DNA of 64,000 nt from Lingula anatina (taxonomy: Eukaryota; Animalia; Brachiopoda), in the NCBI GenBank assembly GCA_051362555.1, contig CM120640.1, forward strand, positions 25,716,225 through 25,780,224. The letters run 5' to 3'. A program made the translations under genes and the position numbers. Shown piece after piece: positions 1-64,000 of this stretch. Each line of letters begins with the position of its first letter. Position 1 is the first letter of the stretch. The notes under the pieces are model-generated. The model saw only the letters and a program-made list of their open reading frames with translations. It was not told the origin of the DNA and did no database searches.

Positions 1-349
1 GGATGTGATAGATGGGGTTTTCCGCTGTAAATTATCCTGTATATGAATTTTTTTAACTGGACAGCTCGGTAAAATGTTTGAACTTGTGCCCCTTTCCCCA
101 CTTTAAGCAAAATTCTGGACACAACCAGTGTCAAATTATAATAGGCCTACATAAAACTTCTGACTAAAAGCCTCCACCCTCAATTCTGTAAAGGGTACAA
201 AAAAAGCTTACATGAGGGTTCTACTGCAAAATGTCATATGCACTGTAGGTGACTTTTATCACGCAGTCTTTATGCCCCGGCAGGTAACAGATCAATTAAC
301 CCATCGAGGGCATTCTCATATTTCTTGCAACCCCTACATGCACGCTGCC

Positions 350-387
<38 letters not shown>

Positions 388-604
388 TACCAGTTGCAGG
401 ATGACCTCATGATTGCATGGTGACACCGTCATAAAAAAAACTTTCTCGCTTTGAACGCGATTTTACCGAGATTGGTTTCATCATATACCGCTAACGATAT
501 AGTTAATACCGGTAGGTGATACTTGAAATTGCGCACGGATGAACATTTTGTCGTCGGTGCTCGCACTGTAGATAGATCACGATGGAGAGCTTCAGTGAAT
601 GGCC

Positions 605-892
605 CCATTCAGAATGAGAAGAGCCAAGTCCTAGCTAGGTCACGACCTAAATATGGCGGACCTACATGAAAGGAAGACCGCTTAATCCTGTAATGGTCTC
701 TCCACCTCTCACACGCCTCTCCACGCGTCGTCCCTGCGGGGGCACAATAATTAGATTTCGTCTCAATGCAACCGGTCGAGGCGTGTGAGAGGCGGAGAGA
801 CCATTACAGTATTAAGCGGTATTCCTTTCATGTAGGTCAGCCATATTTAGGCCGTGGCCAAGCTAGCACTCGGCTCTTCTCATTCTGAATGG
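605..892. mobile_element. MITE-like foldback element (~115-bp imperfect inverted arms)
   Basis: 605-719 (CCATTCAGAATGAGAAGAGCC...CACACGCCTC) is the near-reverse complement of 778-892 (GAGGCGTGTG...GGCTCTTCTCATTCTGAATGG); no coding capacity. Confidence 0.75.
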
Positions 893-1315
893 TCCCAATG
901 AATCTGGTGGACCTTTTTTTGTACGCGCTGTACCGCATTACGTGACGGTTTACAAGCGCGTCTAATCTCTTGCATGCTGGAGTGAAATGAACCATTAACC
1001 AGAATATGAGGCATGAGTACGTTGGTTGTACAGGTACATTGGTCGATGTACATTGTCTTGTCCCATATAAGCCTTGATGTCTTAATCATCCAGTGTTCGT
1101 CTGCTGTTTTAATGTCTGACGTGCTTTATCTAGCATCCCATCATTTCGTAAAAGAAACTAAAGCCCTGAGAAACCATTCATTTCATCTGCTGTCAACAAT
1201 GATGAAGGACTCGCCAAGTATAGCTTTCACATTTAATTTGTCTACCAACATATTGAAAGGTGGGATTGAAAACAGATTATCTTCAAACATGCAAAGGGCT
1301 TTCTCTTTTGTATAG

Positions 1316-1318
<3 letters not shown>

Positions 1319-1352
<34 letters not shown>
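1319..1352. repeat. (GT)n microsatellite
   Basis: Direct reading. Other microsatellites: (AC)n/(GC)n ~13669-13700, (ATT)n ~57146-57182, (GT)n ~60981-61005, (AC)n 63958-63992. Confidence 0.95.
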
Positions 1353-1354
<2 letters not shown>

Positions 1355-3089
1355 ATATTTTCTTGGATATACTTAGGATCTATCAAAGGTTCAGACCAAA
1401 TACTCGTATCTAGCCTTTTAGTATTTCAAGTTGAGAATGAAGGAAAAGCACCACTGCATATATGATATTGTTTTCAAAAGTGCCTCGTTGAGTACAATAA
1501 TTATTATCGGCACTGCCAAGACAACCTTATTTGTCAGCATTAGTCTCTTCTCACCTTTTTTTGTTTTTACACTGTATCTGCATTAACATGGCGTGAAACA
1601 AAAAGAGATGTGTTAAAAAGGCCGAGGTTATCTTGCAAAAAATGTTGTGGAAAAGCTTTTAGTTTCATTTTCCGAAGCCAGAGTGACAGAGCGTAAATAA
1701 GTGTATTATGATATCGGTTTTCATCCATCATGTTCGTGGCAAACCCGAGTCCTAATCATAACATTGTGCGGTGTCATCCATAAGTTTAATGGTTTTCTGC
1801 TCCCCCGTCATCCTATTGACGGTCGTAAATGGACCATCGTCTGATATATCATGTTGTATTTCTCCCATTTATTGATAAATGTGATAGACGAGGCTTAATG
1901 CAAAATAATTACCACTAGATTAATCAGCTGTTGAGTGCAGGGAAGAGCCTGTTGCGTAGTTGGCTAAGTAAAGCCAATGGATCAATCGTGTTAAGTTGGG
2001 TTCTTCTATGATAGAAAAAAAACAGAACATAAGTACACGTGATACCCACTCACTCTTGTTCGAATTCGTAGATTCAAGCCATGTAATCATCCTTGAGATT
2101 TCAGTACAGGGTGACATAAGACCAAAATGACCGTCTATTTATCTAGAGACATATCTGTGAATATCTGTGGAAAATCAATCTGTCGTCCTGGTAGAGGGTA
2201 GGGAAAGTCCACCAGCCGAGTAAATCTCTCACTACAGTGTATCTGCAATGTATCTGAGCAATATCATCGACAAACCTTAAGTACAGATTGAAATCATATG
2301 TATAAATAAATCGCCTTGTTCTTTAAAGGCTCGGTTGCACAGTATGGAGTCTACGCTTACCTTAACTTAACATGTGTTAATATTAGTTTACTCATTTTTC
2401 TGTCAAAAGGCCCGACTTTTACTTCCGGGGTTTAATCCTGGATGATCAAACGCTATTTGAAATATGCGGCATGAATTTCTGAACTAAATAACACTAAAAA
2501 TACTTTTAGGGTAGCCAAAATGAAGGCATCCCATGCTTTTACTTGTATTTGTTCATCAAAGGAGCTGGTTCATTTTAAGTGTTCAATCAAGGCAATTAAC
2601 CAGGATCAACAGAGAACATAAACACACCAGTACATGTATATCATTGGTAAAAAATATTGTCCCCTCCTCCAGTTCCAAGTGCTTTTGTTTAAAATGATCA
2701 CCTTACAGGTGTAAATAGTTATAAACAGCGCTTTTTATTCCAGATACCATATCTAACATGTTAGGATAACAATAGGATAATTTATTCCAGTAATTTAGGT
2801 CACCGGCCCATATTACACTTTACAATGTATATTAAGATAACCACATGTAGTAACACATGTACATGTAGTATGACAAAAAGAAAATTATTATACAAGTGTA
2901 ACAAACATCTCATCACTGCTAGTAATACAAAATAAGAACATGGTGCAATGGTATAACAGAAACATAAGCCAACAATTAATATGTAATGAGACAAACAATA
3001 GGACATCATACACACAATTACATCATTAAGCAATATCTTAATATCTAGGGTAATAGCATTAACTCTTTTGCAATGCACTCTTGTTTTCA

Positions 3090-4750
3090 TTTTGTAAACC
3101 TCTAAAATCATGTTTCTCTTTATTATCCGCGTGAACTAGAAAAGCAGCTACTCTGCGGATCAGTGCTGCAACAACTGTAGACATGATTTCTACATATATT
3201 TTGTCTGACACATTTTTTTCTACTCCGTATGTTTGGTAACCACTTTTCTCTCAAATCGTAATAAAACGGGCATTCTAGAAAGAAGTGTTTTCTGTTTCAA
3301 CCACATCTACATCACAACACCTACACAGTCGCATATTTCGGTTTAATCCAAGGTGTCTTCCCTTTTCAATCATGAGTGAGTGATTTGAACATCGAAACTT
3401 AGCAAGAGCTTTTCTATGGTGAGTCTTATCGACCACCCTTAAGTAATTTGTCAAAAATAAGGTTTTGCTTATACAGTCGATATGCATCTAACTTACAGGT
3501 TTGTGCTTACTCATCTGACCTGTGTCTATGCATCGTTGCTTGAATTCATTTAGAAATCCTATTTCATTTTCAATACCCTGAGAAAAACAAACTATACCTA
3601 ACCCATATGAGAATAGAACATTTTAAAAATTTTTGGCCCAACGGTCTTTATCCCTTACTGCCATGCTATAGTATATATATATACTGATATTTATAACACA
3701 CATTAATGAGCCTATTTTCTGGTGATTTCAGAATCTCAAACCAATATTTTATAATTTAAACTAAGCGTTGAGATCGTACCGTATTTCTACCTAACTCACC
3801 CCTTGCTGCTGCATTTGGAGTACTTCTGCCCAGAGTACTTTGCAGAGCTTATTTTGGACTATTTCGCAGTCATGACCTGTGTGAAACCCCCAAACTTCAG
3901 ATCCATAATTTAAGATAGGCAATATCTTTTTATTAAACAGTGTAACTCAGGTTTCTAGATCAATTTCTCCAAATCCATACATATGTTTCTTAAGAATACA
4001 TAATGCCTTTGAAGCTTACTCTGCCAAATTTTTCTGCGCCTGAGACCAAATACCTTTAGTTGTGAATGTAACTCCAATACATTTATATTTTGATATCACT
4101 ACAATTTCTTTCCCGAGGTAGGTCCATTTTTCATAGTGCCGTAAATATCCACCATTTCTGAATACAATTATTTTTGTCTTGGACATATTTACACTTAACT
4201 TCCATTTTTTGCAATACATTGACAATTATTTATTTTTCTTTGCATGCTTATAGCTGTGTCTGCAGGCAAAACTAGATCATCTGCAAACAATACGCGCGCG
4301 ACTTCTGTAAGCCCAATGATACCACCAGTGTCATGGTCAGTTTTTAATTTTTGGGTAAGATCATTTATAAAAAGTGAGAAGAGAAAGGGAGATAACTGGC
4401 AACCTTGTCTAACACCCACTTCACATTCAAAATAATCTGTTACATATCCTTCTCTACCAAACGACACACATGGTTTCTCTGTCTCATACATCCTCTGTAA
4501 TACCCTGTACGTTTTCCCCTGTACATCATATGAAATTATTTTCTATTTCAAGCAATCCCTCCATACCCAGTCAAACGCCTTTTGTAAATTAACAAAAGTT
4601 CAATTAAAACGGCCACCTTTTTTTTGATAAATATTTACGTATAAGTGTATCTAAAATAAATATATTATCGATGTTGAATAAGATTTTCGAAAACCTGCTT
4701 GCACCTCATTAATGATTTCATTTTTCTCTGCCCATGCATTTAATTATCTA
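3090..4750 (-). mobile_element. 5'-truncated, frameshifted non-LTR retrotransposon (LINE) reverse transcriptase remnant, probably CR1/L2-group
   Basis: Fragments QAGFRK, QKAFDWV, GVRQGCQLSPFLFSLFIND, VLFADDLVL, KWKLSVNMSKTKIIVF, and the C-terminal LAKFRCSNHSLMIEKGR...RLCRCCD..VETE motif; multiple stops and frameshifts. Boundaries approximate. Confidence 0.9.
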
Positions 4751-5604
4751 ACATGTTTAACGGTACAGTAAAAACACAAATAGGGGTCAAGATATCCATT
4801 TCTCATGCCAATTGTTCAAATTTATAGCATGTACCCCCTCAAATCCGATGTTTCACTGTGGTTTCCACAGAGGTAAAAAATGTTCAATAAATTGAAATGA
4901 CACCACCAAATGTCACCAAATTTACACACAATAAGCATTAGGATGTGCTTCTTAAAGGTCACGTGTCTCCAGTCCATGCCATAGCTCCTCAGTCGGGTTT
5001 GAGGGGGTACATGTACTTTTTATAAATTTGAATAAGTGGTATAAAATATGGATATCTTCACCCCAGTTTTGTATTTCCTGTACCAATGAGCATGCCAGAC
5101 ATGGTATCTGGAATAAAAAGCACTGTTTATAACAATTTACACTTGTGATAATTCGTAAAAAAAAAAAGCACATGGAATTAGTGGTGGGACAACCTTTTTG
5201 CCCAGTGTGTAGTTTAAGCTACGTCCATTGTTCAGATTTTATGGCCTATTTGAAATGTACTCCAAGTGTTGCCTGCGGGGGTGTGAGCATAGCGACGTCA
5301 TTAATGATGTTCATTCGAACGATCGATCGATGTACGATGTTCATTCAAGAAATTGGTGCATTATACGTGTGCAGTTAGGCAATTATCTCGATAAAAGTGC
5401 TAGCAAACACATAGTTTAAGCCACGCCCGAGCCCTTGTTCAGATTCTACAGCCTAAATGAGCTCCTAATGTTTCCAGCAGCGTTCTGAGCACTTTGGGAC
5501 AAGCAGTGAGACTACATGTACAATTTAAGAAATATCAGAGTATTGTCTTCATCTACTATTAATTTTGGTATCCGGTGGTCTGCATGTACTACCGTGTGTC
5601 GTAA

Positions 5605-7087
5605 TTACGTATTAAGGCAAAGACAAGCAGAGGGGTAACTCAGAAACTGGAATTTCAACTCTGGTACATTCTGAGGGCACTTGGGATTGCATGTCATCAG
5701 GACGGCGTGATTGTGGAATTCGGCTTCACAGTTTCCCGGTGATGTCGTCCCTTGATTACAGCTGCTGGGACTGGAGGGAGAAAAACGGAATGCGTTAGGT
5801 GTGACAGAATACAACAGTCGTAGTAAAGTGGCATTTATAAAGTTTTCGGTGATGATGCAACATCCTATGTTTTTTCATTCGGCTAAAATAAGGAAAGCGC
5901 CTGTTTCTACCTGGATCGGCGAGAAATCATTTTAAACTAAACTAACCCATTTAAAGAAGTAAATGTAACCAATTGCTAATTCTAACCCTTATGTGCAGCA
6001 CTGGCTTGTTGCGATGAGCTTACCTGCAAGCTTTCACTTGCACGACCTGGATATATTCTCCAGTACAGTCGGGTTTTGACTGCATTGGCCGCCATACGAT
6101 GTCTTGGCCGCCGACAACTTCTGTTACAGTATCGTCATCACCAGGGCAATGGTAGAAGCTAAAACTATCATACATATTTCTCTCTTTTTGGGCGACTTGA
6201 TTGAATTTATATGTAAATGCAGCTTTAAAAGGCACACCTTACTATAATGCATAAATCACCCCCAGTGCCTTTAAGTGGCAACCTCGAATTCTGTGGGAGT
6301 TCGTTATCGGTGTTATCAAGAACTTTTAGATATTATGAATGACATTCGACTTCTACTGGAACACAGATATGTAGATTCATTGGTGCATTTAGTTAAGTTG
6401 ATCATTTAAAAAGTTTGGTTATTACACATACATGTACAGAAAAAGACTAATAACTATTTCAATCAAAATTTAATTAAATTTCATTTTGTCAGACTGACTG
6501 TATTTCGCCAGTATTGCGCAAATATCCACCTACCCTTCACAGCATCTATTTCTGTCGCTGACTAACCCACCACCACCAGCTCGTCGCTTGCGTTTCCTTA
6601 TAGGAACCACTTTGATATAGCCAGTCGTCAAACCTAGACTTTCCCTAGACATGGACAAGATAGGCAACTTTGTGCCGTACTTGGCCATGTCCGATTCAGC
6701 CAAGGTTTCCCGGGTGACAAAAATCCCTGGAATCGTATTGTAGATATCAGAGACATTATATATTGGCCGACAGTAAGTTCCTTCTTGATTGCAAACGCCT
6801 GGGCGTGCTACAGGTGGATCGGCGGTTGGTGGCTTTTTTGGTGACGCAGTTGACGACACAGCGGGCGACATAGTTGACGACGTTTGCGGGCACCAACAGT
6901 ATGGCCAATACCGCTTGAAGTGGCTTGAGGAAGTACCTTGCAGCATGGTCATGACAGTGCGGCACCACCATTCAGCCTGCTGTTGGCCATTGCAAAGTAA
7001 GCCAACAGCAGACCTGTAGCATCCTATGTCTACGTTTCCAACGCAGAACACTAGTGACAGTACAACAAGATGCCAAGTGAGATCCAT
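5605..7087 (-). CDS. Secreted Spaetzle-like/neurotrophin-type cystine-knot proprotein (284 aa), 3 exons
   Basis: Exons 7087-6534, 6158-6024, 5770-5605; GT-AG introns, phases consistent (855 nt). Signal peptide MDLTWHLVVLSLVFCVG, furin site RKRKRR, then CCEG...YIQVVQVKAC..C...CEAEFHNHAVL...FLSYPSACLC, matching the Spaetzle-domain cysteine pattern. Confidence 0.8.
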
Positions 7088-7832
7088 GCTCCCAAATGGA
7101 AGAGTATATTGCTGTGCTCTCTGTAGAGTTCCGTATCTTTACCTGTGTTTCGTGGATAAGAGGGAAGGCAACGTAAACGTGTATAATTCCTCTCCCTTGT
7201 AGTCATGTTTGTACACACTCACTGTACATTTGCATCTTAATATCCGCATTAAAACACCACATGGGATGCATAATTAAATGGTGTTTTAAAGCATTTTATG
7301 TTAACTTACAAAGAATGACTGAAAAATGAACGAAAACTGTGTGAAGCGTGATAAAGCCTAATTAATTCGCGGAAGGATATGCTACAATTATTCACTCCAG
7401 CGCTTTTGCTATTTTTACAAATATCTCTAAGTGTTCGCTAAAAGTATTTAAAATTAAACCGGAAACTAAAACTATCGTTAGAAAAAAGCCCACAAATGAA
7501 ACGTGTTACTGTAGCCGTTCCAAGAGGATCCAGAATTTTGATAAGGGGATGGGGGCACAAGGATATTAGTAGACGAAGACAATTATACCGTATCAAGTAG
7601 GGCAAATTTTGTCTCTCGTTTTTCTTGTTGGAAGGGAGAAGGGAGTGCCTATGAAATATTAAAAGAAAAGCAAATGGTCCCCTGTGTCCTCCTCCGCCAG
7701 ATCTGCCGTTATACTCATGACATAATATATCGTAAGGCTAGAAGGGTATTGACACCTATCTATTCAACTATCTATCAATATAAACACTATATCTACAGTA
7801 TATTTATATAAATTTTGTCAGCATGACGATTA

Positions 7833-7997
7833 CAGGGGCGGATCCAGGATTATTTGAAGGGGGGGGGCGAACGGTGCCATTTGGATTCAGCTACTTCAAA
7901 TTCCTATTTCAAGAGGGGAGTATTTGTGTGATTTTTTTTCAGAAATCGAAGGGGGGGGGGGGTCAGGACCCCTCCCCCTCCCTAAATCCGCCTCTCT
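7833..7997. mobile_element. Short MITE of the CAGGGGCGGATCCAGG...AATCCGCCTCT type
   Basis: Imperfect terminal inverted repeats with G-run/C-run arms; related copies at ~7525-7707 and ~38174-38331. Confidence 0.6.
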
Positions 7998-9672
7998 GGA
8001 TTAGGATAAGGGTGCCATGAGATAATAGGGTTATGGTGAGAGGAATAGTGAGTGAGCGTGAGAATAGGCCAGAGGTAAAACGCAGCTTTTCAATAAAGTG
8101 GAGATTTAGCAAAATGAATCGGAATGATGTGCTACAGTATTCCATGCTGTACAGTTTATAGTTTTGGAGAGTTCCGGCGTTAATCGGTTTAATTTACCGT
8201 CATTTCATCATTTCAAGTAAATCTCCTTGCCGTTTATTTAAGCGAAACGTAACTTTGAGTTATTTCAGTTTTTTACGTTACCCGTATTCAATTTGGCTTG
8301 AATAGGAAGTCAGGAAGAGGAAATGGGCCACCTTAACATTAGCTTCAAATTAAAACGACAGAAATAGCGAAGCTAGAATATATGTGTCTGCAGGTCAGTC
8401 AGCACTTTTCATTAATATCGTGCTAGGATAGTCTCAACCGACATGAATAATCGTATTTTAGCTCAACGTTTCACAAATTGCAGTATTTTCTGTAAGTAAA
8501 GGCATGGGAACACGCCTTTGGAGAGCTTCGCATACATTTAAAAAGATACATTAAGGTTTATTTACACAACAAGTATTTAGAATTTTAAAAGAAAAAAATC
8601 TCAAGTGGTGATTTTAGATTGGACTGGTTACACAATTCCTGTCATTATTAAAAGAGCTGCCCATGCGGTAAATTGAGGTAAATAAAGCAGTGGATGCTAC
8701 TACATGTAGGGCTATTGGCGACTAGCGGCTGCTCGATTTTCTTACTAAGCTTAAAACTTAAGGGTTTTTTTTTTAATTGGGAATATCTTATTTCTTTATA
8801 TTAAGTGTGCTCCTTACTCACATGCAACTTTATATCAACAGTTTTTTTAATTATTATACTACGAATAAACGGATTTATTTTCGGAATCCGACCGCCAATA
8901 CCTCTCAAGAGCCGGAAAATTGTCAATGTGGTACAAAGCACTTCTTTTCTCAACGGTGGATATTTCGGGGTTTGTCCTTGAAGTGATATCTTACTTTCCA
9001 GAATCATTTCTCAATGTCATGGATGGCTTAATATACATGCAAATCATAACATTTTACTTTGGAGACTATTTGTGATTTATTTGAAAAAATAAATGTACAG
9101 GAATTTTATCGAAAATTACGCAGAAACTAGATATCGACCAATATTTCTGGTAGGCATATGTACAATATATTATCATCATATCATAAGTATTGGCAATAAG
9201 GACGTTTCTCGCCAACATCATATATCCGTAGAAACATCATCTCTCCACTAGCAAATATTTACACAATCTGAATTATCTGAAAATATTAATTATTGATATC
9301 TATGTCATTTGTGCGGAAGTTTAAGAACGTCTTTAAAATAAATCAGTCTCACATTATTTCACAAAAGGAAAAAACTTAATATATATACATGGTCGACACG
9401 CTGTATGTACGTCACATCTACTGAATATATCGTTATGTTTTGAATCCATTTCGTCCTGCAATATATTCTATCGGCAGAGAATTCATAACTTAGATTTTCC
9501 ATAATATAGTATATAAAGTAAAAAATGCTGATTGGTTACATAAAGTCCGTTCATATCACGATTAGGCTATTCAAAGTTAAAAACGTGTCATCAATTTATG
9601 TAAGTTACAGAAAAGTATACATTTAGGTACGTCTTCTATAGTTCCAATGGATTTGTTATCCATGTTCAGTAC

Positions 9673-11121
9673 TCAGGTGCTACTCCCTGTCCGCGGTGAA
9701 CGGCTTAGGATGGTTGATGGAGCGATGCTTCGCGACATTTTATCCATGCTGTGACCTCTGCTCTTCTCTGAATCCTCGGACGTTTTTGGAAGCCTCATGT
9801 TAAGTCCAAAACGCATGTCCGTTAATTGATAATCTTTGATCAGCTGCACTTCTTTCTGACTCAAGTCATCTGCTGCCTCGTCCACAGGAATGATGAAGAG
9901 GGCGTGGTCTTTTTTCTCCAACCAGTTAAGTGCGACGTAAGCGTCGACAAGCTGAATGATTTCGTCTCCCTCCATGGTTTCATACTCCAGTGCGTCATGT
10001 TCACGCAGACCAGCGACGTGGTTTAATAGACGCAGAGCGTTGGCGCAGTGGGATTTGTTCGACCCTATCCAGCGTCTAATGAGCCCTGCCGATGCTTTTC
10101 CAACGAATGCTTGGATTGGAGACACGGGGCGTTTGCTCGTTGTTGACATGTCTTTCAAATTCTTGTCAATTGTTGCATAGAAATACAGACACCGGAAAGT
10201 AGCGTCGATGTGAATTGTCTCGGACGCGTCGTCTGCTAGGCTCATGATCAAACTGTTCTCATTGTTTGTAAGGTTGGACAATAACATGCGTTTGTTGTTT
10301 TCGGCAATTCTAGCTTCATCATTATTGCAACACCACATAGGCGGGTTTTTCCTGACGGCAACACTCTGCAAACCATCTAGACGCAGCTCGCACTTTCTCC
10401 ATTTCGTGACAGGCGCACCTTTTCGTTTGCGATCGTAGAAGGGGATATAGACAGGCGGACATAATTCATTTCGGCGCGGGAGTTTACTGATGACTTCAGG
10501 AGAAATGTTGCGGAACATATGCCTGCGGACTTGCAAGGCGCGGATTTGAGGCTCGTCGTTCCAGATAGAGTTTGAAAACAAATCCTGTCCGGAAGGTGTG
10601 TCCCAAATAATTTTCCCGCCATTCAGAAGAGCATATTTAACGACAAAATGTCTCCGTGGAAAGAGTTCTCTCAGTTTGTGGTAACTGTCCACGACAAAAC
10701 CGTCCCCTTCGATCCTCTCCGCCGCCATGACTACGTCATTGATTAGAGGTTGGTGATCAATGTACCTCTTGCTGGGATATTTTGTCTCCAGCGCTAATTT
10801 GGCAACGTCGTGCAACTGGCTTCTACGAAATTCGTCCTGCTTGAAGCTGACGAGATACTCACTAAAATTTGGTTTCAAAGAATCATGCGTCCCCAACATC
10901 ATATCTTCATGTCCCGTCGCCTTCCTGCGCTCATTTAGAAAATTCGCCACATCATCTATTTCATTCAAGACCTCCAAGTCACCTGTTTCGTCTGCTTCCT
11001 TGTACTTTTTCTGTATTTCTTCGTAAAGTTTGAACGTCATTTCTTTCACCATCATGTACATTCGGTTCAGCGGCATGTTTTCAAAATGCCGAATAAAATT
11101 TGTGTCCATATTTGTTTCCAT
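9673..11121 (-). CDS. Single-exon 482-aa protein with C-terminal GIY-YIG-like endonuclease domain
   Basis: Uninterrupted ORF starting at GCCAAAATGG (11121). C-terminal motifs CLYFY...QAFVGKA..GLIRRW....SH...LSQKEVQLIKDY..TDMRFGLN follow the GIY / YIG / R / E / N order of GIY-YIG nucleases. N-terminal ~280 aa not recognised. Confidence 0.75.
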   Translation of the reverse strand: METNMDTNFIRHFENMPLNRMYMMVKEMTFKLYEEIQKKYKEADETGDLEVLNEIDDVANFLNERRKATGHEDMMLGTHDSLKPNFSEYLVSFKQDEFRRSQLHDVAKLALETKYPSKRYIDHQPLINDVVMAAERIEGDGFVVDSYHKLRELFPRRHFVVKYALLNGGKIIWDTPSGQDLFSNSIWNDEPQIRALQVRRHMFRNISPEVISKLPRRNELCPPVYIPFYDRKRKGAPVTKWRKCELRLDGLQSVAVRKNPPMWCCNNDEARIAENNKRMLLSNLTNNENSLIMSLADDASETIHIDATFRCLYFYATIDKNLKDMSTTSKRPVSPIQAFVGKASAGLIRRWIGSNKSHCANALRLLNHVAGLREHDALEYETMEGDEIIQLVDAYVALNWLEKKDHALFIIPVDEAADDLSQKEVQLIKDYQLTDMRFGLNMRLPKTSEDSEKSRGHSMDKMSRSIAPSTILSRSPRTGSST

Positions 11122-11385
11122 TTTGGCTGCGAGAGACAACTTCCAAAAAAAGACGACCTCTAAACAGCACGGATCATTGCGAACTGTTAGTGTGTTTGAT
11201 TGCTGCAACTATAGCAATTACTGACGACAACCACTTCAATATAATCAATTACAATCAATTATTAAGCAAACCCATGATCGAGCGAAACCCTTAATTACCG
11301 TTATCGATTCTCCAATCTTCACGCCATCAACTGATTGTTATTTGTATTGTCCAATAACCATGTACGTGAAAGATCAATAAGTGAT

Positions 11386-11501
11386 AGATACAATACGAGT
11401 CGCCGAGCTGTACGTGAAATATTACGAGTGTATTGGCGAGCCGCAGGCGAGACAATACACGAGTAATTTTCACGTACAGCTCGGCGACGAGTGTTGTATC
11501 T
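11386..11501. mobile_element. Palindromic MITE core upstream of the GIY-YIG-like ORF
   Basis: AGATACAATACGAGTCGCCGAGCTGTACGTGAAA...TTTCACGTACAGCTCGGCGACGAGTGTTGTATCT forms a near-perfect hairpin. Confidence 0.65.
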
Positions 11502-14044
11502 GGCTTAAACCACGGCCTCTGATTGGCTACTACACTAGTAGTGCAACAGACCGGGGAACGCACTCGTACATGACGTGCTTGTATGTCGAATACAGCACGG
11601 TCGAGTCTTTTGTTCTACGCGCTAGCCGTGGTTTAAGGAAAATAACAAGAACGGCTGTACAGAATACATTATTTCATTGTCCAGAAAATCTCTTTTCAAA
11701 TGTATTCACTCATTCCCAATATATAGGACCGTTTACAACAACAGAGAAGTGAAAAAGGAAGCTAAAGATATATTCGCAAATTCTACTTTTTCTGTATCTC
11801 TGGTGACAGAAAGTGATAAATGAGTTTTGTGTTAATCATTTTAAATTTTAAAAATTCATGCCTTGCTTGTATAGAAAATTTTCGTATTTAGTAACGAGTA
11901 TCGTTAGTAACGAGTTTTAAAAATAACAACCCTTTTGGATATTATTCGCACGTTATTACTACTAACAAAATTTAAAGTGCGCTGAAGGGATGGTACGAGA
12001 TATAAGTTCATTTTACTGGCATAGTTCGTCCTCAACCTCGAGTATTCTTTTCACAATGCCTGGTAACTAAGATTTTGCAAACTACTTTCTGTGAGAACGC
12101 AGTTATGCTGCGTTTCGTGTAAAACATTTGACTGTGCCCTGTCACCATATATCGTCTTGCTAAAAGTGGATGTAACTGAACTGAGGATTGTATTAATGGT
12201 TAAAATATTGCAAAAACATCAAACACAAAAACGACCTACGCTATAAAAGATGTTACGAAGTTTTTTTTTTTAATTTTCAATAACCCAGAGACACCGCGAA
12301 AGTAGCCTCAATTTGTTTATTCATAAACATTCTAGACGTTTTCTGAGACTTCAGACATCTTACTCGCTTCCTGACAAGTTGCAGATTTTCTAGATTTTCT
12401 ACTTAGTAAAAAAGACTACATCGATTGGAGAATGTGAGATGGTGCTGCGAGCGACAGTAACGAAAGTTTGAATTTAAGTTCATTTATTTTTATTTTTTCG
12501 TGGTAGAACAGATTAATCTAGTAATTATTATTTTTACTTTTGAAGTTGCTACACTGATGTTAGTTAAGTTCCACTTGGACAAAATTCTTCCGGTCGCTAT
12601 ATCTTAATAAAATGAAAAAAAGAAAAAGAAAGAAAAAACGGTAAATGGACCTGTATATTGAGAATGAGTGATTACATGAATGACCATTTACCTGTTAAAA
12701 CGTCTTTCTGCATGTAATTACTTCAAATAGTCACTATTACCTAATGTTCTCTCTGTTGCTATTTTAATATGATTCCAAAAAGAATTTATAACATACGACC
12801 CATAGAAAACCTATCAGTCTGTTTGACAAAGTGCACGCAGGTGGGGAACCACTTGAATGAACAGATTAAACTTTACAAATATCATCAACGTCGTATGGTT
12901 GAAAGGGAGGGTAGCAGCGCAAGCAGAGGTTGCATGGGACAGACCAAAGTGGGGGGAGATCTGAGTCTCGCCCAAGCCCTTTGCTCAATGAGAATCAAAT
13001 ATAACTGGCAAAAAGTTAATACAGTAAAGTAAATACAGAGAGAACATGGGGAATGGGTGGAGCAAAGTGGTCTTTTTTGATAACCTGCACACCCTTTTGA
13101 TGCAAAGGGAGGAGGGATGTTATTTAAAAACAAGGCAGCAAAGCTGTCAAATGTACAGACAAAAAGCAAAAGAAAAGAAGAAAAATATGCTTCGTATAAG
13201 CTGTGTAATATCATATAGGTTATTTCATCATTTTGGCTTTCTACTTTTTTACTTCTCACCCCAACCCCTGAACCCGTTAAAAGCTAAAAGTATACTTTTT
13301 TATTTTGGTTATTAGAGACTCAGTCTTCTGATAAAATGTACAATGTCCTCTTCGTTGTATGCTTTTTGTTAATCTTTTTTAAAATAAAAGACCATTTGGG
13401 TAATTGTAGGAGATGTAGGATATCAAAACGTGACTTTTTTTATTCTATATCCAACTAATTAAAGAAATTGAAAGAAGGAAAGAGAAATTGTAGTTTACCC
13501 TGCCATTTCAAAGGAGGGGGTCATTTCCTGGAAAAGATGACCTTTTACCATGAAACCCCCGTGTTCGACCCCCTCTTTCCGGCTACAGACCTGTTTATTA
13601 GGTAATTAAACAACACAAAAGATCACAGGAGCTGAGGGAGGTTACTCCCTACCTCCCCCCCCCCCCTCCACACACACACACACACACACGCGCGCGCGCG
13701 AAAGTTTTTTTTAACCATGCCAGTTCTGAACTGTGAAAAGGGGAACTATGGGTCGCTGCATGCCATCTTCTTTCAAGCAAATATAAGAAATGGTTAAAAT
13801 ATCTAGGCAATTGTAAAAAGTAACTAAAACATTTTAATTTAAAAATCACACCAGGCATATCATCTTTTCGTTATCCTTTCTCCTTGCAAAATCAAAGCAA
13901 CCAAAAAAATGGACAACTCCACATAAACGTTTATAGCAAAAATGTATTACCACTTTATCTTTATTGTCATCATCTGTGAAACAAGATATGAAATGAAAGT
14001 TTTTTCAAAGTGCAGTGTGGATCAGTGTATATTGTAGATAAGTG

Positions 14045-14322
14045 TGTGACGAAGCTATTGGCTTGTCTTCGTCATGTTACGCGAGGTAGCAAATACAACT
14101 CAGATATTATCTTTCTTATCATTTATTGAACTACTGTCCAGTTATTACCCGCGCCGCTTCCTTCATTTCTATTCCTACCTCATGCAATCTGTAGCGGCCT
14201 TCTCCCTGTTTACACTAAGCGCAGTTGTATAAATACCATAAGAGCATGTCAATCAACTTACGTTACTCTACTAAACACTCCCCGCTCTTATTCGCTGCAT
14301 GCTGTCAATTACTAACGTTACA
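14045..14322 (-). repeat. 3' LTR (278 bp)
   Basis: Direct repeat of 18479-18757; on the minus strand it is preceded by purine-rich GGGAGATAA (weak PPT). Confidence 0.92.
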
Positions 14323-17300
14323 TTATCTCCCGGGGACGATATGCCTGTCCCTAGGCATATTTAAAATTAAAATATACATTAATGAAAAATAAAATTTCTT
14401 AAACACTGCATTTGTCTTTTATCATAAATTCATGCAAAACAAAACTAAGTACATAAATATTCTATAATAAACTTACGATAAGATAGAAATTCATTTGACA
14501 TGAAACCCCAAATATAACTTAAAGGAAGATAGATTGATAAATTTTTATGAAAATATTATTTTTCGTGGATGTGCATTTACATGTTGTAATGTGCGGCCCA
14601 AGAGTACAGATACTTTTTATTTGTTTTCTCCGAGCGGATGTTTAAATCTGTTACTCTCTTATTATGGCTCTGACACATTTTTCTACAGTTTCTCTCTTTT
14701 TCTTGGTTGTCATTTTAGATATAGTAGGAATTCACTACGTGAGACAATAGGGTTGGCCACCCCCAGTCGAATATAAACAACATTCACCACACAACGTTGC
14801 GACCAGCGCATCGTCGATGACGAAGTACCTGTTCATCTTCATATTTATCCACACGGTAGCGTTCTCTTTTGATGGCTATAAGAGAAACAATCGTTTTATA
14901 TCAAACCCAATCCACGATTGAACAAAAACGTACCGAAAAATAATAAAGTAAGAATCTTCCTTAATGCATATCATCAGTTTCACGTCATCATCTTTATAAA
15001 AGTTAGGTACACTGTTCCTATACCAATACCTGTATAGTTAAATATCAATAACTAATAACTATAAGACCGACAGGCTGAATAAAGATATACTTCTCATAAG
15101 TCACGTACTTAATATTCAATACACAATATTTAACATTTTCTTATAACCACATGCAATAACATTTGACGCAAAGTTAACTCGTAAAATTTAAAGTTCATAT
15201 CCACTCAAATGAAAAATTCCATTTGGTATAGTCCGTTATATCCTCCATTTTTGAATTTTTAGCACGAAAGTTCAGTTATCATATAATGTCAAATCCGTCC
15301 TTCTAGACAGTACATAGCGATTGTCATCTGCCACTCATTGTATATGGATAAACGTCTTATTCGCGCACGTTGGCATACATGTAGATAAATGTTCACAGTT
15401 TCCTGTATATCCACGAATGTCCATGTCCAGCGTTTACGAATATATCCAAAATGAATGAAGCAGAAATGCATGTCAAGAAAAACTTAACTACGTATATTAT
15501 AACAATCATCATCAAACTTGAATACAGTCACATTTAACAGGCAAGATTTTAACTTGACATAGTATTAATCATCCAAAATATTATGATAACAATAAAACAT
15601 ATATGGAACCATGCTAATAATACGATAATTTTTCCAACAATAATACTTATGCTAATAATGAAAATAATAATAACGCAATCTGGCGTCCCAGATGCTAGTA
15701 TTTATATGACGTCATTCGCACACTTTTATACCTCAACTCCACATATTCAGTTATCCATAACCACATTGACATCCGTCACATCTTAATCATTTTATTCATC
15801 ACAATATATCAAATAATATCCAAATATGGCCATTTATCCTTGCAACATTTATTCTCATTAAATAATTTGTTCCACTCGATCTTTTGATTGCCAATATAAC
15901 CACATTATCAACTGACAAGATCATTTTAAGAAGATCGTTGAAATGCCAGTGATTAGGACTTTAATTAAGGCAATTTATCGAGAAACTATTCTCCAATTTT
16001 ATTCTTCGCAACTCAAAAACATAATTTTATTGAAGGGACTTCCAATAACGTAGATTAATCATAATCTTAATATTTGCTTGTCACCTTCAAAGGTGCATGC
16101 GCACTATCGGCGATGTTTGACATTGCAAGGGGGTAGTGGGCGAAACAGAAGGGGTATTCTTATGAAAAGAATAATGATTCATTATCTGAAATTACGCAGA
16201 CTGTAAGGCCAGAGCCCTAAACCGAAAAAGGTGCAATAATAATAAGTATTGCCTGAAATTAAAGTGAATGCCATTTAAGCGTTATATCCTGTAAAAGAAA
16301 TTAAAAACTCATTATGATGTATATTAAAATTACAAGGATAGACGAAAAACGAAAAATTAATTCGCTGCCTGGCTAACCTGAAAAAAAAACCTATTTTATC
16401 AATATTGATTAGTGCAACATTTTTGTTCAAGTCAACAACAAAATATTTCCAAATGCATTTCTCCGTCTTGTCACGAATTTTTCAACAGTGAAGTGAGATA
16501 TCTCAGCTGTTGGCATCTCTTCAAACATTCCGCAACCTGTAAAATTCTTAAGGTTCAATAGATGCATAAAATGTAAACGGAAATGAATTTACTTAATAAA
16601 CATAAGACGTATCAAAAGATGGATAATGTTTACATTTATCTAAATTAGCAGGTATCGGAAAATATAAGACATACAAAATATATTCACCAAACAAATTTTA
16701 CGTGTTGTTTTATAACAAGTCTACAACCAATTCAAATTATTTCTTTAATCAATACTCACGCTTACTTACGTGAATCTTTTACGGATTCCGAGGGAAAATG
16801 AGGGACAAATATATCGCCATTGAACTCCTAATAGTATTGTCCTAGAAAAGACTTAGCGTACATGTTTAAAAAACAAACGTTAATGGCATTGAAATTTAAG
16901 AGCATCTTTTAATATTTTCTATAAAAAAGTTTAATGACATCACTTTAAAATAGTCTTTTTATAAATATCTTAATTCTATCCAATTAGAATTTAACTTTGT
17001 CACGTCTGCTACTCACATCTTGCTGTCTGTTTTAAACAGGTGTGTTCTATCTCATTGACACACGACTTAATATATTTTCTTCTTTTCCTTTACTCTTATG
17101 TTATTCCTTTTAATGTCGCTTCGTTTAGTTTTTAATTGGATCCCTAATATTCTAACCAAAAGGGAATCCATTTACACTAAATAAGATACTGTGCTTCCAA
17201 CTTTTTATCTGACGCGACCTCGTAAGGCTTCTACTTTAAATAATTCATCAGTGGTCTGGGACAAATTCGCTTGTCCTGCAGTCTCATTTTCTCGTTTTTC

Positions 17301-18463
17301 TTCATTTTTCTTTTTTTTTTTTTTCACTCTCTTTGTTTATGGGCAAAGTTAGCAACGAAGCCCTGGAGTTATTTTGGAGGAACTTTCCTTGTCAAACATT
17401 CAACACAAGAACGAACATAATGACATCTGTAAATGACCTTATCTAAAAAATACTTCGTGTGCGTAATAGTAACTACGTGTTTTGAATAACCTTATGACCG
17501 ATTGCGTTGTCGTGTAAACTAGACAAAACTTTGTACTCTAACTTGTCTGAAAAACAAGTTGCAAAGAACCTCCTGGGTGGGGTGATTTTCTGCCATCAAT
17601 TATCACGTTATCTCCTATCTCTAACAACAAGAAGCCAAGCGCCTTTGCAACTAAGTAGAAGTTCGTCTAATGTCAAGTATGTGATAATTGACGCAAAATT
17701 CTTATCTTTACGTTGGACTTTTTAAAACAATTCCTCTTTAAAACAAATGCCTCGCAATCTTGACATTTTGGCCACGTCATATTTTTGTCACCTTTCTCTA
17801 AATGTTAAAAGCATTCCAGACCTTTAAATTCGTAGCCACTCTGTTTTAAATTAAAGTAAAGTACTTGTGCCGAGATAGTGTCTAACATATGTATTCTGTT
17901 CAAACATGCATCATTAAAAAACTATGCAGGGTTTTATGTTTTTCTAAGTCTTATTCTTCAACGTTTCCCTCATGGTAAGGGCGGCGGCTAATCGCGTCTA
18001 CATTCGCGAGGTGTTTACCTTTACTCTGCTTAATTGAAATCTGTTAGGGGATAAATTCAATAACCAATAATTCATTACTTCTAGAAATTAGAATACATTC
18101 AAATAGGCATGGAATTCTGGCACTACCTTACACTTAATCAACGCGAAACTACATGTTTATGACCTCTTCTCGCGCAATGAAACTATTCAGATAATGCTAA
18201 GTTTGCATTCCTCAGCCTTCGTGAAATTATGTTTACCTCACTAAGGCAATATTTGAAATTGTGGCTGGCTACCATAAAGTCATCGAAATATCGCAAAAAA
18301 CATTTTCTAAAATAATCGTTCAAAGCAATTGTCTTACCTTCCATTTTATGTTTGCCCAATTCCAATCTCTCATCTAGATACTTTGTGTTCGCCTGCGTAT
18401 TCTCGTCCGGTGATCGTTCTCTCTCTTTCCGACAAGACTCATGATGTCAAATATTTATATTTT

Positions 18464-18476
18464 GCATCCTCCACCA
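18464..18476 (-). promoter_or_regulatory. Primer binding site complementary to tRNA-Ala 3' end
   Basis: Plus strand GCATCCTCCACCA equals the 3' end of metazoan tRNA-Ala(AGC) including CCA, and lies 2 nt from the LTR. Confidence 0.8.
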
Positions 18477-18478
18477 TT

Positions 18479-18757
18479 TGTGACGAAGCTATTGGCTTGT
18501 CTTCGTCATGTTACGCGAGGTAGCAAAATACAACTCAGATATTATCTTTCTTATCATTTATTGAACTACTGTCCAGTTATTACCCGCGCCGCTTCCTTCA
18601 TTTCTATTCCTACCTCATGCAATCTGTAGCGGCCTTCTCCCTGTTTACACTAAGCGCAGTTGTATAAATACCATAAGAGCATGTCAATCAACTTACGTTA
18701 CTCTACTAAACACTCCCCGCTCTTATTCGCTGCATGCTGTCAATTACTAACGTTACA
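18479..18757 (-). repeat. 5' LTR (279 bp)
   Basis: Direct repeat of 14045-14322, adjacent to the PBS. Confidence 0.92.
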
Positions 18758-20165
18758 AGTGTTCCAGTGTACGCGGACAAGGTCGTTCAATGATGGCCTG
18801 GGGCAGGTTAGTAAACTTCAAGTTGATATCATGTCAACAAGATGCAAGGACACTGTCAATCATAATTAGGGGAGAGGCATGCGTGTTTTCCCTTCAAAAA
18901 CTATTATAGCCTAACATTGATTCTTCCCTCCGAAGTAATTGTGTGATTTTTTTCTTTTTAAACAAAAAAGTTAAGGTATGAAAACGCTGAATGTATTTCA
19001 AACGTAGGTGTATATACAATAAAAATAATGAAATCTGTGTCTCACTCTCACACGACACCCCCGCGTCCAAACTGACAGGATGGTGGCGACAGCAACGCCC
19101 CCAGTCGACAGTCTAAGATTGGAAGTCTATGAGCGATAGACTAATTAATGCCAAATTTCCGCATGACAACGATTTATAGACTCCCGGGAATTATTTTCCC
19201 TCACCGCTCTTTGTCGCGCTGGCGGTCAATGCAGCATTTATTTCAAAACAAGTTGACCGCAAATTAAGCACGATTTTGCACCTTCAAGTTCCGTGTCACG
19301 TTTTCATATCATGCATCTTTTATTTCTACAAGTATTCTCTGCCCAAAATGCGTAAAAAAAGAGAGTTATCTTACTAGGTTGTTTAGAAAACTTCTTTTTC
19401 CTCCGACTACACGTCTTCTCTCCCGTTCACCTCCAGGTTAAAATGACCACTCAGCTTCGCTTCTAACACCACTACACGTCACTTCCGGGCACAATCAGTC
19501 TTCTCCGATTCCCTCCATATAGTCAGGGTTAGTTTGACCTAAGTAGGTCAAAATCTAGGGCGAGGCTCACTTGTACAAATGAATGGGAAGCGGACTCTCT
19601 GTCATGGGGGACTTTCTGGTACATGTCACCGGTGATGGCACAGAAATGGGAAAATTCTTGGTTTTGTCTAGTTTTGCTTGCATTATACATTTATATAAAA
19701 TCTGATTCTCAAGATAAATGCAATCGGCAAGTATTATGCTACAGGGATGGGAGTGAGGTGTTCTTAAGAATAAAAAAATTGGGCCTTAATTCCCTCAGCA
19801 AATGTAAAATAGTGCCAGTAGATAAGGACAATAATGGCACAAGGATGGAAAAAATCTTGGTTTTGTCTAGTTTTGCTTGCTATATGCATTTATATAAAAA
19901 TTGGGCCTCAATTCCCACAGCAAAAAAAAAAAAAAAAATAGTGCCAGTAGATAAGGATAACAATGGCACAGGAATGGGAAAAAACTAGTTTTTTTCTCGT
20001 TTTACTTGTGTTATAGTCAAGAACATATACATTTATACACAATGTACCCCTTCGTTAACATTAAGAGGTGTTGGGTTCTTAAATCTACAGTGGGATTTAT
20101 TTAAGTAAGATAGTTACTTCTCTAATTTGACTCAGGAAAGTCTAGGTAACGGCTCGAGTTATTCC

Positions 20166-20318
20166 TGGGGCTCCGTAAGTTAAAAGCATCGCGTATTGCG
20201 AACGGCGATATCACATAGAGGCTACAGTGTATTACATGGGGCGAGCATGGGCAAGTAATGGAATCGAGACGCTTGCGCTCGGTCGCAATGCGCGCTGCTT
20301 TCGAGTTACGGGGCCCGG
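20166..20318. mobile_element. Short imperfect inverted-repeat element (MITE-like)
   Basis: GGGGCTCCGTAAGTTAAAAGCATCGCGTATTGCG ... CGCAATGCGCGCTGCTTTCGAGTTACGGGGCCCGG. Confidence 0.5.
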
Positions 20319-23300
20319 GAGAGCAAAGTAACGCAGCACCACAGCTTTGTATCCAAAAACCAAAATTCAACTCATTACCTGGACATCGGCTAGTTTTATG
20401 GAAGAAATTGGAGTGACAGAAATAGTGACGAGATTGTAAAAGTTTAAGTGAGAGGCGAAAGAGGATGATTTCTACTAATGATTAAACGAGCATACATGCG
20501 AGTCCATTTAAATTTATTTGCAAGTCTCGCTTTTTTTAGCGATCTGTACACGACCACTTTTTTTACAAAAAAAAAAAAAAAAAAAAGAAAGAAAGAAAAT
20601 TATAGAATATTTTTTATTCAACTATTATGTACAATTTTGAATATTTACAGTTGATTTAAAAAGGACTAATAATCAGTAATGAACTACGTAAACGCAATGA
20701 ATTAATACATAGCAGTATTATCAAAAGTTCTAAGATTTTCCATCGTCTTCATCTAGCGTCGGAACGCACACAGTCCGATAATGCAGGTCTTGTGGTCGGA
20801 AACTGGTACCAGATGCACTCGGGTCGTGGGGAAAAACCCGTCTAAACCCTTCGTGGGGAATGGCGGGAAAGTGCCCACCCCGGATAATTCGGTCCTTATA
20901 ACATGACGAAATCGGTTTCTATTGGCACGGCGCTGCGTACAGTTCAAGAATCGTCCCGACTAACTATTCTCTATATATACTATACACGAGGTGAAGCATA
21001 AAAACTTATTAAAGTAATTCTTACAGAAAAAGGCACTGAAGCCAATAAAAAACTAACAAGAGACATAACAAACAGAATCATTTTGACCATCTTGGAGAAT
21101 TAAAACCATAAATAAAGTTAATCATTTTACAACTGCAAGCATCTTTCAAAACTTGATTATAGTTCTCTTTATGATAAAATGCAAACAGATTCAAGTAATA
21201 TGATTATAACTCGGGAATATCAATGATTTCAACTAAACTTTGATATATAATTCGACTTAAAATACCAGGTTTCTAAAATGCAACTTTGCACTGAAATCGC
21301 AACTACCTGCATGATACAAGTACAGAATAAAGCAAGCTTGCTTCAAAATATTTCGGATCTCACATTACACTGTATGACCGCCCATGTAAATTTCAATCTG
21401 AATTTTTTTGATCCGGAGAAAAGGTGCATATATGATGAAGTGGATGTATTTGTCAAGTATAACACTTGAGAAAATCTGAATATTAGTAATGTGATCTCTA
21501 TCTTGAGAGATGACAGCATCTCTCAAGAAGAGCAGACTGTACAAAAAATATAATGAAATATTTTCTCACTCGTAAAATATTTCATTACAGATTTTGCACA
21601 ATCTATCAATGTAAAATCTCTTCATGAAAAAGCGTTTACATGAAGTCAGATTTTACAAAGATGTGAGGGTTTGTTAGTAAGGTTAGTGTGCAGGTTAAGA
21701 CCTTTTCAAATGCCATACTGACAAACAACTCCACATCATCAAAAGCACAAATTTGAAAAATGACCATCTCAGATTGAAACAAAACACAGACGACCACAAG
21801 TGGTGGGAATGTTTTTGTGAGCAAAAAACTATCTGCATTCAGAATGTGGATAAAGCTACTCTATATTCAAATTTATTAATATAATAATTATAGCAACTGT
21901 AGAGGTAGACTTTTCCTACAGAAGCACACATCTTATTCAATTGATCTTGTATGGAATGAAGAATTATCTTGAACCTCAGTTTTCTCTTCTGTTATTGAAA
22001 TAAAATGGTTCACTGCATAAGGCATAAAATACAAATGAAATTTGATGCAATTTCACCTTGACATGTTTGTGACCCATGAACCCCAAATATTCTCAGCATC
22101 CAAAAGACTGATACATTATTAGACTGTATTCCCACTACATTCAGTACTGTATATTGCCTTCATTACCATTCCACATTCTTTATATTTGTTTGCAGAACAA
22201 GCCGTGTCCTTCAACACCAAAACTCGTGGGACGTCCGAGCATCCATGAAAGTGTCCACAGGGCTCCTTGCTAACGCTGTACAGTGTTCAACATCTTGGAC
22301 ATTTGGTCTTGGGTCGACGTTATCTGACATCATGCAGGCATAATTATTGGAAAACTCCCAATTCGTAGCCTACAAATGAAATCCAACTTTTACTCAAAAG
22401 TATGAAAAGCTATATCGAAAGTTTGCAGTAACTGCAACAAAGAAAGTATATCACTGGTATTTACACACCGTTAACATTAATGAAAAGCTTGGTTCTTAAA
22501 ATGATCAGATCGTTATTTCCAAATGTACAGTGAAATATGCTTCCTTTATTGAAATATATATATTAACTTTTTAGAGTAAGTAGACAGCAGTCTTCCAAAA
22601 ATAAATTATTTCAAACATTTGACAAAAAAGTAAGAAAAGATGTTGCTATATTGAATATTGTAATGTTAGCCTACATGTTAAATTGTCGACTGTCTGTGCT
22701 ACTTCTAATTCTACTGTTTGTTTACATAGGATATAGTTTTTGATCACTGTCAATAATAAGAAATGCTATAATACACCAATAATAATACTTAAAAAATTCA
22801 GAACCACTTTTCTTAAGTTGTTGATCCCCAATAACTTACAAAGTTATCTGTATAAAGATTCCTCAATCCTGAAGAAGTGTTTCATCTGGAGGTTTGGTAG
22901 TTGCAATCTTCATTTTTAGAATCCACCACTTTTGGTAGCCTGCAAATTTAAATTATTACTTCAAAATGTAATAAAAGTCAACCATTTGTATATGAAATGT
23001 GTTTTTAAAGTTTCAGCAGTTTGATGGGAAATAAATATAAAAAGTACTTTTGTCACAAACTTGGAAAAAACATTCAAGCGAAATATTTTGACATGCCACT
23101 GGCGACCTTCAGACTTAATGTCACAATGGGGTATTGCACAAATTAGTTTTAACGAAGGAAAAGGAACACTAACAGCATTTAAACGACTCTACTCAAAGAC
23201 AAGTTTAAGTAAAGCCTGAACAATCTAGATCCAGCGGGAGGAGTGTACTAGTATTCCATCAAGTGTTTAATTCGTGAAGGATTTATATGGGAGAGACAAA

Positions 23301-23622
23301 GAGAAAGTTGAACGTTAGAGTTAAAGAACACGGGAAGGAATAAGAAAGGGTACCCGAAGAGGGAAAAATACACTACAGCCCAAGGTAGCCTTCTGCTACA
23401 ACGAACCATCACAAAAAAACATTGATTGGGAGAGTGCCAAGATTCTACAAAAAGAAAGTGACTGGAGAACAAGAGGCGTAAAGGGAGGCATATAAACCAG
23501 GAAAATGCCTAACAATCTGAACAATATAGAGAGATGGAAATAAATAATCACTTCTACGGTGGCCTTTTATTACCACAACCACAGCACTGGAGGTGGGGGT
23601 GGTAGCTGCTAGTATACAATTT

Positions 23623-24271
23623 CTGGACCAGTGACAACGTCCCGGAGTCACATTGGTGGTGGGTGTTGGGGGCGGTAGCTCCAAGTAATCTGGACCAGTA
23701 ACCACGCCCTGGAGTCACATTGGTGGTAGTGGTGGGTGGTGGGGGCGGTAGCTCCAAGTAATCTGGACCACTGACCACGCCTCGGAGTCACATTGTTGGT
23801 GGTGGGTGGTGGGGGCGGTAGCTCCAAGTAATCTGGACCAGTGACCACGCCCCGGAATCACATTGGTGGCGGTGGGTGGTGGGGGCCGTAGCTCCAAGTA
23901 ATCTGGACCAGTGACCACGCCCCGGAGTCACATTGGTGGCGGTGGGTGGTGGGGGCGGTAGCTCCAAGTAATCTGGACCAGTGACCACGCCCCGGAATCA
24001 CATTGGTGGCGGTGGGTGGTGGGGGCCGTAGCTCCAAGTAATCTGGACCAGTGACCACGCCCCGGAGTCACATTGGTGGCGGTGGGTGTTGGGGGCGGTA
24101 GCTCCAAGTAATCTGGACCAGTGACCACACCCCGGAGTCACATTGGTGGTGGTGGGTGGTGGGGGCGGTAGCTCCAAGTAATCTGGACCAGTGACCACAC
24201 CTCGGAGTCACATTGGTGGTGGTGGGTGGTGGGGGCGGTAGCTCCAAGTAATCTGGACCAGTGACAACGTC
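23623..24271. repeat. 70-bp tandem repeat, ~9 copies, G-rich on the + strand
   Basis: CTGGACCAGTGACCACGCCCCGGAGTCACATTGGTGGCGGTGGGTGGTGGGGGCGGTAGCTCCAAGTAAT starting at 23623, 23690, 23763, 23833 ... 24253. Confidence 0.95.
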
Positions 24272-25726
24272 CTGCAGAATATTGAGACTGTTGAGGATCT
24301 GAAAGTTGACGAATGGCATGTCAAAATATTTTGTATGAATGATAAGGTTTTTCCACATCTGTGACAAATTAAAAGAGCTTTTTACCTGTGAAAAATGAGC
24401 ACTGAATTTGCTAGAGTAAATTGTAAATAGAAAACAAATGCCTGCACCGAGTGACAGGTCCCAAACATTCTTAAAACAATTGTCTAAGACCTTGCACAAA
24501 ATGCTCAGTTTGTTGGAGTTGCACTGATAAAAGATTTGTATTATCTATACAATGAATGACAATCTAGTTCATTTACCCTTATCTTGTCCCATAACTTACC
24601 TTGAATGCTCTCTAATCACAACTACTGAAGGGCTCTTGAAACACTATATGATATAGCTGACATGGCTTTCTCCATTTTAGCCTTGTTAACCTTGTTAAAA
24701 TGGACCGTCATCAGGACAGGCGCTCGCCAATGCTATCTGCCTCAACTACAAAATAAAAAATTATAAGTCAAAAGTTTCCCTCTTTACTTCTCCCACCCAA
24801 ATCCAATCTACTAACCATAAATATCTTAATCCTAGGAGTGGGTCATGGGTAAAAGACATTGCCTTCTGAATGTGAGCTATCAAATTAATGTGGCTAACGG
24901 TTTTTAGTTTTTCAAGGTATGAAAAATCACTTAAGTGTTTTGTTTTCCCCCAAAAACATGAGTGATATGTACCTTTTAAGGCTTGATAGGTTTCCATCTC
25001 TGTGAAACGCCATATGCTTCTGATGCTCCCCCATGCAGCCCCCTAACATACAGACCATGGCAGGACTCAACCATGCACCAAGGATTGAATGTGACCCTCT
25101 TCTTGCACCTCTTTCAAAAAAGCGGCTTTATCAGGAATTGCCCTAATTGAGTTCTGTAAATAGAAAGGAAAATTTGATTAGTTTTCAAAAATTGTATATC
25201 AAAAGCAGTCTGCAGCCAGAAAAATTGTTGGAATCGGTAGATTTCCAGAATGTGTCAATTTGGTGACATGGCTGTTAGATTTTTTCTATAAGTATGAAGA
25301 AGAGCTTTTGATTTATTTTAAATGTAACTGTTACATCATGATTCGAGAAAAATGTCAAGGTCTTGTTAATACAAATATTAATGCAATCCAGTCTAGTCCT
25401 ATTGAACTTTGTATTCGAACCAGTGAATCAAGATTCAGACATCTATATCTAGTTTTTAGGAAAGAAGGTGGACTGAATGGCCAGTAGGGTGAAAAGTTTA
25501 TGGCACAGACTGCTGCTGAAAAATTAATTTTAGTGTATTGTTCTCGCCAGTAACACGGGTTACCTTGCAGGTTTTTCCGCCTCAGTGAAACACCATATGC
25601 TTCAGACGCTTCTCCAATGCAGCCTCTTCAACAGACCGTGGCAGGACTCACTGGCACCAAGGATTGAGGGATGTATCGGAAGTGTGCAGGTGGCCCTCTT
25701 CTCCTTGCAGTTGCCATGAAACGTTG

Positions 25727-26390
25727 GACAGGACTCGCTGGACGCTTCCTAGTGCAGCCACCTCGTAGACAGACCATGGCAGGACTCGCTGGACGCTTCC
25801 CCAGTGCAGCCACCTCGTAGACGGACCATGGCAGGACTCGCTGGACGCTTCCCCAGTGCAGCCACCTCGTAGACGGACCATGGCAGGACTCACTGGACGC
25901 TTCCCAAGTGCAGCCACCTCGCAGATAGACCATGGCACGACTCGCCGGACACTTCCTTAATGCAGCCACCTCGTAGACAGGCCATGACAGGACTCGCTGG
26001 ACGCTTCCCCAGTGCAGCCACATCAAAGAGACAGACCATGGCAGGACTCGCTGGCACCAAGGAATGGTCAAAGTAGCTTAAGTGTAGATGTGGGACGTCT
26101 CCTTGCAGTTGTGTTCTGTCAACAGAAAGAAAAATTAATTAATGACTTTTCATACTATGTCAGCACTCTGCAGTCAGGCTTACCTTTAAGTGGTTTCCAT
26201 CTCATTGAAACACCATATGACAAGACTCGCTGGACGCTTCCCCAGTGCAGCCACCTTGTAGACAGACCATGGCAGGACTAGCTGGACGCTTCCCCTGTGC
26301 CGCCACCTCGTAGACAGACCATGGCAGGACTCGCTGGACGCTTCCCCTGTGCAGCCACCTCGTAGAGAGACCATGGCAGGACTCGCTGGC
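25727..26390. repeat. 52-bp tandem repeat in two blocks (~6 + ~3 copies)
   Basis: Unit GGCAGGACTCGCTGGACGCTTCCCCAGTGCAGCCACCTCGTAGACGGACCAT at 25778, 25830, 25882...; second block 26221-26385. Confidence 0.9.
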
Positions 26391-26450
26391 TCCAAGGGAT
26401 GGTCGAAGTAGCTTAAGTGTAGATGTGGGGTGTCTCCTTGCAGTTGTGTC

Positions 26451-27755
26451 CTGTAAACAGAAATAAAAACGAGGTTAGATTTCTTTCATTTCTCAAACCC
26501 CCCTTCCAAAAAGAAAAAAAGATTACATACCTTAAAGAGTGTAGTCGAAGTCCCACAGGTGGCGCCCATCATCTTCTATGTCCTGTAAACAGAAATAAAA
26601 ACGAGATTAGATTTCTTTCACTTCTCAAACTCCCCTTCCAAAAAGAAAAAAAGATTACATACCTTAAGGAGTGTAGTCGAAGTCCCACAGGTGGCACCCA
26701 TCATCTTCTATGTCCTGTAAACAGAAATAAAAACGAGATTAGATTTCTTTCACTTCTCAAACTCCCCTTCCAAAAAGAAAAAAAGATTACATACCTTAAG
26801 GAGTGTAGTCGAAGTCCCACAGGTGGCGCCCATCATCTTCTATGTCCTGTAAACAAAAAATAAAAACGAGATTAAATTTCTTTCATTTCTCAAACCCCCC
26901 TTCCAAAAAGAAAAAAGATTACATACCTTAAGGAGTGTAGTCGAAGTCCCACAGGTGGCGCCCATCATCTTCTATGTCCTGTAAACAGAAATAAAAACGA
27001 GATTAGATTTCTTTCACTTCTCAAACTCCCCTTCCAAAAAGAAAAAAAGATTACATACCTTAAGGAGTGTAGTCGAAGTCCCACAGGTGGCGCCCATCAT
27101 CTTCTATGTCCTGTAAACAGAAATAAAAACGAGATTAGATTTCTTTCATTTCTCAAACTCCCCTTCCAAAAAGAAAAAAAGATTACATACCTTAAGGAGT
27201 GTAGTCGAAGTCCCACAGGTGGCGCCCATCATCTTCTATGTCCTGTAAACAGAAATAAAAACGAGATTAGATTTCTTTCATTTCTCAAACCCCCCTTCCA
27301 AAAAGAAAAAAGATTACATACCTTAAGGAGTGTAGTCGAAGTCCCACAGGTGGCGCCCATCATCTTCTATGTCCTGTAAACAGAAATAAAAACGAGATTA
27401 GATTTCTTTCACTTCTCAAACTCCCCTTCCAAAAAGAAAAAAAGGTTACATACCTTAAGGAGTGTAGTCGAAGTCCCACAGGTGGCGCCCATCATCTTCT
27501 ATGTCCTGTAAACAGAAATAAAAACGAGATTAGATTTCTTTCATTTCTCAAACTCCCCTTCCAAAAAGAAAAAAGATTACATACCTTAAGGAGTGTAGTC
27601 GAAGTCCCACAGGTGGCGCCAATCATTTTCTATGTCCTGTAAACAGAAATAAAAACGAGATTAGATTTCTTTCATTTCTCAAACCCCCCTTCCAAAAAGA
27701 AAAAAGATTACATACCTTAAGGAGTGTAGTCGAAGTCCCACAGGTGGCGCCCACC
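26451..27755 (-). repeat. 131-132-bp tandem repeat x10; each unit is a 79-80-nt GT-AG intron plus a 52-nt exon
   Basis: Donor AAG|GTATGT at 27716, 27585, 27454, 27322, 27191, 27059, 26927, 26795, 26663, 26531; branch-like TCTAATC and acceptor TTTCTGTTTACAG| in essentially every unit. Confidence 0.9.
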
Positions 27756-28109
27756 AGTTTGCAGTCTGCTTCCTGGACCTGTAATAAAAAGAAACCTGGA
27801 AAGCATGGGAATATGCAATGACACTACGACTCCAGCCCACGACAGCAAAAAGGTGAAGTATCCTGCGAAGATGACCGAGCGACGATTCCTCGTGGGGAGA
27901 AGCGAAGATTTTAGCTGGCCAGCTAAGAGAAACGCCGAATCCACCGTCTAGACGTCTGCGTGTGCAGGGAACAATATGTCGAAGAGCGATGCGTTGACGT
28001 AGGATGAGTAGAAGATTCGGAGAAATGGGAGTCGACTCCCGTGTCCTTTGTGCTTGATACAGGGCGCAGCACATGGCATCCGTCCTGTTGCTCTAGATCT
28101 GTCCGCTGT

Positions 28110-28195
28110 TGAGTGAAGGCACTTTTAAAATTTTGCGCTTTTATACCTTTGTTGACGTATAGTCACATGATGGCGTTCTTGTTGTCACCAATGGT
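28110..28195 (-). promoter_or_regulatory. Pol II core promoter (TATA box + Inr, upstream E-box and CCAAT)
   Basis: Minus strand: ATTGG...TCATGTGAC...GGTATAAAAG (TATAAAA 28145-28139), then TCACTC with A at 28114, 31 nt downstream, which is canonical spacing. Confidence 0.6.
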
Positions 28196-28704
28196 CAACT
28201 TGTTCAAAGGGGATGGCCTTTGATAGTGATGCGCAAAGTTGGTAATAATATCTTATCAACATATACATTTTCTTTTATATTTTATATTTTGATTATTCTG
28301 CCTGTCAGTTTGTTTATAATAAGAGTAAAAAGTTCTAAGCAATGTCTGTGAAATGTGCAGGCAAATTTGATGAAAATTTCTGAGCAACATACCTTCTCCC
28401 TAAAATTTTTATAGGTACGATGTCCGTTAAGCTGGTAGCTGTGAACTTCTCGCAGGCTACTTTAGTGTGCGTGTATTTGAACACTGATCCAAAATGTGGA
28501 TAATGTAATTTGGCGTAGGGTGACTGCATTTTTGAGGCAGCCTGAGGGAGTATGGTTGTTCTGATTGTAGTGAATTGTAGAGAGACAATTGGAAGTACAC
28601 TGGACTTAGCATGTTCAGTCACCCAAGTACTCTGAAACACATTTTGTAATCAGCTGACTTGTTATTCTGAAAAATGAAAAAACAAATTATATTGATTTAC
28701 AAAA

Positions 28705-29024
28705 CTGGAAGATAGAAGCAGTGGATCATATTACTTATGCCAGGCAGAAGAAACGACTGAATGTATATTTTTATATTCAAAACGTCTACTGATTTAGGTA
28801 ATAATTAATAGCCTGGAAGATAGCAGCAGTGGATCATATTACTAATGCAAGGCAGAAGAAACGAGTGAATGTATATTTTTATATTCAAAACGTCTACTGA
28901 TTTAGGTAATAATTAATAGCCTGGAAGATAGCAGCAGTGGATCATATTACTAATGCAAGGCAGAAGAAACGAGTGAATGTATATGTCTATATTCAAAACG
29001 TCTACTGATTTAGGTAATAATTAA
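28705..29024. repeat. 108-bp tandem repeat x3
   Basis: CTGGAAGATAGCAGCAGTGGATCATATTAC... at 28705, 28813, 28921. Confidence 0.9.
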
Positions 29025-32000
29025 CAACTGACGTCTCCCTTCATGGCGTCGGGTTATCAGTACTCCCTCACCAGTAACATGAGTTATGAGTTGAGCAGAA
29101 ACAGAAAAAGATTTTTTATAAAGATAATGCAAGTATATGTGTAGGCCCATTTATCTTTTTTTATATTACTAAACGTAAGAATTGTTTGTCCAAGTGAAAC
29201 TTTACTTACATCAGCCTAGCAACTAAATCTGACGTCTCCGAAAATAACTAGAATTTTTTGAATAACGCAATAATGCGGCCACCTTCGAGGTGTCGCCCGG
29301 TTTTTAAAAATTGAAAAAAGAAACTTTTCGGGGCGTCTTTTGTCGCGGGTCATTATTTTCAGTTGTTTGATGTTTTTTTGTAATATTTTAGCCATTGATA
29401 GAATCTATAATTCAGTTACATCCACGATTAGCTAGACAAAATGGTGACAGGGAAAAGTCAAATTTTTTAAACGGCAAAAACTGCATTCTCTTAGAAAGCA
29501 ATTAGCAAACATTCATTACTGTGAAAAATTCAACCGAAGTTGAACACAAAATGTGTCAAAAATAAACGTGCATGTCGTAATACCTTTTTAAAGCAGTCTA
29601 ATTTTTGTTAGTATTAAAAACGTGTAAATATTATCCACATAGGATATTTTTAAAGCCTTCGATATTTAAAATATTTAAACTTCCCATACTTTGAGGCATG
29701 CATGAGTCGGAAAATGTTTGCATAATTACATAAAAAACTAGAATTATCTCTTTATGTGACCACAGTTTACTCATGTGCCTTACATCATTCCCTTAAACCC
29801 TTTCCCAATATCGATTTCAGATATTTTTGACACATTTTGTCTTCATCTGAATCACGTGAACGTTATCAAGTGTCATAAGGCGTACATTACGAAAATATTT
29901 AGGTCTTGGAACGTGATTTGATGACTTTTTTTAATGCATATATATACAATTATAAATTTATAATTAAGTTATTTAATATCAAATTATAAGTTCTGACCGA
30001 GTTTTAAAATTTATTTTAGGAGGGGTAAAAAAACCCAACCCCATCTAATATATATTGGATACATCCGTAGGCTTATGTCCTTAGAACTAGGCGTACAAAA
30101 TGTGTCTTCTAGCTAAAGTTATTATTATGGTGTATGTGTAATTTAAAAAAAACTACGTAAGAATGACAATAGGTCATGTGTTTCGAATGCACCCCCCACT
30201 CTCCGATCAGACATTACTTTTGTATAATTCACAGTCCATCTTCGTTGTAGTTTGTGACTTAACGTCATTTCTTAGTGAAGCGGTGTTGTCCTCAATTTAC
30301 CTTAAATGTCCAAATTACTAAGAAGAAACCACTTGCAAGAATTATAAGGCTTTTTATACTGCTAGGTCTATAGACGTGATACACACGATATTTTGCAACC
30401 CCACAAAATCTGTTTCTTAAAATTTTGGTTTCACCATAAAGCTTAGCACTATCATTCTTTTTTGCTTTATTTATATATTCTCAGTACATAAATAACCATT
30501 GTCTGTTGCCCAATTTTGCACAAAAATAAGATAATCCCCAAAACCTCATTAATTGTGTTTCCTCCATCCCAAAAAATATTAAAAATTTCTCCTCATAATT
30601 TAGTAGTGCACTGGCATCTACACAGTACATAAATGTATCATTATAATAACATCTTGTTCTTACTGATAACATAATTAGCTTAATTCCATAACAATTCTAA
30701 AATGTTAATAACAATGAAAATTCAAAGTAGATGGCAAGATTCTTATTGTGCTGATAAAGATAAAATATGTAAATTCAATACTGATTAGGTACTGTATACT
30801 GGCTCATTGAAAAAAAGGGAACCGTTTCACAAAAAAATTAAGCTTAGACTGCTAAATCTGGATAGCCAACTATACAAAGTCAACTTTGCGATATTGTCTT
30901 ACAACTACAATTTTTTAAGAATGATTGGTCCACAGTTGATGAGTAGAATATACATAAATGGGCTACTGACACCATTGCAAGTAAAAGACTTGCCAAGACA
31001 ATCAAAATGTAAATCAAAGGAAAGTGAAAAGAAAGTAAAAAGACTGGAAAAAATGAAGCAAAATTGATAACTTGGTTAATGAGCGAACAATACTCTAGTT
31101 TTGATTAAATCAGAACTTTTCTTGCACCTTTTCTTGGGGAATAGGGGATTGGTGTAGTGAAAGCCCAACCTTAACCTTTGGATGCTATTCTCATTAAACA
31201 TATGCATAAAAGACAAAATTTAGACCACAAATAGATTCATGCAATCTACCAACCTTTTTTACAGTGAGTCATTGCAACTTATTAGTTATTTCTGGCCTAG
31301 GCTATCTGTAAGATTCTTACAACTGTGAAGTGCAACTTAGCCAGCTAAGTCTTTATAGGCTCAGATTTTAGACTACAAACCAGCTTCAAACATTTAGTAA
31401 AGCAAGTGCAAGGAATAGTTAGTTTGAAGGCTCTGCCTCCCCATAGGGTGAGAACAAACACAGTCACACTGTATGATACATTACAGAAAACATTGGTTAA
31501 AAATATTCTCTGGAATTTTACATTTTCACTAGTATAGAATCAATTTGATTTCTAAAACTGACTTATTATAAAAATACTCCTGTCAATTTAAAACTTTTTC
31601 ATAAAGCATATCTGAAGTACACTGATAAAATGTTATTAAAAATATTAAAATTTGATATTCACAGATAAAATAGGCTCAAGTCAAAATTATTAAGACAATT
31701 ATTGAAGCATTATTCAAACCCCAATTTTGTTTATTTTCATACAATTAGTGATTCACAAGTTCTTTAACAGAGTTGTACCTAATCTGACTACATGATATCT
31801 ATCAAAATCTCTCTAAAATCAAGTGACAAAAAATGCCCACAGTTTCAAGCACCATAAAATATGGCTTAAGTAAGTAATATCCTCAATTGTTTCATAATAA
31901 ACGTCATGTCACTTGAATGTACCATTCTCCAGAAAAAAAGATGAACTTGCAAGGTTTGATAAGTCTGCGTTTACAGGTAGATGTCATAGTTTAATATACA

Positions 32001-32181
32001 TGAGGCAGCTTTATATCGTGGTCAACAATATTATATTATATCAGTTTCTCTAGCCTCCATGTCTTATTCGTCATAATATTTTGATTTTCAAATTCAGGGT
32101 CCCCTAGTAAAAGATCTTGCATTTCCTCTTGATCACAGAAGAATCTGAGTTGAGAATACAGTTGAGAATACAGAGTTAAAA

Positions 32182-35100
32182 TTAGGCCTCTCCTCTCCAC
32201 TCGGGGTCCTCTTGCAACTGAACCTGGCTGACATCCATGGTTACATCTTGAAAAATAATATATTCCAAAAAAGTTTAGATGGTGCAGTAATAATAATAAT
32301 AATAATAATTAAAATCAATAAATCTTGGACGCATTACTTGTCGTACGTCTGAATAACATGACAGACAAGAAGAAAATAGTTGCTCTTGAAAATGGACTTT
32401 AAGTAATGAAAATGCAAGATGACAGCTAGTAGATAGTACATGTGCATGCAATTTATTTGAAATTCTGACTTTTCAGTCCTAATGATTTAGATTATTTATA
32501 GCCAATAATCTGAGAAAATAAAATATTCAACAGAGAAATTGATTGCAGTAAATCCTGCTCGTACCTGACTGCTTAATATTCACTGCAGCAAACCTCTCTA
32601 CGACATCGTCGAGCTGATCAGTAGGGTCATCATAATCACATCCTGTGTTCGCTTTTTTCTCGAGGCAGTACTTAAGGAAACTACACCAAAGAGAAGTTGA
32701 AAATAAAGAAAGAATTGCCTACTTTCTTTTGTCTTTCTGTATGGACTTTCATTCACAATAAAAGAAAGAATTGCCTAGTAGACACTATTTTGTCTGTCAA
32801 TTTGGAGTTTAATTTACATGTTTTTTAACTTTCCTTTTTTTTCTATTTTTTTTTCATTTAACAGTCTGTCTGAACTAAAACATGATAGCTTTCTCTTTTT
32901 AATCTTTCTATCCTCTGTTTTTTTTTTTGTCAGTCTGTCTGAACAAACATTAAAAATTTAATTTATGAACTTTATTAAATCCTTAACATTTCTTTTTTTG
33001 TTGGTTTGTCTGTCTGTCTGAACAAAAGTTCTTAGAAACAATGAGATTAAATAAAGATTAAATAAAGGAAAAAAAATTTGAACCTAACATGGCTGATTTG
33101 TGTTTGGTTTGAAAAAGTCTTATAATTTGATTGAACTTTTTTTGCTTACTGATCAAATAAATTAAAATAATTCACTTCACCTGTTCCATTGTTCATCTTG
33201 CGAAAGAAGAAACGGATTCCCTACAACAATCAATAGGGCCTTTGCTCTTGTGATCGACACATTAAACCTCTGAAAAAAAATTAATCCCACATGTAACTGT
33301 ATGTGCGGGTGAACACTGAAGACAGTATAGTCTGAGACTAACTGTTCATATCTCTTCTGTGAATTCCGCATCACATGGCATAGTCTCCGCAGTGCCATAG
33401 TGGAAAGAAATGGTGATGAAAATAGTATGGACTCTAGCTGTTTAAATAACCTTACATTTCAAAATATGTGTGTGCACATCCACATGTACAAAGTCTTATG
33501 AATTATGTGTTCACGCATGTACACATGCCACAGCACAATCATGGTAATGACACTATCTTTTCAATGGGCAAAAATTATCAAACTTTCAAATGTATACCTT
33601 TATAAACACATAAAGTATATAGTATTAGTGGTACTCTTACTGCACAGATTAGAACTATAGATTAGCTTACTTTTTTATTCTGTTGTGACCATCCAATAGG
33701 AATTGGGTAGGAGTATCAAAATTTTAAAAATAAATGGCCTAAAAAATACCGCATCTGTAAAATTCACGATTTCCCCCCCACTGAAAAATATCAAGTTATT
33801 ACCATATGCTGAGGTGGCACTAGAAATTTTTTCTAAAGCCAAATTACTACTTTTTCATCACTTTTTTCTCCAAAATGGTTTAAATTTGACTAAAATAAGT
33901 CAAATCAACCCTATTTTGTTTAGCCAATTGAAGTCAGTTTTAGCATTTGGCTTAAATGGGCAGTGTTAACTCTACCCCAGTTTATGTGTCCACATGCATA
34001 AGTGTACAAATGACTGACCTTTGGGTTCTTTAAAAAGCCCAGCTTGAACTCTGCGTCCAGAGCCAGGTAATCGGGGTTACTACTCACGGTGGACACCATG
34101 ATGACCCGTCTCTCCTGACCCTGAAATTCCTCCACACTGCCCACCTTTATGTCCCGAAAGTTTTTCTTGAACAGCAGTTGCCTCAGTTTTTGAACCTGTG
34201 GAGAGAATAAAAAGGGATGTCTGTGCATTTACAGGCCCGTAACCAGCATTTTCAAAAGGGGGGTTCTTTTTCTGAAAAAGTGGACCTTTTTCCATAAAAA
34301 CTTCATGTACCTAGATCAAATTTTACCCACAGTGGACCTTTTCCCAGCAAAAGTGGCAGTTCTTTCCCAGCAAAAGTGGCAGTTCTTTAAAACCCCCGAA
34401 CCCCCCCTGGCTACGCGCCTGATATAATACTCATCCGTTACATTCAGCAATTACTTTATCTTTATCTTATTTTACTATATCTAGTAGTTAGCCATAACTC
34501 TGAACAGGCTGCATATTGTTAGTACATTACATTATAACCAAGCTCAGGTGGATTAGTAATTGAATTTGCCATGTGAGATGGGAGTGAGCAAATTCACCAC
34601 AATTTTAATTTTAATTTTTTAAATTTTTCTTTATACTTTATCACATGTACACTTCTGTAGTTAAAGTAGGACTTTTCATAAGCCTAACAGTACCATATCT
34701 ATAACATACTATTAACTCAGATGTATTGTGGCTGTACTTTAATTTAAGGTAAATGGAATGTTGGACCTTTAAAGAATGTTGACTACTGGCTCTTTAGAGC
34801 TATGCCACATTCTTAGAATCTTTTGCCCTAACTCAGCAAAAAGGCCCAGTTAATAATTGTAAACAAATTTGCAAAGTTTTACTAGGCAGCTTCAATTAAT
34901 TGGCATTTGGCGTGAAGCCCGATTTGATATTGCAAACTGTTGTTAGTAACTTGAAAAGGGAGAGGGACTGGGGAGGGGTTGCCTGTATTCATCATGGAAT
35001 AAGTTCTGTCATATTTCCCTCACTTGTTTTCTGTAGGGGGAAATAATTCCAGTTTCATTCTGCAAGACTCGGATGCCTCTGGCCTCCAGTAGCTTCTCCA

Positions 35101-35478
35101 CATATCCCAACACAATAGTTGCTTCTTCTGGATTGAAGAATGATGGACTCCTTTCCTCCCTCATGTCCTCCCCAACCACTCCATGGAATACAAAGGGACA
35201 CCCCATTTTTGGTAAACCTTCCCAGTTGCAGAGGGACTCCCTGGCAAGTCGGTCAGCACAGGCTTCTAGCTCGTTGTGGTAGAACTGTTCGTTTGGAAGC
35301 TTGAGGATAGCAGGATGTGATCTGTAGTTTTTGAGGAGTTTTGTAAGGAGAAATGGGTTGTAATGGCCTTGACGTTGGTACAGTACATCTTGATCGTCGT
35401 CATCTGAGCCAGGACTCGAACCACCCCTCTTCTTGTACACATCACAGTAGGTCATGTATCTTTCTAGGAGTGAGAGTC
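32182..35478 (-). CDS. MOV10: MOV10-like SF1B RNA helicase, 3' five exons only (5' exons not found; possible partial duplicate or pseudogene)
   Basis: Exons 35478-35024, 34195-34019, 33269-33181, 32680-32565, 32246-32182, phase-consistent. Motifs [73 protein letters not shown], C-terminal EDPEWR. Confidence 0.85.
34232..34421. mobile_element. Intronic MITE (CAGGCCCGTAACCAG...CTGGCTACGCGCCTG)
   Basis: Imperfect terminal inverted repeats, non-coding. Confidence 0.6.
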
Positions 35479-36219
35479 CTGTAAGACATTAAAATGATGA
35501 GACATTTCATATACATGTATAAATGTATAAATGAAGTTATTCTTTATCAAAGAAACTAAATAACTATGAGGTTCAAAAGGTTTTAATTTCACCAATATAT
35601 GTACAAAAGAGATGAAAGAGACATTTTGTCAATGCTTAAGTACAAAATCTCTACTACCACATGTAAAAGTATTTCAGTGTTTGCAATTTTACCAGAGCTT
35701 ATAGAACTACCAAAAAAAACTGATCCTTGTCAAAACCTAGTCCTAGTCAAAAGAAAGACTTTCTTTTGTCAAATTTAAAATTATTGAAGGAATAATTCTG
35801 GGCACAGCCATAGCAGTAAAAATGTTTCATTAATTGCATTACCTTTTATTTTACTTAAATCTCAGAAGCAGAAATCACTGGTCAATAAAAAGCTTTTAGA
35901 ATAAGTCCTACATGTACATGTATATGATTTTACCAGACTCTCAAACACCTTTGTAAATATTATAGTTAATCATAGTACTTTTGTCCACAATTTTCAACTT
36001 CACTTTTCTTTTAGTCATAGTCTTATTTCATTTTTATTTAAGCCCGAGGTAGTAATGTAACTTCCCCTTTTAATGCATTTCATAACACATACACTCACAC
36101 ACACTGGCAGATTAAAACTTTACTATTACTCATATTATCATTTTTATTATAATGGCTGTTGGAGGCATATTATTATAATTAAATATATTAAAAACTATTA
36201 TAATTATAATTATATATAT

Positions 36220-39200
36220 TAAAAACTTATTTGCAATATAAAACAAAATTTACCTGCATAATTATCACTGCTTCCTTATTATTAATCCAGCAGAGAGCTT
36301 AACCTTTGGGAGTTTACAGGGAAATATCAACAAGTGTGCTTTATGTAATCTCATTTAATGGCCTATTAATTAGGCAAATGACTTTATAACTTTATAACTT
36401 AGCCTAGTGAGACCCAAGGGAAATTTACAGACTGACCCTCTCAAAGGTCTTCAGGCCCATAAGTCACACCCTTAAGAAATGCACAAAACAATAATACACA
36501 AAATAGGAGACTATCAATTCTGATACAATAATACATTATGTTTAACTGCACAGTCAACATCAAATTTTTTAAAATTATGCACAACAGGTAACACCGACGA
36601 AAGTAAAAGCATAAGGCTTCAGGCCCATCAGAGTTCAAGTTTATACTTAGAAAGTGCCAAAATGAGAAAAATGAAAATTTCACAAAAAATGCATAAATTT
36701 AATAAAAGTGATAATCTAATAGAGCTGGTTTTCTAATATGAGCTGTTAATCAATCCTAAGAATCATTCTTGTAAGACTAGTTGAAAAATTAGAAAGTAAC
36801 AGTTTTCTTTCTATAACGTTAATGGTGGCAGTGTACAAAAGAGGTTTTTTGTCAATTTTGATGCAACATTACATAATGATTAACTGTATAAATACCACCA
36901 ATTTTTAAATATCTACTATTAAAAACATGGACATTAAAAAAAGGTGATTACCACTGGGCTTCATGCCCAAGGGAGCTCTAAGTCCCACATTGAAAATTCC
37001 AATATGTGAAAGATAAAAATTTTCACAAAAAGCTGTATAACTTCCAGAAAATTAACTAATGAGACAGATTTTCCAACTGAAGCTGTATTTCAGTCCTATG
37101 TTTCTTTCCTTTAAGTGTAAAAAGAGTAAGTGACATGGTTTTCCTTTCACGGTCACTAAGGAGGCAGTGCCTAAAATAGGGTTTTGTTCAATTTTGATGC
37201 AATATTACATAATGCTTAACAGCATAATAACCATCAGTTTTTTAATGATAAAATAAAACTATCATGGATATTCACAAAATGTGTCTAGCCCATAGAGTTC
37301 AGAAACACTTTGAAAATCCCAAAATCTAAACAAGAGAAACTGTATTAAAAAGTGTTTATTTCCATTTTCAATACCTTTTTTACATGAAAAAAAATAATCG
37401 ATTTACTGTCATTTTTATATGATCAATTAAAATATGTTGTCAAAGGAAACATATCAATAGAACAAATTTAAATGTCCAACTTGCTCCATTCTGAGATTCT
37501 TAACTTAGTGAATGATTGAATCTGACGAACTTCAATGATATGAGTTCCCTTCCATTTTTGATACTTTATTACACAATGCACAATAAAAGGTGTACTGTCA
37601 TTTTTATATAATCAACTAACAATATTTTTAAGAAGCAGAAAATGTCAAAACAACACTTTTACATATCTAATTTGTTCCATATTGAGACTGTTAACATGCC
37701 TAAGAATTAAATCTGAAGAAAAGCCACTTATATGCAAAAAGGCTAATAACTTCATCAAAACTTAACTGATCAAGCTTATTTTCAAACTTGATCTGTATAT
37801 TAGTCAGACTGATCACTCCTGTAAGTTTCAAGACAAAAGGCTGATTGGTTTTCCTTAAAATGTGTTATCAGTGTTGCATATATGCTGAATAATGGAAAAA
37901 AACAGCATAACTTTAAATTTGTAAAAATAGTCCAATCAAGCCAATTTTCGAACTTGACCTGTGTATTATGAATGTTCATCAGTTCTGTAAGTTTCAAGCC
38001 AAAAGGTAAAATGGTTTTCCACTTATTGTGTTATCAGTGCTGCATATATGCTGAGAAAATGCAGAAAATGGCCCGATCATGTTAATTTTGATGCAATAAT
38101 AAATCATGCCTACAATAGCACTGTCAATCAACACTGAATTTTAATCATGCACAACAGGTGACATCGTCAATAACAGGAGCGGATCCAGAGATATTTTCTG
38201 ACAGTATTCCAAATTATCTTTGTTGATCCATCCTACATTTTTGATGGTCTTCCAACAGAAAAAAAACAGATACCCATCAATATGAACTTTAAAATCTGAA
38301 AGACCCAGAAGACGGCCTCAATCCACCCCTGCAATAAGATTACAGTTTCAGGACCAAATTCACATAATGAAAATCCCAATATTTGAATAATGATGACAAT
38401 GCATAAAATAATATTACATAATGTTTAAAGACATAAAAACCAATGCAACTGTTTATGTGGAAATACAGAGAATGTGAAGAGCTTCAGGTGGATGGGAGCT
38501 GAAAATGCCAGTGTTTGAAAAATAAATTAAAAAGAAAACACAACAAAAATATCCCATTAAAGCTGCTATTCAAACTTTTAATCTTGCTGTAATAACATGA
38601 TATGAATAACCCCAATGTGTTTGAGGATAATAAGGCACTGTTATTCAATTTTTTTTTCTTTTGTTAACTTATTTGCAATATTAAACAACATTTACCTGCA
38701 TAATTATCACAGATTCCTAATTATGTTACACAGTTAAGAGAGCTTAACCTATGGGACTTTACTGGGAAATCTCAACGAGTGTTTTATGTAATCTTATTTA
38801 ATGGGCACTTGGAAATTAATTAGGCAAATGATTTTATAGCTCTGAATTTAGCTTGTGACTACCCCAAGGGACAATTACCACCATCCATAAACAGTAGCCC
38901 CATATAGCACTCTATAGAGCTGCATTGCTTCCAGAACAGAAAACAATCACTCTGATTTTCCAACACAAACTGCACGTCAGTCTTACAAAACTTTTCAGTA
39001 AGTTTGAGTATCATAAGTAACATGGTTTTTCCTTAATGGTCATTCCGGCAGCCATTTCCAAAATAGAGTTTTCTTCAACTTTTATGCAATATAACATAAT
39101 GACCATCAATTTTTAATAATAAAATAAAAGAAAATGTGACATAGAAAGGTCTTCAAGGCCATGGAAGTTCAGAGTCACACTTTCAAAATGCCAAAATGTA

Positions 39201-40645
39201 CCTGTATACAAGAGATAACTGTATTGAATTGGTTTTCTTCCATTTTCAACACCTTTTTTTCATATAACAAAGTAATCAATTTACTGTCATTTTTAAATGA
39301 ACAACTGAGAAAATTGTTGACATAGGAAAAATATCAATAGAACAATTTTAAATGTCCAGTTTGCTCCATTCTGAGATTCTGAACATGGTGAATGATTGAA
39401 TCTGACAAACTGTAAAGATATGAGTTTATTATTATTTCCATTTTTTGACACTTTATTACACAATTACAGGTTTACCATCTTTTTTATATAATCAACTAAC
39501 AATATTGTTAAGACGCAGAAAATGTCAAAAGAACACCTTTACATATCTAATTAGTTCACAGATGAGATTGTTAACATGCCTAAGAATTAAATCACAGGAA
39601 AAAACACTTATATACAAAAAAGGCATAACTTCACCAGAACTGAACCAATGGAGCTTATTTTCGAACTCCATCTGTATTTCAGTAAGACTGATCACCCCTG
39701 TAAATTTCAAGACAATTGGCCAATTGATTTTCCTTGAAATGCGTTATCGGTATTGCATACATGCTAAAAAAAAGTGAAAAAACAGCATAACTTCCATAAA
39801 ATTGGTCCAATCACGCTGATTTTCAAACTTGACCTGTGTATTATGAATAGTCATCAGTTCTGTAAGTTTCAAGCCAAAAGGTAAAACGGTTTTTCACTTA
39901 TCGTGTTATCAGTGTTGCATATATGCTTAAAAAAATGAAAAAAGAGCATAACTTCCATAAAAATGGCCCGATCATGCTGATTTTCGAACTTGACCTGCGT
40001 ATTATGTATATTCATTAGTTCCATAAGTTTCAAGCCAAAAGGTAAAACGGCTTTTCACTTATCGTGTTATCGGTGTTGCATATATGCTGAAAAAAGTGAA
40101 AAAACAGCATAACTTCCATATAGATGGCCATATCATGCTGATTTTCGAACTTGACCTGCATATCATGAAAGCTCATCAGTTCTGTAAGTTTCAAGCCAAA
40201 AGGTAAAACGGTTTTTCACTTATCATGTTATCGGTGGTCAAAGTGCACGGCGACGACGACAGACGCAGGTGATGGCTATATGTACAGACACATCTGTGTC
40301 TGTACATAAAAAGTGAAAAAACAGCATATATTCCCTATAAGTGACCCGATCATGCTGATTTTCGAACTTGACCTGCGTATTATGAATATTTATCAGTTCT
40401 GTAAGATTCAAGCCCAAAGGTAAAATGGTTTTCCACTTATCGTGTTATCGGTGCTGCATATATGCTGAAAAAAGTGAAAAAAACGGCATAACTTCCCTAA
40501 AAATGACCCTGTAAGTTTCAAGCCAAAAGGTAAAATGGCTTTCCACTAACCATGTTGTCTGTGCTGCATATATGCTGAAAAAAGTGAAAAAACAGCATAA
40601 CTTCCCTAAAAATGACCCGACATATCTGTGTCTGTACATAAAAAG
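36220..40645. repeat. Two diverged copies of a composite Helentron/HINE-like repeat carrying ~161-bp satellite units
   Basis: 36225-36420 resembles 38667-38870 and downstream blocks repeat. Unit TTTCAAGCCAAAAGGTAAAA...GCATATATGCTGAAAAAAGTGAAAAAACAGCATAACTTCC recurs every 161 bp (39870, 40031, 40192). GAC microsatellite, hairpin TATGTACAGACAC-ATCT-GTGTCTGTACATA and A-run at ~40250-40312. Confidence 0.65.
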
Positions 40646-41954
40646 GCGAATTTTGAAATGAAAAGCGATTTTATTAATTGTATTTTTCGTTTCTATGCAG
40701 TTCACTTCAAAATATCATTGCAATATTAAACAAAATTCACAGATTGTCCTACTTAAAAACAAAGTGGTAAATGCACATGGCATCTGTGCCATACGCATAC
40801 TTGCAAAGTACGAATTAACACGAAGGCCATTTCTGATGATTATCGTACTAGTAAACTCCTTTATTTTCTTTCAACTATTGCAATACAAAGCAGAATGCAT
40901 ATAATATCAAGTAAAAATATTTGCATAGCATTTATATATGTCCTTGGCCAACAAATATCAGACGCATGTACATGCTACCTGTACTAGTAGCCTACCCATA
41001 CTTTTAAAGACACAGTGAAAAGATTGCAATTTCACTTCGCGATTTGCTGAGCACATGGCATAACTAATTCTACATTATTACGCGAGGTTTACAACAGTAT
41101 AGCCGATAGACCACCCCGACACGATCACTCGATGTTAAGTTTGAAACACATTGACAGATTTGCACGATGACCCACCCACCTCTGCCTCCAGCAGTTTCCA
41201 GTATTAAATGAAATATATACCACTATAACAATAGCAATTGTTCGTTCAGTTCACATTACAATTTATCTACTAAATATTAGTAATTTATCAACGCAGTTGG
41301 AAAATTGACAGGCTCAAAATTACTTCACAAAAATACCATGTAAAATTATTGCTAAAATATACAATGACGTAAAAGTATTGATTGTAGCGTTCATTTTATC
41401 AATAGCTGCCTCTTACACAACACTGAAATGTAATGAAGAATATTATCACGGCATATATCTTTAGAACTGTATCAATATATTCTGTGCAAGTTAGGATAAC
41501 AATACTGGTACACTGGTTACATACCATTTCATATATAAAATGTTAGTCACTAAATTTGTCTGTCACGATGTACATGTATCACGGTGTCCGTCTTTAGTTG
41601 CGACGATATTCTTTGCGCAAGCAATAACAACAATAATTCATTAAGCTGCATAATATCTGATATATAAAACATTCCAAACTTGTTTTCATTTTTTCCATTA
41701 ATAATTAATTGCCTCTTCCACAAAACTAAACATTGATGAAAACATTATCAGGAGTTGGATCTTAAGAAATGTAGCATTACACATCCTGTATTTTGCACAT
41801 AAAATAAGTCGTGTGGTACATGTATATCATAAACAAAATGTCAGTCCTACATTTTGTAAATAATAATTTTTGTTATTTAATCTAGTGAAATAGCTAATCA
41901 CTCAATACTTAGGATATTTTCACCCTGTAAATCTTTTTCTGATCTGACTCATCT

Positions 41955-44900
41955 TTAACGCAATTTTTTCAACTCTTCGGCTCCAGGGAAATACCAGTAG
42001 GTTCCCTTAACACAATCTGAAAGCCTCATCACATCATCCGAGTGAGGGTCTCCGCCAGCGCCAACCATGCGATCCAGCATGAACTCAAAGTTTTGAGGAT
42101 GAGCAGCATAGCCAATGAAGAACAGACCACATTTGTCACTCAGATTGCCATAGGGCATGGACTGACGAACAATCTCAAACTTCTTTGGCTGTGCAAAGGC
42201 ATTTCCTGGATGGATGAATAATGAAGTCATTTACGCCAAAACCAGTATTTTCGATATAAAAAATGTCAAGTGCTTCTGGATTAAATTTAACATCAACATA
42301 TATACACTGTACTAGTATGAGGAGTGTTGCATAGTCCTTGAATAACCAGTAGTTCATGCACACATACATTAAATACTGTACTCCAAAGCACACATTCAGC
42401 AAAACAGCTGTACATGTACATTGGCTTTCAACAATGTATGTATGGTTTTCTTACTCGGGCACCAACTGTTACTTGTGGCATAGTTTTTTAATGAGCATTG
42501 ATGTTTGAATTTAACAACAATTTTCCTAATGATATAATGACCAAAACATCTCAATCAGTAATAAATCACTCTCACTCACCTCCAGTCATTCGGGCAACAT
42601 GAGAAGAGATGGGTTTTTTCTTCAACTCGGTGCTGTCTTCCCTACTTCTGCCAACCCAACCTTCCATGACAGAGTCTAAAACAAACACTTTAACACTTAG
42701 TAATGACTTAAGAGGTTAGAAAAAGTAGAAATATTTTATACAATGAACACTGAACACTGCACTAATTCAGTTTTAAATTTTGCCATCTTTTGCAAGTGGT
42801 CTGTAGCTAAGATTTGTCACTCTGGATTTGGTTTAAGCACTATTAACTTTCCTAATTGTGTCAATTAGTTCAACATTATTTTCCATATCATATCAATTTT
42901 AATGGATTGCTGATATACATGCACTAGCATGTAATTAGTGTATTTTTTTTACCTTTTGTGCTGTTAATGACATTCATTCGATGAATCCACTTCTGTGTAA
43001 TCTGTTTTAAAAAATGTGAATTTTTAATTTACTTGCATTTATTTTCCATGCCTGATAGCAATAATTGAAGGCTTAATTTGCAGTCCCTTTCTTCATAGCA
43101 GTGTGCTATATTTTGCTTTACAGGATGTCGTTTTGGAATTCAAAACATCACCATTGCATTTATGATATTTAGGTCCAAAAATGCGCCTAAATATGCTTGT
43201 ACTCAGGTATGGGTAAGGGTACAAACACAAATGACAAATATGAACCCAAATAAACAGAAATGCATGTACCCCTGCTTTATGACAAGCAGGTTGTCTGTGG
43301 ATACAAATAACTTCCTAAATGATAAATTTAATAAGTAACAAGATACTTTTAATTTTGGTAAAATTGTAGTAATGATCCATGTAAAATTGCACATCATCAG
43401 CATCAATGTAGACAATATAGAACAAGTACATTAATCAATACACATACCACATAACTCCCACCAGTCTCTTTCTCCACGGCCACTTCTTGGCGAGATTCAT
43501 CATCTGCTGGGTTCTCAGTACCTGACACATAATAGAAAACGCAATTAAACACTTCTTCAACATCAGAATGGAATCTTTTTTCTTCATAATCGATTTCATT
43601 CCTTTGGCTTTTAACATAAACATACTGGTGTACTTGAGAATTATTGAAAGAATACAAAAAGGATCTTGAACACAAGAAAAATAACAAAACCAATGTACAT
43701 GCAACTGGCACCTCATCATGAACCTACAAAAACACTCAGAACCAGTTTTTTAATTGCCCAAATAATCTGCATGACATCGCTTCAAAGGCATTGCTGTCAC
43801 TCACCATCAATGAATCCTGACAGATCCCTGCCATATCTGAAGACGAAGCTGTACACATCCTCATACTCCTTGACACTGTCCTTGGGGAGACTCTTCAAGA
43901 TCTGCTGACACAGCTCAAACAACTTGCTCTGTTCATCGCATTTAGCATGGACAAAAATATCCCCACCTAAAGCAGAAAACAGGGAACCCTCAAAAAATAT
44001 ACCCAAACTGATCATATACTACACCAACAATATACAGTACCTTATACAGTCAAATGTATTTTGAACATTTCTTTGCCAGCATGTTATATCTATTATATAA
44101 TGTACATATGCCTTGAATACCAGTGCATGAAAATATACTATCATTAAAAACTGTGTTACATTTTGACCCTCTATCTAAAGCATCAATTTTATGAAGTTAA
44201 TTAAAGCAATCCAAGCCAGGATTTTGAACACATTCTCATTGCATGAATCACTTCTTGCTGAACTTATCCGAGGACAATTGAAACTTTTAAAATACAATAT
44301 TGTAAATAATAATCATATTCAGCAATCTTGACAAATCTTGTGCTTTATCAAGAATTGTTAGAGTTATGGCAATTGTCAAACAAGGCAGCAAAGCTGTCAA
44401 ATGTACAGACAAAAAGCAGGAAATAACAAAATAGGCTACTGTCAATTCTGAAGGTCATTTTGGTCAAAATTGTTGAAATAGGAGGTGCTCTGAAGTTCCA
44501 GGTGTTCAAAATTGATGAAATAATGTCATTTTTGACCACAAGTTGTCTGTCTCGCCAAGCCTTATGTTTTATTTTTCTGGGGTTCAAAATTTATTATCCA
44601 TTACCGTACTGCACATTTTGCTTTCACCACCAATATGTACTTTTTGATACAACGTAACTTGAAAACCGTATGGAATACAAAAAAACGGAGACCACCCACA
44701 GTGTTGGGCTTTACATGCTCTACAAAATGCAAAAAAGAATGGGTCTCTAGCATTAACGGTTCTCGAATTAGAGACAATTTTCAGTTTCGGTATCTTATGG
44801 CCGCTACTCCCGTGAAAATGCACCGATTGACCCCAAATTCACGGAGATGAAAGATGACCTGAAGGGTAACACTTTCCAATAATATTATTGGTTAAGTCTG

Positions 44901-47900
44901 TGTGGTGTCTGAATAACAGTGCAAATAATTTTTTTTAGTAAAAAAATTCGTTTTCTTGAAAATTTTGGCCCGTTTGACCTTGAAATAAAGGTCAAAGGTC
45001 AAATCCAAGGGCATATTTGAAATCTACACATATGACTTTTGGAAAGCCGTCTGTAGAAATTTTTCCCATAATTCCTTCCGTAGGGTAGATAATGAGCATT
45101 TAATTTTGCCATTTTTGGACAAGGGTGCATTGCAATGAGTGCCACACCTAGACCCCAATACCGACAAAGCCCAAATTTTACGTGGAACGAATTGAGATTA
45201 TAGGTGACCTAAATCCAAGAGATGGGTATGGCGGCCCTTACCGTCTAGGAGGAGAAGTGGTAACGGTAACATGGCGGCGGAGCCGGCGGAGCTGGCGGAG
45301 CCGGCGGACCGGACCGGACGGGACTAAAACCATGTGTACCGCCAGCGCCAACGCTGATGGTACAATAATAAAATATATGTATCATGGATTTTCAGAAAAT
45401 GTGATAAGCATGGGACTTCAAGCCTGTGGAACCTCAAAGTCACACCTTGAAAATGCCAATATGTGAAAAATTAAATTTTCACAAAAAAACTGTTTAACTG
45501 GCAGATTGCATTGCCTACTGAAGCTATATTTTAGTCCCATGTTTCTTTCCTGTAAGTTTGAGAACAGTAAGTGACATGGTTTTTCTTAAATGGTCATCAT
45601 GGTAGCAATGCCCAAAATAGGTTTTTTTCAAATTTTGATGCAATATTACATAATGTTTAACAGCATAATGACCATCAATTTTTAATAATAAAATATTAGT
45701 ATTATGGATATTTAGAAAATGTGACTAGCAAAGGTCTTCAGGCTCATGGAACTTCAAAGTCATAACTTGAAAATGCCAAAATGTAAACGAGACAGCACTG
45801 TTCTGAAATGTTTTTTTTTTCCATTTTTAACAATTTTTAACATTAAACAAAATTAACAGTTTTCTGCCGTTTTTATATGATCAACTAAGAAAATTGATGA
45901 GATGGGAAAAATATCAATAGAGCAGTGTTAAATGTCCAATTTCTTCCATTCTGAGATTCTGAACATAGTGAATAATTGAATCTGACAAACTGCAATGATA
46001 TGAGTTTATTTCCATTTTTGAAACTTTATTACACAATACATGATAACAAATTAACCATCATTTTTACAAAATCAACTAACAATGTTGTAAAGATGCAGGA
46101 AATGTCAAACAAACCCTTTTAATATCTTATTAATTAAATAATGAAACTGTTAACATGCCTAAGAATTGAATGTGAGGAAATGTGAAAAAACAGCATAACT
46201 TCTAAAATAATGGCCCGATTATGCTGATTTTTTTAACTCAACCTGCGCTTTAGCAGGATTGACCACTCCTGTGAATTTAATGACAATTGGCCTATATGTT
46301 TTTCTTATATTGTGTTTACAGTGTTGCATATATGCTGAAAAGTGAAAAAAAAGCATAACTACTTAAATAGTGGCCTGATCATGCCGATTTTCTAACTTGA
46401 CCTGTGTTTTAGTAAGATAGATTACTCTTGTGAGTTCCATGACAACAGGCCTATTGGTTTTCCTGGAATGTGTTTACAGTGTTGCATAAATGCTGAAAAG
46501 TGAAAAAAAAAGCATAACTTCTACAATAATGGCCCGATCATGCTGATTTTCAAACTTGACCTGCGTTCATGAATATTCATCAGCTCTGTAAATATAAAGC
46601 CAAAAAGTAAAACTGCCTTCCACTTATCGTGTTTACAATGAAAGTGCACGGCGCCGGCGCCGGCGATGACGGCGACGACAGACGCAGGTGATGGCAATAT
46701 GTACAGACACATCTGTATATATATTTACTGTACTGTTTGAGAACAGTAAGTGACATGGTTTTTCTTAAATGGTCATCATGGGAGCAGTGCCCAAAATAGT
46801 TTTTTTTCAAATTTTGATGCAATATTACATAATGTTTAACAGCATAATGACCATCAATTTTTAATAATAAATTAAAATATTAGTATCATGGACGTTCAGA
46901 AAATGTGACTAGCAAAGGTCTTCAAGCTCATGGAACTTCAAAGTCACAACTTGAAAATGCCAAAATGTAAACAAGATAGCACTGTTCTGAAATGTTTTTT
47001 TTCCATTTTTAACAATTTTTAACATAAAACAAAATTAACAGTTTACTGCCATTTTTATATGATCAACTAAGAAAATTGATGAGATGGGAAAAATATCAAT
47101 AGAGCAGTGTTAAATGTCCAATTTCTTCCATTCTGAGATTCTGAACATAGTGAATAATTGAATCTGACAAACTGCAATTATATGAGTTTATTTCCATTTT
47201 TGAAACTTTATTACACAATACACGATAACAAGTTTACCATCATTTTTACAACTAACAATGTTGTAAAGATGCAGGAAATGTCAAACAAAAACCTTTATGT
47301 ATCTTATTAGTTTAATAATGAGACTGTTAACATGTCTAAGAATTGAATCTGAGGAAATGTGAAAAATATGCTGAAAAGTGAAAAAACAGCATAACTTCTA
47401 CAATAATGACCCGATCATGCTGATTTTTCGAACTTGACCTGCGTTTTATGAATATTCATCAGCTCTGTAAATATAAAGCCAAAAAGTAAAACTGCCCTCC
47501 ACTTATCGAGTTAACAAGGAAAGTGCACGGCGCCGGCATCGGCATCGGCATCGGCGACGACAGACACAGGTGATGGCAATATGTACAGACACATCTGTGT
47601 CTGTACATAAAAAGTAAGAATTAAGGTTGGTAAATAAAAGTTGGCGGGAAATGCCATTTAACCTGGGTAAATTTGTTTAATATGAGTTTATGGCAGGAAA
47701 ATCCTGGCTCCGAATGCTTTAAATGACGCATGAAATTGATGTACTTGTTCTACAATATGCATTGTTATTTTGCATATATACTGGTACATGTACATTGCTG
47801 TACCTGTACTGGGCATCTCTCCCAATGGACCCTGGCGGTGTCGGTATGCATAGTCCTGTTTGGTTTTTCTACCAAGCTGAAAGGCAGAAACATTTTTTTT

Positions 47901-50900
47901 TCAAGTAAGTTAAACAAAATATATATACGGTATATATTTACCAAAATTACGCTAAACAAATACTAGCATGTAGGTCAGTTAGAGAAGATTCAAATTTTTT
48001 TATATATCATAAGTTGACAGGTCAGAAAATGGATAAATGATGCACATTAAGTATTTACAAACCATATGTTATCAGTAAATGTAACAATAAACATATAAAC
48101 CAAATGAGCAATTTTACATGGGAAAAACTATAATGGAAGGAAGTGTTTTGTTGGGGGGGTGGGGGTGGTGGGAGGCAATAATATCAAGAGCAGATCTGGC
48201 ATGAAATATTTTCTGGGCCAGTATGTGCTCTGTGCTGTTTGAAGTGGGTCTTGGTTAATGTCTATACCTGGCTGTAACAATTGGGGCCAAAGCCAACACC
48301 AGCCCATATCTCAGAATCCTCAGTTCTGTCAGCAGGGGGGTCCACAGCATCAACATGTTTCTGCAGGTTGGCCACCACTTTAGCACACGCCTTGGAATCT
48401 GCCTCTGGTTTCAAGTGGATCCAAAGGTACAAAGCATGCTGCTTGGTCTGAGAAAAGACCTGTAAAATAAAGACAATTGAACTTTGAAAACATTATGTTG
48501 TACTATAACATTATTATTAATATTATTAGTATAACATTTATTTTTGTTTTACATCAGGATTTTCCATTTTATTTTTATTTTTTATATTTTCTGAAATTCT
48601 TGGTTTATAAGCTTGTTTGTATGTTTGCTTGCTTATACATTATCTCTGATATTGTTATGCAGTGGTTAAAATGACTGCTATCCTAAGGATAACTGTCCAA
48701 AGGACAATTTGATCGTAAGGCTAGTGTTATTCATTGGATAGTGCTATCCAGTGTCCATGAGACTGGACCCTGGTTAACAAAGTTGGTTGTAATTCACACT
48801 CAAGCACTTATGACTAAATATCAAAAATACTAAAATTATTAAATTAAAATGAAAAACAAAAAGTACTTTAGCTTTCATATTTTCAAATAAGTCAAATATA
48901 CTGAAATACTCATACTCACAGATGGCTGACTTTCCGGCAAGGTTGCAGCATGCACTGGCTGAAGGAGAGCATGTTTGGGAACATCACCACCATACAGTTT
49001 GTAAGCTGTATATGCTCCCGCAGTCCCTACAGCCACTGCTGCTGTACCTAGCAGCACTGGTCTCTTGGTGACGAAGGTCCTAGTGCCATAACTTCTACTG
49101 GACTGGAAAACTAGGACAGAAATAGTACAGTGTAGCAGACATTCTAATCATTTTAGGAAAATTATTTGGGAATAACATCTACCAGCATTACGAGCAGCAG
49201 CTTTTGCACAAGCTAAATTGTTAAATTTGAACTTTCTTCAGAGGCAGTGAACACACAATAAATGTAAAAAATAGAAACATAATGGAAATTTCAGCATTTA
49301 CTCTTCAAACTAGACTAACAAACTAGCTGTTGCATAAATATTCTACATTAACCACTTTTATGACAAAATACTTATTTTGGGGCATCACAAAAAATACAAA
49401 GATCACAGACAATAACATAAAAGCCTTTATTTACTAGTACTTGTTCATGAACATCACTATTTCTTGCATGCTAATTCTAAAACCAAGGGGAAAAGGACTA
49501 CCAAACACCTGTGGAGAATCTGAGAAATTGCCGGAGTCCAAAATAGAGCCAGCAATCAACTCTAAACAGAAATCAGACAGAAAGGTCCAGGTTGTAATAG
49601 GAAATTCTTCCAATCACAAGTTCATTTTTAGAAACACAAAGTAAATGTAAGCATACCTAAAAAAATCATACTTAATGATTTTAATTGTCTAATGTCAACT
49701 GAAACTCGTCTTCTCATTCAAAACACTACATAGTAAATGTATATCCAAACATTTCCAAGATAAATCCTTGAATCTCATTTATGTTAACATATTCAGTGCT
49801 GTCTCTCACCCTGACAAAACTCTGATTATATATTGTCTTTCACCCTTACAAAACTCTGATTATATATATAACCAATGCAGTTTAAATGTTTCCAAGCATG
49901 ACACAGACATGTTATATCATGCCAATCAATCAAGAAACTCCGCCCTCTTTTGACAGTTCAACTTTCTTTCAACTTGTCCTTACATAAAGACTGAACTTCA
50001 TTATATTAGAGTGCATTCAGAACTGCTTATCCACCACCTAAATATGACAGACTCCATTTGGAATATCGAACCCTCAGAACAGGAGAGATTTTTTAACTTG
50101 GCTTCTTTAAATCTTCAGAATATCAGACCGATCGGAACAATAAACCTTTAAAATATAAGGCGTACCCCCTGTCACCTACCCCTTCAGTATCTTATTACAA
50201 TACCTGGATTTATATATAAAAGTAACTAGGATTAGATATAAAAACATACTTAGCAGGTTTCTTAAATTATGGTCACTTAATTTGACTTCATATGCTTATG
50301 CAATCGATTTACATGTTGCTACTGCATCATTTAAAACATAAATATTTTTCTCTGAATCTCAGCAGTGTTAACAACTGAAAGGAAATGGCCCTGATAATCT
50401 AGCTGTCACTGAATTGTGCAATATTGTGTCAACGATGTTTTGCATTTGATGATTGATTTTATTCATACAAAATGTGCACTGCTCCTTTTATTAAAGCAAA
50501 TGAATGCAGAAATGAAGATCAATTCAACAACTGTGTTATTGGATTTTGTCCATGACTGTTTATAGAAAAGTAACAAGTGTGAAAAATGCTTTGCTTCTAT
50601 GAATGGTTGAACTAATCAAATACTAACAAGGAAGCAATGTTGCTTCTATGAATGGTTGAATTCATGGTAAAATATTCAAGTCTCTCAAACAACAATCATA
50701 TGTTACTTCCTAATAAACAAAGCATGAAGGACAAGAATGCCAAAATAGTTTCTGACAACTTCACGATATTGGGATAAGTCACATCTGACAGCAATATTTC
50801 ATGTCATAAGGACATGTCCTGAATACTCTTCTCTGAGTACATAAGGATTGATCCTGATGATCATCTCAAGTTTCTCCTTAAATATTTCCTTTATAAAAAA

Positions 50901-51594
50901 ATGTTGCTTCTATGAAAGGTCAAACTTATGATTACACACTAAACAGTCCTGGAATGTACAATTACATATTATTTCCCAACAAACAAAAAGTGAAGTACAT
51001 TCTTTACCCTTTGGTCTACACAATCATGATATGAAGTTTATTGTATTTTTTACTTGGTTACATTCATCTATATTAAAGCTACTGTTTTTCGACGTTCTTT
51101 CCCTGCAACATGACAGCGGGTCAAGAGTTACACAACAAATATGACGTCACTACAACGGGTTAATAGTAGTAGTTTTGACCTCATTTCACCATTTGACCTT
51201 ACACAACAAAACAACCCAATAAGAATGCATGTGTAAAGGTATCCATTTGGCTGCCAAAGGCAATTATACACACTTCTCTATTTATTCTTTATCGCTTACA
51301 AGAGTGAATATAGTTCAAATGGTACTGAACTATGCTCATTACGAAGTGCATATTTGATACCATACTGGGTTTTTATGCACTGTCATACCACCGCAACCCC
51401 AGGCAAAGTGACACCCCATCTTTCTCTCCACGCATGCTTTCAGTTTCAGTTGCCTCTAATTCACTGCCAATAATTACAGCAATACTATATCATTTATTCA
51501 GTTTGTTATAAATGTTTAAAATTTGAAAATACCAACCCGTTGGTCTGGCACTGCCAAGTTTCCTTAGGAATTGCGTGCTTCGTACGACAGCCAT
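41955..51594 (-). CDS. DyP-type (dye-decolorizing, YfeX-like) heme peroxidase with N-terminal mitochondrial-type presequence, 9 exons
   Basis: Exons 51594-51537, 49110-48920, 48459-48268, 47876-47804, 43966-43805, 43521-43448, 43001-42953, 42675-42580, 42205-41955, all phase-consistent. DyP motifs MPSTGGDIFVH, RDLSGFIDGTENP (GxxDG), TQKWIH, SSHVAR (proximal His), IVRQSMPYG (distal Arg). Confidence 0.9.
44377..45370 (+). mobile_element. HINE/Helentron-like non-autonomous element in DyP intron
   Basis: 5' AAACAAGGCAGCAAAGCTGTCAAATGTACAGAC (same sequence at ~13128-13170), internal GACCTTGA/GGTCAA motifs, 3' GGCGGA microsatellite, GTACC..GGTAC hairpin and A-rich end. Confidence 0.55.
45400..47612. 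repeat. Tandemly duplicated copy of the satellite-bearing HINE-like repeat in DyP intron
   Basis: 45560-46715 is nearly repeated at 46740-47612; same satellite unit and terminal hairpin TGTACAGACACATCTGTGTCTGTACATAAAA as at 40281. Confidence 0.7.
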
Positions 51595-51748
51595 GTCAAA
51601 AATCCGTCTCAATCTATGCGACCGCGTTTCCCCAGGCCTCTGGTTATCGTGATATGTAATAACATCACATGACTTGTCATGTGACTGATTCTTGTCAAAT
51701 CTCGAATATTATCGTTTAGACTGTTATGTAGACGCGAATGAATAGAAA
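51595..51748. promoter_or_regulatory. Bidirectional promoter shared by DyP and GrpE
   Basis: Only 154 bp between divergent ATGs; inverted E/M-box pair TCACATGAC-TT-GTCATGTGA (51665-51685); YY1-type AAAATGGCGG over the GrpE start. Confidence 0.7.
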
Positions 51749-53659
51749 ATGGCGGCGACGGGCATGTGTTCATCTATTTCGCGGCGAATTTTTTCTTCCC
51801 TTAGAACTTCTAATGGCATGTTTTCATCTAAAAACAGGTAATGTTTGTGCAAACTGCATTTACACCTATTGACAAGTAGCCTTTGGTTGATCATTAAATT
51901 AAACGGATGAAAGTTACTTCTTTTTTGTGGTGGTTTATACCGTAACACACGTGTGCCACTCGCAATGTTCAGTGTGAGTGTTTATGTAAGTTTTCGATTT
52001 AAGTTGTCTTTCTCTTGTGTTTTAATTTAGTAGTACTATTTGTTGGTTGGGATGAGGACTAGGGATCTATTGAAGGATTAGAGTCGAGGGATTAAGGGAA
52101 AGTCAGCGAGAGTAAAATTACTTTCTTCACTTTTGAAATTAAAAATCCTGATGCAATATCAAAGACTTCTTGTAGTATCTGAATATTTGCTTAGATTTTT
52201 ATATGTAACTGAAGTGAAGCTTTTGTATTAGAACATTGGTTATGGGATTCAGGTTTAAGGAATCATTGAATATGAAAAGTACTTTAAGTATGTTATTATT
52301 TATCTAATCTGTGATAGTTAGAATAAGGGTCACCACATGATTTCTTTCTAATTAAACAAGAGACTGGAAAATTTTCACACAGATAGCTACATATCTGTGT
52401 ATGAATAAACCGTTCAATTTTTTGGTTTTTTTTTTTTTTTTATTTAGATGTCCCCAGGATCGGATATCCTAGAAAAAAAGGGGAAAAGTCCTTGTTCTAA
52501 TGCATGGCATGTTTTGCCATGCGGCCTTTTAACAGCTTTTAGAAAAATTCAATTTAAAAGTTTGCCTTTACATTTTTACACTTCCAATCTTTCCTAGATT
52601 GTCAAAACAGGGTCCATGTGGTAGTACTAGCTGTTTTTAGCCATTCTTTAACACTGGTTCAGTTCTCAAAGTAGATTTGAAGCAGCATGCAATATAAAAA
52701 TCTTATGTTCTGGGGACTTTTTTATGGCAGCTTGTGCAAACAAACAACTAGCGCCACCTGTGCTCCTTTATTGTAAAGTTTGCCAAGTCAAGAAACTGAA
52801 AATAAATTTCCAAAGCATATTAACTTTGCATGTAGATTGCTGATATGCCACCGCCTGATATTGTCAGTTTTATGTATAAATTATGACTTTTTCAGACTTT
52901 ATCCAAGATTTATGTCAACGACAGCAACAGACTCTGAATCTAAACCTCCGGAGGTAGCTGAAACAACCGAGTCCAACCCACAAGAACACAGTGCATTGCT
53001 AGAAGCAAATGCAAAATTAGAGAAAGACTTAAAAGAATTGGAGGTAATCTGCATGATGCACAAATAACTATCTAATTTACATTACCAAATCCGTTTCCTT
53101 TTTATGTATAGTATGTTTCATTACTCTTGTTTACTGTAATTTTCACATCCTGCATAAAAGCAACTTGTTTTTAAATTGATTGGCATTATTTATTTTCAAA
53201 AATGTTATAAACCTTGTTATTTCACTTCAGGATAAGTATAAAAGGGCTCTGGCAGAAACTGAAAATGTACGGAACAGGATGCAGAAACAGATACATGATG
53301 CGAAGATATACAGCATACAGGGCTTTTGTAAAGATCTGCTGGACGTAGCAGATGTATTGAATAAAGCCGGAGAAGTTGTTCCTAAAGATGAAATCCATAA
53401 CGAGAATCCACACCTGAAAAACTTGTATGAAGGAGTTATTCTGACAGAAAAAGAAATGTTGACTGTGTTCCGCCGTCATGGATTGGAACAGATAGCTCCA
53501 AAGGAAGGAGACAAGTTTGATCCTTTTCTGCATGATGCACAGTTTCAGATTCCAGTGCCTAACATGGAGCCAGGAACAATAGGAGCTATTATGAAAATTG
53601 GTTACAAGTTACATGATCGCACTATAAGACCTGCTCTTGTAGGTGTGGTGAAGGAATAA
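51749..53659 (+). CDS. GRPEL1: Mitochondrial GrpE nucleotide-exchange factor (GRPEL/Mge1), 3 exons
   Basis: Exons 51749-51837, 52896-53043, 53231-53659. Presequence MAATGMCSSISRRIFSSLR; DKYKRALAETENVR, IQGFCKDLLDVAD, KFDPFLHDA, GYKLHDRTIRPALVGV. Confidence 0.95.
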
Positions 53660-55611
53660 AGATTTCGTGGTATAAAAGACATGGAACAATAATGATTTAA
53701 GACAGCGGTTTAATGACATATATATCATTTCTTAATAGTAGTTTATGTACAGGAAATTGATATTATGAGTTAAATGTTTTCCTTTCTTATTATTTAATTT
53801 GAAGTTGGCTGTATTTTTGGTTAAACAGAAATGATAAAGTCAAGCAAATGCTGGCTGATTTTTTATGCTGTACAAGTATCTTGAGCAGTATTTTCTTGTT
53901 ATATTATAACAAAGGAAATGGGAACATTGGATAGAACAGCTTTGTCGGAAATTATAACATCACAATATATATCGCAGAATTATATGAATTAAAATTTTTA
54001 ATGTGCTTAGCTTCTCTCCTGGTCATCTCACGCCCTTAAATATATATAAGCTTCTTTCCATTGTTAAATTGTTGATGGGGTTGCTATTGCTGCATCTCTG
54101 TGCCCGGATCGAGCATGGAAATGTACAATACGTGTATGACCAAGGATATGACCTACAACCTAAGAAAGTTCAATAGCAGGACAACCTATAAATTGTAATG
54201 CAAGTGGTCCTCTTCTTCGTCGAGACGTGACGTACAGGTTTATGAAAAGTATTTTAAAGGAGCAACTTTGTATCATTGCAAAATAAAGAAAATTTGATCA
54301 GACCCACGACTGTTGTAACCTGGGTTATTTATTTATTTAAAATGTATTATACAGGCCGTTGTGACTAACAAGGTGAAAATCGAATCTGGCGACCGATATT
54401 CAAGAGGTCGAACTCAAAAGACGAAAGTACGTGGAGTTCATTTATATCCCTGACATTTCTGTTTCTTTCACACACATTACACTAAAAAAACATGAACCGA
54501 TGTGCGAACTACATATCCCATTTTTTTCTATTTCGTCCCAAGTGTGCCCATGGCGCTGAGCTTACTTAAGCCCGATTCGGTCGATTTTAGTGTGCTTACA
54601 TTGGTGATACCTATACAGGAACTTGGAGCGCTGCACTTTTCAGTCATTTCATGTCGATTGTTCATAATTGGACGACTTTATTTCGCACAGAGTTTTTTGT
54701 CCTGCAAACGAGAGTGCTTTGGGCTTCTGACATGTTCTGGCACAAAAAATAAAAACGGCTATTTTGTATAACACGGTGGTGAGATTTTAGTTAATCTATC
54801 GTCATGATAAGATGTGCGAACACCATCAACGTCGCCTCTCGCTAATTCACGTGAGCACTTGTTGCATAAAAGTTCATGCACGAAAATCAAAACAATATTT
54901 ACAGACATCAAATTCAGGAGGAACTGTTATCTTGCGCCAGCTGTCACCTTGATTGATTTATCAACCTTTTACTAGGTGAATGATCCCAAAGACCATAGAA
55001 AACGACTTATTCAGAAGATCAAACTTATCTACTATAACGGAAATAAAAAAACGATCAAAATGTTTATGGTCTATATGGGGAAGCATGGCGATTTTATAAA
55101 ATGAGTTTAATACTAATTGTTATCAGGCTATCTGCGTAATGGTAGACTAGTGTATTTTGTTTTTTCTTATTTGGCTATCTGTGGTTTTTAGGTTCATTAA
55201 TCAGATCGATTGACCAATCAAGTTGTCAACCTAGCGTGCTCAAGGGGGTTGAGCTCCCAAGACGAAAGAGAAAGAACATCGAGTTTGTTAATAAACCCGA
55301 TCATGACATTGTCTCTTATACACACGGTGCACTGAAAATAATATGAGCTTACACATGCCCCGGTTTTGTTGTGTATCGAAGTGTACTGTGTGTTAAGAGA
55401 CAAAATGTCAGGATTATCAATAACCTCAACGTACTTCCGTCTTGTGAGTTCAAACCTACCTCCCCCCCCCCCCCTTGCTTGCATAATCAAGAGGATAAAG
55501 CTCCTGACCTATATTTTTATATTCAGCGGGCGACAGCTGAGAGGTACATGCAGACATATAAGAAGTCCCACCACAAGTGCATATAAGCAGTATTGATCTG
55601 GCCAAGAGCTA

Positions 55612-57143
55612 ATGCAGATGGAGTCCGTGCGTATAGTAATCGTTGGAGCCGGCGTTGCTGGGATTTCAGCAGCTAGGGAGCTGAAGAAACGGGGATTTAG
55701 AGACGTGAAGATCCTTGAAGCCAGCAACAGAGTTGGGGGCAGGGTCCTTACTAAGCAGTACGGTGAGACATAGCATAGATAACGGTGTGAGATACTCACT
55801 CACTTCACACACAAACCCAGATTAAGGTAAGGCCAGTTGACCTTACTTAATTGCCACTTTCCACTACTTACTGACTGCATAATCTGATTCATGGCCATTA
55901 CAAGGCTGATCGAGGCAGACGAGACAGTTTGTTGTCTCTTACGGAATTTGCTCTTACGGAATAATGCTTTATTGTGCAAGATTATCAGCTCTGGGATAGG
56001 TTCAAAAATATATTGGCCGCAAAAAGGCATTTATTTTTATCCCATTTTTATTTGAATGATTATATCCTTTGTCGTAAAAGAAAACTGTAGACTCATCCCG
56101 TAGCTTGAGTTTCAGACTCAACGCAGATTAGCACTTTTGCATTCTTATATATAGAAATATAAGCATGCAAATACGTGAATATTAAAAAGTGATGAAGCTG
56201 ATATAGCTGGAATAAAAGGGATCTGAAAGCGTGTAGGCCCAATTGCGAATGAAGTGCAGCCTAAACATCCACCCTCACGCGCGCAGCATTCCTCAAACTG
56301 CGTGACCAAAATCTAAAAGCAAAGCGGCAAGAGCATAATAACTTTCAAAAGCATATTTGGATGAAATCTTTTTTACCTGTAGGTATGTTGCCGAATTGTA
56401 ATCTTTTTGTTTCTTTTTTTGTGTTATTTATATGAATTATCCGCTTTTCACTTATTTTGTAGTTTGGGGCAAGAAGTTATAAAGACATACCTGAACAAAT
56501 TTTGAGTGGTGATGCAATGCTTTTCAACCCCGCTGAGAATCGTCACTATCACATCGCGTACTAGGCAAGAGCGGTGTCGGTCTGATACTGTGAAATGCGT
56601 ACTGATACACACCTTGAAAACGGGTAGTGTGGTCCGATTTACCGGTGAATTCAGGATCATTCGGTGCCGAGTCTGGTAGTTGGGTAGGCCTGAAAGAGAA
56701 GGCCTTCTCTTTATAACTTCTTGCTTGGGGTAACTGAGATTACTCGTACGATGTTTTTTAATCACCTTTTTTGTAGACATAATTCATAGGATAAGTAATG
56801 CCATAAAAAAATCACACATAAGAATATTACTTTTTTAGGCCCACACATTGTAGAGTTGGGAGCCCAGTGGATTCATGGCCAAGGTGAAAATCCCATTTAC
56901 AAATTAGCGAAAGCAAACAATTTGGTTAATGATACTGGAGATGACAGTAGCAACGAGGAAAGTGACAATGAAGCACAATACTTCACACAGGTGGGGCCTC
57001 GAGCTGGAAAGTATTTTTAAACACTAGAAATGAGAGTGTAGATGTTGTATGTTACTTATTTTTCCGAAGCAATGAAAAAACGTTCAAAAGTTTGTCCCTT
57101 TCTTCATGTATGATAATTTCAATTGTAAACTCTTCATCCTTGG

Positions 57144-57182
<39 letters not shown>

Positions 57183-60100
57183 GTGAGGAAGCATTTTACA
57201 TTCTGCTAGACCTTTTTATATTTTGGGTATAAATTTTCCTGATCGATTCTGAAATATGCAATACTCAATGATACCTACACACTGTATTTCAGTTTGGTGA
57301 ACAAATAGAAGGAAAAATAGCACGGGACGTGACCACAGTCATGAATAAATTATATATAGAAGGGGACAGGTTTTACAGGGAAGGCCTACCTGTTGACGAA
57401 GGGATGCTATCTGTTGGCAGTTTTTTCAGGAGACGCTTCTTGGATTATTTAGCAGCGTGCGACGACCAGCCAGACAGGGTGTCTTTAAAGAAAGGCGTGT
57501 TTGATTCGTATGTTCGGTTCAACATGGTCGATAATGGCTGCGACACAATGGACGAGGTCTGCATTAAACATTGGGGATGCTATCTGGAGTATGAAGGAAG
57601 CCAGCGTGACGTAGAGCTAAAGCACGGATATCAACCTGTCTTGGATCTCCTTGTGGAAGATGTCCAATCTGACTGGATACATTTCGACAAGCCAGTTAAA
57701 TCGATCCAATACAATCAGGACGACCCCGTTTCTTTGAAACAGCAAGATTTGTCATCATCTGTCAATGCAGCATCCTGTGCCAAAACGTCCCCAGTCAAAG
57801 TAGTCTGTGAAGATGGAGATGAATTCAACGCTGATCATGTCATTGTAACCTCTTCTTTGGGGTTTCTTAAAGAAAATTCGGAGTCGTTTTTTCAGCCACC
57901 ACTTCCAGGTGTGAAGACGAATGCTTTGAAACGGCTGAAGTTCGGCACGGTCAACAAGGTGTATCTTGAGTTTGAAAAACCATTTTGGGACGAGAATTAT
58001 GACATCATTTTGTGCTGGCTCGAGAACCAACCTTTCACACTCTCCTGTATAGATTCGGAGAGCATATCTGTACGTATTATGCCCATCAACATATTCTACT
58101 GTGAAATGATATTTCCTCTTCAGTCTGTGTTGAAGGGGGCGTCTCGATAGTCCGAAGGTTCATTGGTCCGAAGGTTCATTGGTCCGAAAAGTGGTAACAT
58201 TTTCATCGATTTTTTAATCAAGGGTTCATTGGTCCGAAGGTTCTATAGTGAACTTTCGGACCAATGAACCTTCGGACTATTGAACCTTCGGACTATCGCT
58301 ACGGCCCCGTGTTGAATTACATATTTTTGTATACTTTAAAGCTTGTATTTGTTTTACACTTATGCAATCTGTAAGTCCCGCGAAAAAGAAATTATTTTTG
58401 TCTGTGTCTGTGTGTTGCTGCTTGAATATATTTTTTATGTTTAGGCTAAGTGTCCTTGGTACAAAGATATTTTAAGCTTTGACGTGTTAGATAAGTTGCC
58501 CAATGTTTTGGAAATGTGGATTTCTGGGAAAAGCGCAGTTACCATGGAGACGGTGCCAGACGCGGAGCTTCAAGCGGTGGTGATAGAAATACTAAGACGG
58601 TTCACTAACAATGCTAACATTCCAAATCCTGTTAAGATGACAAGGTAAATGTATTGATCTATTACTTTTTATGCCATGATAGAAGCTCTTGCCTGTATTG
58701 GGAGAAGCATTTATTTTTGACAAAATATACATTCATGCAAAAATTTCTTTGTCTTTCAGTTTATTTGATTCGATTTTTTAACTTAAAGTTTCACTTTTTT
58801 GGTAAGAAAGTCGATATTCTGTTTAATTATTTCGATTACATAACTAATTTACATACTGATTTACATAAATAGCATCGTTGTCAACCGTGTCTTATCCCAG
58901 ATCTAATTTCAGAACTTACTGGTCCGGTACCCCATACATCCTTGGATCCTACTCCTACTTGCCAGTGGGTGCGTCTGAAAAGGATATTTGTGATTTAGCC
59001 GATCCAGTCCCTTGCCAAAAGGTAGGTCCGTGCATAAATTCTGTAGCAGGATTAAAATGATATATAGAAAAGTAAGGGCCTATCTCATGTTATTTGTACT
59101 CATAGTTTACTATTCACCATATTCATTTACTTATTTATTTACTCTAAAATACCAAGCAGCTGTGTTAAAGACGCACACTGTAAAAACAGTGCTTAGCATT
59201 TAAATACATACAACATACGTTAAGCACCTATACGCATTTAGAAATATGTGTAAAAGCTAAGCACGTATAGCTTTTCAAGCGTTTCACAGAAGAAAATGTT
59301 AGACACGTTGACAGTGTTACACGTTTAGCTATGTGCTTAGCTTCACCGATATATGGATCTATAATCAGTCTATCACAAGCTAAGCACATTGGCTAAGCAC
59401 TCCCCCTGCTAAGCGCGTGAGGCTGCTAAACATATGGAGCTGCTATAGGCGTGGAATTCCTAAACGCGTGGAGCTGCTGAACAATACCCTCTATCAAGGC
59501 CGCAGTTCTTGGGGACATTTTTTTTGCTGAGGCTACATCAGACCAAATTGACTATCTATTTATCTAGAGACATATATGTGAAAAATCAATCTGTCGCCCT
59601 GGTAGAGGGTAGCTGAAGAACAAATTTAGCTTTTCAAGCTTCTTTCAGAAGAAATAAAAATGTTTAACATTCTTAGAAGTGTCGCACTTCAGCTATGTGA
59701 TTAGTTTCACCGGTCCCATAAGTTTATTACAAGGCTCAACAATTTGGCTTAACACTTCCCCTTGTAAACGTGTGGAGCTGTTGAAGGCGTGGAGCAGTCT
59801 GCTCGAACGCTTGGTGTCCTTCTTGCAGTAACGCGTGCTTATTTAAAATAGGCCTATTAAAGATGCATACAAAGTCAATTTTTTGCTCAAAAACCAACCA
59901 AATACCAGTATATAGTTTCAAAAAGTATAATTAAGGAAATTGCCAGAAGGCATTGATTAATATTACCCAAAAAATGATATGTGAATGGATTTTTCTGTTA
60001 GCTTACTATCCTGTATATACATGGGGCAGAAAAGTAGGTCACATAAGTAGGTTAAATTTCTGACCAAAAATTTAAAGAGCAGTCTAAAGCTCTATTATGG

Positions 60101-61395
60101 CTGATCGAGTGATTTATTCAGTTTGTCCCTTGGCATATCGACTTTATGTGAGTCGTTTAAGAATCTAGTAGAGGTGGTTTATATGTGTTACTGGCAACCC
60201 ACGCTCCACCGATGCTCGATTCATATGTACCTTTAAGTAATAATCCAAATAAAAAATAACGTTTTCTCGACGTTATCAGATGGTAACATGATGGTAATGG
60301 TTTAGAAGAACATTATGGTAACGTTATGGGTGTTTTAACTCCATGCAAAATGGTGTACAGAAACGTTATAATTTGTAAAAAGATTCGAAGACCGTTTCTA
60401 CAAAATTTTATGATACATGCAACGTCATTTTGTGGATTTTTATCAGCGTGTTTATAACATTGTGGGAAAACATTTTATAATGTTTTGAAAACATTTTTTA
60501 TATAAATAACCAAAACACGTCTTATGCTGTTTGAACTACAGTTAGCGGTTAATTCCAAAATGGGCTTGGGCAAGTCGGCGACTAGAGCGGTGCAAACATT
60601 CGGACTATCGGTACCGAAATAACCAGCATGTCATGAAAGCTTAAATAAAGTATTATAATGAAAACCCCACTATCATCCCGATGTACATTACTTCCGGAAA
60701 AAAATAATAGATATCAATACCGTAACGCATATTATCAAAATATGGAGAAAGGTGTTTGAAAATAAAAATGATAGTTGTTTCGTGCCTTTAGTGAACTAGT
60801 GAATTTTCCTAACCTGCTTTTCAGAAATACATTCCAATAAACTTCCTCGCAAGGTCAGCTAATACAAGGATGAATAAATACAGCTGTAAAAAAGATAGTA
60901 GGAAGTCAACGATGTTGACAGTTCACGGTACCCTGTTATAGAAAGAGATAACTATAGCAGGTAAAGGTGACCGTGACTTCGTGTGTGTGTGTGTGTGTGT
61001 GTGAGTGTGAGTACGACTAAAACAATTGAAACACTTAGCACCTAAAAGTTAAACAAATACACCCTATATAAAGCCGTCAAACGCGTCATACTGCTAAACA
61101 CAAGCGTGTAACATGTTAAGAAGCTAAACATGTTAGGAGCTAAACGTGTGGAAAAAGTGAGACAAAACAGGCGCTTAGAAATGTGTTTAGGAGCTAAACA
61201 CTGTTTTTACAGTGCACTCGACTTGATTTAATTTTTGAATGTTTATAAACCAGTCTTTCATATTTCTAGAATCCACTGGTGCTGTTTGCCGGAGAAGCAA
61301 CAAGCCCCCATCACTTTTCAACAGTCCACGGTGCATTCTCCTCAGGTGTTCGAGAGGCGATGAGACTCAGCATCTTATATGGCGGGAAGGTCTGA
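55612..61395 (+). CDS. Spermine oxidase / N1-acetylpolyamine oxidase-like flavin amine oxidase, 6 exons
   Basis: Exons 55612-55762, 56839-56990, 57293-58069, 58445-58644, 58913(or 58901)-59021, 61270-61395. FAD-binding [84 protein letters not shown]. Confidence 0.92.
58135..58309. mobile_element. Intronic MITE with subterminal TCCGAAGGTTCATTGG repeats
   Basis: GGGGCGTCTCGATAGTCCGAAGGTTCATTGG... inverted relative to ...CCAATGAACCTTCGGACTATCGCTACGGCCCC. Confidence 0.75.
59176..61214. mobile_element. Non-autonomous CACTA/EnSpm (CMC)-type DNA transposon in the last oxidase intron
   Basis: TIRs CACTGTAAAAACAGTG(C/T)TTAGC at both ends; 2-bp TSD CA (59174-59175 and 61215-61216); many subterminal GCTAAGCAC/GCTAAACAC repeats. 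Confidence 0.8.
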
Positions 61396-62285
61396 GAGTT
61401 GCCGTAAACGGGCTCGATGTAATTTATCAAATGGCCTGAAGAAAGTATGAACTATGAAAGACAGAACTGCTATTCCTTTTTTCTTGTACACGTGTCTCAT
61501 TTAAGTCCTAAATTAAAATTGGTGTCACTGTTTCGTCAATAGAAAGAAAATGTTGCTAAAACGGTAACTTTAAGGGCCTGCCAGAACCTCTTCACATACT
61601 CTATGTTTGCTTCCTATGTATAATTCCGATTTTATTTTCTCAGAAACTGTCATCACTGATTTGAAAAAAATTCACGAAATGCTAGCCTACAATTTAAATT
61701 GAGCGGAACATGAATGAAAAACTACCGAGTAGGCCTAAATGTTTTTTGGGCTTTATGCTCGAGGAGATACCATGTAATAGTAGCCTACTTAGTGATGGTC
61801 TTTTATAATATGCAGATTCTATGATAATTGTCTCAAAAGAGAGAAAATGTAGTGGACATAATGAGATAGTCCTACTTGAAAATTAATAACGCGCGGTTTA
61901 CTTTGTGCTTATTGTTATATTAAAAAATCGATGAAAATGTTACCACTTTTCGGACCAATCTAAGATCTAATAAACAGAAAGTGGTATATTAGATCTTAGG
62001 TTATATGTACCCATCCCTACATTCAGTCCAATTGACAAAAATAGTGAAAAAGATGACAATTATTTGTGGTGGGCTCGGTTTTTTTATAAACTCTTCACAG
62101 TTTATAGTTCATTTTAAAAACGGTTAAAAAAAACGCTTCTAGAGAGAATGGAAGAAACATTCGTTTCTCCTCTAACGCATCTGCTGTTGCTCATGTGACC
62201 CTAGATTATGAACAAAATGGCGACAGTAGTCCAAATGTGTTGGAATGACTTCCTGTGCTAAGTCTGATGCATTATCAGCGTGGGT

Positions 62286-63456
62286 ATGAAAAAAGTATTA
62301 GTAAGGATGACAAAGTTATATGCCATATCTGATCTCCATGTGGATTACCATGACAACTGGGATATTATTGGAAAGTGGCATAAAGAAAAGTACGGGTCGC
62401 ACTGCTTGTTATTGGCAGGCGACGTGTCGGACAATATAAACTTGTTGGAGAAGACTCTTCGGTTACTGAAAGAGAATTTCTTCAGAGTATTCTTTGTCCC
62501 AGGTAAATGGGCAATGAAGCCTAGTCTCTCTCTCTCTCTCTCTCCTATCAGATTATATATCAGATATATACTGTCTGCAAACAGACAGTAGGCCTACATA
62601 TCAGAATCGTCAATTGGAGTGCTAACGCATGAACTTTCGTGCTATCTCTCTCCCTACCCTGCGTTAATTCAATTCTTTATTTAATGTCGTTGGTAAATGC
62701 CCTCACATTTTTTGTACTCCTATGTATGGTCTTGATTATTCTTCAGGCAATCATGACCTGTGGATTCGCAAACGAAGCAGCACCTCGGATTCCATTGATA
62801 AATTCCATCAGATTTTAGACTTGTGTAGAACTGTCGGTGTTCTAACATACCCAGAGAAGATAGCGGATCAGTTCTGGGTTGTACCGCTTTTCTCGTGGTA
62901 TACGACACCAGAAGAAAACGTCGAAGACTCCCTCTATGTAAGACCCACGCAATTTGTGGAAAATGCTGAAAAATCGAATCAAATCTGGATGGACAATCAC
63001 CTGTGTAAGTGGCCGAAGTTAGACCTCAAATCAAGATCTGAATATTTTACAAACATTAACAAGGAGAGAGTTGATAGGACTTACGATGCGCCAGTTATAT
63101 CTTTTAGTCACTTCTTACCACGAAAAGATCTTATTAAACCCGATGCAAGTGAAGAATGGTTATGTCAACAGGAACGGCTGTCCCTAGGATTGTCACCAAT
63201 TATCCCACCCGCTGAAGGGGGTGCCGTTGGGTTTAATTTCACACGATACGCCGGATGCACTACTCTGGAGTCACAGATTCGTAAGCTTGGTTCTGTATTG
63301 CATGTTCATGGACATCAGCACAGGAACCGCGACAGGGTCATTGACGGGGTGCGGTATGTTTCTCACTGCTTGGGTTATACCAGGGAACGCGAGCAAGGCC
63401 TTATGTGGGGATTACAAGAATGGGAAGCGGGCCCAAAGCAAGTGTGGCCACTGTAG
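62286..63456 (+). CDS. Calcineurin-like metallophosphoesterase (PptH/ACP-phosphodiesterase-like), 2 exons
   Basis: Exons 62286(or 62307)-62502 and 62747-63456, joined as FVP-G-NHDLW. Motifs AISDLH, LAGDV, GNHD, FSHFLP, HVHGHQH. Confidence 0.88.
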
Positions 63457-63956
63457 GCTGTTTTGTTTTGCAGTCCAGAAATGTATTTGAAGTAAAACAT
63501 TTTTCCAATCAGGGTTTGGAAAACAATCCTCGAATTATTAAGAAATGTACTTCTGCTAGGAAAGATATTTGCCGAATTTCTTCTGCAAAAGAACATAAAA
63601 AATGAAGAAAATAAAGAAATCACACAGCGACATTAAGATTCGTTCAAATGCATCAATTATATATTATGAACTATCTAAAAAGTAGGCCTTTTATACATTC
63701 ATCATAGACCGCAGACTGCATTGCATTATTGCTTAATGCCTATGATATGAATGTGGGATAATAAACATATTGTTTATGTCTGGTGTGTTTCTCTTTTTGA
63801 ATTAAAAAAATCAAAATAGATGCATGTAACCTGTAATATCTGACGATCCCCAGGAGTAAGAACCACGGGAGGGGTTTTTTTAACTACGCTAGTCATAAGG
63901 GGAATACATGTAGCTACATATTTTTCATAACAGCCTACCCCGACGTGCGTGCGATG

Positions 63957-63994
<38 letters not shown>

Positions 63995-64000
63995 AAAAAT

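Follow-up and report, generated by a model that had tools for sequence, protein, structure and literature searches.

The window, a 64,000-nt stretch of Lingula anatina DNA, contains a minus-strand transcription unit with three tandem repeat arrays, one of which consists of ten complete exon plus intron units that stay mostly unspliced while the remaining introns are removed. The product is read, tentatively, as a ~4 kb spliced, likely non-coding RNA from several loci whose array is predicted to hold it in the nucleus through bound splicing factors, and it is best regarded as lineage-specific. A preliminary description made from the sequence had proposed a repeat-built lncRNA; a real, spliced, probably non-coding and exon-duplicated transcript is borne out, but the fully spliced 15-exon form is not.

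The RNA evidence consists of stranded poly(A) reads from samples X13–X15 and a fourth sample, with the middle and 3′ junctions coming from one study (X13–X15). The downstream read analysis took in two of the array's ten units, and runs X10 (share 0.10), X11 (0.06), X12 and X22 were outside the analysis. The ORF of exon 1 is already in RefSeq as the uncharacterized Lingula anatina LOC106172600 (XP_013408834.1, XP_013408835.1), whose models are coding (132–136 aa) with the first mini-exon junction spliced. No paper naming any of the six locus and protein identifiers was found, and titles and abstract openings do not mention the locus. In the main text of PMC13121700 the terms lncRNA, non-coding and tandem have 0 occurrences; its supplements may carry the gene under another identifier. 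The adjoining GrpE gene in the window is 100% identical to that of Lingula anatina.

Transcription start and first exon

A TATAAAA box (28139–28145, minus strand) is followed 31 nt downstream by an Inr-like TCACTC site at 28114, as previously described, and the transcript begins near these elements, with minus-strand reads implying a coverage start at 28063–28099. Minus-strand depth in X13 is 14.8 at 27765–28049 versus 0 on the opposite strand, is 1–2 upstream of the start, and falls to ~0 in the interval that separates the locus from the helicase gene upstream. The predicted minus-strand transcription is directly visible in stranded poly(A) reads, together with five canonical downstream junctions. 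Exon 1 (27716–28114, minus strand; delimited by read depth and loose ends) continues unspliced into the first mini unit, a 63-nt variant. Its acceptor at 27778 is read through (loose ends with 0.99–1.0 agreement), as it is in RefSeq models X1 and X2, and no exon-1 junction is present among the 15 of 40 junctions listed, which are mostly from DNA contigs.

Upstream of the start, a divergent plus-strand RNA signal (28335–29189; X13 opposite-strand depth 2.3, 9.6 and 2.3) spans a 108-bp array of three copies (28705–29024); in X16 and X19 it is missing or close to zero. Such a signal, with the signs of multiple copies described below and the neighbouring AAA_12 helicase gene, presumably of the MOV10 type, is consistent with a piRNA-type precursor, i.e. 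an RNA transcribed by Pol II from multiple copies in both directions and then processed into short RNAs, as with pachytene clusters and Bombyx Fem. This is nonetheless very improbable: the whole window has 0 matches to 4227 Rfam families at gathering score, no hairpin rises above shuffles, and the helicase neighbour may be there by chance. A tissue or sex bias was also considered, X16 having an exon-1 depth of 0, and was dropped because the neighbouring gene is low in that sample too (4.6) and X19 and X20 are diverged from the window; X19 has many fixed differences, and X20 comprises 78 reads in all, mostly 90–95% alike to the window and with zero over the 70-nt array.

The mini exon–intron array

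The ten exon plus intron units (26451–27778, minus strand; identified by repeat scan, splice signals and reads) form 9.9 copies of a 132-bp repeat at 26447–27753 with 97% matches, and differ from one another by 0–7 positions. Each has a 52-nt mini-exon and a 79–80-nt intron with an AG/GTATGT donor, a CTAAT branch-like site, a pyrimidine tract and a terminal CAG. Scored with a splice-site matrix, strong acceptors in the 24–28 kb bin number 13 on the minus and 1 on the plus strand, and roughly ten of the minus-strand ones are array copies; each other 4-kb bin contains 0–4. This strand bias and the five junctions used in reads support the ordered minus-strand GT/AG signals reported earlier.

The array introns are mostly retained, contrary to the proposal of 15 or more exons as the main form. 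Mini-exon to mini-exon junctions are found in 5, 16, 10 and 8 reads in the four samples versus intron depths of 119, 155, 69 and 17 at 26619, and the spliced fraction of mini-introns is 3–4%, 7–9% and 10–13% in X13–X15 and 25–32% in the fourth sample, figures to be read with the provisos that the aligner may under-place reads from fully spliced chains of 52-nt exons and that the array may exceed ten units in the animals sampled. The neighbouring long introns (410 and 301 nt) have depths of 0–1.7 in X13–X15 and are removed. If the array is retained, its bases amount to 14.3-, 20.2- and 9.0-fold coverage versus flanking exon depths of 12.7, 15.9 and 13.0, and stranded poly(A) reads from X13–X15 extend over all three repeat arrays.

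Retention may merely reflect poor substrates, with introns of 68–80 nt between 52-nt exons; if the RNA is neutral, the locus still provides a clean natural experiment on what keeps ten short, near-consensus introns from being spliced. Mirtrons and structured repeats were rejected, as the folding of the units is on a par with that of shuffled sequences (z −0.6 to +1.4) and no hairpin exceeds them.

Downstream exon modules

The array is followed by a series of minus-strand exons that includes diverged modules. The first (26184–26450; depth 12.7–15.9) is a duplicated module in which a 52-nt repeat occurs 3.3 times (26217–26389), joined at 26450 to a mini-exon in 3 X14 reads. The adjacent 68-nt intron (26116–26183) has strong signals, yet the junction from 26184 to 26115 is not seen in reads; depth at 26136 is 1, 9, 9 and 0 in the four samples, the intron being covered in X14 and X15. 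A second duplicated module (25564–26115) contains 6.2 copies of the 52-nt repeat (25729–26054) plus a segment at 25720, and is spliced from 25564 to 25153 in 29, 19, 21 and 0 reads. A degenerate module (24973–25153), in which most reads have 2 extra nt at 25125 relative to the window (30/35, 20/20 and 24/26), is spliced from 24973 to 24745 in 3, 15, 12 and 0 reads. The 146-nt exon that follows (24600–24745) is spliced from 24600 to 24298 in 29, 28, 21 and 0 reads and is sometimes skipped (24973 to 24298 in 4 X15 reads). All three of the arrays first described are present, the 52-nt set being divided, 6.2 and 3.3 copies lying in two separate exons.

Homology links the exon starts at 26450, 26115 and 25153 and the 25720 segment to one another, with 0/300 shuffles reaching each score. 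Motifs had been proposed to be shared among these (with the segment placed near 25710) and with the mini-exon; the former set holds, but the mini-exon matches the 25720 segment alone (33.5 versus a shuffle maximum of 32; p 0.14 versus 26450). Serial exon duplication, also suggested previously, is upheld by module homologies that beat shuffles in a transcript whose splicing is seen in reads.

The C-rich exon and 3′ end

A large exon (23128–24298, minus strand; depth 12–49 down to 23180) contains the 70-nt array, with 9.3 copies at 23622–24269, 93% matches and 38% C. Its acceptor had been placed at 24271, which fits just one 4-read loose end (X15); 29, 28 and 21 reads use 24298, the main acceptor, instead. 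The exon is framed by inverted arms (24384–24281 and 23127–23038; span 23038–24384) with a score of 82 versus a shuffle maximum of 38 (0/1000) and 56 for the best unrelated tile among 1004, and the used acceptor falls within the upstream arm. RNA leaves the exon by a splice from 23552 to 22939 (6, 1, 5 and 2 reads) or reads on, much of it remaining unspliced past 23552 to ~23128, where there are 5 molecule ends in X13. A 100-nt 3′ exon (22840–22939, minus strand) is joined from 22840 to 22369 in 16, 10, 3 and 0 reads to the last exon seen (21650–22369, minus strand), which has depths of 12–20 at 22160–22329 and 1–9 at 21650–21819 (X13–X15) and so continues below 21870, the previously suggested end. 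No junction is seen in reads for a last intron near 22168 to 21989, and the sequence of a loose end at 22193, supported by 4 reads, does not occur in the window even with 3 mismatches allowed. All five downstream junctions, from 25564 to 22369, are GT-AG.

Coding potential

As predicted, the spliced units of 52, 52 and 70 nt are all 3n+1 (the chance of three units falling in one 3n class being 1 in 9) and the mini-exon has stops in three of three frames. Indels other than 3n segregate in exons among the reads, and the 12 of 31 indels listed include no 1-nt deletion that would restore frame in a 52- or 70-nt unit. In 5/6 transcript models the longest ORF spans 131 aa, against a shuffled 95th percentile of 137. 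It is located in the first part of the transcript (27679–28074, minus strand), is identical to RefSeq LOC106172600 model X1 for its first 96 aa and is then frameshifted; the earlier expectation of no long protein stands. A search of 1.84 billion representatives gives one match, the Lingula model itself, the exon-1 ORF has no Pfam match, and its ESM recognition is low (1054). Neither a frame kept between alleles nor relatives in other species, as in a conserved gene, were found; a multi-kb Pol II transcript that lacks a conserved ORF and whose mature form includes tandem repeat modules resembles a repeat-scaffold lncRNA.

RefSeq nevertheless models a short-peptide gene (132–136 aa in exon 1), for which the remainder would be a long spliced 3′ UTR with retention or NMD tuning output. 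The ORF opens 41 nt past the predicted start, two indels between RefSeq models X1 and X2 preserve frame, and an ORF of 207 aa would result if every mini-exon were skipped. Such a gene has a low probability given that the window allele is frameshifted past residue 96, that the peptide lacks relatives outside Lingula as well as Pfam and strong ESM recognition, that an upstream 43-aa ORF begins 5 nt earlier, and that the all-skipped form was not identified among the junctions.

Related loci and amplification

The 52-nt module is also found at three other RefSeq loci, in mixed frames, on three other scaffolds, and is not confined to one locus as a Firre-type repeat is. Nor is there a single master locus of the Xist, Rsx or roX type, as other loci carry the module and variant exons occur in reads: 29 reads have an exon variant that is not in the window, and 6 reads link donor 26184 to a mini-exon. 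Viral and metagenome contigs contain no exact copy of the mini-exon motif. Single contigs of DNA run X2 at 28–35.5 kb have depths of 722–2435 versus 112, the median of 11 contigs from other loci (~6–22×), although contig depth is not copy number and tracks GC perfectly in 7 flank contigs.

The elevated depth and the foreign exon variants could reflect an unstable amplifying unit (a macrosatellite or segmental amplicon), with the RNA a by-product of no selected function and the splice signals copied along; structure and sequence do differ among copies, like those of neutral repeats. Also in line with this, substitutions and indels in exon 1 separate RefSeq models X1 and X2, and a run with only 12 million letters of contigs has 0.62 of the words, the arrays making up at most 0.25–0.385 of them. 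The defined TATA/Inr start and the five precise canonical junctions in diverged older modules suggest maintained processing instead, and with the GC dependence of the depth they leave this explanation on the unlikely side.

The alternative first raised is that the RNA is transcribed from inside a large non-autonomous DNA transposon, whose ends would lie at ~11.8–12.6 kb and 29.2–29.8 kb. These positions hold a degenerate inverted pair (11798–12592 and 29154–29765), which is 71% alike over 451 nt, with a further 51-nt piece, around 17.7 kb without a recognised gene; a young LTR element is nested within, and related modules are on the three other scaffolds. However, near-identical TIRs would be expected, the left arm has its own inverted ends, no target duplication is evident by eye at ends too decayed to place, and no transposase family was detected among the 13 ORFs scanned. 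There is also no depth step at the right arm (1626 at 29517 versus 1651–2455 at 30192–30437, a comparison made in DNA run X2, for the right end only, among the loose ends listed). The transposon is improbable because the flanking 71% pair is no copy-number boundary. An orphan 482-aa ORF by the left arm was rejected as a mobiliser; it has no Pfam match, one relative at 58%, Atlas matches below 0.9 and an AlphaFold pLDDT of 33.5.

Origin and comparison with known RNAs

For the tentatively favoured non-coding, multi-locus RNA, the longer exon module was probably duplicated first, before one exon with its intron was amplified, the latter recently to judge from units 0–7 differences apart. The C-rich 70-nt array probably arrived, or was framed, with a foldback-like segment, one arm of which gives the acceptor. 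The mature RNA would bear ten donors and nine branch-like sites with pyrimidine tracts, rarely used, which may repeatedly load U1, U2AF and PTB-type proteins and cause nuclear retention by analogy with the retained intron of pCharme; the C-rich repeats could add hnRNPK-type sites. In the spliced minority, a stop within ~130 codons, ahead of many junctions, would be expected to trigger nonsense-mediated decay.

The retained intron of pCharme binds PTBP1 and MATR3 (PMC7773549). In both RNAs retention leaves splicing-factor sites on a lncRNA whose other introns are removed, but pCharme has one retained intron in a single-copy muscle gene, whereas the Lingula locus has ten 80-nt tandem introns. 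Firre/FIRRE contains an exonic local repeat, RRD, in ~8–16 copies, and the repeats confer nuclear retention via an hnRNP (PMC4820808 and PMC6316617). The Lingula RNA is similarly spliced and probably non-coding with a repeated exonic module and predicted nuclear retention; RRD, however, is at one locus in spliced exons, unlike tandem exon plus intron units with mostly retained introns and modules at other loci. Xist and Rsx are tandem-repeat scaffolds, with a C-rich B repeat bound by hnRNPK (PMC6316617). Like the Lingula RNA, they combine several different tandem modules, including a C-rich one, within a single Pol II transcript. Unlike Xist, Rsx and roX, the last also a tandem-repeat scaffold RNA, the Lingula RNA is ~4 kb, has copies elsewhere and lacks an Rfam sequence match. 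A Xist-like role, which would entail sex linkage, sex-specific expression and coating or silencing in cis, is putative.

A bolder proposal, quite improbable at present, is that these are amplified (~20-fold), multi-locus architectural RNAs in which the array of intact, unused introns is a multivalent splicing-factor platform that, with the C-rich hnRNPK-type array, builds a nuclear body or regulates a chromosome domain, as a spiralian, independently evolved counterpart of Xist, Rsx and Firre; if so, it would represent a new way of making repeats. More generally, if the RNA is nuclear and functional, a multivalent RNA scaffold could be reached simply by amplifying one intron. Most known repeat-scaffold lncRNAs come from mammals and flies, and the candidate here is a real transcript in a brachiopod, of unusual design. 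It shares its exon-1 ORF and first mini-exon junction with LOC106172600, but reads show array retention and the window allele is frameshifted, which flags this RefSeq ‘protein’ family as probably non-coding.

Structure of the transcript

The locus is transcribed from the minus strand and spliced, as the preliminary description predicted; RNA-seq mapping provides both stranded depth and five downstream GT-AG junctions. In the stranded poly(A) run X13, with strand orientation set by a neighbouring minus-strand gene, locus-sense depth rises from ~0 at 29.5–30.0 kb and 1–2 at 28.3–29.2 kb to 14.8 across exon 1. A partial bin implies a coverage onset at 28063–28099, which fits the predicted start near 28114 and not read-through. 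Exon-1 depth is 3.4 in RNA run X19 and 0 in X16, and the X13 transcript level is roughly 10–15 fragments per kb per million (our own arithmetic). Divergent plus-strand RNA (28335–29189; up to 9.6-fold in X13), spanning a 108-bp array, points to a bidirectional promoter.

The reads aligned to 21650–26735 number 653, 796, 574 and 78 in RNA runs X13, X14, X15 and X20. Minus-strand junctions (reads in the same order) are 25564>25153 (29/19/21/0), 24973>24745 (3/15/12/0), 24600>24298 (29/28/21/0), 23552>22939 (6/1/5/2) and 22840>22369 (16/10/3/0), and four reads skip an exon (24973>24298, minus strand). The main acceptor of the exon carrying the C-rich 70-nt array is thus 24298, 27 nt upstream of the predicted 24271 (29/28/21 reads). 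Depth of 12–35 persists beyond 23552 to about 23180, with five molecule ends at 23128 (X13), and RNA depth also continues below 21870; at least two 3′ forms are therefore present, and the proposed 3′ end at 21870 is not upheld. Low opposite-strand (plus) RNA (1–4-fold; X13 and X14) lies beneath the 3′ exons at 21990–23009.

Tandem Repeats Finder recovers the three modules described earlier, as a 132-bp array (x9.9), a 70-nt array (x9.3) and two 52-nt arrays (x6.2 and x3.3), plus the previously unlisted 108-bp array (x3) upstream of the locus. Every 132-bp unit pairs a mini-exon, an exon-like block of 52 nt that has stops in each frame, with a 79–80-nt mini-intron whose signals are a near-consensus donor, a CTAAT site and a pyrimidine tract. 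Differences between units amount to 0–7 letters. Motifs had been thought common to the exon starts and the mini-exon. Sequence comparison shows the longer exon starts to be mutually homologous, but the mini-exon is related, modestly, to the 25720 segment alone (part of the 25564–26115 exon).

The mini-intron array is mostly unspliced. Mini-exon to mini-exon junctions have 5/16/10/8 reads in X13/X14/X15/X20 (two units on the analysed stretch), depth at mini-intron position 26619 is 119/155/69/17, and the spliced share is 3–4%, 7–9%, 10–13% and 25–32%, although fully spliced tandem reads are possibly under-aligned. With ten retained units assumed, array coverage is 14.3/20.2/9.0-fold (X13/X14/X15), near the flanking-exon depth of 12.7/15.9/13.0, as against 36/51/23-fold for the array if spliced; unit number in the sampled animals may differ. 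The 410- and 301-nt introns have depths of 0–1.7 in the same runs; given also the stranded reads, neither pre-mRNA nor DNA accounts for retention. A 68-nt intron (26116–26183) has no junction among reads on 21650–26735. As the main form, the expected chain of 15 or more spliced exons is not supported.

Coding potential and proposed mode of action

Five of six splice models have a longest ORF of 131 aa (207 aa with every mini-exon skipped), against a median of 81 and 95th percentile of 137 for shuffled sequences. Among 1.84 billion proteins the exon-1 ORF has one match, the uncharacterized L. anatina LOC106172600 (RefSeq), whose isoform X1 is identical over 96 aa before the frame shifts. Three substitutions and two indels that preserve the frame separate isoform X2 from X1, suggesting that exon 1 exists in a second copy. 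In both models the first mini junction is spliced and the reading frame closes in the mini-exon that follows. Exon indels of +2, -8, -5 and -1 segregate in the reads. ESM recognition of the exon-1 ORF is 1054, where 91 in every 100 known-family proteins attain 2300.

We favour a lineage-specific RNA, likely non-coding, with a retained array predicted to keep it nuclear. The array would offer ten donors and nine branch-like sites to splicing factors, which may hold the RNA in the nucleus; spliced forms would be NMD substrates. Its action would resemble that of the retained-intron RNA pCharme (PMC7773549) and of Firre (PMC4820808), and Xist and Rsx have the same kind of multi-module, C-rich design (PMC6316617). 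Unlike these families, the Lingula RNA does not qualify as a single-locus transcript. The preliminary description is confirmed in part as observation and supported in part as interpretation. A title and abstract search of freely accessible papers found no published work on the locus.

Related loci and copy number

In the main rival reading the RNA is neutral, a by-product of a unit undergoing amplification. A search with the 52-nt frame yields three proteins from a candidate list of 107. Each is an uncharacterized L. anatina model (46–48% identity; scaffold sizes 36, 346 and 687 kb), and they combine different frames of the same DNA modules. An exon variant absent from the window is carried by 29 reads. 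In six reads the donor at 26184 is connected with a start resembling that of a mini-exon, consistent with either tandem copies or back-splicing. These loci form a family, perhaps amplified. In RefSeq, GrpE occurs on two scaffolds (33 and 335 kb) and LOC106172600 on one of 1.67 Mb, compatible with either fragmentation or duplication.

Eight single contigs of DNA run X2, lying between 28.0 and 35.5 kb, have depths of 722–2435. This is 6.5–22 times the median of the 11 single contigs taken from other loci (112), contig depth not being copy number. The excess (27480–36000) covers the locus and the helicase gene, and could reflect amplification, assembly collapse or library bias. A further caution is that depth follows GC exactly across the seven contigs of the flank (rho -1.0), a trend from which the exon-1 contig departs (2004 at 43% GC). 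Position 31383 shows a 48% split. DNA run X7, with contigs of only 12 million letters, contains 0.62 of the window words, of which arrays make up no more than 0.25–0.385, and shares its sample with the run richest in window words.

Inverted repeats and neighbouring features

An inverted pair (11916–12355 with 29228–29654, 71% identity; 12544–12592 with 29174–29224, 84%) encloses 17.7 kb. As transposon ends it is not supported: the left arm has inverted ends of its own, no target duplication is evident by eye and X2 depth shows no step at the right arm; two old, oppositely oriented insertions of one repeat family are the simpler reading. A smaller pair (24384–24281 with 23127–23038; score 82, shuffle maximum 38) flanks the 70-nt exon and includes its acceptor, with molecule ends clustering at its inner edge, and may mark an exonised foldback segment. 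A young non-autonomous LTR element (14045–18757) has 278/279-bp LTRs (99.6% alike) with TG...CA ends, an AGTG target duplication and a primer-site-like TGGTGGAG adjoining one LTR; no long coding ORF is evident inside it.

The surrounding genes are ordinary animal genes: a minus-strand AAA_12 helicase, ending ~2.2 kb upstream of the locus TATA box, a Dyp peroxidase, an amine oxidase and GrpE, whose exon at 53.2–53.7 kb matches the protein of Lingula anatina at 100% identity (next-best matches ≤69%). An Rfam scan of the window gave 0 matches. Repeats of ~160 bp, together with several longer relatives, form a dispersed family within and beside the helicase and Dyp genes (36900–47600), and short high-copy repeats in helicase introns (33555–33590 and 34232–34423) attract many RNA- and DNA-run reads from other loci. 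Minus-strand features at the left include a reverse transcriptase fragment (4195–4542; RVT_1, E 4e-10) and a 202-aa open frame (6530–7138) whose start is signal-like and which has a dibasic RKRKRR site, cysteines thereafter and no Pfam match; we take it to resemble a secreted precursor. An intronless 482-aa orphan ORF (9676–11121, minus strand) has one unnamed relative (58%), an unusable predicted fold and a C-terminal part resembling a GIY-YIG nuclease motif (Atlas lead 0.86); a 116-bp palindrome (11386–11501) lies upstream of it.
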